A DNA stretch of 63,861 bases, the filler included, from Nemertoderma westbladi (lineage: Eukaryota; Animalia; Xenacoelomorpha), in assembly GCA_032718475.1 (NCBI GenBank). It is 4 parts of 4 records of this genome, joined end to end, with 100 filler letters (N's around TTAATTAATTAA, not from the genome) between each part and the next. Parts side by side here need not be neighbours in the genome. Positions count along the whole stretch, not along the records: positions 1 to 29,324 come from JAUCBJ010008686.1; 3 more parts are not named here. One strand, 5' to 3'. The notes under the pieces were generated by a model. The model saw nothing but the letters and a program-made list of their open reading frames with translations, did not search any database and was not told the DNA's origin. Made by a program: the position numbers and the translations under genes. Every line of letters starts with the position of its first letter. Position 1 is the stretch's first letter. Below are positions 1-63,861 of this stretch, in pieces.

Positions 1-511
1 CTAGGCTAATTAGGCCTAAACTATAATCACCGCAAGGGTTTCCGGGGCCATGTTTAGATTACATGATATGGCATGTCTGCAGTGTATGGTACCGGCTGAC
101 CTGTATTGCAGTATTGACTGATTGCAGAATTGAGTACAGCCTGACAGTACCGGTACAAATGGTACATGCAGATTGGCAGACAGCCCCTATGTTTTGCAAA
201 ATTTGTCAGAAAACCAGCTGATTTATCCTACAGTAATAATAATTTAACGCATGTTAATTTTGGATAAATAAATATATTATAACTACAATAACAGTTACAC
301 TGATGCTGCACGAAGGCCCCACGCAAATTCTACTTGGAAAATTTTCAAACTTTTGCCAAACAACATGTGTACCAAGTTTGGATAGATTTCATCAAGGATT
401 GGCCGAGTTATTAACGTTTAAAATAAAATACTGAAAAAAAACGCGACAGAAACGACAGGTTGATTAATGGTACCACTACGCTAAGGCTCTCTCACTTCGT
501 GGCTCGCCCCA
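1..511 (-). mobile_element. Interspersed repeat, HINE/DINE-1 (Helentron-associated)-like, truncated by the window edge
   Basis: Near-identical reverse complement of about 9363-9853. It has a short CTGTCG microsatellite followed by an AATCCTTGATGAAATCTATCCAAACTTGGTACACATG block, which resembles HINE-type elements. The family assignment is inference. Confidence 0.6.
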
Positions 512-607
512 TATAGTACGTATATAAAGGCATCTCACATCACAAAGCTTAAATTAAATGACACAATAAAATTTGTTATAAAATTTCTTATTCAAGGTAA
601 AATATTC

Positions 608-1394
608 TTATTGTTGTTCATTGTAGTTGAATGACAAATTAGTCATCATTAATTCCTCGCCAGTACCAGTTTCTAACATCTCTAAAGATTTCCAAGAAAA
701 TTTAATATCCAATAATTTTGCATTAATATCATGAGTTTTCACAGACAACCTATGGCTTTTAGCCCAGGGCTGCACCTCGCCGGATCCAAACACAGTAAAC
801 ACCACCACACCAGCCATTAATATACCTCCAACCATATAGAACGCGGTACGCCACTGATCCGGGGTATTATCCATGGTAACTGCGGGAGTCACAAAGGTGG
901 CAACAATACCAGCAACCGCACTAAAGGTCTTCGCCAATCCCGTAATAGTTCCTGCATATTTTGGCGCAATATCAACGATATTGCAGATATATCCTGCTAT
1001 AAGTAATCCTTGAAACGAGACTGCTACCATCAATATTATAACGGCTTCAAGTTGCTCAGTGCAAGACATATATCCTATTGAAACGAACAAAACTGATGTA
1101 ATAAGTGAACCAATCACTACCATTGTCTTCCTTACTTGTCCTGTTGTAAGCAGATGCTTCTCTAGCAATTTATCTGCAGCTATACCGCCAATGATAATAA
1201 AAACAAAAGTACCTATATAAGGCAATGAAGAATACAATCCAATAGATTCAATATTAAAACGCATCACTACATTTAGGTAAGTGGGTAAATAATTTGATAA
1301 CGTATAGTCTGCGTAGGAGAATGCTGTTTCAATGACCAACGCGGCCCAAACTGCGGGAGACGAAAATATGTGTATCCAAGGCGTGAGTAGTTGT
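608..1394 (-). CDS. SLC17/sialin-like anion:cation symporter (MFS), exon 2 (C-terminal half)
   Basis: The ORF encodes TPWIHIFSSPAVWA, TYLNVVMRF, GGIAADKL, NIVDIAPKYAG and FGSGEVQPWA, all typical of SLC17. The acceptor TTCTAAG|A (AG at 1396-1395) is phase 2 and matches the exon 1 donor. Confidence 0.9.
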
Positions 1395-2684
1395 CTTAGA
1401 AGCAGAGACATTATACGTTACGATATGATCAAATTTTTTTCGCGCTTTTGATTTCAGCGTGTTCGATCGATAAATATTTTAGTCAAAACGCTTTCAAACT
1501 TGTTTTAAAAACAATGTGTGTCCGTATCGATAGCAAGGCAAAGTACCTACAGTAATAGGATACAACACGGACACGGATTGCGTATGATACACTGTAGGGA
1601 TAATGAGAAATAATAATGAAAAGTGACAAAAATATATAATGCGATAGTTACATCATAGACAGTTGCTTGAAATCGGGGTTTGTGTGATACGCTAGATGGG
1701 TGGAAATGGTAACACCCTTTCGTAACTGCTAATATAACTATGTCTCACCACCGGAGAATAAAGAGATATGTTAGGCTTCTTCGTTAACTCCTCTCTAATT
1801 AACAATTGTTGATAATTAATAATATGCATGACCAACCGATAAAAGTTAATGCTACCGGTTGGTTGGCGAGGTGACGTTACGCAAACATAACAGGACGTTA
1901 CTCAAACATCAAGAATGTTGGACTTGACACAAACGGTCTCAGGAATTCTTAGCCCGCGAGTATTCTTAGCCCGCAAAACAATAATGTTTATTGTTTTGGT
2001 TGCCCCAATACGCCTCTGAAACCTGCTCCTTTACTAACCTGTTCCTTTACTAACTCGCGGGCTAAGAATTCACCCAACCACACAGACTGGTCGTTTCGCA
2101 AACGAGACGCTATGCAAACAAGACGTTGTACGATTTACCCAAACACGACGTTTCGCAAACGGGTCAATTTTGGCCTGAAATGTGGATAACTTCAGGTTGA
2201 TAACTTAGGCCCGGGTCACACAAGAGCTTTCAACTTTCATCATTCAACTATCAACTTTCAAATAACTAAGTCCCGGTTCACACATAAACATTCAACTTTC
2301 ACCTTTCAGCTCATAAAAATTATTGTATTGCTTAGACCAGATATAAATGGTTGAACAAATTTCAGAAGGCAGTTATAAAAATCTGTATTGTTTTATAGAT
2401 TATAAGTGTTTTTTTATTTTATTTAAAGTAATAATTTTGTAAGATGGATAACTAAATCGATGACGTAATATAAGGATATTTTTATGCCTTACATAGACCA
2501 TGCATGCCATACTTATAAACGCCGTTTGGTTCACCCGATCAATAAAAAAAGGTTGTAATCGTTCGCATACACCACCTTGTGGTGTGAAGTGAATATAAAG
2601 ATATGTAAAATTATTCAAAAAAACAAATGGGGGCAGAACGAGAATCAAATATTAATAATTACTAATTAGTCGATTATAATGAAA

Positions 2685-2918
2685 GGCGGGGTAGCTCAGT
2701 TGGTTGAGCGCCGGGCCTGCAATCTATTGGTTGTAGGGTTCGCCCCGCCAGGGTCCACTCAGCCTTTCATCCACTGGGGTCGATAAAATGACTTAAGTTA
2801 AATAACTGGGAGCAAATCTTGGGATAGGAGTAGCGCCCACCCCTACCCTCGGGTAGCAGCTATCGAAAGAGGAGCCTCCGGGTCGCCTCCGGCTTCGGCC
2901 GACTGTTTGCTTGCTTGC
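2685..2918 (+). mobile_element. tRNA-derived SINE
   Basis: tRNA-like head with A box TAGCTCAGTTGG and degenerate B box GGGTTCGCCCC. The central ACTCAGCCTTTCATCC..GGGGTCGATAAAATGA resembles the conserved core of Deu/Nin-type SINEs. The tail is (TTGC)n. Confidence 0.75.
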
Positions 2919-3004
2919 AATTACAATAGAAGATTTAACACACTGTGTAGTGTAGCATTCTCGTGTATGTGCCACCCAGCTAGAGATTTTGTTTCCTTTA
3001 AAAC

Positions 3005-3630
3005 CTACTATTACTACTACTGTATAATCGGCCTGCTGCATTGAAACTGCACATTGAGATGCTATGCTGGCTTAACAAAAACATTTTGTCACCACCATGG
3101 AATCCACAATTGCTAAGCATAATGCAGCGTGCGCTAAGAATGATATGCCGTCTTGTCAACAAAGTTGCACTGCCACAACTCCCTAACCCCCATGACTTTT
3201 GTGAGACTTACCGCATATTCAAGGCCAGTGTCCTTTAAGAGGCGTCTCACAAGAGTCATATGGGCTGTCCACCCTGCTTATTTTCTCCATGGGGCTGCCA
3301 AAGCAAAAGATTATGCACTGGCTGTTCCTCACGGCGACGGCGAAAGCAATGTCCTGCAAAGCAGAGGCGGCTTTGTTCTAGTGTCAAGCTTGTGGGAACT
3401 AATGAGACACATCCAATGTAATATAGTCTCTGGTTGGAGATGTGTGCATTTGTACTTGACACATTGAACCCGACGTAGCATTCTTGTGAATGTGCCATCC
3501 AGAGATTTGGTGTCCTCAGCAGTTACAGCCCAGCATGCACTCCCATAGATGAGTACTGGAACTACTGCTGCTCTAAATAGTCAGACCTTAAGTTTCCGAT
3601 GAAATCTGTGACTTCCAAATCCTGGAAAAA
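3005..3630 (-). mobile_element. RTE-clade LINE 3' fragment (decayed)
   Basis: Homologous to 48980-49460 (LLLWQPHG..KQGGQP), with the same 3' end and (GTA)n-like tail. Confidence 0.8.
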
Positions 3631-4011
3631 CCCATTTAAGAAAGGAACACCTCCATAAGCTACAATGTGTTCTATCTTTTGGTTGATTGTTGAAATTTAA
3701 TGTTTGAAGTTTGACCCGGGCCTAAAATGTACTGAACTTTACGCTAGTCATGGACCTCGCTAGTCATAGTCCTCGTAAATACCCGAATGACCACAGTGGT
3801 GACTCACCTCAATTGATTCCGTCCACAAACGCATGGGGATAAATAAGTGTTTGACTGCGTCAGTCATGGGAATGCCACGTCGAAGACTCAGCAGACGAGC
3901 CTACTACTGTACAGTAGAGTGGACCCGGTCTCACCCACCCAATCCTCCACGACAAGAGCCGTGAATCCAACCCCGAGTTACAGAACACCTCCAAGTGGGC
4001 AGAGGGTCATG

Positions 4012-4625
4012 ACCTACTATAGATACGACCCGTCAAGCTACTACAAAGCCCCTAAATTTAGTGGGCCAGTTATTTCTCTTAGATAGTATTCCTGAAACAA
4101 TACGAGATATGGAGAGTTCCTATCCTTTTCATCTCCTCTCGGAATTAAAAAAAAACTCAAAATTCGCCTCCCTTTTAAGACTTTGGTATGGCTACATTAT
4201 GATTTTTTGGTGTGTTGAATTCATTATTAATAATAATATATTTTTGTGTCTATTAAAAATCCGGTTTTGACTTACAATCTCAGTTTCGATTAATAATTAA
4301 TTTAACACACCAAAAACGAATAATATGGTTGGTTATATCAAAGTCTTTAAGGTAGGTGTAATTTGAGTATTTTTTTCCATTTCCGAAAGGTGCTGAAATG
4401 GGTAGGAACTTCACATCTTATCTAACTACTACTGGAGCTATTTATTTTTTATTTGCATCATCTGAAAGAGGACATATATTTAGTTAGGGTCCAGTCCCAG
4501 TGCATTCGACGCGTCAGACATATTGTTTAAGGGATTCTATCTAAGATACAGTAAATAACTCTAAATTTAAACCCACTAAATTTAGGAGCTTTGCAGCAAC
4601 TTGTCGGATCGTATCTATAGTAGGT
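4012..4625. mobile_element. Foldback-type MITE with long imperfect inverted arms
   Basis: ACCTACTATAGATACGACCCGTCAAGCTACTACAAAGCCCCTAAATTTAGTGGG at 4012 matches the reverse complement ending at 4625. The inner segments 4135-4235 and 4290-4410 are also mutually inverted. Confidence 0.75.
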
Positions 4626-4724
4626 GGTGAGGGGGTTACTAAGCTGCGGTTATAGGGTATCATTTTATAGATTAAATAAAATTTTAAGATTTTAAAAAGA
4701 TTTTAAAAGATTTTGTATCATAAC

Positions 4725-5494
4725 GTATTTTTGTTTTTGGAAAGGAGGTTGGTTGTTTCAAAGGAGGTTTCTAAGTAACTCTTCTCCGAGTCTGATATTC
4801 TTGGATGCAGTGAGGGCGAATCGAATATCAGGAAATACCAGAGCAAACAGAAAACTAAAGTTATTCCTCCCATAATGTAGAAGATATTGGGCCAACCGCC
4901 GTTAACGCATAGGATACTACTAAATATCGAACTGACAGTCATTCCGACAAACACGCCAGAGTACACAAAACCCATAAGTTTACTGCGTTCCGAAGGATGA
5001 CACCATTGGGACATTAGTACTGCTTGTGCTGGTAGGCACGTACCACTTCCTACGCCAAATACGGCTCTCAATGCCGTCAAAAGTCGCCAGTCTGTTCTAG
5101 CCGCTAAAGGAACCAGCAATGTGCTCACACCATTGGACGCTGTGCTCAAGAGGATGATCCATTTCGCACTAAACTTATCAGCTAGCCATCCTCCCGGCAT
5201 TTGTGTGAGAACATAGCCCCAATAGAATGAACCCAATATAAGACCTTTTATTTCTTGTGACCAATCAAATTCTGTTTCAACATCAGTGCTGGTGGTCATT
5301 GGACACACGTCACTCTCTGGCAGGGGGCCAGAAGTGTTGGATATTTTGTTCTGGCCAGCCATGCACACTATAGCAACGGACATATTAACCCTCAAACCAT
5401 ACCAAATGAACCCATTGATGAAACACATTATTAGAACACCAATTCGACAGCTGGAAATCAAAGAAGGATAGTATTCTCTATAATTGCTCTCCAT
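4725..5494 (-). CDS. SLC17/sialin-like anion:cation symporter (MFS), exon 1 (N-terminal half)
   Basis: Contains LRVNMSVAIVCM, FDWSQEIKGLILGSFYWGYVLTQMPGGWLADKF, WCHPSERS and HPRISDSEKSYLE. The donor AC|GTTATG at 4724 joins exon 2 in frame (KNKNT-QLLTPW). The spliced CDS is 1557 nt (518 aa). Confidence 0.9.
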
Positions 5495-8019
5495 TTTATT
5501 TCATTCACTTAGCACCTCTGAGTTGAGTAGCATGTAAATAATACCCTTCTGTGAACTTTTAAATATTCCGCGTTAAAATAGTAAGTTTAAATAAAATTGT
5601 TGATGAAGAACATTCTTCTCTCATAAAATTCTAAATCGATTATCCAAGATTACGGATTCATTAAATAATGCGTACTATTATATACATACAATGAGTTTTC
5701 TGTAATACTTTGGGACAACAATCTACCTAGACAACGGACTACCTCTTCTGAACTACTCATAGGACTACTCACTGTCTGTTTGATTTAATGTATGTATGAT
5801 TGTTCTTCTAATATTATAATATAATCTTAAACTTACACACCTAAATATTGAATTAGCCAGCCAAGTGTTTGCTACCTAATTCCTATTGTGGCTTGTCTGA
5901 GACGTTACGGACAGTCGTTAAGGCGTCAGGCGTTAAGGACAACAATCTAACTAGTCAAACACATGATCGTTCTTCTACGATTATGTAATCTTTTAATACT
6001 ACAGCCCTTAATATCCAATTATAGTCAAGTGTTTACGTGTTGGACGTGCCACAAAGTTGACTGAACTGTCTTCGCGAACTGACACTGTTAAGGGGGTGGG
6101 TAGATAATTGTGACATCATAATAACTGTCAGATTTAAAGCTGTCGAGTTGAAAATTTGTAGGCATCAAAAGGACTACAAGTTGAGATTTTTGAATTACAT
6201 TCAGACACAATTAGTTCAACAGCCTCCCGCTAAAGGGCTAATTATCGTCTAAACATTAATCGTAGGCCTACTCCTAATTATGTTTTTTTATTATGTTCAA
6301 GCTGGAACTTGGCAGATATGTGTACGACAGTAGACCAATAGCTGTATCTTTTCGCCCTCGTAAAAAATACCAGATTTACTTTATTGGTATTTTATATATG
6401 AAATATTTGTTGTTCTTTGAACTATAAGTTTTATTTTATAACATGTAGGTGTACGGTACGCGTATTTACAATCCTTGCACTACCAAATTGAATTAGCACA
6501 TGGGATTGGTCAATAAGCAATATTTTGATTGTATGTTGAAAACATGTAAGGAATGGAGAGAGGGGTCGAATTAGTGTAAGGGTTTTATACCCAGTTGGCA
6601 GTTAGAAAGTGTTACAGTTAAAGTTATATTGTTCGGGAAGTTATTTGCGAACGGGAGGCGAAACTGAAAGTAAAGACAGAAGCTAAAAAACCAACAGTTG
6701 TCACAGGACTCAAAGATCTCAGGCCACTGTCAATGAAGACATCGTGGCTTACAGCGCTACCAATTCTTAAATACGGGTTTCCCTACATAAAACAGCCTTT
6801 CGGGACGCCCTATGTTTAAGATTTGGTTTGCTGCCACCAAGGCTCCCCTCACATTGCGTATGCGTGGTGGAGTTCTCTATTTCGCATTGCACTGTCCGAC
6901 ATGGGGGGGGGGGGGGGGGGGGGGGGACTGGACGCAATAAAATTCCTTCCTTTCCCGGGGAAATTCGACGCAAATAACAGCTGATTACTCTAAAAATAAA
7001 ACTGTATCCTGTTCTATTGTGTTTAGTTTGTTGTTTTGGTTAAAATAACATGCCCCTGTAACCTGCCCCTTTCCCTAAATTGGGAATTTAACATTGAGGC
7101 GTGATATTAATTCGCCAAGGTGGGATTTGCGCCTAGCCCCCCCCCCCCCCCCCCATCTATGTCTCCCGACATGTGGTTATCCCAGTATCAGGGATACCGA
7201 TCTATTCTTCTACAGTAATACTGTTGGTATAATAACCCTTATATGATTTTACCCACTTTGTTCATTCCTTACAGCGTTTGGAACTCTTTGTTTCTACCTG
7301 CCATCTAAGTGAAAAATTATTTCAGTATTTACTTTACAATTACTATAAGTCTAAAACGTGTAATGAACCATTTAAGCTGTAATGCAACTTACGTGAAATT
7401 CCGATTCTTGGGTTTGAAACTGGCTGGTTAGAAATGGCCAATGAGCGATCGAACATGGCAGCATGGCTTGAGAAGATTCACGGTCAAATGGGCTGCGGAT
7501 ATCGACGGCCAGCTACCATGGAATGTGAATGTGGGCGGTCCAGTGTAGCTGACGATTGCGAAAAATCGAATGTGACCGGGGTTGAGGTGATGGTTCAGGG
7601 GCCAAAGTGGATGGGAAGAAAGCGTGTCGAAAGCGTTCTTCATTGGATGGTTGAGAAACGCTCCGTGGTTCTAGTTGTCCAATATTTAGTATTGAATTTG
7701 AATCACACTGTAAGTATTCGTCATCGTCACTTCTCAAACTTACGAAAACACAAGATCCTGTTACACCACCGGTGGTTCCAGCGGTTACACCACCGGTGGT
7801 TCCAGCGTGGTCACATAAGGACACTCAGGATTTGCAGAAACGGTTCTGAAACCAATAACAGTAAATTAGATTTCCGCGTGTTATGTAAATATTACATGAA
7901 CACGTTCGTGGGGCCTTCGCCCAGCACTAACTTCTCAGTCAACCCAGGGGGTCCGGGGAATCTGTCGTACTGTATGTCACGATGGGAGTCCATGCAGGGC
8001 TCTAACTGCAGAGGATACC

Positions 8020-8466
8020 AAATATCTGGATGGCACTTTTACAAGAATGCTGCGCCGGGTTCACTGTGTCAAGTACAACGAACACATCTTCAACCAGACT
8101 CTATACAACATTGGAGGTCTTCCATTAATCTCCCCTAGCTTGACACTTGAACGGAACCGCCTCCGCTTAGCAGGACATTGCTTTAGCCGTGAGGACCAGC
8201 CAGTGCATAATCTTGTGCTGTGGTTTGGAGCGAATAAGCACCTGTGCTCATGGAGCGAATAAGAATGGTGGACAGCCCATGACTTTCTTGAGACGCCTCC
8301 TAAAGGACACTGGACTTGAAGATACGGATGATCTAGCAAATGTCATAGGTGATAGGGAGTTGTGGCGGCGAAATTTTGTCGACAAGCCGGCACAGTATTC
8401 TTAATATATATGCAATATATATATAATGCAGCTGCAATTCAGCGCATGCCGATTGTAGTAGTAGTA
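8020..8466 (+). mobile_element. RTE-clade LINE 3' fragment (5'-truncated)
   Basis: MLRRVHCVKYN..RLRLAGHC..GDRELWRRNFVDKPAQ matches the 3' end of the element at 48980-51760. It ends in a GTAGTAGTAGTA tail. Confidence 0.85.
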
Positions 8467-9178
8467 TGTCAGGATACTGGGTGGTTCAAAAAGCTGAATG
8501 AATGCTTAAATATTATTAGGAGCAGATTATGAAAGATTGTATTGTTTGATAACTAACCTTTTTCACAATTACAGTATGATGCAACATTTTTATAAATTGC
8601 TCAGCATTATTACACTATTACACTATTTGTATTGGTAGTGCTGGATAATTAAAAATTAATTGACACTCAGATTTGTAACTGAGTACTTGAATTTGTACCT
8701 GGACATTCTGTTCTTCTTATGGGTGCTGGGTTTGTTATTGCACTATACTTAGATTTGTAATTGTAGTAACTGGGCAATAATTGAAACTAAATGCTCAGAT
8801 TTGTAACCTGTAACACTTCAAATCGAAACCAGCCCTAGTAGCAATGGACGTCGAAAATATATCCAAATTACGTCTAAACGTATTTTCAACCACATTTTAA
8901 CATAATCTTTATAATAGTATTTCCAGTTTAAGTGCAGATGTTGTCGAATTTACGTCAATGCAGAACCAACTAATGAACCACATTGAATTTACGTTATTTC
9001 TTAACTTCAATTCAACGAAGACCATACGCTCTGAACAGAGAGTATGTTGTGGGTCGTGCAAATACAACGCAATTTGAACGTATAATGAACGTAGACAGTA
9101 ATTAGCCTGTATAAACTGGAGCCTGCTAAGCAGTTGGCGGGGGATCAGCGGGATTTCGAAATTAATGGAACTCTCTTT

Positions 9179-9853
9179 GTGGGGCGAGCCACGAAGTGAG
9201 TGAGCCTTAGCGTAGTGGTACCATTAATCAACCTGTGGGGCGAGCCACGAAGTGAGAGAGCCTTAGCGTAGTGGTACCATTAATCAACCTGTCGTTCTGT
9301 CGTTCTGTGGGGCGAGCCACGAAGTGAGAGAGCCTTAGCGTAGTGGTACCATTAATCAACCTGTGGGGCGAGCCACGAAGTGAGAGAGCCTTAGCGTAGT
9401 GGTACCATTAATCAACCTGTCGTTCTGTCGTTCTGTCGCGTTTTTTTTCAGTATTTTATTTTAAACGTTAATAACTCGGCCAATCCTTGATGAAATCTAT
9501 CCAAACTTGGTACACATGTTGTTTGGCAAAAGTTTGAAAATTTTCCAAGTAGAATTTGCGTGGGGCCTTCATGCAGCATCAGTGTAACTGTTATTGTAGT
9601 TATAATATATTTATTTATCCAAAATTAACATGCGTTAAATTATTATTACTGTAGGATAAATCAGCTGGTTTTCTGACAAATTTTGCAAAACATAGGGGCT
9701 GTCTGCCAATCTGCATGTACCATTTGTACCGGTACTGTCAGGCTGTAATACAGGTCAGCCGGTACCATACACTGCAGACATGCCATATCATGTAATCTAA
9801 ACATGGCCCCGGAAACCCTTGCGGTGATTATAGTTTAGGCCTAATTAGCCTAG
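9179..9853 (+). mobile_element. HINE/DINE-1-like interspersed repeat with a quadruplicated 56-bp 5' module
   Basis: Four copies of GTGGGGCGAGCCACGAAGTGAGAGAGCCTTAGCGTAGTGGTACCATTAATCAACCT start at 9179, 9235, 9307 and 9363. The body is the inverse of 1-511 and probably extends beyond 9853. Confidence 0.6.
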
Positions 9854-11110
9854 TACCGGTAATAATAATATAATAGTTTAGATAGTTCAGTAGTTACCGC
9901 TAATCATTCAGTCATTGGCACGGTACACCGTATTGCTGTACTGCCGTTCAGCCGTTGTAGTGCGCACCGTAGGTACCACCCATGCGTAGGCTTACTGTGC
10001 TGATTATGGTTTGATTGATTGATTGTTTTTTACACATAATTAAACCTTTTAAAATTCACAATAATACATTTATAAAGATTACGTTACGATATTAGGCCTA
10101 CAGTACAAGTAGGCCTAATAACACTAGATATTTAGGAGCACCAATACTGATTTATGTAGATAGTCAACTTATAAAATGTTTATTTACTTAAATAAAAGGT
10201 TCTGGTGTAAGTATAGCCTCATGAGGTATATACAGTCCCGCTCTCAAAAAGCATTCCTTTGATCAAACATTGATCAAACTTTGATCAAACATTGATCAAA
10301 GTTTGATCAAAATGTGTCCATAGAATATCATTGAAAGTAGCATTGACATTGAAATGACATTGATGGCATATTGAAATGACCTTGAAATCGATGGACCGAA
10401 ATTCCAGACTTTCTGTCTCATATTGAAATGACATTGAAATGATTTCAAGGTAACAGTTTACATCGCTCTTCTGCGGCATGCCTTTGAACTCAGACTCCCG
10501 CCGAGAACTGGCTTTTGTTAATGGCCAAGCCGCGATGTGATTGACAGGGCGGTGGATGGAGCTTGCTTGACTTTGTGGATGGACAGCGATTGGATTTACA
10601 TGGCAGTGTTGTTGGTCTTGTTCTTGTAGGGCAGGGCCTATTATTACACTACAACTAGTTCAGAAAAACAGCCTTTGGAATATTTTTAAATGATTGTTAT
10701 ATTAGAAATTAGTTTCAATGTTCCTTAAATCAGAATCAAGGCCAAAGACCTCTCCATTGACGTAGCAGCGCGATGTCTGCCGTTGCACTGCCTTTGTTTA
10801 TACAGTAATTGTGTAAATTCGACAAGCTTCCTTCCTGCCCCTGTCTCTAATTATACTAATAAATGTAAATAAAGAAATAAATAAATCCAAGCGCCAGTGC
10901 CAGCGCACCCCCTAAAATACCTTCTAAAAATGTACGTAATTTAATTTTAATACTCTGATAAGGTAATTTTATTGAAAACCTAATTTGTTTTAAAGTAAAC
11001 TATGTTATGTACATCATTAGTTACGTATTTTTTAATTCAGTTTAACGTATTGTAATTATAATTTTTTAAATATTAAAAATCAAATTGGGTTAGTAATACT
11101 TATTAAATTG

Positions 11111-12357
11111 TGTTCGCGCTTTTGAAGACCTTTAGCAGTTTAACCTGCCAAAATTTATATGTCTTTTAGTTAATTAAAACCACTTTAGCATATGACAATA
11201 TTTTATGCTAATACGCAAAACACTAGCCGAAGTCAGCCCATGCGCGATCATTCACCCGATGGATCTACACCCGGGAGACTGAATTCGGATGCTTAAATTT
11301 TATTATTGCAGTGTAAGGTTGCAGTGTATACCTACTGTATTATTCGATAGATCGTTAATAATTAATCTCTGACAGATATTATTGGCTTTCGGGAAATATT
11401 AACAGTTCCTTTAGGACGTGGCGCTTTATCTATTTAAACAGAACTAAGACTTATACTAAAACGCAACGATACTGCTTATGATTGAAGTATAAAGCGTATT
11501 CTTTAAGAAATACTTTGTTACCAATCACAATCATACACACTATTCTGCTGACCGTCAGTATATTTGATCACACATAAAGAGAGCAGCAATTGACTCACGT
11601 AGGGTCTGCTAAATAACATTGGATTCAATACACACCACATTAATATAAATCGCAATTGTTATGTATAGCCGGTCTCTCTAACCTGTAGTGTATCAAGAAA
11701 ATTGGGAATTTGGGTGATTTATCCGTATTATCCAAAGAGCAATATTTCCATCAACAAATAGGTACAATTAATAACTGACGGTAAAATAACAGTACAAACA
11801 ATATGATTAATGCAATTAAATTAAGTGAGCATGTTAATTAGTGAGTTATTGAGATTAGTTAGGGTAACAGTTTATACTTTCGATAATTTAAGCAGTTTAC
11901 TAGAGTTCTTCCCAAAAAGCCGGTGTTTCTGGCTTAGACAGCAATAACAACAAAGTATCAAGTAAAAGCAGTAAGACTGAACACTCTCCTTATGATCGGC
12001 TGAAAAGCTACACGTCGACAGGAAAAATCGCTCTGATTGGCTCAAGCCAAACAAAGAACCATGCATCCAATGGCTGTTTCCATGTCAGCAACCAGCTGTT
12101 AGATGTCGTAATATGAATCATCACGGCTAAGCTGTGAAAGGTAGTTGGTGCATTACAGGTTTTTTGCCTTACCATGTCCGCCAAAACACGTATATAGCAG
12201 AATGACTTTTATGTCCGTTAAAACACCTGTAACGGTACCTTGCGGGCGAGGGGAATATATATACAGTTAGAGAACCTTTTTAGAGTATTCCAGCGCCTGG
12301 GGGGAAACTGGATTGCGAAGCAAAAGGGGCCAGTTATATCCCACAGAAGCTTTTACA
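11111..12357 (-). repeat. 3' LTR of the BEL/Pao element
   Basis: 1247 bp. By eye it differs from 21711-22952 by about 7 substitutions and a few small indels. Confidence 0.95.
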
Positions 12358-12365
12358 CCGCTCCC
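12358..12365 (-). promoter_or_regulatory. Polypurine tract (PPT) of the BEL element
   Basis: The minus strand reads GGGAGCGG immediately before the TGTAAAA start of the 3' LTR. Confidence 0.6.
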
Positions 12366-12435
12366 AGAAAATGGGATTTGAGTCTATAAATATACAAAAA
12401 TCACAGTTTCTAAAATATAAAAATACTCTAAACAG

Positions 12436-13482
12436 TTAGTCTTTCTTGCGCGGACGGCGTTTACGCAGTTTTTTAAAGCTAGCAAGAGTCCCTCTCTCTT
12501 TGGGGCGAGCCACTTTACGAGGAGGGCTATAACTCCTGGGTGAAGGGTGCAATATGATTGCATCAGAAGGTATGGGATTGCGATCGGTATATCCGCCGGT
12601 CGAAGTACCGGGTTGATTGACATCAACGTCCGGGGAGAGGGGTCTAACGGCTTTGAGAGCTCGTTTCAAGACAGCCGCTCTTACAGGTCCTTTACGAGTG
12701 GTCTGAACGAGGGCCGTGGGTGGACCATAGGCAGTTAGAAACTTCCTTGGTTTAATGGCTCTTTCCAACTCGCGTTCGCGGGCTCTGTACTCGTAAGGCC
12801 GTCGATATACTTCCTGTAACTCAGGGTGTGAGTTGACAAATAAGTCTCCATAGGCCGGATCTTGACGGATAAAGTTTATTAAGTTATACGAATTGATGTC
12901 ACTCGGATTAATGCTCCTGAGGAATTTGCGTACATATTTGGTTGAAATACATTCTCCAACGCGCTTCAATAGTTCATAACTTGATAGGCGCGATTTCTGC
13001 TCGACGGAGGCAAACAAATATGGATGGAACGCATAAACTCCTTCGTAGGCGCGTCCAGGATAATAGCGATGGCGTGAATCACAATATAAATCAGTGTTCG
13101 CTTCCCAAGCTCTGATGTAACGTAGTGTGATCATTTCATCTACGCTTTCCAAATCGTGATTAAAAGGGCAATCGAAACTGGCATGTCCCTTTAGTTGACA
13201 ATGGTGACATTGAGTCATAAATTGAGGGCAAACGGCAAAAATGTGCAAATTATTAAATCTGCAATACGCGCAATAAATTTCCATCGCCGGTTGTTCGTGG
13301 AAATAGGAACAGCGGACGTTTGTGTCCATGGGCGTATCATGGTCTCTCGATGCGCATAACCGACAACGTTGCCGAGAAGCATAGTTGGCATGGCGATAAT
13401 CGTACGCAGTGAGACACTGTGGACCTTGATACCATAATCGTTGTCGCTGTTCCGAGCGCGATAGGCTGAATCTCCTCAGATT
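12436..13482 (-). CDS. Accessory ORF of the BEL element: multi zinc-knuckle protein with a basic C-terminus
   Basis: The listed 297-aa ORF (ATG at 13329) stays open for 51 more codons up to 13482. Motifs include CRLCASRDH, CAYCRFNNLHIFAVC and CHHCQLKGHASFDC (CX2CX4HX4C), with a C-terminal KKLRKRRPRKKD. Confidence 0.65.
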   Translation of the reverse strand, partial: NLRRFSLSRSEQRQRLWYQGPQCLTAYDYRHANYASRQRCRLCASRDHDTPMDTNVRCSYFHEQPAMEIYCAYCRFNNLHIFAVCPQFMTQCHHCQLKGHASFDCPFNHDLESVDEMITLRYIRAWEANTDLYCDSRHRYYPGRAYEGVYAFHPYLFASVEQKSRLSSYELLKRVGECISTKYVRKFLRSINPSDINSYNLINFIRQDPAYGDLFVNSHPELQEVYRRPYEYRARERELERAIKPRKFLTAYGPPTALVQTTRKGPVRAAVLKRALKAVRPLSPDVDVNQPGTSTGGYTDRNPIPSDAIILHPSPRSYSPPRKVARPKERGTLASFKKLRKRRPRKKD

Positions 13483-13874
13483 CTAGACATATTGGTTCGT
13501 CTTCCCAGTCTGTTACGAATAGAATTTTCGTGATCTATTCTCGGTTTATCGTTACGACGCCGCTGGGTATGATATTTAAATAGAACCATTTCCCTTTCGG
13601 TGTCTACATCGTCCGTATCATGTAAATTGATAGGATGGCCGGTAGTTAAGAAGTCCATATACGTACCATTACGATGCGTATAGCGAGCGGTTAATTTTCG
13701 ATAGTCCAATTCACGCGTAAGTTGTTCCTGGGACATCAGCGGTTCGATATAACGACCATCGTCCTCCGTAATAGTCGGATCGGCTTCACCGCGTATCAAG
13801 CTATCCACAAACGCTTGTAAAGGTAGAGTATATCGCTCTCTAATATCAAGGTCATCTTCTATCAATTCCGTCAT
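13476..13874 (-). CDS. Accessory ORF of the BEL element, 132 aa, unknown function
   Basis: ATG-initiated ORF with protein-like composition. Its last codons overlap the start of the downstream open frame in the -1 register. Confidence 0.5.
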   Translation of the reverse strand: MTELIEDDLDIRERYTLPLQAFVDSLIRGEADPTITEDDGRYIEPLMSQEQLTRELDYRKLTARYTHRNGTYMDFLTTGHPINLHDTDDVDTEREMVLFKYHTQRRRNDKPRIDHENSIRNRLGRRTNMSRI

Positions 13875-15492
13875 ATCTGCTATCTGAGTTTATTAATATC
13901 AATATGAGTTAATATTTTAGGTAAGCGGGCGTCGCTGCCTACTAGACTTTTGCCCCCGGACAGTGGGTTTCTCAGCGCCGATGTACCGCTGTCGCAGTGT
14001 TTACGCCAACATGTAGCAACAGCACGACAACGATAACCGGCACAAGTCCCACCACTGTCCGTCCCAAAGGCTTGAATCCACTTGAGGTTATCTCGGTAGA
14101 GTTAGGGCTATTTTACAATTGCGATTAGCTACTGTAAACACACTTTAGTAGTAACATTCACCTATAAACGCACAAATTCCATACAATCATTACTTACTGC
14201 ACACCTGCATGCCATTTGTCCGTTAGTCAGTGTCTTCCAGAATGTCACGTTATTACTATGTATCCTTGGATACTAATAGTGCGCTATGTATACTCTTATG
14301 CTACGCAATGGGGCAAGCCTTTTATTGTTACTTTAACTTGCTTCTAATTCTAGCGTGGGTGTTGCCATGGTGACATTATGGAAAACTAGCGGTAGAATTA
14401 GGGCAATTCTCATGTATACAGATCTGGGATGTTATTTAATAGTAATTCTTTAATTGTCAATATCCTCTTTATGCATGATTTTATAAATTTTATCGTCTAT
14501 TGACTATATGTTGGAGATTCTCGCACTCTAGTACACTCAATATGAATCTCCGCTCCCATGATCTATTAATTACTGGAATTTTGGGAATGTTATAAATTGC
14601 ACAAAATGACAATTTATGAAATTCATTTGAATATGAATTTAAATTTATTCCCGTGAATTTTATTATTTGATGTTAAATTGACACAAATTTTATTCCAGAG
14701 CATATCTGGGGACTTAGGATCCTTAATTCTATAAAAATAGTCCTTCTAAGAATATCGGTAAATACTGCGATATCTTAATTGACTAGAAATTTTAAAGGAT
14801 CGGGATTTTACAGATTTTAATAAATATTAAATTAATATTTTAGGATGGGCACCGATTTATTCCAGAACTTGTCTGGGGACGTTAACCACTGATTCTAGAA
14901 TTTGTCTTTCAAGTATATCGGGGGGTGCCACGATATCTTAATCGACTAGAATTACAGATGGTCAAAAGTTTAACAGCTTTATTTGCGATTTACGCTACTG
15001 TTAGAGGGACATCACGCTACTATATGTATTATTTGTTATAAGGTAGAAGAGCAATATCGCACGAAGCAATGTCAGTGTGAAGAGGCAAGTCGTTTCCAAG
15101 GTCTACCCAGAGCTTGGTTTAGCCGAGACACGAGGATCTGAACTTTGCATTCCTAATACTCTGCCTACCAATAATACTTAAATATAGTAGTGGCTTTATT
15201 GTACTTTAAGAAGTACTGACATGTCATCTTACTATAGTCTCGCATTTATAATATAATACGGACAGTAAGGAAAGAGAAAATAATTACTTCTTGCCGTCGC
15301 ACTAAATATATTATAAGTAATTACGTAATAAACACTAATATATTGCACTAATCTACTAAACATTCTAAAATAACATTTTACTAAATAAAATTAAATAAAA
15401 CGATTATAATAAAATTACATAATAATACATACATAAATATAAAATAAAAACAAATATAAAATGATATAGTCACACGCCCACTCCACATGCTA

Positions 15493-18400
15493 TCACGTTA
15501 TGGAGTCCCTAGATATTTGCCGGATTAGGGAAGTAGTCGTAGGAAGAGTATCTTGTCTTCCATAGTTTTTGGACAGTTTTCGGTCTCTTTCCAGTAAACA
15601 TAAACGACTAGCTGGGCGATTGAGTTGTTGTGTTACTTTCTCCGCTCCCTTGGCCTGTCTAATTTCTGCCGTGGTAAGATGAGGAGGCCATTTTTCTTCT
15701 TCTTTACTTAAGGAGTCGGATCCACCTAACCAGCCTGGAGTATCTATCAGTTCTTGAGGAGTTGCTCCTCTGGAAGCGATGTCGGCTGGATTAATCGTCC
15801 CAAGGCAATGTCTCCATTGATCTACATTGGAGTTAATATCGTCATTATCTGAGGAGTATGGTGTTCCCTCAGTTGGGTCGTCCACATCACTGCTCTCCAC
15901 TTCCCCCTTTACTTGGTATACCTGTTGTTGAGGTAATCTCTCTTTGAGAGTTCTACGGGAAGGGCCAGTGAAGTACCAACCTACTCTAGTTCTTACCGCA
16001 TAGGTTTGTAGTGGCTGTGGTTGAGCAGGCCGTTTCTCTAATGGCTCGAGCGCCTCATGCGCGTTTTGGCCGATGAGTATTTGCACTCCAGGATAATCGG
16101 TTTGGAATCGAGGTATCTCAAGATGTTGGATGCACTCGTCCTCGTCCCAGTTATAAAGGTCTGCTTGGGTAGTAGCGAAGTTCTTTATAGCCACCATTTT
16201 TACTGACCTTATACTTTGTGCTCCTAATTTATCCTGGGGGGTGGACAACTCACCTACATAGTAATCTGCCGTTAGGGTAGATTTCCAAACCGGCATAATT
16301 CCTGACATATTCAATTTAGTCCGGAACTTGGGTTGTCCAGCAAAGATATCTTCGGCTAGTTCTTGATCGATGAATGTTCCTGTGCTGCCGGAGTCAAGTA
16401 GGGCGTTCACTATGTAACTCTTGTTGAGACCATGAACTCTTACCTGAACTACAGGAAATTCTCTGATTCCTACGTTGGAAGCTGGAGCTTTCCAAGATGG
16501 TTGTTTGGCGAAAGTAGTTTGGGGAAACTCATCGTTGATGTCTTTTTCGTAAGTAAGTGCTCGATACACTGCGGTATTTATTAGATAACAGGATTCGTTG
16601 GCATCGGAGAATTCGTCTGTATAGAATCCTTCCCACTCAGAACCTTGGTCAGTGTCGTTCACATCACTGAATTGGACATGTAGTTCGGGCTCACTTACCT
16701 GACTCGGGTTGTCTCGTTCGAACTCACTGTGTAACAAGATGTGATGTTTCGCGCCACACTTTGCACACTTTACGTCGGAGTAACAGGTTCGCCGTTGGTG
16801 TCCTGATCTGAGGCAATTATAGCATAACCGCTTATTCCACAGGACTGTACGTCTGTCTACAGGGGATTTCTTTAGAAATTCAGCACACGCACTCAAACGG
16901 TGGGGCCCGTCGCACAGCGCACATTTTGGTTTGATGTCACTCACCTTACCTTGGGTAACGTTATGCACTCTCGTTCTTTCTTCGGGCTTTCTTCCGTGAA
17001 TTCTCTTAGGAGACGTAGGAGGAGTTGTTGTTACCTGTTCTCTCCTGTCACTGATTCGAGACTTGTATTTACTTACGTCTTTATAGGTCTTGTTGTCATA
17101 GTAAGATTTTGCTGTGTCTTTCCCGCTGTCCTCTTCTTGAGAAGCTTGGCTTTCGCCGTCGTCAGTATAACACACTGGTATTATCCTTCTCCTAGAAACG
17201 GGTTTCTCACTTACCTTATTTTCCGATGTTTTCTCTCTGGACTGCCTTATGAGTTGTAATTTTACTTCACTATCTAAGAAGGACATGAGATCAGCCATGG
17301 TAGGACTTCGTCGTTGTTGTTCATTCATGTACAACACTTTCTTGTCCCAGCGTGTACATACTCCGCCCTTTGGTAAGGTAGAGACTACGGCTCCAATAAC
17401 CATGGAACTCTGATATTCATGCGACTTACCTAACCAGTCCAGTTGTCTACAGATCTCTTGAATCTCATCGGAAAACTCTATAATCCCGCTACTAAGGAAG
17501 TGTCGGGGGGCTACTAATTTTGCATACAAATACTTAGCTATGTTATCCTTGTTACCATACCTGATGTTTAATGTATCCCAAACTTGTCTTAATCCATCTG
17601 GATGTCCAATAAACTTTAACGCCATTAACTTGGGAGGTCCTTCCAAGCACTTGATGAGGAATCTAAGTTTCTCTCCGTTAGATAGTACAGAGTTCTGTAT
17701 GCTATCTTTGTAATATTCGTTGAAAGGTAACCATTTCATCTCATCTCCATTGAATTTGACGATCTCTCCCACTTTGACCGCTTGGCGGGCTTCTGTTCTA
17801 GCCATCTGACGCGTAAAGCTTTCTTGGGCCATCGTGTTATTTAATATCGAATTATCGGTATATAAATTTCTCGGATCATTATCAGGTCTATAGGGAATAT
17901 CATTAATAACAGGTCTATAATCACCCTTAATAGGGTTTGCTATAGGAGTTTCAACTTCACTAGCAGTATAGATGCGTGTAGGCTCCACACCTTGCGCATG
18001 TAATACTTCAGACCTAACAGGTTGACACAATGTTACAGGGGGTATTGGTATGCCCTTTTGTATATTGACTAATTTGTCGCGTTCTAGCGCGATACTTTGC
18101 TGCACTTCTTGCAACTCTGCTCTACCTTCCCTCACTGTTCCCTTAAGTTGGTGGACAGTCTCCTGCATCTGTCCTAGCAGGAGATTCATCCCCCGCCGTC
18201 CCTCTTCCACCCACTCAACCGCCGAAGCGGGAGTCGCCAACATAGTAGCGGGCTGACGCGGGACGACGGGAGACAAATTTTTGATTTCTCTCTCTGCTAT
18301 CTGGACAGGGATATTCTCTTGGACTGCTCCACCGGGTACAGGCAGTGTAGTACTATGTAAAGGGAATTTAGAGTTAAGCTCTGGAAGTACAGGGGTCTCT

Positions 18401-19644
18401 AACACAGAAGTGATTTTGGGAACGACAGGCCTAATTATCTCAGGCTCATCAACTATTGTAGGGAGTCTTTGAACCTTAATACTTTGGGCTGTAGGTTCTG
18501 TACTACCTAAGTCTGTGCTAGCTAGTTGTCTTCTGACAGCTGGGGGCAAATCAGGCAGTTTATGACGGTGAGATGTTTTTCTACGCCTGCTTAGACGAGA
18601 TCTATTTCCTCCGCCTTCGGGATCGGTGGTTTCGCTTTCCTCCGATGATGTGTATCCTTGGCGTTTTGGAGTAGATCGTCTCATCCTCTGCATTCGACTA
18701 GCAGTTAGATGTTTATTTATGTAGTCTTGCGTCTCTTGCAGATTTTCCAACTCCAGTTGGGCAGTCTCCTCAGACGCTCTCCGTTCTGCTTCTGCCACTG
18801 CCTTTGCCATTGCCGCTGCCGCCTTTCTTTCTGCTTCTGCTACCGCTGCCTTTCCTTTTGCTTCTACATCCGCTGCCTTTCTTTCTGCTTCTACTTCTGC
18901 CGCCGCCTCTGCTGCTTCTGCTTCTGCCGCCTTTACTGCTGCTGCCTTTCGGTTCTCTATCTGTTTTTTCTTTATTTGTTCTTCTTGGACTCTAACGAGG
19001 CGGAGTTTTTCATCACGTTTAGCTTGTTCTGCAGCTAACATTTCCGCATCGATTGCGTCCAACACAAGCTTGGTTCCTTCACTATTAGGGCGAAGTCCAG
19101 ACAGTCGTCTCCTCAACTCTTCGTCTCCTATGAATCGCTGATAGTCTGACAGATATATGTCAATGGCGTCTCTAGTTCGCAGCTTCTCTGCGGCCGTTAA
19201 TTCGCTTTCCACTTCGCTTTCCACTTGAGAAGAAGTGGCGTCGGCTGATTCTTCATAGGTTGGCCGCTCATCATAAACCGTATCCGCCATCTTCGCTCCG
19301 CGTTCGGGTGTCCGCTCAGCAGTGTCCGAACTACTGGAGCTATCGGGACGCTGAGAACTAGGTTCTTGGCTAGGATGTTGCTGCGGTTTGACAGCTGCTT
19401 CTTGATCCCGCTTGACTTGGGCGCAAGTGCCGATGATAGACCTACGCTGTTCTACTAGCCTAGGGTCTGACACTACTACTGTAGGGGTGGCCTTTCTTTC
19501 AATAGTAGGTGACTTAGACTTGGATCTGGGATGTTCTATACTTTGATCTTGGTCACAGATCCTTTTAATACGCTGTCTAAGTCTAATACTCATTCTAACA
19601 CTTTCTAAGACACTATCTGACAGTGATTGGGTTGCGTCTGACAT
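15493..19644 (-). CDS. BEL/Pao Gag-protease polyprotein with internally deleted pol
   Basis: 1383 aa. Contains a coiled-coil N-terminus, a BEL Gag core (KFNGDEMKWLPF..EKLRFLIKCLEG..LNIRYGN), three knuckles (CALCDGPHRLSAC, CYNCLRSGHQRRTC, CAKCGAKHHILLH) and the protease ALLDSGS..ILIG..RTRVGWYFTGP. After that there is only the RNase H tail WRHCLGTINPADIASRG..WP and the Pol terminus RPASRLCLLE. No YxDD or integrase motifs. Confidence 0.9.
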   Translation of the reverse strand: MSDATQSLSDSVLESVRMSIRLRQRIKRICDQDQSIEHPRSKSKSPTIERKATPTVVVSDPRLVEQRRSIIGTCAQVKRDQEAAVKPQQHPSQEPSSQRPDSSSSSDTAERTPERGAKMADTVYDERPTYEESADATSSQVESEVESELTAAEKLRTRDAIDIYLSDYQRFIGDEELRRRLSGLRPNSEGTKLVLDAIDAEMLAAEQAKRDEKLRLVRVQEEQIKKKQIENRKAAAVKAAEAEAAEAAAEVEAERKAADVEAKGKAAVAEAERKAAAAMAKAVAEAERRASEETAQLELENLQETQDYINKHLTASRMQRMRRSTPKRQGYTSSEESETTDPEGGGNRSRLSRRRKTSHRHKLPDLPPAVRRQLASTDLGSTEPTAQSIKVQRLPTIVDEPEIIRPVVPKITSVLETPVLPELNSKFPLHSTTLPVPGGAVQENIPVQIAEREIKNLSPVVPRQPATMLATPASAVEWVEEGRRGMNLLLGQMQETVHQLKGTVREGRAELQEVQQSIALERDKLVNIQKGIPIPPVTLCQPVRSEVLHAQGVEPTRIYTASEVETPIANPIKGDYRPVINDIPYRPDNDPRNLYTDNSILNNTMAQESFTRQMARTEARQAVKVGEIVKFNGDEMKWLPFNEYYKDSIQNSVLSNGEKLRFLIKCLEGPPKLMALKFIGHPDGLRQVWDTLNIRYGNKDNIAKYLYAKLVAPRHFLSSGIIEFSDEIQEICRQLDWLGKSHEYQSSMVIGAVVSTLPKGGVCTRWDKKVLYMNEQQRRSPTMADLMSFLDSEVKLQLIRQSREKTSENKVSEKPVSRRRIIPVCYTDDGESQASQEEDSGKDTAKSYYDNKTYKDVSKYKSRISDRREQVTTTPPTSPKRIHGRKPEERTRVHNVTQGKVSDIKPKCALCDGPHRLSACAEFLKKSPVDRRTVLWNKRLCYNCLRSGHQRRTCYSDVKCAKCGAKHHILLHSEFERDNPSQVSEPELHVQFSDVNDTDQGSEWEGFYTDEFSDANESCYLINTAVYRALTYEKDINDEFPQTTFAKQPSWKAPASNVGIREFPVVQVRVHGLNKSYIVNALLDSGSTGTFIDQELAEDIFAGQPKFRTKLNMSGIMPVWKSTLTADYYVGELSTPQDKLGAQSIRSVKMVAIKNFATTQADLYNWDEDECIQHLEIPRFQTDYPGVQILIGQNAHEALEPLEKRPAQPQPLQTYAVRTRVGWYFTGPSRRTLKERLPQQQVYQVKGEVESSDVDDPTEGTPYSSDNDDINSNVDQWRHCLGTINPADIASRGATPQELIDTPGWLGGSDSLSKEEEKWPPHLTTAEIRQAKGAEKVTQQLNRPASRLCLLERDRKLSKNYGRQDTLPTTTSLIRQISRDSIT

Positions 19645-20892
19645 GTTTGTTTACACAGTTGAATGCCTACGGCTATAAATACAGTCAAAGTAAGTCTAGT
19701 AATTCAGTATCACCGTTAGCCTAACAATTAATTACCGATACTGCTACTCAGTGTAGCGTGATATATATATAATATATTAGAATACCGGTATGCTTATAGT
19801 ATATATATAAGTATTAGTACAGACTAGATTTGTCACAGAGTACCGGTATATAATTTTAGCACAAATATATATAAATATATATAATAAGCCTATGGTAAGT
19901 ACCGGTATGTCAATTATTTTTTAGAATAATTGAATTTCTGAATATTTTAGGGTTACTTGGTTACTTTAACTTACTTTATTACCGTTATTTAAGCAGTAGT
20001 CCAACTGATAGTGAGACCTAGTTGTTGTATGGCAGGCCTATTATTTATAAATCGTTTGATTTGATTTATAATATTTATATACCCGTTTATATGGGTTTTT
20101 GTCAATATTTGAAATAAATGTTATTATTTCTGGGGGAGTCACTACACAGAAGCTGTACGCTCTCAGTGAAGTGCTATTTATGGGACACTAAAACAGATAA
20201 TTCTAATTTACCTAAGTTACTTAATACTACAAATTACTTACGATACGGGTGAGATTAAATCTCTAGTTAAACACAACAAAAATATTACGTACGAAATTTT
20301 TAGGGTAATTTTACAGGAAGTCTACAAACCAGCCTAACAAAGGGTTAGAATTCTGGTTATTACAACGGACAGGGTACTACGGTATTTGAAATAATAAGTA
20401 GTAGTAAATATACTGTACTGTCCAGATAGGAAAATACCACCGCCTGACGACCTATAACCGTATCGCTATAGGTACTACGTTATGTATCACGGATTGTTCC
20501 TACCCAGAAGCTAATAGAGCTAACGAATGTGCCTATCAACCACTTTACAACACAAATATACTGCCTACACTAATTACTTCGGAAAGCACTGTACACTAAA
20601 CCCTAAATTAGGTACAAGTACCGGTATAACAAATAATCAGTAGTTAAATATACTTGAACAGTTAAAAGAACCACGGCATCTGCTGGAGTGACCGAAGCAC
20701 AAAGTCGTCAGTCTTTACCTACGCCAAGCAGCCCTGATGTAGTACCGGGGTTAGTTTAACTATAACGGTATGTATAACAAGCACAATTACTGTAGGAATA
20801 AACTTGGGGACATGAATGTTGCGAATAATCGCATAAACTCTGAATAATAAATATTACGCTACCCGTACAGAATACTCAAACAAATACAAACC

Positions 20893-21420
20893 AAACGCTG
20901 GCAGACTACTATTAAGCCTAAACAAACTACAGTATGTGCAGATTCTGAAACTGTTAGTTAGTATGCGTTCTAACACGGTAGTACGACTTACTCTTTAAGA
21001 GGGGATTGACCTTACCGCTTATGGCTGCCCCAACTTACTAACGGCACTTGATCAGACCAACTCTACACACGCAGCAATCCCTTCAGACCCAAAAATAGCC
21101 AGACAACAATCCAGCCTACAAATATTTGAGTAATAACTATTACGGTACCTGAACAGACCACACAAACAAACACAGGCTAAAACACTGGCAGACTACGATC
21201 AAGCCTAAATAAACTACAGTATATGCAGACTCTGAAACTGTTAGTTAGTATGCGTTCTAACACGGTAGTACGACTTATTCTTTAAGAGGGGATTGACCTT
21301 ACCGCATATGGCTGCCCCAACTTACTAACGGCACTTTATCAGACAAACTCTACACACGCCGTAATCTCTCCAAACTCAACAACAGTCAGACAGCAGCTCA
21401 GCCTACAATTATCTGAACAA
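20893..21420. repeat. Tandem ~287-bp duplication in the BEL 5' leader
   Basis: CTGAAACTGTTAGTTAGTATGCGTTCTAACACGG occurs at 20945 and 21232 with flanking similarity. Confidence 0.85.
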
Positions 21421-21697
21421 TCTGAGCAGGGTCACACGCCTTCTGCTCAATATTAGCCTACTAGGAAATAAAACCGACAGAAATAGGTAAAATCTCAATA
21501 AAAATTCAGGGCTGCAGTCCCTGATTAAGTACTAAGACCTACCAGTATACAATAATCAAATCGAATAATACTAAATGTACTTGTACAGCAGTACCGGTAC
21601 CGGTGATGACAGTTAGGCCTACTGACCTACAAAGTACCGGTTCAGTTTTACCAGTCACTACGGTATTTTGCAACCTTATTGCCTACTGCAATAAGAT

Positions 21698-21710
21698 TAT
21701 AAACTGTTAC
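21698..21710 (-). promoter_or_regulatory. Atypical primer-binding site, complementary to an LTR-internal 13-mer (candidate self-priming PBS)
   Basis: Sense GTAACAGTTTATA lies directly after the 5' LTR end. Sense TATAAACTGTTAC lies at 22475-22463 inside the LTR. There is no TGG tRNA-type PBS. Confidence 0.65.
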
Positions 21711-22952
21711 TGTTCGCGCTTTTGAAGACCTTTAGCAGTTTAACCTGCCAAAATTTATATGTCTTTTAGTTAATTAAAACCACTTTAGCATACGACAATA
21801 TTTTATGCTAATACGCAAAACACTAGCCGAAGTCAGCCCATGCGCGATCATTCACCCGATGGATCTACACCCGGGAGACTGAATTCGGATGCTTAAATTT
21901 TATTATTGCAGTGTAAGGTTGCAGTGTATACCTACTGTATTATTCGATAGATCGTTAATAATTAATCTCTGACAGATATTATTGGCTTTCGGGAAATATT
22001 AACAGTTCCTTTAGGACGTGGCGCTTTATCTATTTAAACAGAACTAAGACTTATACTAAAACGCAACGATACTGCTTATGATTGAAGTATAAAGCGTATT
22101 CTTTAGGAAATACTTTGTTACCAATCACAATCATACACACTATTCTGCCGACCGTCAGTATATTTGATCACACATAAAGAGAGCAGCAATTGACTCACGT
22201 AGGGTCTGCTAAATAACATTGGATTCAATACACACCACATTAATATAAATCGCAATTGTTATGTATAGCCGGTCTCTCTAACCTGTAGTGTATCAAGAAA
22301 ATTGGGAATTTGGGTGATTTATCCGTATTATCCAAAGAGCAATATTTCCATCAACAAATAGGTACAATTAATAACTGACGGTAAAATAACAGTACAAACA
22401 ATATGATTAATGCAATTAAATTAAGTGAGCATGTTAATTAGTGAGTTATTGAGATTAGTTAGGTAACAGTTTATACTTTCGATAATTTAAGCAGTTTTAC
22501 TAGAGTTTCTAGAGCCGGTGTTTCTGGCTTAGACAGCAATAACAACAAAGTATCAAGTAAAAACAGTAAGACTGAACACTCTCCTTATGATCGGCCGAAA
22601 AGCTACACGTCGACAGGAAAAATCGCTCTGATTGGCTCAAGCCAAACAAAGAACCATGCGTCCAATGGCTGTTTCCATGTCAGCAACCAGCTGTTAGATG
22701 TCGTAATATGAATCATCACGGCTAAGCTGTGAAAGGTAGTTGGTGCATTGCAGGTTTTTTGCCTTACCATGTCCGCCAAAACACGTATATAGCAGAATGA
22801 CTTTTATGTCCGTTAAAACACCTGTAACGGTACCTTGCGGGCGAGGGGAATATATATACAGTTAGAGAACCTTTTTAGAGTATTCCAGCGCCTGGGGGGA
22901 AACTGGATTGCGAAGCAAAAGGGGCCAGTTATATCCCACAGAAGCTTTTACA
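21711..22952 (-). repeat. 5' LTR of the BEL/Pao element
   Basis: 1242 bp, sense TGTAAAAGC...GCGCGAACA, with a sense AATAAA near 21904-21899. Confidence 0.95.
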
Positions 22953-23692
22953 AATTGTGCTCATTCATTTTTAATTAATGGAGGTTTTTAACCATCCGGC
23001 CGACAAACCACACTTTTGCTCACAGGTCGTTGTAAGACAAGGCATCAATATAACCCCAGTGATCCCATACCCTCTCTTGTTGTGGACTATTACTATATCA
23101 TTGTACAAGCTGCGGACCTGCACCCCCCCCCCCCCTCCCCCCCCACCCATTATAATGTGTTGTAGTCATCCACCCAACCCATTGCGTAACTCAGAATTAA
23201 ACTCCACACAGCACAGCCCATACCTGCCATTGCTTTCATAACGCCACATCGCCAAGTGGAGATTCAATTGTGGCTGTTATTTTCTGATAATCGCTGTGAA
23301 TTATTATAATCATAAGATTGACAACACAGTGTTGTGGTAGTGTACCAGTACCAGAGTGTTGTGGTAGTGTACCAGTACCAGACTGAGTCTTGTAATAGGA
23401 CCCACTAACAACTCCGGGCACGTTCTGAAATAAAGCCTCTGGAATATTATTAAATTATTCACTAGAAAGCCAGTATCAATATAAGTCTGCCCGACAGCGG
23501 TTGTGATTATAGCTGACTGATTTTTTCGTGGAATATTGGATTGAACGAAGACAGATAATAACTATCAAATTCGTAGGTGTGCACAGTAAGAAGTCCTAAC
23601 GTCTTTCTAATAAAGTTCCTTACATTTCCTTAGGTATTCACTTACTTATTCACTTACTTATTCTAATTTCTTGGGAAGACTTTAGTAAAGTT

Positions 23693-24058
23693 TCGGCACC
23701 TATGTCGGCACCTGAGTCGGCACCTGTGTCTGCACCTGTGTCGGCACCTATGTCGGTACCTGTGTCGGCACCTATGTCGGCACCTGTATCGGCACCTATG
23801 TCGGCACCTGTGTCTGCACCTATGTCGGCACCTGTATCGGCACCTATGTCGGCACCTGTGTCGGCACCTATGTCGGCACCTGTGTCGGCACCTCTGTCGG
23901 CACCTATGTCGGCACCTGTGTCGGCACCTTATCTGCACCTGTGTCGGCACCTAAGTCGGCACCTATGTCGGAACCTATGTCGGCACATGTGTCGGCACCT
24001 GTGTCGGCACCTCCGTCGGCACCTGTGTCGGCACCTCTGTCGGCACCTCTGTCTGCAC
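23693..24058. repeat. 12-bp minisatellite (GTCGGCACCTRT)n
   Basis: About 30 tandem units. It generates the spurious SAPV/CRHR ORFs. Confidence 0.95.
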
Positions 24059-24599
24059 AGCGTCTACGTCCGAACACATTCTCTTCTAACCCAATTTTGG
24101 CAGCAAGAAGCCCTAACGGTCTCTAATTATAATAATTTAAACAATAAATTATTGTTTTAGATCGACAATTTTAAATTAATTCATTGAATATTGTTGTCTA
24201 ATTTTCTAAGAAAAATGTGGCCTTGGGACGTTAGTATGCACGTACGTTAGGGAAATTTAGGGAATTAATTAAATTAGTGTATGTTAATGGATGAGGCCGT
24301 TGTCGATGTCGCATGTCGATTACCTTATAATAACTTCCAAATTCAGTGCGGGGTGCGGGCAATAACGTAGGTGTGCACAGTAAGAAGTCCTAACGTATTT
24401 CTAATAAAATTCCTTACGTTCCTTACTCATTCCTTACTTGCGGCTGTTATTTTCCGATAATCGCTGTAAATTATTATAACCTAGGCTTTAACTGGTTTAA
24501 ATAACGGCTATAGCTTACAAACCTATGGTATGATATGGACGTGGTGTCCTGTGTGATCTGCAGACATCCTACAGAGCACATGGAGCATTACACACACGG

Positions 24600-24725
<126 letters not shown>

Positions 24726-25639
24726 TATCCAACTGGCAGTTGTGCTAACATTTGGCTATCAAAAATGGCAGTTGTGGTGACAAAAAAATAGTGGTAACAA
24801 GTTGAGCTGACATTTGATCAGGGACATGTGTCCGACGTTTTGATCGGGTCCCCTCCCCATGTACTCTTTGTAATGTTAGCACAAGTGCCACTTTGCAATA
24901 CCTGAAATGTGAGGGAAAAAAATCGTGTATCCCTTTAGCGTCCTCTTCTTGAACATTCAAAAATCATTGACTAGAGTTCTGCTAACATGCAATAGTTGTG
25001 CTAACATCAAACAAATGACACCATCAATATTGATTAAAATTATCTCATGGAATTTATAACACGAGTTGTAGGAACATTAATTGTTTACATGGAGTGAACG
25101 GCGATGCCATTGTTAGAGAAAGCAATATATCGAGCTTGAAGGCGAATATATGTCTGCTGGCCAGACAGTAGTGTAGCTAATGCAATGGATGGGGCAGCCG
25201 GACTACGGCGATATTGATTTGTAATGTAAATAGGAAGGCCCCTTGCCCCACAAATTCGGGTTCATAATAATTCGGGGTAGTGTAAATTTATCTGTGAATA
25301 TGAAACACTACTGGAGGCAATATTAAGGGTACTCTTTCACTTGCTTCCTTCTCTTGTTTTTACGTACAAGGCAAGGGGGACTGGACTCCACACTAACTCC
25401 CACGGATGAACACAGTGGATGATCTCATATACATATTATATATTGTGCTGTGCGAGGGCCGTATTTCGATTTTGAATCAATTTTTTGCATTACAAATAAG
25501 ATTTATTAATCCTTAATAAAACCAAATAATTTGATGACCATATAGGTTTTTTGGGATGCTGATCACGAACATGACACTCAAAAATATCGTTATTATCCAA
25601 CCAAAATTTCGAAGAAATCGAATTTTGGCGTTTGAAATT

Positions 25640-26010
25640 TTACTCTAACTTGTATTTTTCGTTCCACCAGACAAGCACCAAAAATGATTGTTGCGTTACC
25701 ACAAATTATTTTTAACGAGTTGTATCGTGATCAGCGACCTTGAAAATCGGTACAGCTTCAGAATTACCAAACCCAAGGCAAAATTTAACAGTTTATAATT
25801 TTGTGCTATTTGTACTTTTCGTTCTGGGGCACCAGAATGGCACGAAAAATGGGTTTGCTTTACCAGAAATATTTGTAACTAGTTTCATCGTGATCAGCGA
25901 CATCGAAAACCCGTATACCTTCAGAATTATCAAACCAAACACAACATTTTTTAGTTTGACATTTTTTTTACTTATAATATTTTGAGTTTGCAGCTATTAG
26001 TATATAGAGT
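25640..26010 (+). repeat. Dispersed repeat, second copy at ~28230-28580
   Basis: The two copies share the block CCACCAGACAAGCA..TTCAGAATTATCAAACCAAACACAACATTTTT..TTTGAGTTTGCAGCTAT. Confidence 0.75.
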
Positions 26011-26600
26011 AGTAGTGTAGTATATAATCTTTTAACGCTTTTTTATATTTTATTTTACGCTTTTGCATATATCAAGCAATGAGGCGAATGTATGTACGGG
26101 AAATACAGCACATATAATGCGATGAATGGAAAAACGGCAGGCGGTTATATGAGTCGTGTTGTTAATATGACCCTCCACCCACACACTTATCAGGAGTTCG
26201 CCGAATATATAAGAAATATTTAATTACAATTTTAACTAATTATATAATCTCGATTACTGAAAAACAAGTTAAGTGTTTCAAAACAGAAAGACAAGGGTTG
26301 CACTATATGAATGGAAATATCCGGGCCCAGTTGTACTAGACTCTCAACATCTAATTGTTATAGTGTAGTAGTTAGTAATATATTATTGTTATTACCATTA
26401 TACTCAAAAAATAATCTGACAGGCAACTATTTTACCAAAAACAAACGCCCTTGTGATCCAATTAATATGAAACACGATTTACCAATGGACTATATAACGG
26501 CACTTAACTCATTATATAACGACTTTTCTACTGGCTATATAACGATATTCCAACGGGCTATATAACGGCACTTAACTCATTATATCATTACATTGCATTA

Positions 26601-27853
26601 CGTTGCTCATTGTTGCTCATTGTTGCTCGTTCTTGTACTTTATTATTGCTTGTTATTGCTCATTGTTGCTCGTTGTTGTTCGTTGTTGCTCATTGTTGCT
26701 CGTAGTTGCTCATTGTTGCTCGTTCTTGTACTTTATTATTGCTTGTTGTTGCTCATTGTTGCTCGTAGTTGTTCGTTGTTGCTCATTGTTGCTCGTTCTT
26801 GTACTTTATTATTGCTTGTTATTGCTCATTGTTGCTCGTTGTTGTTCGTTATTGCTCATTGTTGCTCATTGTTGCTCGTAGTTGTTCGTTGTTGCTCATT
26901 GTTGCTCATTGTTGCTCGTTGTTACTCATTATTGCTCGTTGTTGCTCATTGTTGCTCATTGTTGCTCGTAGTTGCTCATTGTTGCTCGTTCTTGTACTTT
27001 ATTATTGCTTGTTATTGCTCATTGTTGCTCGTTGTTGTTCGTTGTTGCTCATTGTTGCTCGTAGTTGTTCGTTGTTGCTAATTGTTGCTCGTTGTTACTC
27101 ATTGTTGCTCATTGTTGCTCGTTGTTGCTTATTGTTGTTCGTTGTTGCTCATTGTTGTTCGTTGTTGCTCATTGTTGCTCGTTCTTGTACTTTATTATTG
27201 CTTGTTATTTCTCATTGTTGCTCGTAGTTGCTCATTGTTGTTCGTTGTTGCTCATTGTTGTTCGTTGTTGCTCATTGTTGCTCGTTCTTGTAATTTATTA
27301 TTGCTTGCTGTTGCTAATTGTTGCTCATTGTTGCTCATTGTTGTTCGTTGTTGCTCATTGTTGTTCGTTGTTGCTCATTGTTGCTCGTTCTTTTACTTTA
27401 TTATTGCTTGTTGTTGCTCATTGTTGCTCGTTGTTGCTCATTGTTGTTCGTTGGTGCTCATTGTTGCTCGTTCTTGTACTTTATTATTGCTTGTTATTGC
27501 TCATTGTTGCTCGTAGTTGCTCATTGTTGTTCGTTGTTGCTCATTGTTGTTCGTTGTTGCTCATTGTTGCTCGTTCTTGTAATTTATTATTGCTTGCTGT
27601 TGCTAATTGTTGCTCATTGTTGCTCATTGTTGTTCGTTGTTGCTCATTGTTGTTCGTTGTTGCACATTGTTCATCGTTCTTGTACTTTAATATTGCTTGT
27701 TGTTGCTCATTGTTGCTCGTAGTTGTTCGTTGTTGCTCATTGTTGCTCGTTCTTGTACTTTATTATTGCTTGTTATTGCTCATTGCTGCTCATTGTTGCT
27801 CATTGTTGCTCGCTGTTGGTCATTGTTGCTCGTTGTGCATTTTAGCACCTACC
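26601..27853. repeat. 10-bp-based TTG-rich minisatellite (ATTGTTGCTC/GTTGTTGCTC)n
   Basis: Tandem units with interspersed GTACTTTATTATT variants, ending in GTGCATTTTAGCACCTACC. Confidence 0.95.
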
Positions 27854-28859
27854 AACTATGGGAACAGCTACGGATATAATTACGCGTGATATTTATAATT
27901 TACCTGGAGGTATCAGTCCCCCGCTGCTGCTACCACCTAAAATACAATAAATAGTAATTCTATAAATTAAATAGAAGAGCACGAAATCTTGTTCTCTTAA
28001 TCAGCCTAATATTTAGCCTTATTCGTATTTCAGATTTGCCAGGAATGGCTATGGCTAATTAATTAGCTGCGAAGGATAAATAGAACTTCGCAATGTGAGA
28101 AAGTCAATTTCAGATCACTTAATTCAATATCAATATCGGAAAATGTTTTTCCCTTATGGACTCCTATTTTACCTTTAGCAATAGCAATTAATACTTTCGA
28201 TACCTGGGATATTTCTAGTATCCGTATTTATCCGTCCCACCAGACAAGCAGCAAAAATGATAGTTGCGTTAGCACGAATGATTTTTTACGAGTTATATCG
28301 TAGTAATCAGCGACTTTGAAAACCAGTATAGATATTTATAACCAAAGTCAAAATTTAACACTTTATAATTTTGTGCTACTTGTAGTTTTCGTTTTGGGGC
28401 ACTTGAATGGCACCAAAATGGGATTTGCACATGCACATACCAGAAATATTTATAACTAGTGTCATCCTGTTCAGCGACATCGAAAACCCGTATTCCTTCA
28501 GAATTATCAAACCAAACACAACATTTTTCAGTTTGACATTATTTACTTATAATATTTTGAGTTTGCAGCTATATATATATATATAGAGATGCTATATATA
28601 GAGTAGACTCAAACTTTTTGGACAAAAATAAAAAAATTGACAGTGGAAAATGTCAAAATTGAGAAATTGTGAAAAATCTTGTTTTATATACAGAATCATG
28701 AATATCAGATAATGGTCCCCTTAATATTAGAAATCAATTTTAACAATGACGAGCCTTGGAAAAGCTAAAACAAAGAAAACTTGCGATTCTTTGCCTGCCT
28801 CTTATGGTGGAATTTCACAAGATGGGTACGATGCAGTGGGTGAAACAAATTGACGGAAG

Positions 28860-29324
28860 TGTTCGCGCTTTTAGACCTTTAGCAGTTTAACCTGCCAATT
28901 ATAATTGTCTTTTTGTATATCAATTATTTAATGTACTGAAGTTACATCAGCCGAAGCCAGCCTGTGCGCGACCATTCACCCACAGTTAAGGGAGACTGGA
29001 TTCGGATGCTTTGATAGTGATTGCAGTGTAGACCTACTGTATTATTCGATTGATCGTTAATATATAATCTCTGACAATATATTTACTTTCGGGGAAATAT
29101 TAACAGTTCCTTTAGGACGTGGCGCTTTAAGTATAAAACAGAGTTATGACTTATACTAATCACAACTGGATGGCTACTGAGTTTCGTAAAAAGCGCATTC
29201 TTTAGGAGATGCTTTATTAACCTTCACACTACTTCACACGACTTCACACTAGTTCACACTACTGCGCACTGATCTGCCGACCGTCACTGAATTTGATCAT
29301 ATATAAGGAGGATCGCAACTGACA
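28860..29324 (-). mobile_element. Diverged LTR fragment related to the BEL LTR (cut by the spacer)
   Basis: Starts TGTTCGCGCTTTTAGACCTTTAGCAGTTTAACCTGCCAA and aligns to the first ~480 bp of 11111/21711. Confidence 0.85.
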
Positions 29325-29424
29325 NNNNNNNNNNNNNNNNNNNNNNNNNNNNNNNNNNNNNNNNNNNNTTAATTAATTAANNNNNNNNNNNNNNNNNNNN
29401 NNNNNNNNNNNNNNNNNNNNNNNN
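29325..29424. other. Artificial assembly spacer (44 N + TTAATTAATTAA + 44 N)
   Basis: The identical 100-bp construct recurs three times, and the 12-mer is a six-frame stop linker. Confidence 0.95.
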
Positions 29425-30028
29425 ATGCTGCCGCTGGTGAATGCCTACCACTTCATCCGTTAGATTAAATAATGTTAGGCTGTTTACATTACTGGTGCTG
29501 GTGGGTACCTTCTTATGTTTATTGTGGTAGGCCAATGATTATTAATATAATTATAATATATTAAACTGTTAAATTCAATAGTGATACCCGGTATAATTAT
29601 TCATTATGTCTCCTAAAAGAACTTTTGATTGTACTGTGCTAAATCACGATTCAACAATGGTAGGTGTCTGGTTCTGAACTACAGGTATTATGGGTGAACT
29701 TCTGGGGAATAATTGCACTTGCGATATTGCACTTGTACTACTGGCTGACTGGTCACAGGATTACTTCTTAGAGTGGATCGTTTTCGGTTATTCTGGCTGG
29801 AGTGCCAGTAGCAGTACCTGACGTCGTGACGTGGAGCAGTTACGCCTACAGGCCTACTGGTTGCCGATCGTAGTTGAGGAGTTAACACTAACCACTAACA
29901 TAGAACTATTTTTAAGATCATCACCTATAACAGTAGGCCTATAACTATTTAAATGGCAGTTCAATTTTATTTTTAATATACTTTTTAACGAGGACACCCT
30001 GGGAGACTAGGTCTTTACCTCAAGGCAC

Positions 30029-30258
30029 AGTTATCGTTCATATGCGTACCTCTGGCTCTGGTAAAAGAAGCAGGTTACAGTGGTGGTGTTTTCTAACCAA
30101 AACAATAAACTAATCTCCATTACTTAATTAACGGAAAGGAGCAGGTTACAGTGGTGGGCTTTTCTAACCAAAACAATAAACAATATCTCAGTATTTCATA
30201 CTTATAGTCTTATTTTTGCAATACGAAAATACCAGAGGTACGCATATGAACTATAACT
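30029..30258. mobile_element. Small MITE with 27-bp TIRs and an 8-bp TSD
   Basis: AGTTATCGTTCATATGCGTACCTCTGG ... CCAGAGGTACGCATATGAACTATAACT, with TSD CAAGGCAC. A second copy is at 43451-43674. Confidence 0.9.
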
Positions 30259-31144
30259 CAAGGCACAAGGCTGCAAGGGGCATTCCTCGATGCTAATATA
30301 CAGCTGTGATTTTAATTAATTGGCTTGGTACTATAAATTAAATATTTTCAGTGATTTTAAGCGTGATTTTAGGTTTGATTTTGAAGTGATTTCTGAATTT
30401 TAAGCGTGATTTTAACTTTTAACTTAGTCTGCATACATTCCTAAATTCGATTCGTGATTTAAATTAATTTGTGTTACCGAGCTTTTATTTTAACAAGCAT
30501 ATATACTTATTCTTTTTAAAATTCAATTTGTGATTTTAACTTATTCGATTTGGTGCTTTGTGTTAAATCCTTGTTAAATACTTTCTGTTGGCCTTGCATG
30601 TCTTTACCAGTCTGCCAGTTGTTGTTTCGTTCCAATACTATATTAGTCCTCAATAAATAATCTCAATCTCAACTGCAGTCAGGTATATCAGGGTATATGG
30701 ACCTGCCAGTCCAGTCAGCCAGTAGATTAGGTATCAGCCTATAGCAGTATAGTTCCTGTACCAGTCTGCCAGTAGTTATGAATATGAAGATATTGTAATG
30801 TTTCCTGATCTGGCAATAAAACATTTATGGAAATATTAAAATGTTTCCCGATCTGGCAATAATAAATTTCCTGATCAGGAAACATAGATTTATTAACTTA
30901 TATTAAACATTGCAATTTAAAGCAGCAAAAGTACATAATGAGCATCAAACCCATTGGTCACTAGGGACAGGTGATTATCCCTACACCTCAACTGTAATGC
31001 GCATCCTAACCAGTCAATGCGCAGAAATGTTTATGTTAATTTTTCCCGATCGGGAAACATTTATTGCCCAATCTGGAAATGCCTGTGTTTCCCGATTGGG
31101 CTAGTGGACTAGACTGCTTTCCTTCATTTGGTAAAGTGACTGTA

Positions 31145-33561
31145 GGGTAGGGTACCCCAATTCCGGACAGAATTTAGATTTTTCCTTTATTGTAGCTCAA
31201 CCATAGTTTATTCCAATCAAAAGATGATTCTAACAGTACAGGACATTATCCTACATCAAAATAAAATCTTAACATTGAGTGCCCAGCGCCATCTAATGGG
31301 CGCAAATGGGCACTTTTTTTTACAAGATTGGGTTGTCCGGTATTTGGGCAGGTGCCCAATTTCCGGACAGAGTATAAATTTGTCTCTGCCTATGTCTGTT
31401 TGCTATACAAATCTATAGTTTACATTATAGAAAGGTGCCTAAAACCCGAATACATGTATCACCATGCTGCCAGGGGGTGGGGGGTCTGTTCACTTGTCTA
31501 CCTGTTTGTTTGTCTGTCTTTCCACCACTTAAAAACACTAGTTCATGAAAGTCAGAATTCATACAATTTTCCGATTTGCACAACTTTTTTTTGTTTTGAA
31601 TTTCTAAGCAAGCACAATTCGTTAATGTCAATAATTTGTAAACCAACCTGTCATTTGTCTGTCTGTTCGTTTGTCTGTCTGTTCGTTTTTCTGTCTAGCC
31701 ATTTCTATGCTGTATAATTTCTATTTTCTATTAAATTATATTTATCATTTCTATTAAATTTCTATGCAGTTGAAATTCTAAGCAAACACAATTTGTTAAT
31801 GTCAGAATGTCAATAATTTGTAAACCAACCTGTCATTTGTCTGTCTGTTCGTTTGTCTGTCTGTTCGTTTTTCTGTCTAGCCATTTCTATGCTGTATAAT
31901 TTCTATTTTCTATTAAATTATATTTATCATTTCTATTAAATTTCTATGCAGTTGAAATTCTAAGCAAACACAATTTGTTAATGTCAGAATGTCAATAATT
32001 TGTAAACCAACCTGTCATTTGTCTGTCTGTTCGTTTGTCTGTCTGATCGTTTTTCTGTCTAGCCATTTCTATGCTGTATAATTTCTATTTTCTATTAAAT
32101 TATATTTATCATTTCTATTAAATTTCTATGCAGTTGAAATTCTATGCAAACACAATTTGTTAATGTCAGAATGTCAATAATTTGTAAACCAACCTGTCAT
32201 TTGTCTGTCTGTTCGTTTGTCTGTCTGTTCGTTTTTCTGTCTAGCCATTTCTATGCTGTATAATTTCCATTTTCTATTAAATTATATTTATCATTTCTAT
32301 TAAATTTCTATGCAGTTGAAATTCTAAGCAAACACAATTTGTTAATGTCAGAATGTCAATAATTTGTAAACCAACTTGTCATTTGTCTGTCTGTTCGTTT
32401 GTCTGTCTGTTCGTTTTTCTGTCTAGCCATTTCTATGCTGTATAATTTCTATTTTCTATTAAATTATATTTATCATTTCTATTAAATTTCTATGCAGTTG
32501 AAATTCTAAGCAAACACAATTTGTTAATGTCAGAATGTCAATAATTTGTAAACCAACCTGTCATTTGTCTGTCTGTTCGTTTGTCTGTCTGTTCGTTTTT
32601 CTGTCTAGCCATTTCTATGCTGTATAATTTCTATTTTCTATTAAATTATATTTATCATTTCTATTAAATTTCTATGCAGTTGAAATTCTAAGCAAACACA
32701 ATTCGTTAATGTCAGACTCAGAATGTCAATAATTTGTAAACAAACCTGTCATTTGTCTGTCTGTTCGTTTGTCTGTCTGTTCGTTTTTCTGTCTAGCCAT
32801 TTCTATGCAGTATAACTATCAATCACTGTAAAATGATGATGAGTTGATAATAATTCAATATATTATATAAATCTCAGATACCACAGATACAAGATAACAC
32901 AGGTACATGCTGTAATAATGATTAAAAGGATTTATATCACTAACTAAAAAATTGGGAAAATGTTGATGGAATTTAAAAAATGTTAAATGGCCAACTCAAG
33001 CATTTGGTACGGTCAACTAGTTTCGTTTACTACTACCTGTAAAGATAATAGACACCAGCTAGACAACCAAAAAGTTGCTGACAAAACTTTGAACAAAACC
33101 TAGGCATATTTACAATTATTTATTTATTCATGTCAGCATGTAGACTGTAGGTAGGGCTATTGACTATTGTGTAGGGTTAATCAGATATTATAAATCGAGA
33201 AAATTAGAGCAATTATAGTATAAAATAATTAGCAGATTAGAGCAAATTCAAATAGGCCTATTACTGTATTATATTACAGTATTACGATAGTATAGCAATA
33301 GCTGTATAGCAAAAGTCAGGACTTATGTAACTGACTATCGCCTATTCTGAGGGCCCTTTACACATTTAGGCCTAATCTACTAATCAATTCAGTAATAAAA
33401 GTAATGCAATGCAGTACAGAGTACAGACAGACAGACACGTTACAGAAAAACCGCAGAATTCTTAATTTTCGTGGTACAAATTTGTGTTGAATAAGTGGTT
33501 TGTCCGGAATTTGAGTAGGTTGTCCGGAATTTGCAATGTCCGGAATTGGGGTACCTTACCC
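31145..33561. mobile_element. Non-autonomous TIR element (TA-flanked, Tc1/mariner/pogo-like) carrying a 182-bp tandem array
   Basis: The TIR GGGTARGGTACCCCAATTCCGGACA is present at both ends, each flanked by TA. Confidence 0.8.
31600..32815. repeat. 182-bp tandem repeat, ~6.7 copies
   Basis: GTCAATAATTTGTAAA recurs at 31627, 31809, 31991, 32173, 32355, 32537 and 32725. Confidence 0.95.
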
Positions 33562-33943
33562 TATATTGTTTTGTATAATTTTTGTAAGTTTTAGTAGTAA
33601 TAAGTTTTGTTTATTGTATAATTCAGGGGGGGCATAACAGTCGGTGAGAAGTCAAAAATTGGACTTCGACTCCAGTTCAAGTCCAAAATTGGACTTCTGT
33701 GAGTCCAATATTGGACTTCAAATCAGCCAATTGTTCCAGGGCCTTGGGTAATAGGATCGGGTGGGATTTTTTTTCTTTAATCGAAAATATATCAAAAAAT
33801 AAGAGTTTTGAACAGGCTGACAGGGGGACCTGAAATTCACCAGGGGGAACTTTTTTTATAAGGCTTTGAATTTTTACAAAAGTCCAATAGGCCTATTGGA
33901 CTTTAAGTCCAATTTTGGACGTGACATTGAGAATCGAACTTAT

Positions 33944-34990
33944 CCCTTGTGCTCTCTTTGAGGTCATTTTTGACCCATCGGAGATTTAAACTTACATAAT
34001 TTTATCACACGACACATTGATATTTTATCTCGAAATTTTGTGACTTTTATTATTTTATAGTGTATCTTAATTAGAAAAACAAAATTGTAAAAATTTGAAA
34101 GGGAGTCTAGTCTATTCAATTTTACAATTTATACACATATTGTCTTTGAGGTCAAATTTGACCTCATCATGTTTTGTACCTATACCATTCAATATCAACG
34201 AAAGATTTACTTATCTTAGCCTTCTCTGTACTGATGACTGAATGTATGGTAGGGCCTACTGGTCTAGTGGTCTAGCAGAAGCCTATATAGAATTATCAGA
34301 TTATAAATTAGATAAGTACCAGTACCGGTCACGGTCATAGCTACTCAAAACCACGCTGTTGTCTGCAAATCTAAACTCAGTAGGTCTCTTTCTTCTGTGC
34401 TTGAATTCCAGTCAGCAGGTACTGTGAATTTTGATACGGATATCAATATAACTGAATACTGGAATAATATAATACCCTCATTATTTATCGAGGCCAGGAT
34501 TTATTATTTTCACTGAGTGCATTGTTGAGTTGTGGGAGGTTTAGTTGCCTACTAATTGCACTAACAGACGCAGACAGGAGGAGGAGACAGACAGACAGAC
34601 AACTTGATATAATACTATCTACCTTACCTACAGTATAATAAAACTTACTAAAACCTATATCATTATACTGCTGTATTCTGGTATTGATATGGTAATCTTG
34701 ATATTTAATCGCAATGACTTACTGGTATCATACCATTACATTACTAATTCTGATAACAGACAATGGACAGACAGACAAAAAACAGACAACTAAGATAATA
34801 CTACAGTCTAATATCTGAATATAAGTAGGCAACTTACATTCCTAAACCAGTCTGCCAGTACAGTACTGCAGTAGCCTATCATTTTAAAGGTAACCACTGG
34901 ATATTGAATCGCAGTGCCTTCTCATTTACATGAGGTCAAAATTGACCTCAAAGGAATCAAATGTTTGAGAAATGAAGGGGAACACAAGGG
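33944..34990. mobile_element. piggyBac-like MITE with a TTAT target duplication
   Basis: CCCTTGTG...CACAAGGG termini. The internal inverted repeats TTTGAGGTCA/TGACCTCAAA are asymmetrically spaced. TTAT is present on both sides. Confidence 0.75.
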
Positions 34991-35688
34991 TTATAGGTAC
35001 ATGAAGCATGACAGATGAGAGACAGCCAGACAGCTGTTAAGTTATGGAAAGCTACCTTTGCAGCTCTGTATGTATCTTCAGTGTACTGCTGTACTGACTG
35101 TACTGTACCGGTACTTAGAATAAAATGGTACATTCTAGCATTATAGGTCAGTAGGTCAGTCGGGCACTTTGTCAATATTGACATGTGTCAATATTGACAG
35201 GTAAAGCTAATTTCTCCAGGATGGAGCATGTCAAAATTGACATGGACATGTCAATATTGACATTTTTTTACCTGACGTGTTCAAATATTTCCAGACGTGT
35301 TTTCTAAATATAAAAATCGAAATTATAAGTAAATTAGAAACTTTTGACCGTGCGGAAAATTTTTTCACCGTGCGGAAAATTTTTTCACCGTGCCGTTTAG
35401 TTAATATAAATACTTAAAGTTTTTATCATGTTAAAATTGACATACATGTCAAAATTGACATGTAATGATGAGAACATAAGTGTGGGGTTAGGCTGTAGGC
35501 CACGCCACCCTATCAGCCTACAGACTATACTATAACTAGGGCTCAACAGAAGCTTCGGCTTCGGTTCGGGCCGAAGTTTGGCAATTTCGGTTCGGTTCGG
35601 CTTCTGCAATTGATACTACAGAAGCCCGGAGCAAACTTTGCTAAATATTCCAAGTATTACATTGACTGATTGAGCTAAGACCAGAAAG

Positions 35689-36514
35689 TAGGGCTCGATC
35701 GGAGCTCCGGCCTCCGGCTCCGGCTCCGGCCATTTTGGCACCTCCGGCTCCTGCTCCGGCTCCGGTAAAAATATTGCCGGAGTTAATTTTTTAATAAAGT
35801 ATTATATTTCGTGCATATTCTAATCTGAACAATTATTTAACACTATAAGTAGGCCTACTGTAGTACAGCTTCAATATCAAGTATAATCTGACTGTCTGAT
35901 AATACTGCAGTATTTACTTAAAGTCAATGACTGGCTGACTGTACTGCAGTAGGCCTACTGGTACTGGCCAGCTGGCTGACTAGCAGACTATTACAGATAG
36001 GCCCTACTTTAAAAAATTGTAAATGCTATGATTGTACACTGTCAGACTGTACCACTGCAGCCATTTACTGCTGTCAAGCATGCCAGCATACTGTACTGCA
36101 GTACTGGTACGTACACGTACGGTAGGCTACCTACAGTACACACCTCTACCACAGTTAGACAGTTAGCGAGTTAGGTACCGGTACTGTAGGTAATTTTTAG
36201 CCGTCAGCGTCAGGCCGTCGCCGTCAGCATCAGGCCGTCGCCGTCAGCGTCAGGCCGTCTGTCCGTGATAAATTAATTACTTAAAGTTTAAATTGAAAAT
36301 TCGTAAATCTATAAATTATGAAATTAATTAGACCTACAGTATGATTGATTATGAGCGATTGGCGAACGATAACCATACTTTATTTTTTTTTAAATAAATA
36401 ATTAAATTTTTAAAAATTTTGAAAAACTCCGGCTCCTGCTCCGGCTCCGGCCAAATTGTCCAACTCCGGCTCCTGCTCCGGCTCCGGCCAAATCCCAACT
36501 CCGATCGAGCCCTA
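35689..36514 (+). mobile_element. hAT-type MITE, copy 1
   Basis: TIR TAGGGCTCGATCGGAG, subterminal (CTCCGG)n and 8-bp TSD CCAGAAAG. Confidence 0.9.
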
Positions 36515-36593
36515 CCAGAAAGACAGTAAGACTAATCAATCTGTCCATCGTGTTGTACAAATTAATTTTGGGGTGTAAACGTTAAGCAGACAC

Positions 36594-37757
36594 TAGTGCA
36601 GAGCAGACATTCAGACAGTGGTGCAGAGCAGACAGTGATGCAGACACCTGGTGCAGACAGTGGTGCCGACACTGGTGCAGACAGTGGTGCAGACAGTGGT
36701 GCGGACACTGGTGCAGACACTGGTGCAGACAGTGGTGCAGACACTGGTGCAGACATTGGTGCAGACAGTGGTGCAGACAGTGGTGTAGACAGTGGTGCAG
36801 ACACTGGTGCGGACACTGGTGCAGACAATGGTGCAGACAGTGGTGCAGACACCTGGTGCAGACAGTGGTGCAGACTTTGGTGCAGACACTGGTGCAGACA
36901 CTGGTGCAGACTGTGGTGCAGACACTGGTGCAGACATTGGTGCAGACACTGGTGCAGACAGTGGTGCGGACACTGGTGCAGACAGTGGTGCGGACACCTG
37001 GTCCAGACAGTGGTGCAGACACTGGTGCAGACACTGGTGCAGACAGTGGTGCAGACAGTGATGCAGACAGTGATGCAGACACCTGGTGCAGACACCTGGT
37101 GCAGACAGTGGTGCAGACATTGGTGCAGACAGTGGTGCAGACAGAGGTGCGGACAGTGGTGCAGACAGTGGTGCAGACAGTGGTGCAGACACCTGGTGCA
37201 GACAGTGGTGCAGACAGTGGTGCAGACAGTGGTGCAGACACTGGTGCAGACAGTGGTGTGGACACTGGTGCAGACAATGGTGCAGACAGTGGTGCAGACA
37301 CCTGGTGCAGACAGTGGTGCAGACAGTGGTGCAGACACTGGTAAAGACTTTGGTGCAGACAGTGGTGCAGACACTGGTGCAGACAGTGGTGCAGACACTG
37401 GTGCAGACATTGGTGCAGACACTGGTGCAGACAGTGGTGCGGACACTGGTGCAGACAGTGGTGCTGACAGTCTGACAGTGTTGCAGACACCTGGTGCAGA
37501 CAGTGGTGCAGACAGTGATGCAGACAGTGATCCAGACACCTGTTGCAGACACTGGTGCAAACAGTGGTGCAGACACTGGTGCAGACATTAGTACAGACAG
37601 TGGTGCAGACAGTGGTGGAGACACTGGTGCAGACAGTGGTGCGGACACTGGTGCAGACACCTGGTGCAGACAGTGGTGCAGACACTGGTGCAGACAGTGG
37701 TGCAGACACTGGTGCAGACAGTGGTGCAGACACTGGTGCATACAGTGGTGCAGACAC
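36594..37757. repeat. 12-bp minisatellite (TGGTGCAGACAG/AC)n
   Basis: Roughly 95 units. It is the source of the many overlapping low-complexity ORFs. Confidence 0.95.
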
Positions 37758-37759
37758 AT

Positions 37760-38405
37760 GCATCATGCTGCATGAAGGCCTTTTAGCAGTTTCTACAGCC
37801 CTTTTCAGCATTTATCATGCTGCACGAAGGCATCTGAACAGTTTCAACAGCTATTTTCAGCATTCTCATATTGCACAAAGCCCTCTGAACAACTTCAAAT
37901 GTTATTTTTTAGCATTTATGCTGCATGAAGGACTTTGAACAGTTTTATAACTTTCAACAGCAATTTTCAGCTTTTCTCATGTTGCACGAAGCCATCTGAA
38001 CAATTTCAACTGTTATTTTCAGCATTTATCATGCTGCATGAAGAACTCTGTGAACAGTTTTATCAACTCTTTTCAGTATTTCACATTCTGTGCGAAGGCC
38101 TGAAAGTTTCAAAACTTATTTTCAGTCTTTCTCAAGCTGCTCGAAGACCTCTGAACAGTTTCAACAGCTCTTTTCAGCATTTATCATGCTGCGAACATTT
38201 TTAACATCTCTTTTCAGCATTTATCATGCTGCACAAAGCTCTGAATAGTTTCATTTCAAAATCTTTTTTCAGCGTTTATCATGCTGCACAAAGTTCAGAA
38301 GGTCTCTAAGCAGCTTTGAGAGATCTTTTATGTATTTTTCAAACTGTGCGAAGGCCCCTGGGCAGTTTTATCAGTTTTTTTCAGTTTTTCTCATGACACA
38401 TGCTG
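37760..38405. repeat. Degenerate ~43-bp tandem repeat
   Basis: Recurrent TTTTCAGCATTTATCATGCTGCACGAAG..CTGAACAGTTTCAAC units. Confidence 0.7.
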
Positions 38406-38514
38406 ACAGGTTTAACAATTACTGAATTATGGAAGTGCCTTAAAAATAGCATTAGCTGTTTAAAAATTTCGGCTCGCTTCGCTCGCCTTTCTTTTTCTGT
38501 TGTAGGGTTCAGTG

Positions 38515-39350
38515 TAGGGCTCGATCGGAGTTGGGATTTGGCCGGAGCCGGAGCAGGAGCCGGAGTTGGACAATTTGGCCGGAGCCGGAGCAGGAGCCGG
38601 AGTTTTTCAAAAATTTTAAAAATCAAAAATTTTCAAAAATTTATTTAAAAAAAAATAAAGTATGGTTATCGTTCGCCAATCAGCCAATCGCTCATAATCA
38701 ATCTTACTGTAGGTCTAATTAATTTCATAATTTATAGATTTACGAATTTTCAATTTACCCCTAAGTAATTAATTTATCACGGACAGACGGCCTGACGCTG
38801 ACGGCGACGGCCTGATGCTGACGGAGACGGCCTGACGCTGACGGCTAAAAATTACCTACAGTACCTAACTCGCTAACTGTCTAACTGTGGTAGAGGTGTG
38901 TACTGTAGGTAGCATACCGTACGTGTACCAGTACTGCAGTACAGTATGCTGGCATGACAGCAGTAAATGGCTGCAGTGGTACAGTCTGACAGTGTTCAAT
39001 CATAGCATTTACAGTTTTTTAAAGTAGGGCCTATCTGTAATAGTCTGCTAGTCAGCCAGCTGGCCAGTACCAGAGTACCGGTACCAGTACTGCAGTACAG
39101 TCAGTCAGTCATTGCAGCATTGACTTTAAGTAAATACTGCAGTATTATCAGATTATACTTGAGATTGAAGCTGTACTACAGTACCGGTACTTATAGTGTT
39201 AAATAATTGTTCAGATTAGAATATGCACGAAATATAATACTTTATTAAAAAATTAACTCCGGCAATATTTTTACCGGAGCCGGAGCAGGAGCCGGAGGTG
39301 CCAAAATGGCCGGAGCCGGAGCCGGAGGCCGGAGCTCCGATCGAGCCCTA
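38515..39350 (-). mobile_element. hAT-type MITE, copy 2 (inverted relative to copy 1)
   Basis: Same TIRs and body as copy 1, with its own 8-bp TSD GTTCAGTG. Confidence 0.9.
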
Positions 39351-40189
39351 GTTCAGTGGTTAGGCTACTGTTGTATTGTATACAGATATAGGGCAGCAGG
39401 GACTGGTACAGCAGTACTGACTGACATTGACAGATTGGTTACACTCCCTCAAAATTGAATTTGCATTGGCGTGGCGCTCTTCAAAATTGTTTCAATGTGT
39501 GGCGCGCTTAAAAATTTAGTTGGCGCGGGGTTTCTTCGAAATTACATCGGCGTGCTTAAAAATTTAGTTGGCGCGGGGTTTTTCTTCGAAATGGTATCGG
39601 CGCGCATAAAAATTGGTCGGCGCGCTATCCGGCGTACTTTTTGGATGGATTCCATACAGGGGCCCTATTATTATTGTTATTATTATCTCATACTTACTGT
39701 GACCAACCGAAGTTGTCGAAATAAGCCTAGTTCAATAATATGGGGCGAGCCTAGAAGTCTGTGAGCTGAGCCTTACAGCCTTAGCATCAATATTGGAACG
39801 TCAATATTCGAACGCATTGCAGTATAAAGTTAATTATAATAACTATCTATTGTACTGTGAGGGAAACATAATATGCTTTATTTACCGTTCATCCCGAGAT
39901 CTGTTATTAAACGACCGAGCGCAGCGAGTGAGGTAAATAAGTCCCCATATTTTGGGAGTGGCAGTCCGAAACCCTACTTTAAAGTGGAAATGGGGGGCGA
40001 AACCTTAATTAAAACTGTCATGTAACCCCAACCTTAAATATTTTGGATCCTAAATTCCACATAATTTCTTAGATTGGAGCATGTTTATACCTTAGAGAGG
40101 GTTTACGAGAGACTTATACGAGAGGGTTTATACACCCTCTCCACGACTTTGCCCTCGGGAAACGCGTAGGAGGAGAGAAACATCATCGC

Positions 40190-43100
40190 AATCCTTTTAC
40201 TAAATGTTGCCTTATAAATGCCAGGTCAATAAAGTCAAAACTTTCTGACCTTGAACAGCTGCAACGTTGTGACGGTTACGAAATAATTGCTATAACTGAA
40301 TCGTGGCTTACTGATGATGTGTGCGACAAGATGATTAATTGTGAAGACAACTTTCGTGTTTTTCGGTGTGATCGCGGTTCTCTAGGCAGGGGCGTTGCTA
40401 TCCTGATTCGCAAGGACATCAAGTGTGTCCAGGCTGCCAGGTCAGTTTGCCCCCCAATTTCGTTGATAAGGTCGAACTGGTCGCGCTTGACTTTGTGGGA
40501 GCTTCCCCTAGCCGTTTTATTTGTGTTTACCGGTCAAATAATCCTAATCGAGCATCGTTAGAACTTGATAAACTTCTCTCTGATTGCCTTGCTTTTCTGT
40601 GTAATACATCGCAACCTTGTACTGTTGTTGGCGACTTTAACTTGCCAGACATTGATTGGGAAAATATGTCACATCCAGATAATGCTACTTACAATTTATT
40701 TGCTGAATGTTTTTTAGATAACAGTCTGAAACAGTTGCAATTGAAACCCACTAGGGGTAATAATATCTTAGATCTTGTATTTTGTACTGAGGATATTTTT
40801 ATTTCAAGTATTGATGTTACTGAACCGTTTGCTACTAGCGACCACAGTACTGTTGTTTTTAATATTTTATCATATAATCGTATTGATTCCACATCCGATG
40901 TTGGTTTTTATGATTTTAAACAAGGGAATTATGAAGGTTTTTCTGAATACTTAAATGACACTAACTGGAATTTATTATTTGAAAATTGTGTCTCTGTTAA
41001 TGATTTTTGGGATGGGTTTGGTGCAATCATTAGTAATGGTATTAAGAAATTTATACCTTTTAATGTTTGTAAAAGTAAGAAGAATAACGTTTTCCCTGAG
41101 TTTGTAAGATTATTACAACGTAAAAAGAAACATCTTTGGCGGCGACGCCACACTGTCAATGGTGAAAAGGAGTACAAAAAATGTGCTAAAGCGGCCTCGC
41201 GTGCTACCTTTGCATTAGGGAAAACCGCATTCTTTCATCTGGTAATTTAAGTGACATTTTTAGTTACATAAACAATAAACGTAATCTTAAATCAGGAATT
41301 TCCCCATTCAAATACAAAGGTGCTACAGTCGTTGATGACTTGGAGAAAGCTAATATTCTTTCCCAAGTTTTCGCCGAAAACTTTACAGTAGATAATGGGA
41401 ATACTCCCATGTTTGCAAGGCGAGCCCCATTAAATGCCAATAAGTCTACTATCGATTTTTCTCCAGTAAATGTATTTGCTATGCTAAATAAAATTGGTGC
41501 CAAAACAAGTCGAACGTCGGACAATTTTCCTAGCTTTTTGTATTCAAAACTTGCATCGTGTCTTGCTGCCCCATTATCGGTTATTTTTCAGGTTTCTTTT
41601 ATCAGCCATGCTTTACCTACTATTTGGTTGACAGCATATGTTGTACCTGTGTATAAGAAAAATGATGCTTCCGACCCTTATAATTACAGGCCTGTTTCAC
41701 TTACTTGCATAGCATGTAAAGTAATGGAATTGTGCATTAAAGATGAATTGTTATCGTATTTATATTTGCACAAACTTATAAACAAGGCACAGCATGGTTT
41801 CCTGAAAAAACGTTCGACCTGTACCCAACTATTGAACTGTGTTAATGAATGGTGCAATTTACTAGATAAAAGAAAGTGTATAGATGTAGTGTATATTGAT
41901 TTCTCGAAGGCTTTTGATTCGGTGGTGCACAGTAAACTTATCGCTAAATTAGCCAGTTATGGGATTTCTGGGAATCTTATATTATGGTTCACAGCTTTTT
42001 TAACGAATCGAACTCAACAAGTTGTTGTTGGTAATGCCTTTTCTACCGTATGTGACGTCATTTCGGGCACTCCTCAGGGAACAGTATTAGGGCCGATGTT
42101 GTTTATAATTTTTATTACCCGGTAACGACTTACCAGATGTGGTGCATTTTGTGACGTGTAATTTGTTCGCTGATGATGTTAAGTTGCATTCAGTAGTCAC
42201 CGACTGTACTAATTTAATTCGTGCTCTACATATTTTGGAATCTTGGGCTGATACTTGGCAATTGAAAGTTGCAGCTCATAAGTGCCATGTGCTTCAAATA
42301 GGAACTTACGGCCGAGATAATGGTGCTATTACTTACCAGTTGTGCAGTAGTATTTTGAAACTGAATGCAGTGACTTAAATTTTAACCTATATTGTCGTGA
42401 ACAAGTTTCCAAGGCGTTCAAGATTGTAAATATTATTTTCAGATGCTTCTGTACAAATAATACTCGTGCCTTTCTCACTGCTTTTAAATCCTATGTACGA
42501 CCTTTATTAGAATATTGCACCTCTGTTTGGTCGCCCTATCATGTTGGAACAATTGATCTCCTTGAGCGTGTACAAAGATATTTTACGCGCCGACTTTTTC
42601 GACGGTGCAATTTGGAACCTGTAGGTTATTTAGATAGGATTAGGATATTAAAACTACAACCTCTCGAAGTGCGCCGTGTTATTTTTGACTTAAAAATGGC
42701 ACATTCTATAGTTTACAGTAATATCGACTTAAATTTGAACGATTTCTTCACTATTGCGCCGAGAGCTGGACTTAGAGGTCACGAGCTTAAACTCTACCAT
42801 AAACAGTCGAGGCTTCTAATGTGCAAGAATAATTTTGCCCACCGAGTAGTTCCAATTTGGAACTGGCTCCCATCGGAAACTGTCAATACTGAAAGTAAAT
42901 TTTTATTTTCCAAAAAGCTTAAAGACCTTGACCTTCCATCTTTTTGTAAATTTAATAGAAATTTGTAAACATGCGCATATTTTTATTTTTATTTTTTGAT
43001 TATTTTTGTGAATCATAACAATCAATTTTTATTGTGAATATTTTATTGCACATAGCTTACTGTTTACTGTACCCTTGTATTTATTTTATTTTATATTTTC

Positions 43101-43428
43101 AGCACTGCTTCTGTCTATTCTACTGCACCGTTTTATGCTTTTTTATTTTGAATGCATATAAATATGATATCTTTATTCACTGCACCAAATTTATTTATTA
43201 TTTTTTTTTATCAATTTTCAGAAATTCGTAGACTATGACATTGTTGCGTTAATTTTAATTTTATTTTGTAGAATATATTTCTGTATTTTTGTGTAATTTT
43301 AGAGCCTGCTCGGGCAACCATAAGTGTTTAATTTTTAATAACCTGGTTGTTTTCTCTCCTCATGTACTTTTAATTTAATTTTTATAAATACATAGAGTGA
43401 TAATAATAAAATTAAAATAATAATAAAT
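40190..43428 (+). mobile_element. CR1-clade LINE, ORF2 (endonuclease + RT) broken by frameshifts
   Basis: Contains INARSIKSK, ITESWL, VGDFNLPDIDW, PTRGNNILDLV, SDH, NYRPVSLTCIACKVME, YIDFSKAFDSV, GTPQGTVLGP, LFADDVK and RGHELKL, spread over several frames. AT-rich 3' UTR with an (AAT)n-like tail. Confidence 0.92.
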
Positions 43429-43450
43429 ACTTTATAGGGTTACTAATGAC

Positions 43451-43674
43451 GGTTATCGTTCATATGCGTACCTCTGGTAAAAGAAGCAGGTTACAGTGGT
43501 GGTGTTTTCTAACCAAAACAATAAACTAATCTCCATTACTTAATTAATGGAAAGGAGCAGATTACAGTGGTGGGCTTTTCTAACCAAAACAATAAACAAT
43601 ATCTCAGTATTTCATACTTATAGTCTTATTTTTGCAATACGAAAATACCAGAGGTACGCATATGAACTATAACT
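43451..43674. mobile_element. Small MITE, second copy of 30029-30258
   Basis: Same TIRs, with TSD CTAATGAC. Confidence 0.9.
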
Positions 43675-44072
43675 CTAATGACAGTTTTAATTAGGGTTTG
43701 GGCCTGACCAACTAACCCCAGCCACAAAATTAAACCAATAAATCCAAGCTAAAGTGCTGTACGGTCTGCTAGTCTACTATTATTATACTGTAAGTCATCT
43801 ATAGGGGGCATTCCGCGCGGGGGGCCGGGGGGGGGGGGGGGCATCTTTTTAATTAGTTTTCTTTGTAATTTTCTTCTGAACATCTAGCCTATCCGATTTT
43901 ATGCTCTTACCTCACACCGGCAGACCGTTACGGTACTCTCTATATGTACGATTTATATATTTAAATACTGCTCAGTCAGTCAGTCCTTATCTAATTCGGC
44001 AAATAAATAATCCCAATTCCGACTGCCACTTTTTGGCAGGATGATCCTAGAACTCCCTATGTAGCCTAATTA

Positions 44073-44484
44073 CAGGGGTGGAAAAAACATAGTTTTTTTT
44101 TTAAGAAAAAAAAATACGTTTAGGTTTTTTGCTTAGGTTTTTTCGGTTTTTTTAATACAGTACCGGTACGGTAATATATTTGCAATTTGATATCAAATTA
44201 ATTTGATAACATTGAGGGTTTTGCAAGTTGAAGTTTTGGAGGTTAAAATGTTATTATTTTTGATGCTGCTGACAAATGACAAACAGTGTTTATGTCTGTC
44301 TCTAATCTCTATGTCAGTATGTTAGGCTAATCAAGAACATGTCAGGCAAAATTGACCCATTTTACTGTACATTAATTTAAAAAACCTAAAAACCTATTTT
44401 TGATGAAATTTTTAAAAGTACCGGTATGTGATTTAAAAAAATATGAAAAACCCATGTGCTAAAAAACCTACTTTGCCAGCCCTG
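44073..44484. mobile_element. Putative hAT-like MITE upstream of SCAPER
   Basis: CAGGGGTGG ... GCCAGCCCTG termini and subterminal GGTTTTT/AAAAACC motifs. The TSD is degenerate. Confidence 0.5.
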
Positions 44485-44816
44485 GCATAATACTCTAAAA
44501 GTTTAATACTGTAATATTCTGACATAGGCAATTGAAAATTGGTCTGGTAGGCCCAGCCTAGCCTAGGCACTTTCTCCAACTCCACTCCATCCATCATACT
44601 GTCATAAATCTTTAAAATAACCATATTCAAATTCTCTGGCAGCCTGGTTTAACCTCTCAGATCACAATAATGAATTTTGATTACAGCTGACCTGCCAGCA
44701 GACCGGTCTTTTCTGATTTACTTTCACTTCTATTATTAGCCCCGCATTAGTTACTATTATTAGTTACCGCATCCAGTCAAGTTACTGGTACCACAAGGAA
44801 TTTGAATTTTCGAGTT

Positions 44817-46718
44817 ATGACTTCAAGGAGTAAGGGATTGCGTCAGCATCATACGAGAAATAATATCGATTCCGTAAGAAAACTGGTAGAAAAGGAAGGC
44901 AGAAGTGCTCGGAATCTCATTCAATTTAATGTTCCAATAGTCGACCAACAGATCAGGAGTCATAGACGCAGTTACCGGGTGAACAAAGGCACGCAGCAGT
45001 ATTCACAGACAAGCAGTCCTGAAAATGATATCCAACGGGCCTACAAGGAGTACAGGGGTAGAAAAAAGGTAGATAAACGGGCCCGAATTTGGGCTTATCT
45101 GTTCGATAATTTACAACGCGTTGTTGATGCCATATATCAATCCTGTGAGGAGGATGAAAGTATCGTGGAGTGCAAAGAGGTTATAATGCTTCTTGATCAG
45201 TGTAAAGCTGACTTCGAGCAGCTTATTGAACGTATTGAGCTTCACCACCAGTTCGAACAACTCGACAAGGCAGATCGTCCGACATCCTTGGCTTGGCAAG
45301 TTCGCAAACAAGTGGGTTCCCCAGGTAAGATTCTATCCCATTCACAACGTCCCTTCGATTCCATCAACAGACCAACGCCTCCAGTGACGGTGGCGCGCAG
45401 TTTGAATTTTTTTTCAAAGCCAAATTCAACTGAACCAATCAATAGAAACCCTACGGATTCTATCTGCAATGGATTTGTTTCGCCATCAAAGTCTCAAACA
45501 AAATCTACCGGTACCGGTAGTCTATCACTCTCACTACCAAATAAACCACAAGTCATTCAAAATCTTAATTCACTTAAAAACTCTGAATCCTCAATTGCAA
45601 CCAATCCTGATCCATTTCAACGTAGGAAACCGAGTAAACGAGTTATTCCGGTGTCACAAACTTCTTACCCAACGTGGGCCGATCGGGTTAAGGGCACCAA
45701 TAAATTGACCGTGAACATTAACAATCATGCTCATACTGAAGATAAAACTAAGGACTTCGAAGGTGTAGACCCAGTCTGGTTGACGGCCACCGAACATCTG
45801 TATAATTGGGAACAATCGGGATCCCAATCAGAAAAGGATATGAGACCATTTAAGACTAAACTAAACCAATTAGATACTCAGGTAAAATTTTCTTTTGAGT
45901 TTAATGGAAATATTGAAACTTCTACTAATCTGGTGTCGACATCCACCGCCAGCCCTGGACTTGCCATTGAATCCAGGCAGGAGAACACTGTCGATACCAA
46001 CTCCAGCCCAGTGCACGTCAAAGATGCACCATATAAACCGGATCACGATATGGATGACACAAGCAGCCTAGGGCTTCCCATTGACGCGCTATCCAGTCTA
46101 GCGCGCATAAATGAGGAGGATCCAGGGCAACACAATGAGGATCCAACGACCCCAGGGGGCAATATTGATTCCCCCGAGGAGAGCTCAGTACTTTCTCCAG
46201 ATACCTTCTCCAGTCCAGAGCGTTCTGTAGCCGCCCTCTCAACCCCAATAGACTCTATATGCAACCCATCAACACCAGAGAGGCCTGTAAACCCCATTTT
46301 ACAGAACACAGGCAATCATGTTGATGAATTCGTGGATGCCTTGGAAACAGAGGAGAAACTGGCTACCGAGTTGGAAACCATATACGACGAAGTGTGGAAG
46401 GATGCATTGGAGGAGGAAGAAACATTGACCCGGGCGATCCAAGCCCATGAGAGAGATTCGATTGCAGATGAGTTGGATGTCTCCAAGGGATCGTCCGTGT
46501 TGTCATTCAATGAACTGAAGGTTGCCTACGATTCTGAGGCCTCTTTCCACGCGGCCCACTCATGGGACGAACTGGTGGAGTTGGAGGAGACTGTAGTGGA
46601 GGCACGTGAACCTGGACATGGGTTGTACATGCACGAGCGTCTATCCAGTCCCTCCCGGACAGTGTCACTGGAAGAACGGAGGAGAAAGCATGAGGAGAAA
46701 CAGGCCAAAGCAGAGGAG
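44817..46718 (+). CDS. SCAPER: S phase cyclin A-associated protein in the ER, N-terminal coding exon (gene continues beyond the spacer)
   Basis: VRKLVEKEGRSARNL, RARIWAYLFDNLQRVVDAIYQSCEEDESIVECKEVIMLLD, RPTSLAWQVRK and PGHGLYMHERLSSPSR..KHEEKQAKAEE match SCAPER. The first ATG is at 44817, and there is a phase-0 donor GAG|GTAAGT at 46718/46719. Confidence 0.92.
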
Positions 46719-48146
46719 GTAAGTTGGAACACCAATCTATGTAAGTTGGAACACCAAACTATGTAAGTTGGAACACCAAACTATGTAAGTTGGAACACCA
46801 AACTATGTAAGTTGGAACACCAAACTATGTAAGTTGGAACACCAAACTATGTAAGTTGGAACACCAAAGTATGTAAGTTGGAACACCAATCTATGTAAGT
46901 TGGAACACCAAAGTATGTAAGTTGGAACACCAATCTATGTAAGTTGGAACACCAAACTATGTAAGTTGGAACACCAATCTATGTAAGTTGGAACACCAAA
47001 CTATGTAAGTTGGAACACCAAACTATGTAAGTTGGAACACCAATCTATGTAAGTTGGAACACCAAACTATGTAAGTTGGAACACCAAACTATGTAAGTTG
47101 GAACACCAAACTATGTAAGTTGGAACACCAAAGTATGTAAGTTGGAACACCAATCTATGTAAGTTGGAACACCAAAGTATGTAAGTTGGAACACCAATCT
47201 ATGTAAGTTGGAACACCAAACTATGTAAGTTGGAACACCAATCTATGTAAGTTGGAACACCAAACGATGTAAGTTGGAACACCAAACTATGTAAGTTGGA
47301 ACACCAATCTATGTAAGTTGGAACACCAAACTATGTAAGTTGGAACACCAATCTATGTAAGTTGGAACACCAAACTATGTAAGTTGGAACACCAAACGAT
47401 GTAAGTTGGAACACCAAACTATGTAAGTTGGAACACCAAACTATGTAAGTTGGAACACCAAACTATGTAAGTTGGAACACCAAACTATGTAAGTTGGAAC
47501 ACCAAACTATGTAAGTTGGAACACCAAACTATGTAAGTTGGAACACCAATCTATGTAAGTTGGAACACCAAACTATGTAAGTTGGAACACCAAACTATGT
47601 AAGTTGGAACACCAAACTATGTAAGTTGGAACACCAATCTATGTAAGTTGGAACACCAAAGTATGTAAGTTGGAACATCAATCTATGTAAGTTGGAACAC
47701 CAAAGTATGTAAGTTGGAACACCAAACTATGTAAGTTGGAACACCAAACTATGTAAGTTGGAACACCAAACTATGTAAGTTGGAACACCAATCTATGTAA
47801 GTTGGAACACCAAAGTATGTAAGTTGGAACACCAAACTATGTAAGTTGGAACACCAAACTATGTAAGTTGGAACACCAAACGATGTAAGTTGGAACACCA
47901 AACTATGTAAGTTGGAACACCAAACTATGTAAGTTGGAACACCAAACTATGTAAGTTGGAACACCAAACTATGTAAGTTGGAACACCAAACTATGTAAGT
48001 TGGAACACCAAGCGATATAAGTTGGAACACCAAACTATGTAAGTTGGAACACCAAACGATGTAAGTTGGAACACCAAACTATGTAAGTTGGAACACCAAA
48101 CTATGTAAGTTGGAACACCAAACGATGTAAGTTGGAACACCAAAGT
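46719..48146 (+). repeat. 22-bp tandem repeat (GTAAGTTGGAACACCAAACTAT)n, about 65 copies, running into the spacer
   Basis: Begins exactly at the SCAPER donor GT. Only the 4-nt segment ACTA/TCTA/AGTA/ACGA varies commonly. Confidence 0.97.
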
Positions 48147-48246
48147 NNNNNNNNNNNNNNNNNNNNNNNNNNNNNNNNNNNNNNNNNNNNTTAATTAATT
48201 AANNNNNNNNNNNNNNNNNNNNNNNNNNNNNNNNNNNNNNNNNNNN
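48147..48246. other. Artificial assembly spacer
   Basis: 44 N + TTAATTAATTAA + 44 N. Confidence 0.95.
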
Positions 48247-48787
48247 ACAATTAGATTGCAAGTAATGAGATCAATGAATTAAATCGATATGAATCGGATC
48301 GAATTGGATCAAATCGATAATAGCTATGCTTTCTATAATTTAGCCTACTAATGTTCTTATAAAAAGGCAGAAAACATTTCGCTATATCAAAACGGTCTTA
48401 AAACACTGATAATAAAGTCTCAAAATCATAACAAAAGTCCCGTGACTTTAGCTCTCTTATTTTCCAAGAATCCCGTTCAACACATGTAATCAGCAGTGAG
48501 ACAGGATAATTTCAGTTCAGTAGCTCGGGATTGGTCGAAATCAGAACTAACTCAACGCAGGGCTATGGGTAACTAGGGCAACCTTCCCAAGCCGGCTGGC
48601 CAATCGAACAGCTCAGATCCCTCCTAAAGGATTCCAACGCCTTGGAGGGGGGAACTGGTTAGCAAAGAAAACAAATCAGTCATATCCCAGAAAAACCTTT
48701 ACAGTAGGTTTCAGAGTATTTTAGCGTATGGGGGAAAAACTGGGTTGCGGGGCGAAGGGCCAGTTACATCCCACAGAAGCTTTTACA
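48247..48787 (-). mobile_element. Diverged LTR fragment related to the BEL LTR (U3 end)
   Basis: Ends GGGCCAGTTACATCCCACAGAAGCTTTTACA, like 12357 and 22952. Confidence 0.85.
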
Positions 48788-48979
48788 TAGGCCTAACAAT
48801 TACATTATAAATCAAAATAAGCAAACGTCTGCATTTTTTAAAATATTTTATCGGTAACCATATTAATATATTACGATTATTGGTGGAATGTCACCTTTTT
48901 TTTAATAAATCCACGAAGCTAAGGAAAATCAACAACTTTCACAAAGGAAGATTTCCTTAGCTGAGGTGATGTATACTAG

Positions 48980-51760
48980 TATCGGCATGCTGCATTGAAG
49001 CTGCATTTTTAAGAATGCTGTGCCGGCTTGTCGACAAAATTGCGCCGCCACAACTCCCTATCACCCATGACATTTGCTAGATTATCCGCATCTTCAAGGC
49101 CAGTGTCCTTTAAGATGCGTCTCAAGAAAGTCATGGGCTGTCCACCATGCTTATTCACTCCATGAGGCTGCCAAAGTACAAGATTATGCACTGGCTGAGG
49201 CGATTTTGTTCTAGTGTCAAGCTTGGGGGAAACAATGAGACACCTCCAATGTTATATAGTGTCTGGTTGGAGATGTGTGCATTGTACTTGACACAATGAA
49301 CCCGGCATAGCATTCTTGTGAATGTGCCATCCAGAGATTTGGTGTCCTCAGCAGTTAGAGCCCAGCATGGACTCCCATAGAGGAGTACTGTAACTACTGC
49401 TGCTCTAAATAATCGGACCTTAAGTTTCCGATTAATTCTCGGTGACTTCCAAATCCTGGAAAGCCTATTCAAGGCTGCCCATGCCTTTCCCTTACGTATT
49501 CGAAGGTCCTCACCTGACTTCCGGATCCATGATCCCAGGTAACAGAAGTCGTCCACATGCTCAAGCATACCATCCTTTGAGCTTATGCTCCACCGATCAG
49601 AGACTTGCTGAGAACATTCAAAGTTAACTGTCAAAATTTTGGTCTTTATGGAGTTAATAAAAAGACCAACACTAGAAGCAGCATGTTCTAATGAGTTGAG
49701 GAGCCATTGGGCTCCCTCTAGTGATTCTGAGAGTACTCCTAAGTCATCAGCAAAGTCTAGATCAGTTAGGTACTTGGCAGGATTTCCTCGACTTCTGGAG
49801 CCAGTAGGTGGAGTTATCATCACCCCATCATCATTATGATGATATAAGGACATGCGTAGAACATAGTCAACCACAATTATGAGCAAGAATGTTGCAAGTG
49901 TGTCTCCCTGGAGGACGCCCCATAACACTTCAAATGGTTCTGTGTCACCATCAACAGTAGACACAAATGTTGTCGAACCATCGTATATTGATCTGATTGC
50001 TGCAATAATTTCATCAGGAATCCCATATAATGAAAGTATGCTGAACATACGTGAGCGGGAGACTGAATCAAAGGCCTTGAAGAAGTCAACAAAGATAACA
50101 GCCAGATGCCTGTCTTTCTTTTTTGATAACTCTTCAATTATCCTTCTAAGTGCCAAAATGGGCTCCATGGTCCCACGACCTTTACGGAACCCATTCTAAT
50201 TTCCACGGAGCAGTCTCTGAATGGGATCCCTGATGCGATTTAATAGAATTATATTGTATAGCTTTGCAGCAATCGAGATCAATGAGATTCCCCGAAAAGA
50301 ACCATAGAGTGTTAGGTTACCCTTCTTGGGAACTGGCACCAACTTATTTGTTTTCATTTCTTGTGGGACTCTTGCTGTTCGGTACATGTCTACTATGATG
50401 GGATAGATGAGCTTTAAGCACTCAGGTATTTTAAAGACCTCAGGGGGAACACCATCTACTCCACTGGCACGATTGGTCTTAATGCTCTTTGCAGCAGCCT
50501 TCACTTCTGCAAAGGATATATCGCCAATGGGAATATCTGGGAGTACAGACTCAGACACTTTTACTTCTATAAAGTTATCAGGCAATACCCTGTCATTATT
50601 AAGGAGCTTTTCAAAGTGGGCCTTCCAACCATTGAGGCGATCGGCTGGTGATTCAGCCTTAACATTGGTGGTTGGTTGGCTTTTCCGCCCAGTAAGCAAG
50701 TTGATAGATTTCCATGCCTGGGATGATTGCCTGCTTTCATCAGCATCATTGATGTCATCAACCTGTTGGTTTATGAGCTCCTGTAGATTAACAGAGTACT
50801 GCCTGTTCAGGGACCTAGATGCAGCCTTAACTGCATTCTTGGCCGCTGTAGTCTGTTTGAGTCGGGACTCTTTCTGCGCCTTATATAGGTCATTTCGGCA
50901 CTTCTGGATTTTGTTGTCAGTCCAGGGGGCCCTTTTCCTGTTTCGAGGGTATACAGGAACTGTTTCTGCAGCTGCTAACTTAACTTCTTCTGTGAAGGCA
51001 GTATAGCCCTCACATTGATCTGCCGCCTCAGAGGCAAGAACCTCATATCTGTTGCTCAGCTGTAGTGTGAAGCTGGATCTCACACTTGGCTGTTGCAACA
51101 GAGAGGACCAGTCATGCCGCGGCAAGGCACATTTCGTTGTTCTGCTAGCACGCAGACTAAGTCTTACCTTGGCCACAAAAAGGTGGTGATCACTGGAGAA
51201 GGGTCGAAGTGTAAATGCATTACAGTCATGTATAGAGCTCCTGTACTTCCTACGAAACAGAATATGGTCTATCTGGGACTTGTGACAACTGGGTCCACTA
51301 TGAGTCCATAGCTTTCCAGTTCGCTTCTTGAACTGGATTCCAGCCGAAAACAATCCATTTCAAGAGATAAAATCCTGAAGATGGATGGAATTTCGGTTGA
51401 CACTATTGCTATAGACCCAGGGCGATGTAGGTGATTGATGCAGGCTTGCATTAAAGTCCCCCAGGAATGTTAAGAATGCATGCTGATCCACTCCATCAGT
51501 ATCTGCTTGTAGATTGTGGTTGAAATTTTCCACCTCCTCTACAGGGGCAACACTAGTTGGAGAGTAGCACATAATCAGAACCACCTTAGGAAACTTCTTA
51601 GCCAGTCTCCCAGAACATGAGAAGTGGCAACGGATGATGCGGTTAGAGATATGGTCTATTTTGTCCAATGCTGTATGATGTATACAGTACAGTACGTAGT
51701 TGGCCCTTGTGTAACAGATGTGGCTTTTTTTTATCCCAGCAGCCAAAACTAGCATTTAAT
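48980..51760 (-). mobile_element. RTE-clade LINE, 5'-truncated and decayed (endonuclease + RT)
   Basis: Contains CYSPT, LGDFNA, SQIDHIL, SDHH, FRGISLISIAAKLYN, FVDFFKAFDSV, GVLQGDTL, LDFADDL and FCYLGS. There is an in-frame stop at 50198-50196 and there are frameshifts. Confidence 0.92.
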
Positions 51761-52498
51761 ACTGCCCAGACCTTCCAGAAATATTGAATGTATGGCGCAA
51801 CTTTAGGGCTGGGTCTCATATCTGGAAAATTCTGGTTTCCATGGAAATTGACTTTTGAACAACAAGTTAAAAAAGGTGTCATTACCTTCTGTTTTATTTA
51901 TTTCAAAATTATAATTATTTTGCACTAAATTTAGCAAGCTATTTTACTTAAATACGTAATTTGCTTTTGGCCATCTAATTTAAATTATTACAGAAACATC
52001 ACTCACTTTACATCATTACATCTGCAGCAGCCCACAGTGATGCAGATGTATTACTGTTCCTTAGTATTGTGGCTAATTATTATTGTTAATATTAGACTCC
52101 TTATTATTGTTTAGTAACTTTATCACTTTATGTATGACATTTATATGTGTGTAGCGTAAACAGAAAAATTGTAACAGATAAACAGAAAAACAAAAATTCA
52201 TTCGTTTTCTTTTCTTTTTTAATCGAAAAATTCGTTTTCGTCGTCTTTTATATTTGTCGTAAAATAAAACAAACTACAAAAACAAAAATGTTTCGTTTTT
52301 GTTTTAGTCGAAATTAAATATTTTTTAAGTTGTCCCTTAGGTCCCACAGGTTATCACAATTTGGACAATCGTATTTGAAACCCTGATGGACGGATTCGAT
52401 ACCAATTCGGGTTTTTACATTTGTTGTAGTGAAAGTGAATGAATTGTTATTAGTCAAACAATTAGGACTCGACAATCTAATGTGTTTCTTAGAAATTC

Positions 52499-55400
52499 GT
52501 GTTTCTAAAACTGAGACATTTCTCTACGGCACTACCACAGGAGAGAGTAACACGTTGAGTGTTTCTAAAACTGAGACATTTCTCTACGGCACTACTACAG
52601 GAGAGTAACACGTTGAGTGTTTATAAAACTGAGACATTTCTCTACGGCACTACTACAGGAGAGTAACACGTTGAGTGTTTATAAAACTGAGACATTTCTC
52701 TACGGCACTACTACAGGAGAGTAACACGTTGAGTGTTTATAAAACTGAGACATTTCTCTACGGCACTACTACAGGAGAGTAACACGTTGCGTGTTTCTAA
52801 AACTGAGACATTTCTCTACAGCACTACTACAGGAGAGTAACACGTTGAGTGTTTATAAAACTGAGACATTTCTCTACGGCACTACTACAGGAGAGTAACA
52901 CGTTGAGTGTTTCTAAAACTGATACATTTCTCTACGGCACTACTACAGGAGAGTAACACGTTGAGTGTTTATAAAACTGATACATTTCTCTACGGCACTA
53001 CTACAGGAGAGTAACACGTTGAGTGTTTCTAAAACTGAGACATTTCTCTACGGCACTACTACAGGAGAGTAACACGTTGAGTGTTTGTAAAACTGAGACA
53101 TTTCTCTACGGCACTACTACAGGAGAGTAACACGTTGAGTGTTTCTAAAACTGAGACATTTCTCTACGGCACTACTACAGGAGAGTAACACGTTGAGTGT
53201 TTCTAAAACTGAGACATTTCTCTACGGCACTACTACAGGAGAGTAACACGTTGAGTGTTTCTAAAACTGATACATTTCTCTACGACACTACTACAGGAGA
53301 GTAACACGATGAGTGTTTCTAAAACTGATACATTTCTCTACGACACTACTACAGGAGAGTAACACGTTGAGTGTTTCTAATACTGATACATTTCTCTACA
53401 GCACTACTACAGGAGAGTAACACGTTGAGTGTTTCTAAAACTGAGACATTTCTCTACGGCACTACTACAGGAGAGTAACACGTTGAGTGTTTCTAAAACT
53501 GAGACATTTCTCTACGGCACTACTACAGGAGAGTAACACGTTGAGTGTTTCTAAAACTGAGACATTTCTCTACGGCACTACTATAGGAGAGTAACACGTT
53601 GAGTGTTTCAAAAACTGACACATTTCTCTACGGCACTACTACAGGAGAGTAACACGTTGAGTGTTTCTAAAACTGAGACATTTCTCTACGGCACTACTAC
53701 AGTAGAGTAACACGTTGAGTGTTTCTAAAACTGAGACATTTCTCTACGGCACTACTACAGTAGAGTAACACGTTGAGTGTTTCTAAAACTGAGACATTTC
53801 TCTACGGCACTACTACAGGAGAGTAACACGTTGAGTGTTTCTAAAACTGAGACATTTCTCTACGGCACTACCACAGGAGAGAGTAACACGTTGAGTGTTT
53901 CTAAAAATGAGACATTTCTCTACGGCACTACTACAGGAGAGTAACACGTTGAGTGTTTCTAAAACTGAGACATTTCTCTACGGCACTACTACAGGAGAGT
54001 AACACGTTGAGTGTTTATAAAAATGAGACATTTCTCTACGGCACTACTACAGGAGAGTAACACGTTGAGTGTTTCTAAAACTGAGACATTTCTCTACGGC
54101 ACTACTACAGGAGAGTAACACGTTGAGTGTTTCTAAAAATGAGACATTTCTCTACGGCACTACTACAGGAGAGTAACACGTTGAGTGTTTCTAAAACTGA
54201 GACATTTCTCTACGGCACTACTACAGGAGAGTAACACGTTGAGTGTTTCTAAAACTGAGACATTTCTCTACGGCACTACTACAGGAGAGTAACACGTTGA
54301 GTGTTTATAAAACTGAGACATTTCTCTACGGCACTACTACAGGAGAGTAACACGTTGAGTGTTTCTAAAACTGAGACATTTCTCTACGGCACTACTACAG
54401 GAGAGTAACACGTTGAGTGTTTCTAAAAATGAGACATTTCTCTACGGCACTACTACAGGAGAGTAACACGTTGAGTGTTTATAAAACTGAGACATTTCTC
54501 TACGGCACTACTACAGGAGAGTAACACGTTGAGTGTTTATAAAACTGAGACATTTCTCTACGGCACTACTACAGGAGAGTAACACGTTGAGTGTTTCTAA
54601 AACTGATACATTTCTCTACGGCACTACTACAGGAGAGTAACACGTTGAGTGTTTCTAAAACTGAGACATTTCTCTACGGCACTACTACAGGAGAGTAACA
54701 CGTTGAGTGTTTATAAAACTGAGACATTTCTCTACGGCACTACTACAGGAGAGTAACACGTTGAGTGTTTCTAAAACTGAGACATTTCTCTACGGCACTA
54801 CTACAGGAGAGTAACACGATGAGTGTTTATAAAACTGAGACATTTCTCTACGGCACTACTACAGGAGAGTAACACGTTGAGTGTTTCTAAAACTGAGACA
54901 TTTCTCTATGGCACTACTACAGGAGAGTAACACGTTGAGTGTTTCTAAAACTGATACATTTCTCTACGGCACTACTACAGGAGAGTAACACGATGAGTGT
55001 TTCTAAAACTGAGACATTTCTCTGCGGCACTACTACAGGAAAGTAACACGTTGAGTGTTTCTAAAACTGAGACATTTCTCTACGGCACTACTACAGGAAA
55101 GTAACACGTTGAGTGTTTCTAATACTGATACATTTCTCTACAGCACTACTACAGGAGAGTAACACGTTGAGTGTTTCTAAAACTGAGACATTTCTCTACG
55201 GCACTACTACAGGAGAGTAACACGTTGAGTGTTTCTAAAACTGAGACATTTCTCTACGGCACTACTACAGGAGAGTAACACGTTGAGTGTTTCTAAAACT
55301 GAGACATTTCTCTACGGCACTACTACAGGAGAGTAACACGTTGAGTGTTTCTAAAACTGACACATTTCTCTACGGCACTACTACAGGAGAGTAACACGTT

Positions 55401-58400
55401 GAGTGTTTATAAAACTGAGACATTTCTCTACGGCACTACTACAGGAGAGTAACACGTTGAGTGTTTATAAAACTGAGACATTTCTCTACGGCACTACTAT
55501 AGGAGAGTAACACGTTGAGTGTTTCTAAAACTGACACATTTCTCTACGGCACTACTACAGGAGAGTAACACGTTGAGTGTTTCTAAAACTGAGACATTTC
55601 TCTACGGCACTACTATAGGAGAGTAACACGTTGAGTGTTTCTAAAACTGACACATTTCTCTACGGCACTACTACAGGAGAGTAACACGTTGAGTGTTTAT
55701 AAAACTGAGACATTTCTCTACGGCACTACTACAGGAGAGTAACACGTTGAGTGTTTCTAAAACTGACACATTTCTCTACGGCACTACTACAGGAGAGTAA
55801 CACGTTGAGTGTTTATAAAACTGAGACATTTCTCTACGGCACTACTACAGGAGAGTAACACGTTGAGTGTTTCTAAAACTGAGACATTTCTCTACGGCAC
55901 TACTACAGGAGAGTAACACGTTGAGTGTTTCTAAAACTGAGACATTTCTCTACGGCACTACTACAGGAGAGTAACACGTTGAGTGTTTATAAAACTGAGA
56001 CATTTCTCTACGGCACTACTACAGGAGAGTAACACGTTGAGTGTTTCTAAAACTGAGACATTTCTCTACGGCACTACTACAGGAGAGTAACACGTTGAGT
56101 GTTTATAAAACTGAGACATTTCTCTACGGCACTACTACAGGAGAGTAACACGTTGAGTGTTTCTAAAACTGATACATTTCTCTACGGCACTACTACAGGA
56201 GAGTAACACGTTGAGTGTTTCTAAAACTGATACATTTCTCTACGGCACTACTACAGGAGAGTAACACGTTGAGTGTTTCTAAAACTGAGACATTTCTCTA
56301 CGGCACTACTACAGGAGAGTAACACGTTGAGTGTTTCTAAAACTGATACATTTCTCTACGGCACTACTACAGGAGAGTAACACGTTGAGTGTTTCTAAAA
56401 CTGAGACATTTCTCTACGACACTACTACAGGAGAGTAACACGTTGAGTGTTTCTAAAACTGATACATTTCTCTACGGCACTACTACAGGAGAGTAACACG
56501 TTGAGTGTTTCTAAAACTGAGACATTTCTCTACGGCACTACTACAGGAGAGTAACACGTTGAGTGTTTCTAAAACTGATACATTTCTCTACGGCACTACT
56601 ACAGGAGAGTAACACGTTGAGTGTTTCTAAAACTGATACATTTCTCTACGGCACTACTACAGGAGAGTAACACGTTGAGTGTTTCTAAAACTGAGACATT
56701 TCTCTACGGCACTACTACAGGAGAGTAACACGTTGAGTGTTTCTAAAACTGAGACATTTCTCTACGGCACTACTACAGGAGAGTAACACGTTGAGTGTTT
56801 CTAAAACTGAGACATTTCTCTACGGCACTACTACAGGAGAGTAACACGTTGAGTGTTTCTAAAACTGAGACATTTCTCTACGGCACTACTACAGGAGAGT
56901 AACACGTTGAGTGTTTCTAAAACTGATACATTTCTCTACGGCACTACTACAGGAGAGTAACACGTTGAGTGTTTCTAAAACTGAGACATTTCTCTACGGC
57001 ACTACTACAGGAGAGTAACACGTTGAGTGTTTCTAAAACTGAGACATTTCTCTACGGCACTACTACAGGAGAGTAACACGTTGAGTGTTTCTAAAACTGA
57101 TACATTTCTCTACGACACTACTACAGGAGAGTAACACGTTGAGTGTTTCTAAAACTGATACATTTCTCTACGGCACTACTACAGGAGAGTAACACGTTGA
57201 GTGTTTCTAAAACTGAGACATTTCTCTACGGCACTACTACAGGAGAGTAACACGTTGAGTGTTTCTAAAACTGAGACATTTCTCTACGGCACTACTACAG
57301 GAGAGTAACACGTTGAGTGTTTCTAAAACTGATACATTTCTCTACGGCACTACTACAGGAGAGTAACACGTTGAGTGTTTCTAAAACTGATACATTTCTC
57401 TACAGCACTACTACAGGAGAGTAACACGTTGAGTGTTTCTAAAACTGAGACATTTCTCTACGGCACTACTACAGGAGAGTAACACGTTGAGTGTTTCTAA
57501 AACTGAGACATTTCTCTACGGCACTACTACAGGAGAGTAACACGTTGAGTGTTTCTAAAACTGAGACATTTCTCTACGGCACTACTACAGGAGAGTAACA
57601 CGTTGAGTGTTTCTAAAACTGACACATTTCTCTACGGCACTACTACAGGAGAGTAACACGTTGAGTGTTTCTAAAACTGAGACATTTCTCTACGGCACTA
57701 CTACAGGAGAGTAACACGTTGAGTGTTTCTAAAACTGAGACATTTCTCTACGGCACTACTACAGGAGAGTAACACGTTGAGTGTTTCTAAAACTGAGACA
57801 TTTCTCTACGGCACTACTACAGGAGAGTAACACGTTGAGTGTTTCTAAAACTGAGACATTTCTCTACGGCACTACTACAGGAGAGGTAACACGTTGAGTG
57901 TTTCTAAAACTGAGACATTTCTCTACGGCACTACTACAGGAGAGTAACACGTTGAGTGTTTCTAAAACTGAGACATTTCTCTACGGCACTACTACAGGAG
58001 AGTAACACGTTGAGTGTTTCTAAAACTGAGACATTTCTCTACGGCACTACTACAGGAGAGTAACACGTTGAGTGTTTATAAAACTGAGACATTTCTCTAC
58101 GGCACTACTACAGGAGAGTAACACGTTGAGTGTTTATAAAACTGAGACATTTCTCTACGGCACTACTACAGGAGAGTAACACGTTGAGTGTTTCTAAAAC
58201 TGAGACATTTCTCTACGGCACTACTACAGGAGAGTAACACGTTGAGTGTTTCTAAAACTGAGACATTTCTCTACGGCACTACTACAGGAGAGTAACACGT
58301 TGAGTGTTTATAAAACTGAGACATTTCTCTACGGCACTACTACAGGAGAGTAACACGTTGAGTGTTTATAAAACTGAGACATTTCTCTACGGCACTACTA

Positions 58401-59424
58401 CAGGAGAGTAACACGTTGAGTGTTTCTAAAACTGAGACATTTCTCTACGGCACTACTACAGGAGAGTAACACGTTGAGTGTTTATAAAACTGAGACATTT
58501 CTCTACGGCACTACTACAGGAGAGTAACACGTTGAGTGTTTCTAAAACTGAGACATTTCTCTACGGCACTACTACAGGAGAGTAACACGTTGAGTGTTTC
58601 TAAAACTGAGACATTTCTCTACGGCACTACTACAGGAGAGTAACACGTTGAGTGTTTCTAAAACTGAGACATTTCTCTACGGCACTACTACAGGAGAGTA
58701 ACACGTTGAGTGTTTCTAAAACTGAGACATTTCTCTACGGCACTACTACAGGAGAGTAACACGTTGAGTGTTTCTAAAACTGATACATTTCTCTACGGCA
58801 CTACTACAGGAGAGTAACACGTTGAGTGTTTCTACAACTGAGACATTTCTCTACGGCACTACTACATGAGAGTAACACGTTGAGTGTTTCTAAAACTGAT
58901 ACATTTCTCTACGGCACTACTACAGGAGAGTAACACGTTGAGTGTTTCTAAAACTGATACATTTCTCTACGGCACTACTACAGGAGAGTAACACGTTGAG
59001 TGTTTCTAAAACTGATACATTTCTCTACGGCACTACTACAGGAGAGTAACACGTTGAGTGTTTCTAAAACTGAGACATTTCTCTACGGCACTACTACAGG
59101 AGAGTAACACGTTGAGTGTTTCTAAAACTGATACATTTCTCTACGGCACTACTACAGGAGAGTAACACGTTGAGTGTTTCTAAAACTGATACATTTCTCT
59201 ACGGCACTACTACAGGAGAGTAACACGTTGAGTGTTTCTAAAACTGATACATTTCTCTACGGCACTACTACAGGAGAGTAACACGTTGAGTGTTTCTAAA
59301 ACTGAGACATTTCTCTACGGCACTACTACAGGAGAGTAACACGTTGAGTGTTTCTAAAACTGAGACATTTCTCTACGGCACTACTACAGGAGAGTAACAC
59401 GTTGAGTGTTTATAAAACTGAGAC
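52499..59424. repeat. 58-bp satellite, about 119 copies, running into the spacer
   Basis: Unit GTGTTTCTAAAACTGAGACATTTCTCTACGGCACTACTACAGGAGAGTAACACGTTGA, highly homogeneous. Confidence 0.97.
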
Positions 59425-59524
59425 NNNNNNNNNNNNNNNNNNNNNNNNNNNNNNNNNNNNNNNNNNNNTTAATTAATTAANNNNNNNNNNNNNNNNNNNN
59501 NNNNNNNNNNNNNNNNNNNNNNNN
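59425..59524. other. Artificial assembly spacer
   Basis: 44 N + TTAATTAATTAA + 44 N. Confidence 0.95.
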
Positions 59525-59720
59525 TAATGGCTCGCAGCATAACCCTCTGTCCCGTATGGAACCCAGTGGCCCATGATAGCCTAAGCATGAGGGCAATGTA
59601 TAATAAAACATGTACGTACACCATCCACTGGGACATATTTTTAATGGTTAGTTAGCCTGCATAAAGGAGACATCAGATATGTTACAGACACCATACCACC
59701 CACCCACCCCCCCCCCCCCC

Positions 59721-60850
59721 TCATTGTTGCTCGTTGTTGGCCATTGTTGCTCATTGTTGGTGATTGTTGCTCATTGTTGTACTTTATTATTTCTCATTGT
59801 TGCTCATTGTTGCTCGTTGTTGCTCTTTGTTGCTCATTGTTGATCGTTGTTGCTCATTGTTGCTCGTTGTTGCTCGTTGTTGCTCATTGTTGCTCATTGT
59901 TGCTCGTTGTTGCTCATTGTTGCTCGTTGTTGGTCATTGTTGGTCATTGTTGGTCATTGTTGTTTATTGTTGCTCCTTGTTGGTCATTGTTGCTCATTGT
60001 TGGTCATTGTTGCTCATTTTTGTACTTTATTATTGCTCATTGTTGCTCGTTGTTGCTCATTGTTGCTCATTGTTGCTCATTGTTGCTCATTGTTGCTCAT
60101 TGTTGCTCATTGTTGCTCGTTGTTCTCATTGTTGCTCGTTGTTACTCATTGTTGCTCGTTGTTGCTCATTGTTGCTCGTTGTTGGTCATTGTTGCTCATT
60201 GTTGGTCATTCTTGCTCATTGTTGTACTTTATTATTGCTCATTGTTGCTCGTTGTTGCTCATTGTTGCTCATTGTTGCTCGTTGTTGCTCATTGTTGCTC
60301 GTTGTTGCTCATTGTTGCTCGTTGTTGCTCATTGTTGCTCATTGTTGGTCATTGTTGTTTATTGTTGCTCGTTGTTGGTCATTGCTGCTCATTGTTGGTC
60401 ATTGTTGCTCATTGTTGCACTTTATTATTGCTCATTGTTGCTCGTTGTTGCTCATTGTTGCTCGTTGTTGCTCATTGTTGCTCGTTGTTGGTCATTGTTG
60501 CTCATTGTTGGTAATTGTTGTTTATTGTTGCTCGTTGTTGGTCATTGTTGCTCATTGTTGGTCATTGTTTCTCATTGTTGTACTTTATTATTTCTCATTG
60601 TTGCTCGTTGTTGCTCATTGTTGCTCGTTGTTGCTCATTGTTGCTCATTGTTGCTCGTTGTTCTCATTGTTGCTCGTTGTTGCTCATTGTTGCTCGTTGT
60701 TGCTCGTTGTTGCTCGTTGTTGGTCATTGTTGCTCATTGTTGGTCATTCTTGCTCATTGTTGTACTTTATTATTGCTCATTGTTGCTCGTTGTTGCTCAT
60801 TGTTGCTCGTTGTTGCTCATTGTTGCTCGTTGTGCATTTTAGCACCTACC
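59721..60850. repeat. 10-bp-based TTG-rich minisatellite, same family as 26601-27853
   Basis: Same units and the same right boundary, GTGCATTTTAGCACCTACC. Confidence 0.95.
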
Positions 60851-61419
60851 GCAACAGATTCCATTATTTAAAAAATTGTGCGAATGCATGCAAAGTATGT
60901 GAATGTTGGAAAGTATTATGAAAGGGAAAGCTGCAGATCAAGATGCTGTTAAAGTGTTTACAAAGTCCCTTGCTGATCTATTTGATGTATCCTGCAAAGA
61001 TGCTGAGAGGATATTATAGGGTCGACAAGGTGACAATGCAGCAGCTTAGCAGCAGCCTACAGCAGAGAAAAAAGCACTACAAGAAGAAAAAATGCCCAGA
61101 TTGAGAAGCAACAAATAAGTGAAGCAATGGCACTTGTATCATGCATATATCGCATATAATATATGGTACCGGTACACCAACTACAGTACGGCCGTGGCTT
61201 CATGTAGGCCGCGGTGTACAGTACTACAGCAAGAGAACCTACAGATAATAAAACTAGCCTAGCACCATCTACAGGTCGCAAGGCGTAATAAACTACTGGA
61301 TGTACAATAGCTCACATCCCCTTACGAGTCCCAGGAATCATTTTCTGGGGCTATCATAATGTCTGTAAGTGTCCGAAAGTCCGTGTGTTGGTGTGGTCGG
61401 TCCATCGCGCAGCACGAGC

Positions 61420-62450
61420 AAAGTCAAATTACTTTCAGTTTCAGTCCGTGAATTACGGGTTGTACCCCAGAGCCGCTGGGGGGCGCCGTTGTTGCCGTGG
61501 GTAACGATCGGTTGTGGGAGCGGCGCACGCGAGGATGGGTTTGGTGGTACCGGGATTCAGTGTCGGTGACGAACCGAGATCCGCACTCGACGAGTCGCCA
61601 GTCGAAGTCGTGGTGCTGCAGCAGCACGTATCCGAGGCCGTGTAGTCGCGAGGCGTCCATCTCCAGCACCGTGTCTAGTGCCGGGTCGTACGGTGCCAGG
61701 ATGGGTGTCGTCACGAGTCGCACCTTCGTATCTTCAAGCGCCCGTTCGTGGTCGTCGTTCCACAGGAACTGGTTCCTAGAACTGAGGAGGGGCTGAAGGG
61801 GTGCCATAGCGCTTGGTATCTCGTGGGAGAAGGGAGCGAGTTGCTCCATTTGCAGGGTGTGGGAACAAGTCGATCGCGCTTACCTTACCGGGGTCGGCAT
61901 GGACTCCGTCGCGGCCGACGAGGTATCCCGCGAACCGCACCTCGGGCTGAGCGAGTTGTGTTTTCCCAGGATTGAGGGAGATGCCATGCTCGGAGCAGCG
62001 GCTGAGGAAGGCGTGGACCGAGTTCGTGTTCCTCATATGAGTCATCATAGAGGAGTATGTCATCCACGACTTTCACCAAACGCGGGAGACCTTCCAGCGC
62101 GTCGTCACCCCGTCGGTTGTACTCGTCCCATGATGCGTTAAGACCCACAATGCTTTGCAGGTGTTTATAGCGGCTCCAGGGGGTTACAAACACTGTTAGG
62201 AGTTGGGACTCCGCGTCGAGGGGGACCTGCCAATACTCGGAGGAGGCGTCGAACACGCTGAAGAACTGCGCGCTCGAGGAGACATTGGCCACCACGAGGC
62301 GTGGGTTCGGTGTCAAGTACAGTGGTCGCTGCATTTGCGCGTTCAGGTTGCGCAAGTCAACATAGACCCGCAGCTTTCCGTTGGGCTTGCGGGCCACGGT
62401 TAGGGGGTGAACCCACTCGGTTGCGTCCGTTACGCGTTCGAGTACGCCAC
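61420..62450 (-). mobile_element. Ty3/Gypsy pol fragment (RT and start of RNase H), frameshifted
   Basis: KPNGKLRVYVDLRNLN, FSVFDASSEYWQVPL, VKVVDDILLY, EVRFAGYLV and LEMDASRLHGLGYVLLQ occur across three frames. No LTRs were recognised. Confidence 0.88.
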
Positions 62451-63861
62451 TGAGAGAGGTGAGAGGTCAAACCACCTCAGAGGGAAAACCCAGCTAGTGA
62501 GGCTAGCATCAGGGAGTAACACCTACAGGGAGTGCCGAAGTGACAATTAGTATATAAGCCAATAGCGGGCAGGGAAGCACGTGGGGACAGACAGTCGGGC
62601 ATCCATTGGGTATCAAAGGCCACAGTAGTGTAGAGGTTAAACCAATATGTATCAATCTTATAGATACCCTGATTACTGAATTACCGGTCAGTTCATTATT
62701 ACACAGTTGCGGACCGGCATAGTTTTGACCGTCCCCTGCAAACCATAGCAACATTAAAATAATGTTTATTAACATCTTTATTCATATAATAAAATATTAA
62801 AATTCAAATGTTAAACTAATGCCAGTTTTAATATTTTTTTGGCAAAGCGCTCGGACCCTGTGCAATACAAGTGCACTTTTGGCAGTATTTGGTAACCAAT
62901 ATTAATCAGTGTTATTTTAACATTGGAATTCGAATAGTTTGTAAATTTCCCACCCTTAACATTCTAATGTTATTCTAACATTAAGCTAATATTGGAATTA
63001 TTTCATAGCATTCTCATAGCATTCCTGATTTTTTTCTCACTATTTTCTCATTATTATTCTAACATTAGTACATCAATACTAAAACATTATGATTTTAATG
63101 TTATTAAATGCATGTTGGTATTATCTTGTAATAGGCTTACATAGAGTTTCCATATAAACAATGTTATTTCTATAAATGCAAAAACTTATTACGCCTGAAC
63201 AAAATTGGTGCGGTTTGTTTTATAATATTACAGAATAACAATGGGTAAAAACGCTATTAATTAATATTATAATCATAATGTGAATAATAATGTTAGTATG
63301 TGTACACCCGTTGAAAATATGGAAATGAAACCCACCAACCCAAGACGCAATGCTTTTATCTTATTATCTTATAGTAAATAAATATATCCAACAACAGTAA
63401 TTTACATATAATGTCTGGTTAATCCCCAATGTAGTGCTAATCTCGTAGGTATAAAAACACAGAACGTTTCCGATACATAATAGGACAATCTATTACAATT
63501 TTATTATTAATTGAAAAGATATTGCAAGAAACAAACAATTAAAATTTGATATAAATATAAATAAAGGTTGACCTATTTTATGCACATGTATAGGGCCTAC
63601 GGTATAAGTTCTTATAAGTCCAATCAAAAGTTAAATTCCAGTCTCTATTTCGTTTTCTATCTTTTCGATTGCGATACACTCCTCGGCTCCTCCAACTTTT
63701 CTAGCACTGTAAAGTAATTAAGATTACATTAATTAAGATTTCATTGATTACATTATTAAGATTACCATAATATTAAGTTGACAGCGAAACGGTATTCCAT
63801 GATATAAGTTAAGAAAATTATGTTATAAATCCTCAAACCTAAACCAACACACACACACCCA

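Follow-up and report, generated by a model that had tools for sequence, protein, structure and literature searches.

The window, a stretch of 63,861 nucleotides from the genome assembly of Nemertoderma westbladi (GCA_032718475.1), contains a minus-strand LTR retrotransposon that spans 11111-22952. The 5′ LTR (22952-21711, 1242 bp) and the 3′ LTR (12357-11111, 1247 bp) share 98.7% identity across 1248 aligned columns and differ by 10 substitutions and 7 gap positions; both begin with TG and end with CA, and CAATT abuts the element on either side (22953-22957 upstream, 11106-11110 downstream) as a 5-bp target-site duplication. Because these termini and flanks define it, the LTR end is fixed independently of any pairing described below. 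The 3′ LTR is preceded by a polypurine-tract-like GGGAGCGG (12358-12365), and similar tracts are found in related loci. The element belongs to a high-copy family, 11,177 contigs of DNA run X1 mapping onto 1361 bp.

A single Gag-protease ORF of 1385 codons, stop to stop (15493-19650, minus strand), carries a DUF1759 domain (PF03564, E 7.8e-12) with three Cys/His knuckles and a protease motif in the same frame. Seven BEL polyproteins match this ORF in Gag, most of them in the protease region too, and all seven also match an in-frame remnant of 49 codons (15831-15685; tblastn E 2e-9 to 1e-4), whose counterpart in the polyproteins sits about 500-700 residues further on and which we assign to the terminal part of BEL RNase H. 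Comparison with the same seven polyproteins gave no reverse transcriptase (RT) or integrase match in the element, and most of RNase H is missing. The closest proteins are approximately 30% identical to the element and 9 of the 11 scanned carry PF05380 (Pao peptidase A17), so that the earlier assignment to BEL/Pao is upheld for Gag, knuckles and protease. The element is therefore a non-autonomous member of BEL/Pao that has kept Gag and protease and lost RT and integrase, and any priming of such a copy needs the enzyme of a helper element. In the Gag-protease tree the element forms a long branch without a firm place among its relatives. Two overlapping extra ORFs of 137 and 348 codons, the second Cys/His-rich, occupy 12436-13889 near the 3′ end; neither has a Pfam family, nor a match in the best 80 of 568 BEL loci described below. 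The 2-kb leader contains two direct copies of approximately 288 nt, 87% identical (20841-21416), both of which match the primer site over 9 nt.

In the window, four contigs are joined by N spacers with TTAATTAATTAA (29325-29424, 48147-48246 and 59425-59524), and tandem arrays lie at 52373-59424, 46711-48146, 31596-32815, 26602-27853 and 36572-38395, one of them with about 119 copies of a 58-nt unit. Non-LTR-type endonuclease-RT and RT fragments are present at 40073-42968 and 49155-51359, RT and RNase H fragments of another LTR element at 61424-62466, a SCAPER N-terminal domain in a single open frame of 671 codons at 44751-46766 and two MFS transporter frames at 608-1417 and 4718-5500. Long inverted repeats at 35686-39353 (~830 nt) and 1-511/9364-9853 (~510 nt) could be the ends of foldback or DNA transposons.

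The primer site is complementary to the LTR

The 13 nt that follow the 5′ LTR (sense GTAACAGTTTATA, 21710-21698) adjoin the LTR end with no gap and form the putative primer-binding site. The 18-nt site for tRNA-Arg or tRNA-Gly is not present, as there is no TGG after the LTR; the window contains no tRNA gene and the element has no tRNA-like or convincing Rfam match. Instead, the exact reverse complement of the site is found within the 5′ LTR at 22475-22463 (LTR positions 478-490), as the predicted self-primer segment TATAAACTGTTAC, and again in the 3′ LTR at 11876-11864. On recomputation the coordinates, the gapless adjacency to the LTR, the missing TGG and the exact 13-nt complement reported in the preliminary description all hold. 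Under a self-priming criterion of at least 10 nt of LTR complement starting 0-5 nt from the LTR end, the element gives 13 nt at offset 0. For the LTR, Markov models of order 0-2 predict 7e-5 to 2.6e-4 matches of 13 nt; among 9323 internal positions a 13-nt LTR complement occurs at one, the post-LTR site itself, and elsewhere in the window, counting both strands, 4 of 119,460 positions reach this length. When the site was shuffled 500 times by dinucleotide, 3 of the shuffled sequences reached the energy of the primer-site duplex.

Two other roles for these sequences were considered and rejected. A primer built by splicing within this LTR would require non-canonical donors (22467, 22746) at the junctions giving at least 12 nt, and the TATAAA of the segment is absent as a TATA box from the diverged LTR part described below. 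The block at ~21930-22060 is the most conserved between the two LTR sub-families, and it contains AACTGTTA, an 8-nt stretch that forms a second complement of the primer site and persists in the diverged LTR.

Variation within the family

Junction variation was read from contigs of three DNA runs from three studies (X1, X3 and X5) and expressed as summed contig depth. No substitution at 1% or more was found at bases 2-13 of the primer site in the three runs; base 1 changes from G to A (sense) in 19.9% of summed depth in X1, 11.8% in X3 and 0% in X5, and the TTT run of the site shows a 1-nt deletion at 1.7-6.4%. Base 1 might serve as a spacer or belong to a compensated pair. Over the whole junction region, 4 of 116 positions vary at 1% or more, and this conservation is consequently not specific to the pairing. 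No contigs of run X7 mapped here. The LTR segment (22463-22475) has no variant among the 40 listed of 214.

A diverged sub-family is represented by two half-LTRs, each cut by an N spacer and located on different contigs with different flanks: a 3′ part (29323-28860), 72% identical and with an unrelated flank, and a 5′ part (48787-48247). The preliminary description had placed an equivalent site in the latter; the plus-strand ATAATAGCTATG is indeed present at 48317-48328, giving a candidate primer segment (48328-48317) that ends in AT, as in 2 of 15 relatives, while its homology to the segment of the element is borderline, the shared 18-nt block being the best local match with a score equalled by 12 of 300 shuffles. 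The primer site predicted for this diverged LTR is not among the 18 loose ends listed of 44.

Contigs in four runs break at 21716 with identical loose letters (10 contigs in X1, 2 in X3 and 5 in X5), and a single X4 contig returns from 21716 to 21668 with 35 letters between. From these contig sequences, some copies carry a tandem 84-nt repeat composed of the last 6 LTR nucleotides, the primer site and the leader helix arm. The loose letters of X4 were considered as a different primer site and rejected, as they are plus-strand letters that mark the tandem repeat of the site. The low depth over 22428-22473 in X4, tentatively an RNA run, is common to the DNA runs.

Predicted folding of the LTR and leader RNA

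Folding predicts a second duplex between an LTR segment (21903-21932) and the leader 3′ of the primer site (21694-21662), for which pair probabilities are mostly 0.7-1.0; the leader arm can alternatively form a local hairpin. When folding was restricted to nested structures, the 13-bp primer helix reached a probability of 0.5-0.7 only for RNAs running from 22475 to 21660 or 21600, and 0.0 if the RNA was extended to 21500 or begun at 22520; one reason for this loss in longer RNAs is that the second helix crosses the 13-bp helix. With primer and site blocked, three structures form together: a 26-bp second helix, a 6-7-bp helix between 21813-21819 and the LTR end (21719-21713), which is the weak third duplex of the constrained fold, and a hairpin near the LTR end (21753-21730) whose core is kept in the diverged LTR. 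The blocked fold at -199.2 kcal/mol and the primer duplex at -13.9 kcal/mol are together more favourable than the unconstrained fold at -203.3 kcal/mol, pseudoknot penalties not being counted, and cis folding that includes the primer duplex is predicted to be energetically possible.

The second helix was compared with shuffled sequences, 13 of 500 reaching it by energy and 18, 4 and 37 of 2000 under three alignment scores (p 0.002-0.03); by energy it lies outside the top 15 of 1166 windows, and a comparable helix was found in none of 12 relatives (best, 21 of 300 shuffles). It is with moderate confidence that a second LTR-leader helix is modelled as flanking the primer site. Each arm seems to contain an internal duplication, and just one unit of the LTR arm occurs in the diverged LTR (28860-29323); the LTR and leader arms are possibly a matched duplication, the read pieces being unlinked. 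The sole AATAAA of the LTR, a candidate poly(A) signal, lies at 21899-21904 and is not kept here in the diverged LTR.

Self-complementarity in other BEL/Pao elements

Metagenome loci were fetched with 16 aligned BEL polyproteins, and the best 80 of 568 confirmed loci were used; a search of viral contigs with a BEL alignment gave no confirmed locus. The LTR of the westbladi element has no nucleotide match in these 80 loci, and a conserved 21-nt LTR-end pattern gave 0 matches in viral and metagenome contigs. The test set comprised 12 non-redundant elements in which the 5′ LTR end was fixed by a second LTR copy at the same or a sibling locus. Redundant siblings were set aside, as were three loci with ends not at CA, two of which have no self-complement (L007, L058) and one a self-complement of 12 nt (L035). 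Nine of the 12 elements have a self-complement of 10-13 nt that starts 0-5 nt after the LTR, compared with 6 of 1810 internal control positions. This complement is contiguous in L013 and L076 and is found only across a predicted splice junction within the LTR in the other seven (L002, L009, L046, L049, L069, L074 and L075). Accepted junctions combined an acceptor rich in pyrimidines with a donor of the GT(A/G)AG or GTACG type, a donor list that was fixed after an initial scan allowing any GT-AG, whose null was low too. The other three elements, which show no self-complement of this length, are L034, which has a TGG-type site, and L057 (9 nt) and L060, which remain under the cut; in both L057 and L060 the LTR pairs are diverged.

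The nine self-matching elements represent six sequence types, four of the nine sharing one site core. Cross pairings of at least 10 nt occur in 15 of 132 combinations, 12 of these among the four elements that share the core, and when the site of a relative was set against the LTR of the westbladi element or the reverse, 0 of 24 combinations pair. In a blind scan of 7 further loci with the LTR end unset, 6 gave a match among 118 candidate ends. A quick tree of Gag-protease places L046, L049, L036 and L042 in one clade (SH-aLRT 96) with four different sites, each complementary to the LTR of its own element and beginning with GT at zero offset, like the site of the westbladi element; it also places the spliced L008 as sister to the contiguous L013 (SH-aLRT 99). 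Covariation between primer site and LTR motif, which the preliminary description had put forward as a check on relatives genome-wide, is seen at the level of BEL/Pao families of other genomes (9/12; six sequence types).

Canonical LTR introns of 77-426 nt are predicted in twelve relatives (L002, L005, L008, L009, L021, L036, L042, L046, L049, L069, L074 and L075), and their predicted junctions complement the primer sites. Like that of the element, the paired segment terminates in AC in 13 of the 15 relatives; the remaining 2 have AT. The segment lies at 0.28-0.59 of LTR length in relatives and at 0.38 in the element, and the distance from the segment to the LTR end is 62-216 nt in the 15 relatives versus 752 nt in the element. 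A poly(A) signal follows the segment by 11-97 nt in 8 of 9 elements from the first set and in 3 of 6 from the blind set, which fits a segment at the start of R. An initiator motif is not enriched upstream of the segment (5 of 9, then 1 of 6 held out), and the earlier proposal that transcription starts near 22475 gains no support from this test. Given that the segment of relatives spans a splice junction, it need not begin at nucleotide 1 as it does in Tf1. At one locus (L022:1-15890) tandem BEL copies are spaced by 6138 nt and are 100% identical, which reflects either tandem insertion or an assembly artefact.

Discussion

The ICTV describes an 18-nt primer site for tRNA-Arg or tRNA-Gly in Belpaoviridae and considers the replication of BEL/Pao to be poorly understood (PMC8742986). 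Self-priming is described for Tf1/sushi elements, Tj1 and Tosmo in the available text of PMC4600332, PMC5341516, PMC10085805 and PMC5443660, and for Tf1 the RNA's first 11 bases anneal to the site and RNase H cleaves after base 11 (available text of PMC7175516), two more helices between site-adjacent and LTR sequences completing a three-duplex 'pretzel' (available text of PMC10085805). In plants, self-priming has been predicted from sequence for Tcn1 (Ty3/gypsy) and TAR (Ty1/copia), the criterion being an LTR complement of at least 10 nt that starts 0-5 nt past the 5′ LTR (accessible part of PMC6317226). For BEL/Pao, no report of self-priming was found in searches of the open-access literature, in agreement with the state of knowledge on which the preliminary description had asked for a check, the ICTV stating tRNA priming. 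The accessible parts of PMC3118150, PMC554778, PMC2996953, PMC9094657 and PMC2774666 hold nothing on BEL priming; BEL LTRs are not modelled in that of PMC3601003, and that of PMC3286476 treats gypsy and non-autonomous elements.

The element resembles Tf1/Tf2, Tj1 and Tosmo in that its primer site complements an LTR segment and has no tRNA 3′-end signature, and its RNA is predicted to be able to form a three-duplex layout similar to that of Tf1. Nevertheless, Tf1/sushi elements are Ty3/gypsy chromoviruses, whereas the proteins of the element are of the BEL/Pao type and place it outside that clade. The two also differ in dimensions, since Tf1 uses 11 bases from the 5′ end of its RNA while the element has 13 nt, a 752-nt loop and a segment that need not begin at base 1, and in construction, since BEL relatives build the segment across an intron and the westbladi copy has no RT. 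The element satisfies the same sequence criterion as plant Tcn1 and TAR, which are gypsy and copia elements, and the accessible part of PMC6317226 has no BEL/Pao case. With Belpaoviridae it shares the DUF1759 Gag, three knuckles, protease, TG...CA termini, 5-bp duplication and polypurine tract; it departs from them in having no tRNA-type site, RT or integrase and in having extra 3′ ORFs. By analogy, the best reading is that the element works like Tf1 and is, by Gag and protease, a BEL/Pao member and not one of the Tf1 clade.

It is suggested that reverse transcription of the element is probably primed by an RNA segment from its own LTR and not by a host tRNA. Two parts of this proposal, which was already that of the preliminary description, have gained ground, namely the non-chance complement and the family-level covariation elsewhere, and one has not, as the initiator test for a start at 22475 failed. 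Transcription would start at 22475 or some way upstream, and the splice-built primers of relatives suggest that additional 5′ sequence may lie ahead of the paired stretch. The RNA of 22475-22463 would then anneal to 21710-21698 with 752 nt looped out, aided by the flanking helix between the leader (21694-21662) and the LTR (21903-21932). RNase H of the helper element's RT would cut after the paired segment, as in Tf1, and leave a 3′ OH at the LTR edge, from which RT would copy U5 and R back to the cut before jumping to the 3′ LTR. Plus-strand synthesis would copy the primer and so maintain the match between site and LTR segment.

The comparison with relatives places this proposal in a wider setting, and on the best reading of the sequences self-priming would not be peculiar to the westbladi copy. 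There is no canonical intron across the segment in the LTR of the element, which is likely the intron-less state, and the lineage likely carries a ready-made form of the spliced primer. More broadly, it is slightly more plausible than its opposite that a large part of BEL/Pao has abandoned tRNA priming for a self-primer that ends in AC and is usually spliced across an LTR intron, that loss of the intron gives ready-made primers such as the one described here, and that a second LTR-leader helix here carries the primer over the 752-nt loop to its site.

It is also conceivable that the same LTR segment primes in trans, supplied by the other packaged RNA or by a short LTR transcript that a solo LTR or a helper produces, in which case the 5′ end of the primer would lie upstream of 22475. 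This is a variant of priming by the element's own LTR RNA and is in part included in the confidence placed in it. LTR copies are very numerous (the 11,177 contigs of X1 on 1361 bp), cis folding is uncertain given the 752-nt loop and a second helix that crosses the first, and the primers that relatives build by splicing depend on an exon upstream, all of which would suit a primer in trans. Priming in trans is nonetheless unlikely for two reasons: first, cis priming of the Tf1 type has precedent (available text of PMC7175516). Second, cis folding is energetically possible in the folding model.

The primer could be half of a host tRNA or another small RNA of the host, with the LTR match secondary as a structural switch or a copy of the site. 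The segment contains CTGTTA, which resembles an Asn anticodon loop, and the relative L034 has a TGG-type site. Furthermore, the ICTV names tRNA-Arg or tRNA-Gly for Belpaoviridae (PMC8742986) and half-tRNA primers are known in Ty1/copia (accessible part of PMC6317226). A host RNA would not track the LTR, however, and the six different sites of relatives match their own LTRs, in seven of nine elements only across a splice junction, which counts against such a primer, as do the lack of a tRNA gene in the window and of a tRNA-like Rfam match in the element; a host primer is accordingly regarded as improbable.

Slightly less probable again is that the complement is due to chance, or to a long-range pairing with another role such as packaging or translation control, with priming elsewhere. 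The AT-rich sequence, the instability of the helix in nested folding and the fact that the covariation observed is that between families of other genomes are all compatible with this. Against it, the expectation at the sole relevant position is ~1e-4, and the self-complement recurs in 9 of 12 relatives. Finally, priming by the element's own 3′ end, through polyadenylation cleavage at the end of the segment and annealing of that end to the site, is very improbable: the TATAAA inside the segment, which we take to be a weak poly(A)-signal variant, lies just 7 nt before the segment end, no AATAAA or ATTAAA is present upstream of the segment, the sequence downstream is C/A-rich, and in 11 of 15 relatives the poly(A) signal is downstream of the segment.

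If many BEL/Pao elements self-prime, as the sequence comparison suggests for the element and its relatives, self-priming would be found in all three LTR-retrotransposon superfamilies. Annotation tools that require a tRNA match would miss such primer sites, and control by tRNA fragments could not act at them. The start of reverse transcription would be tied to the spliceosome, and the spliced forms raise the question of how a single transcript can lose the intron from its 5′ LTR copy while retaining that of the 3′ copy. The westbladi element adds a contiguous, long-loop case of BEL/Pao self-complement, and would represent a cis signal retained in an abundant element whose enzymes are gone.
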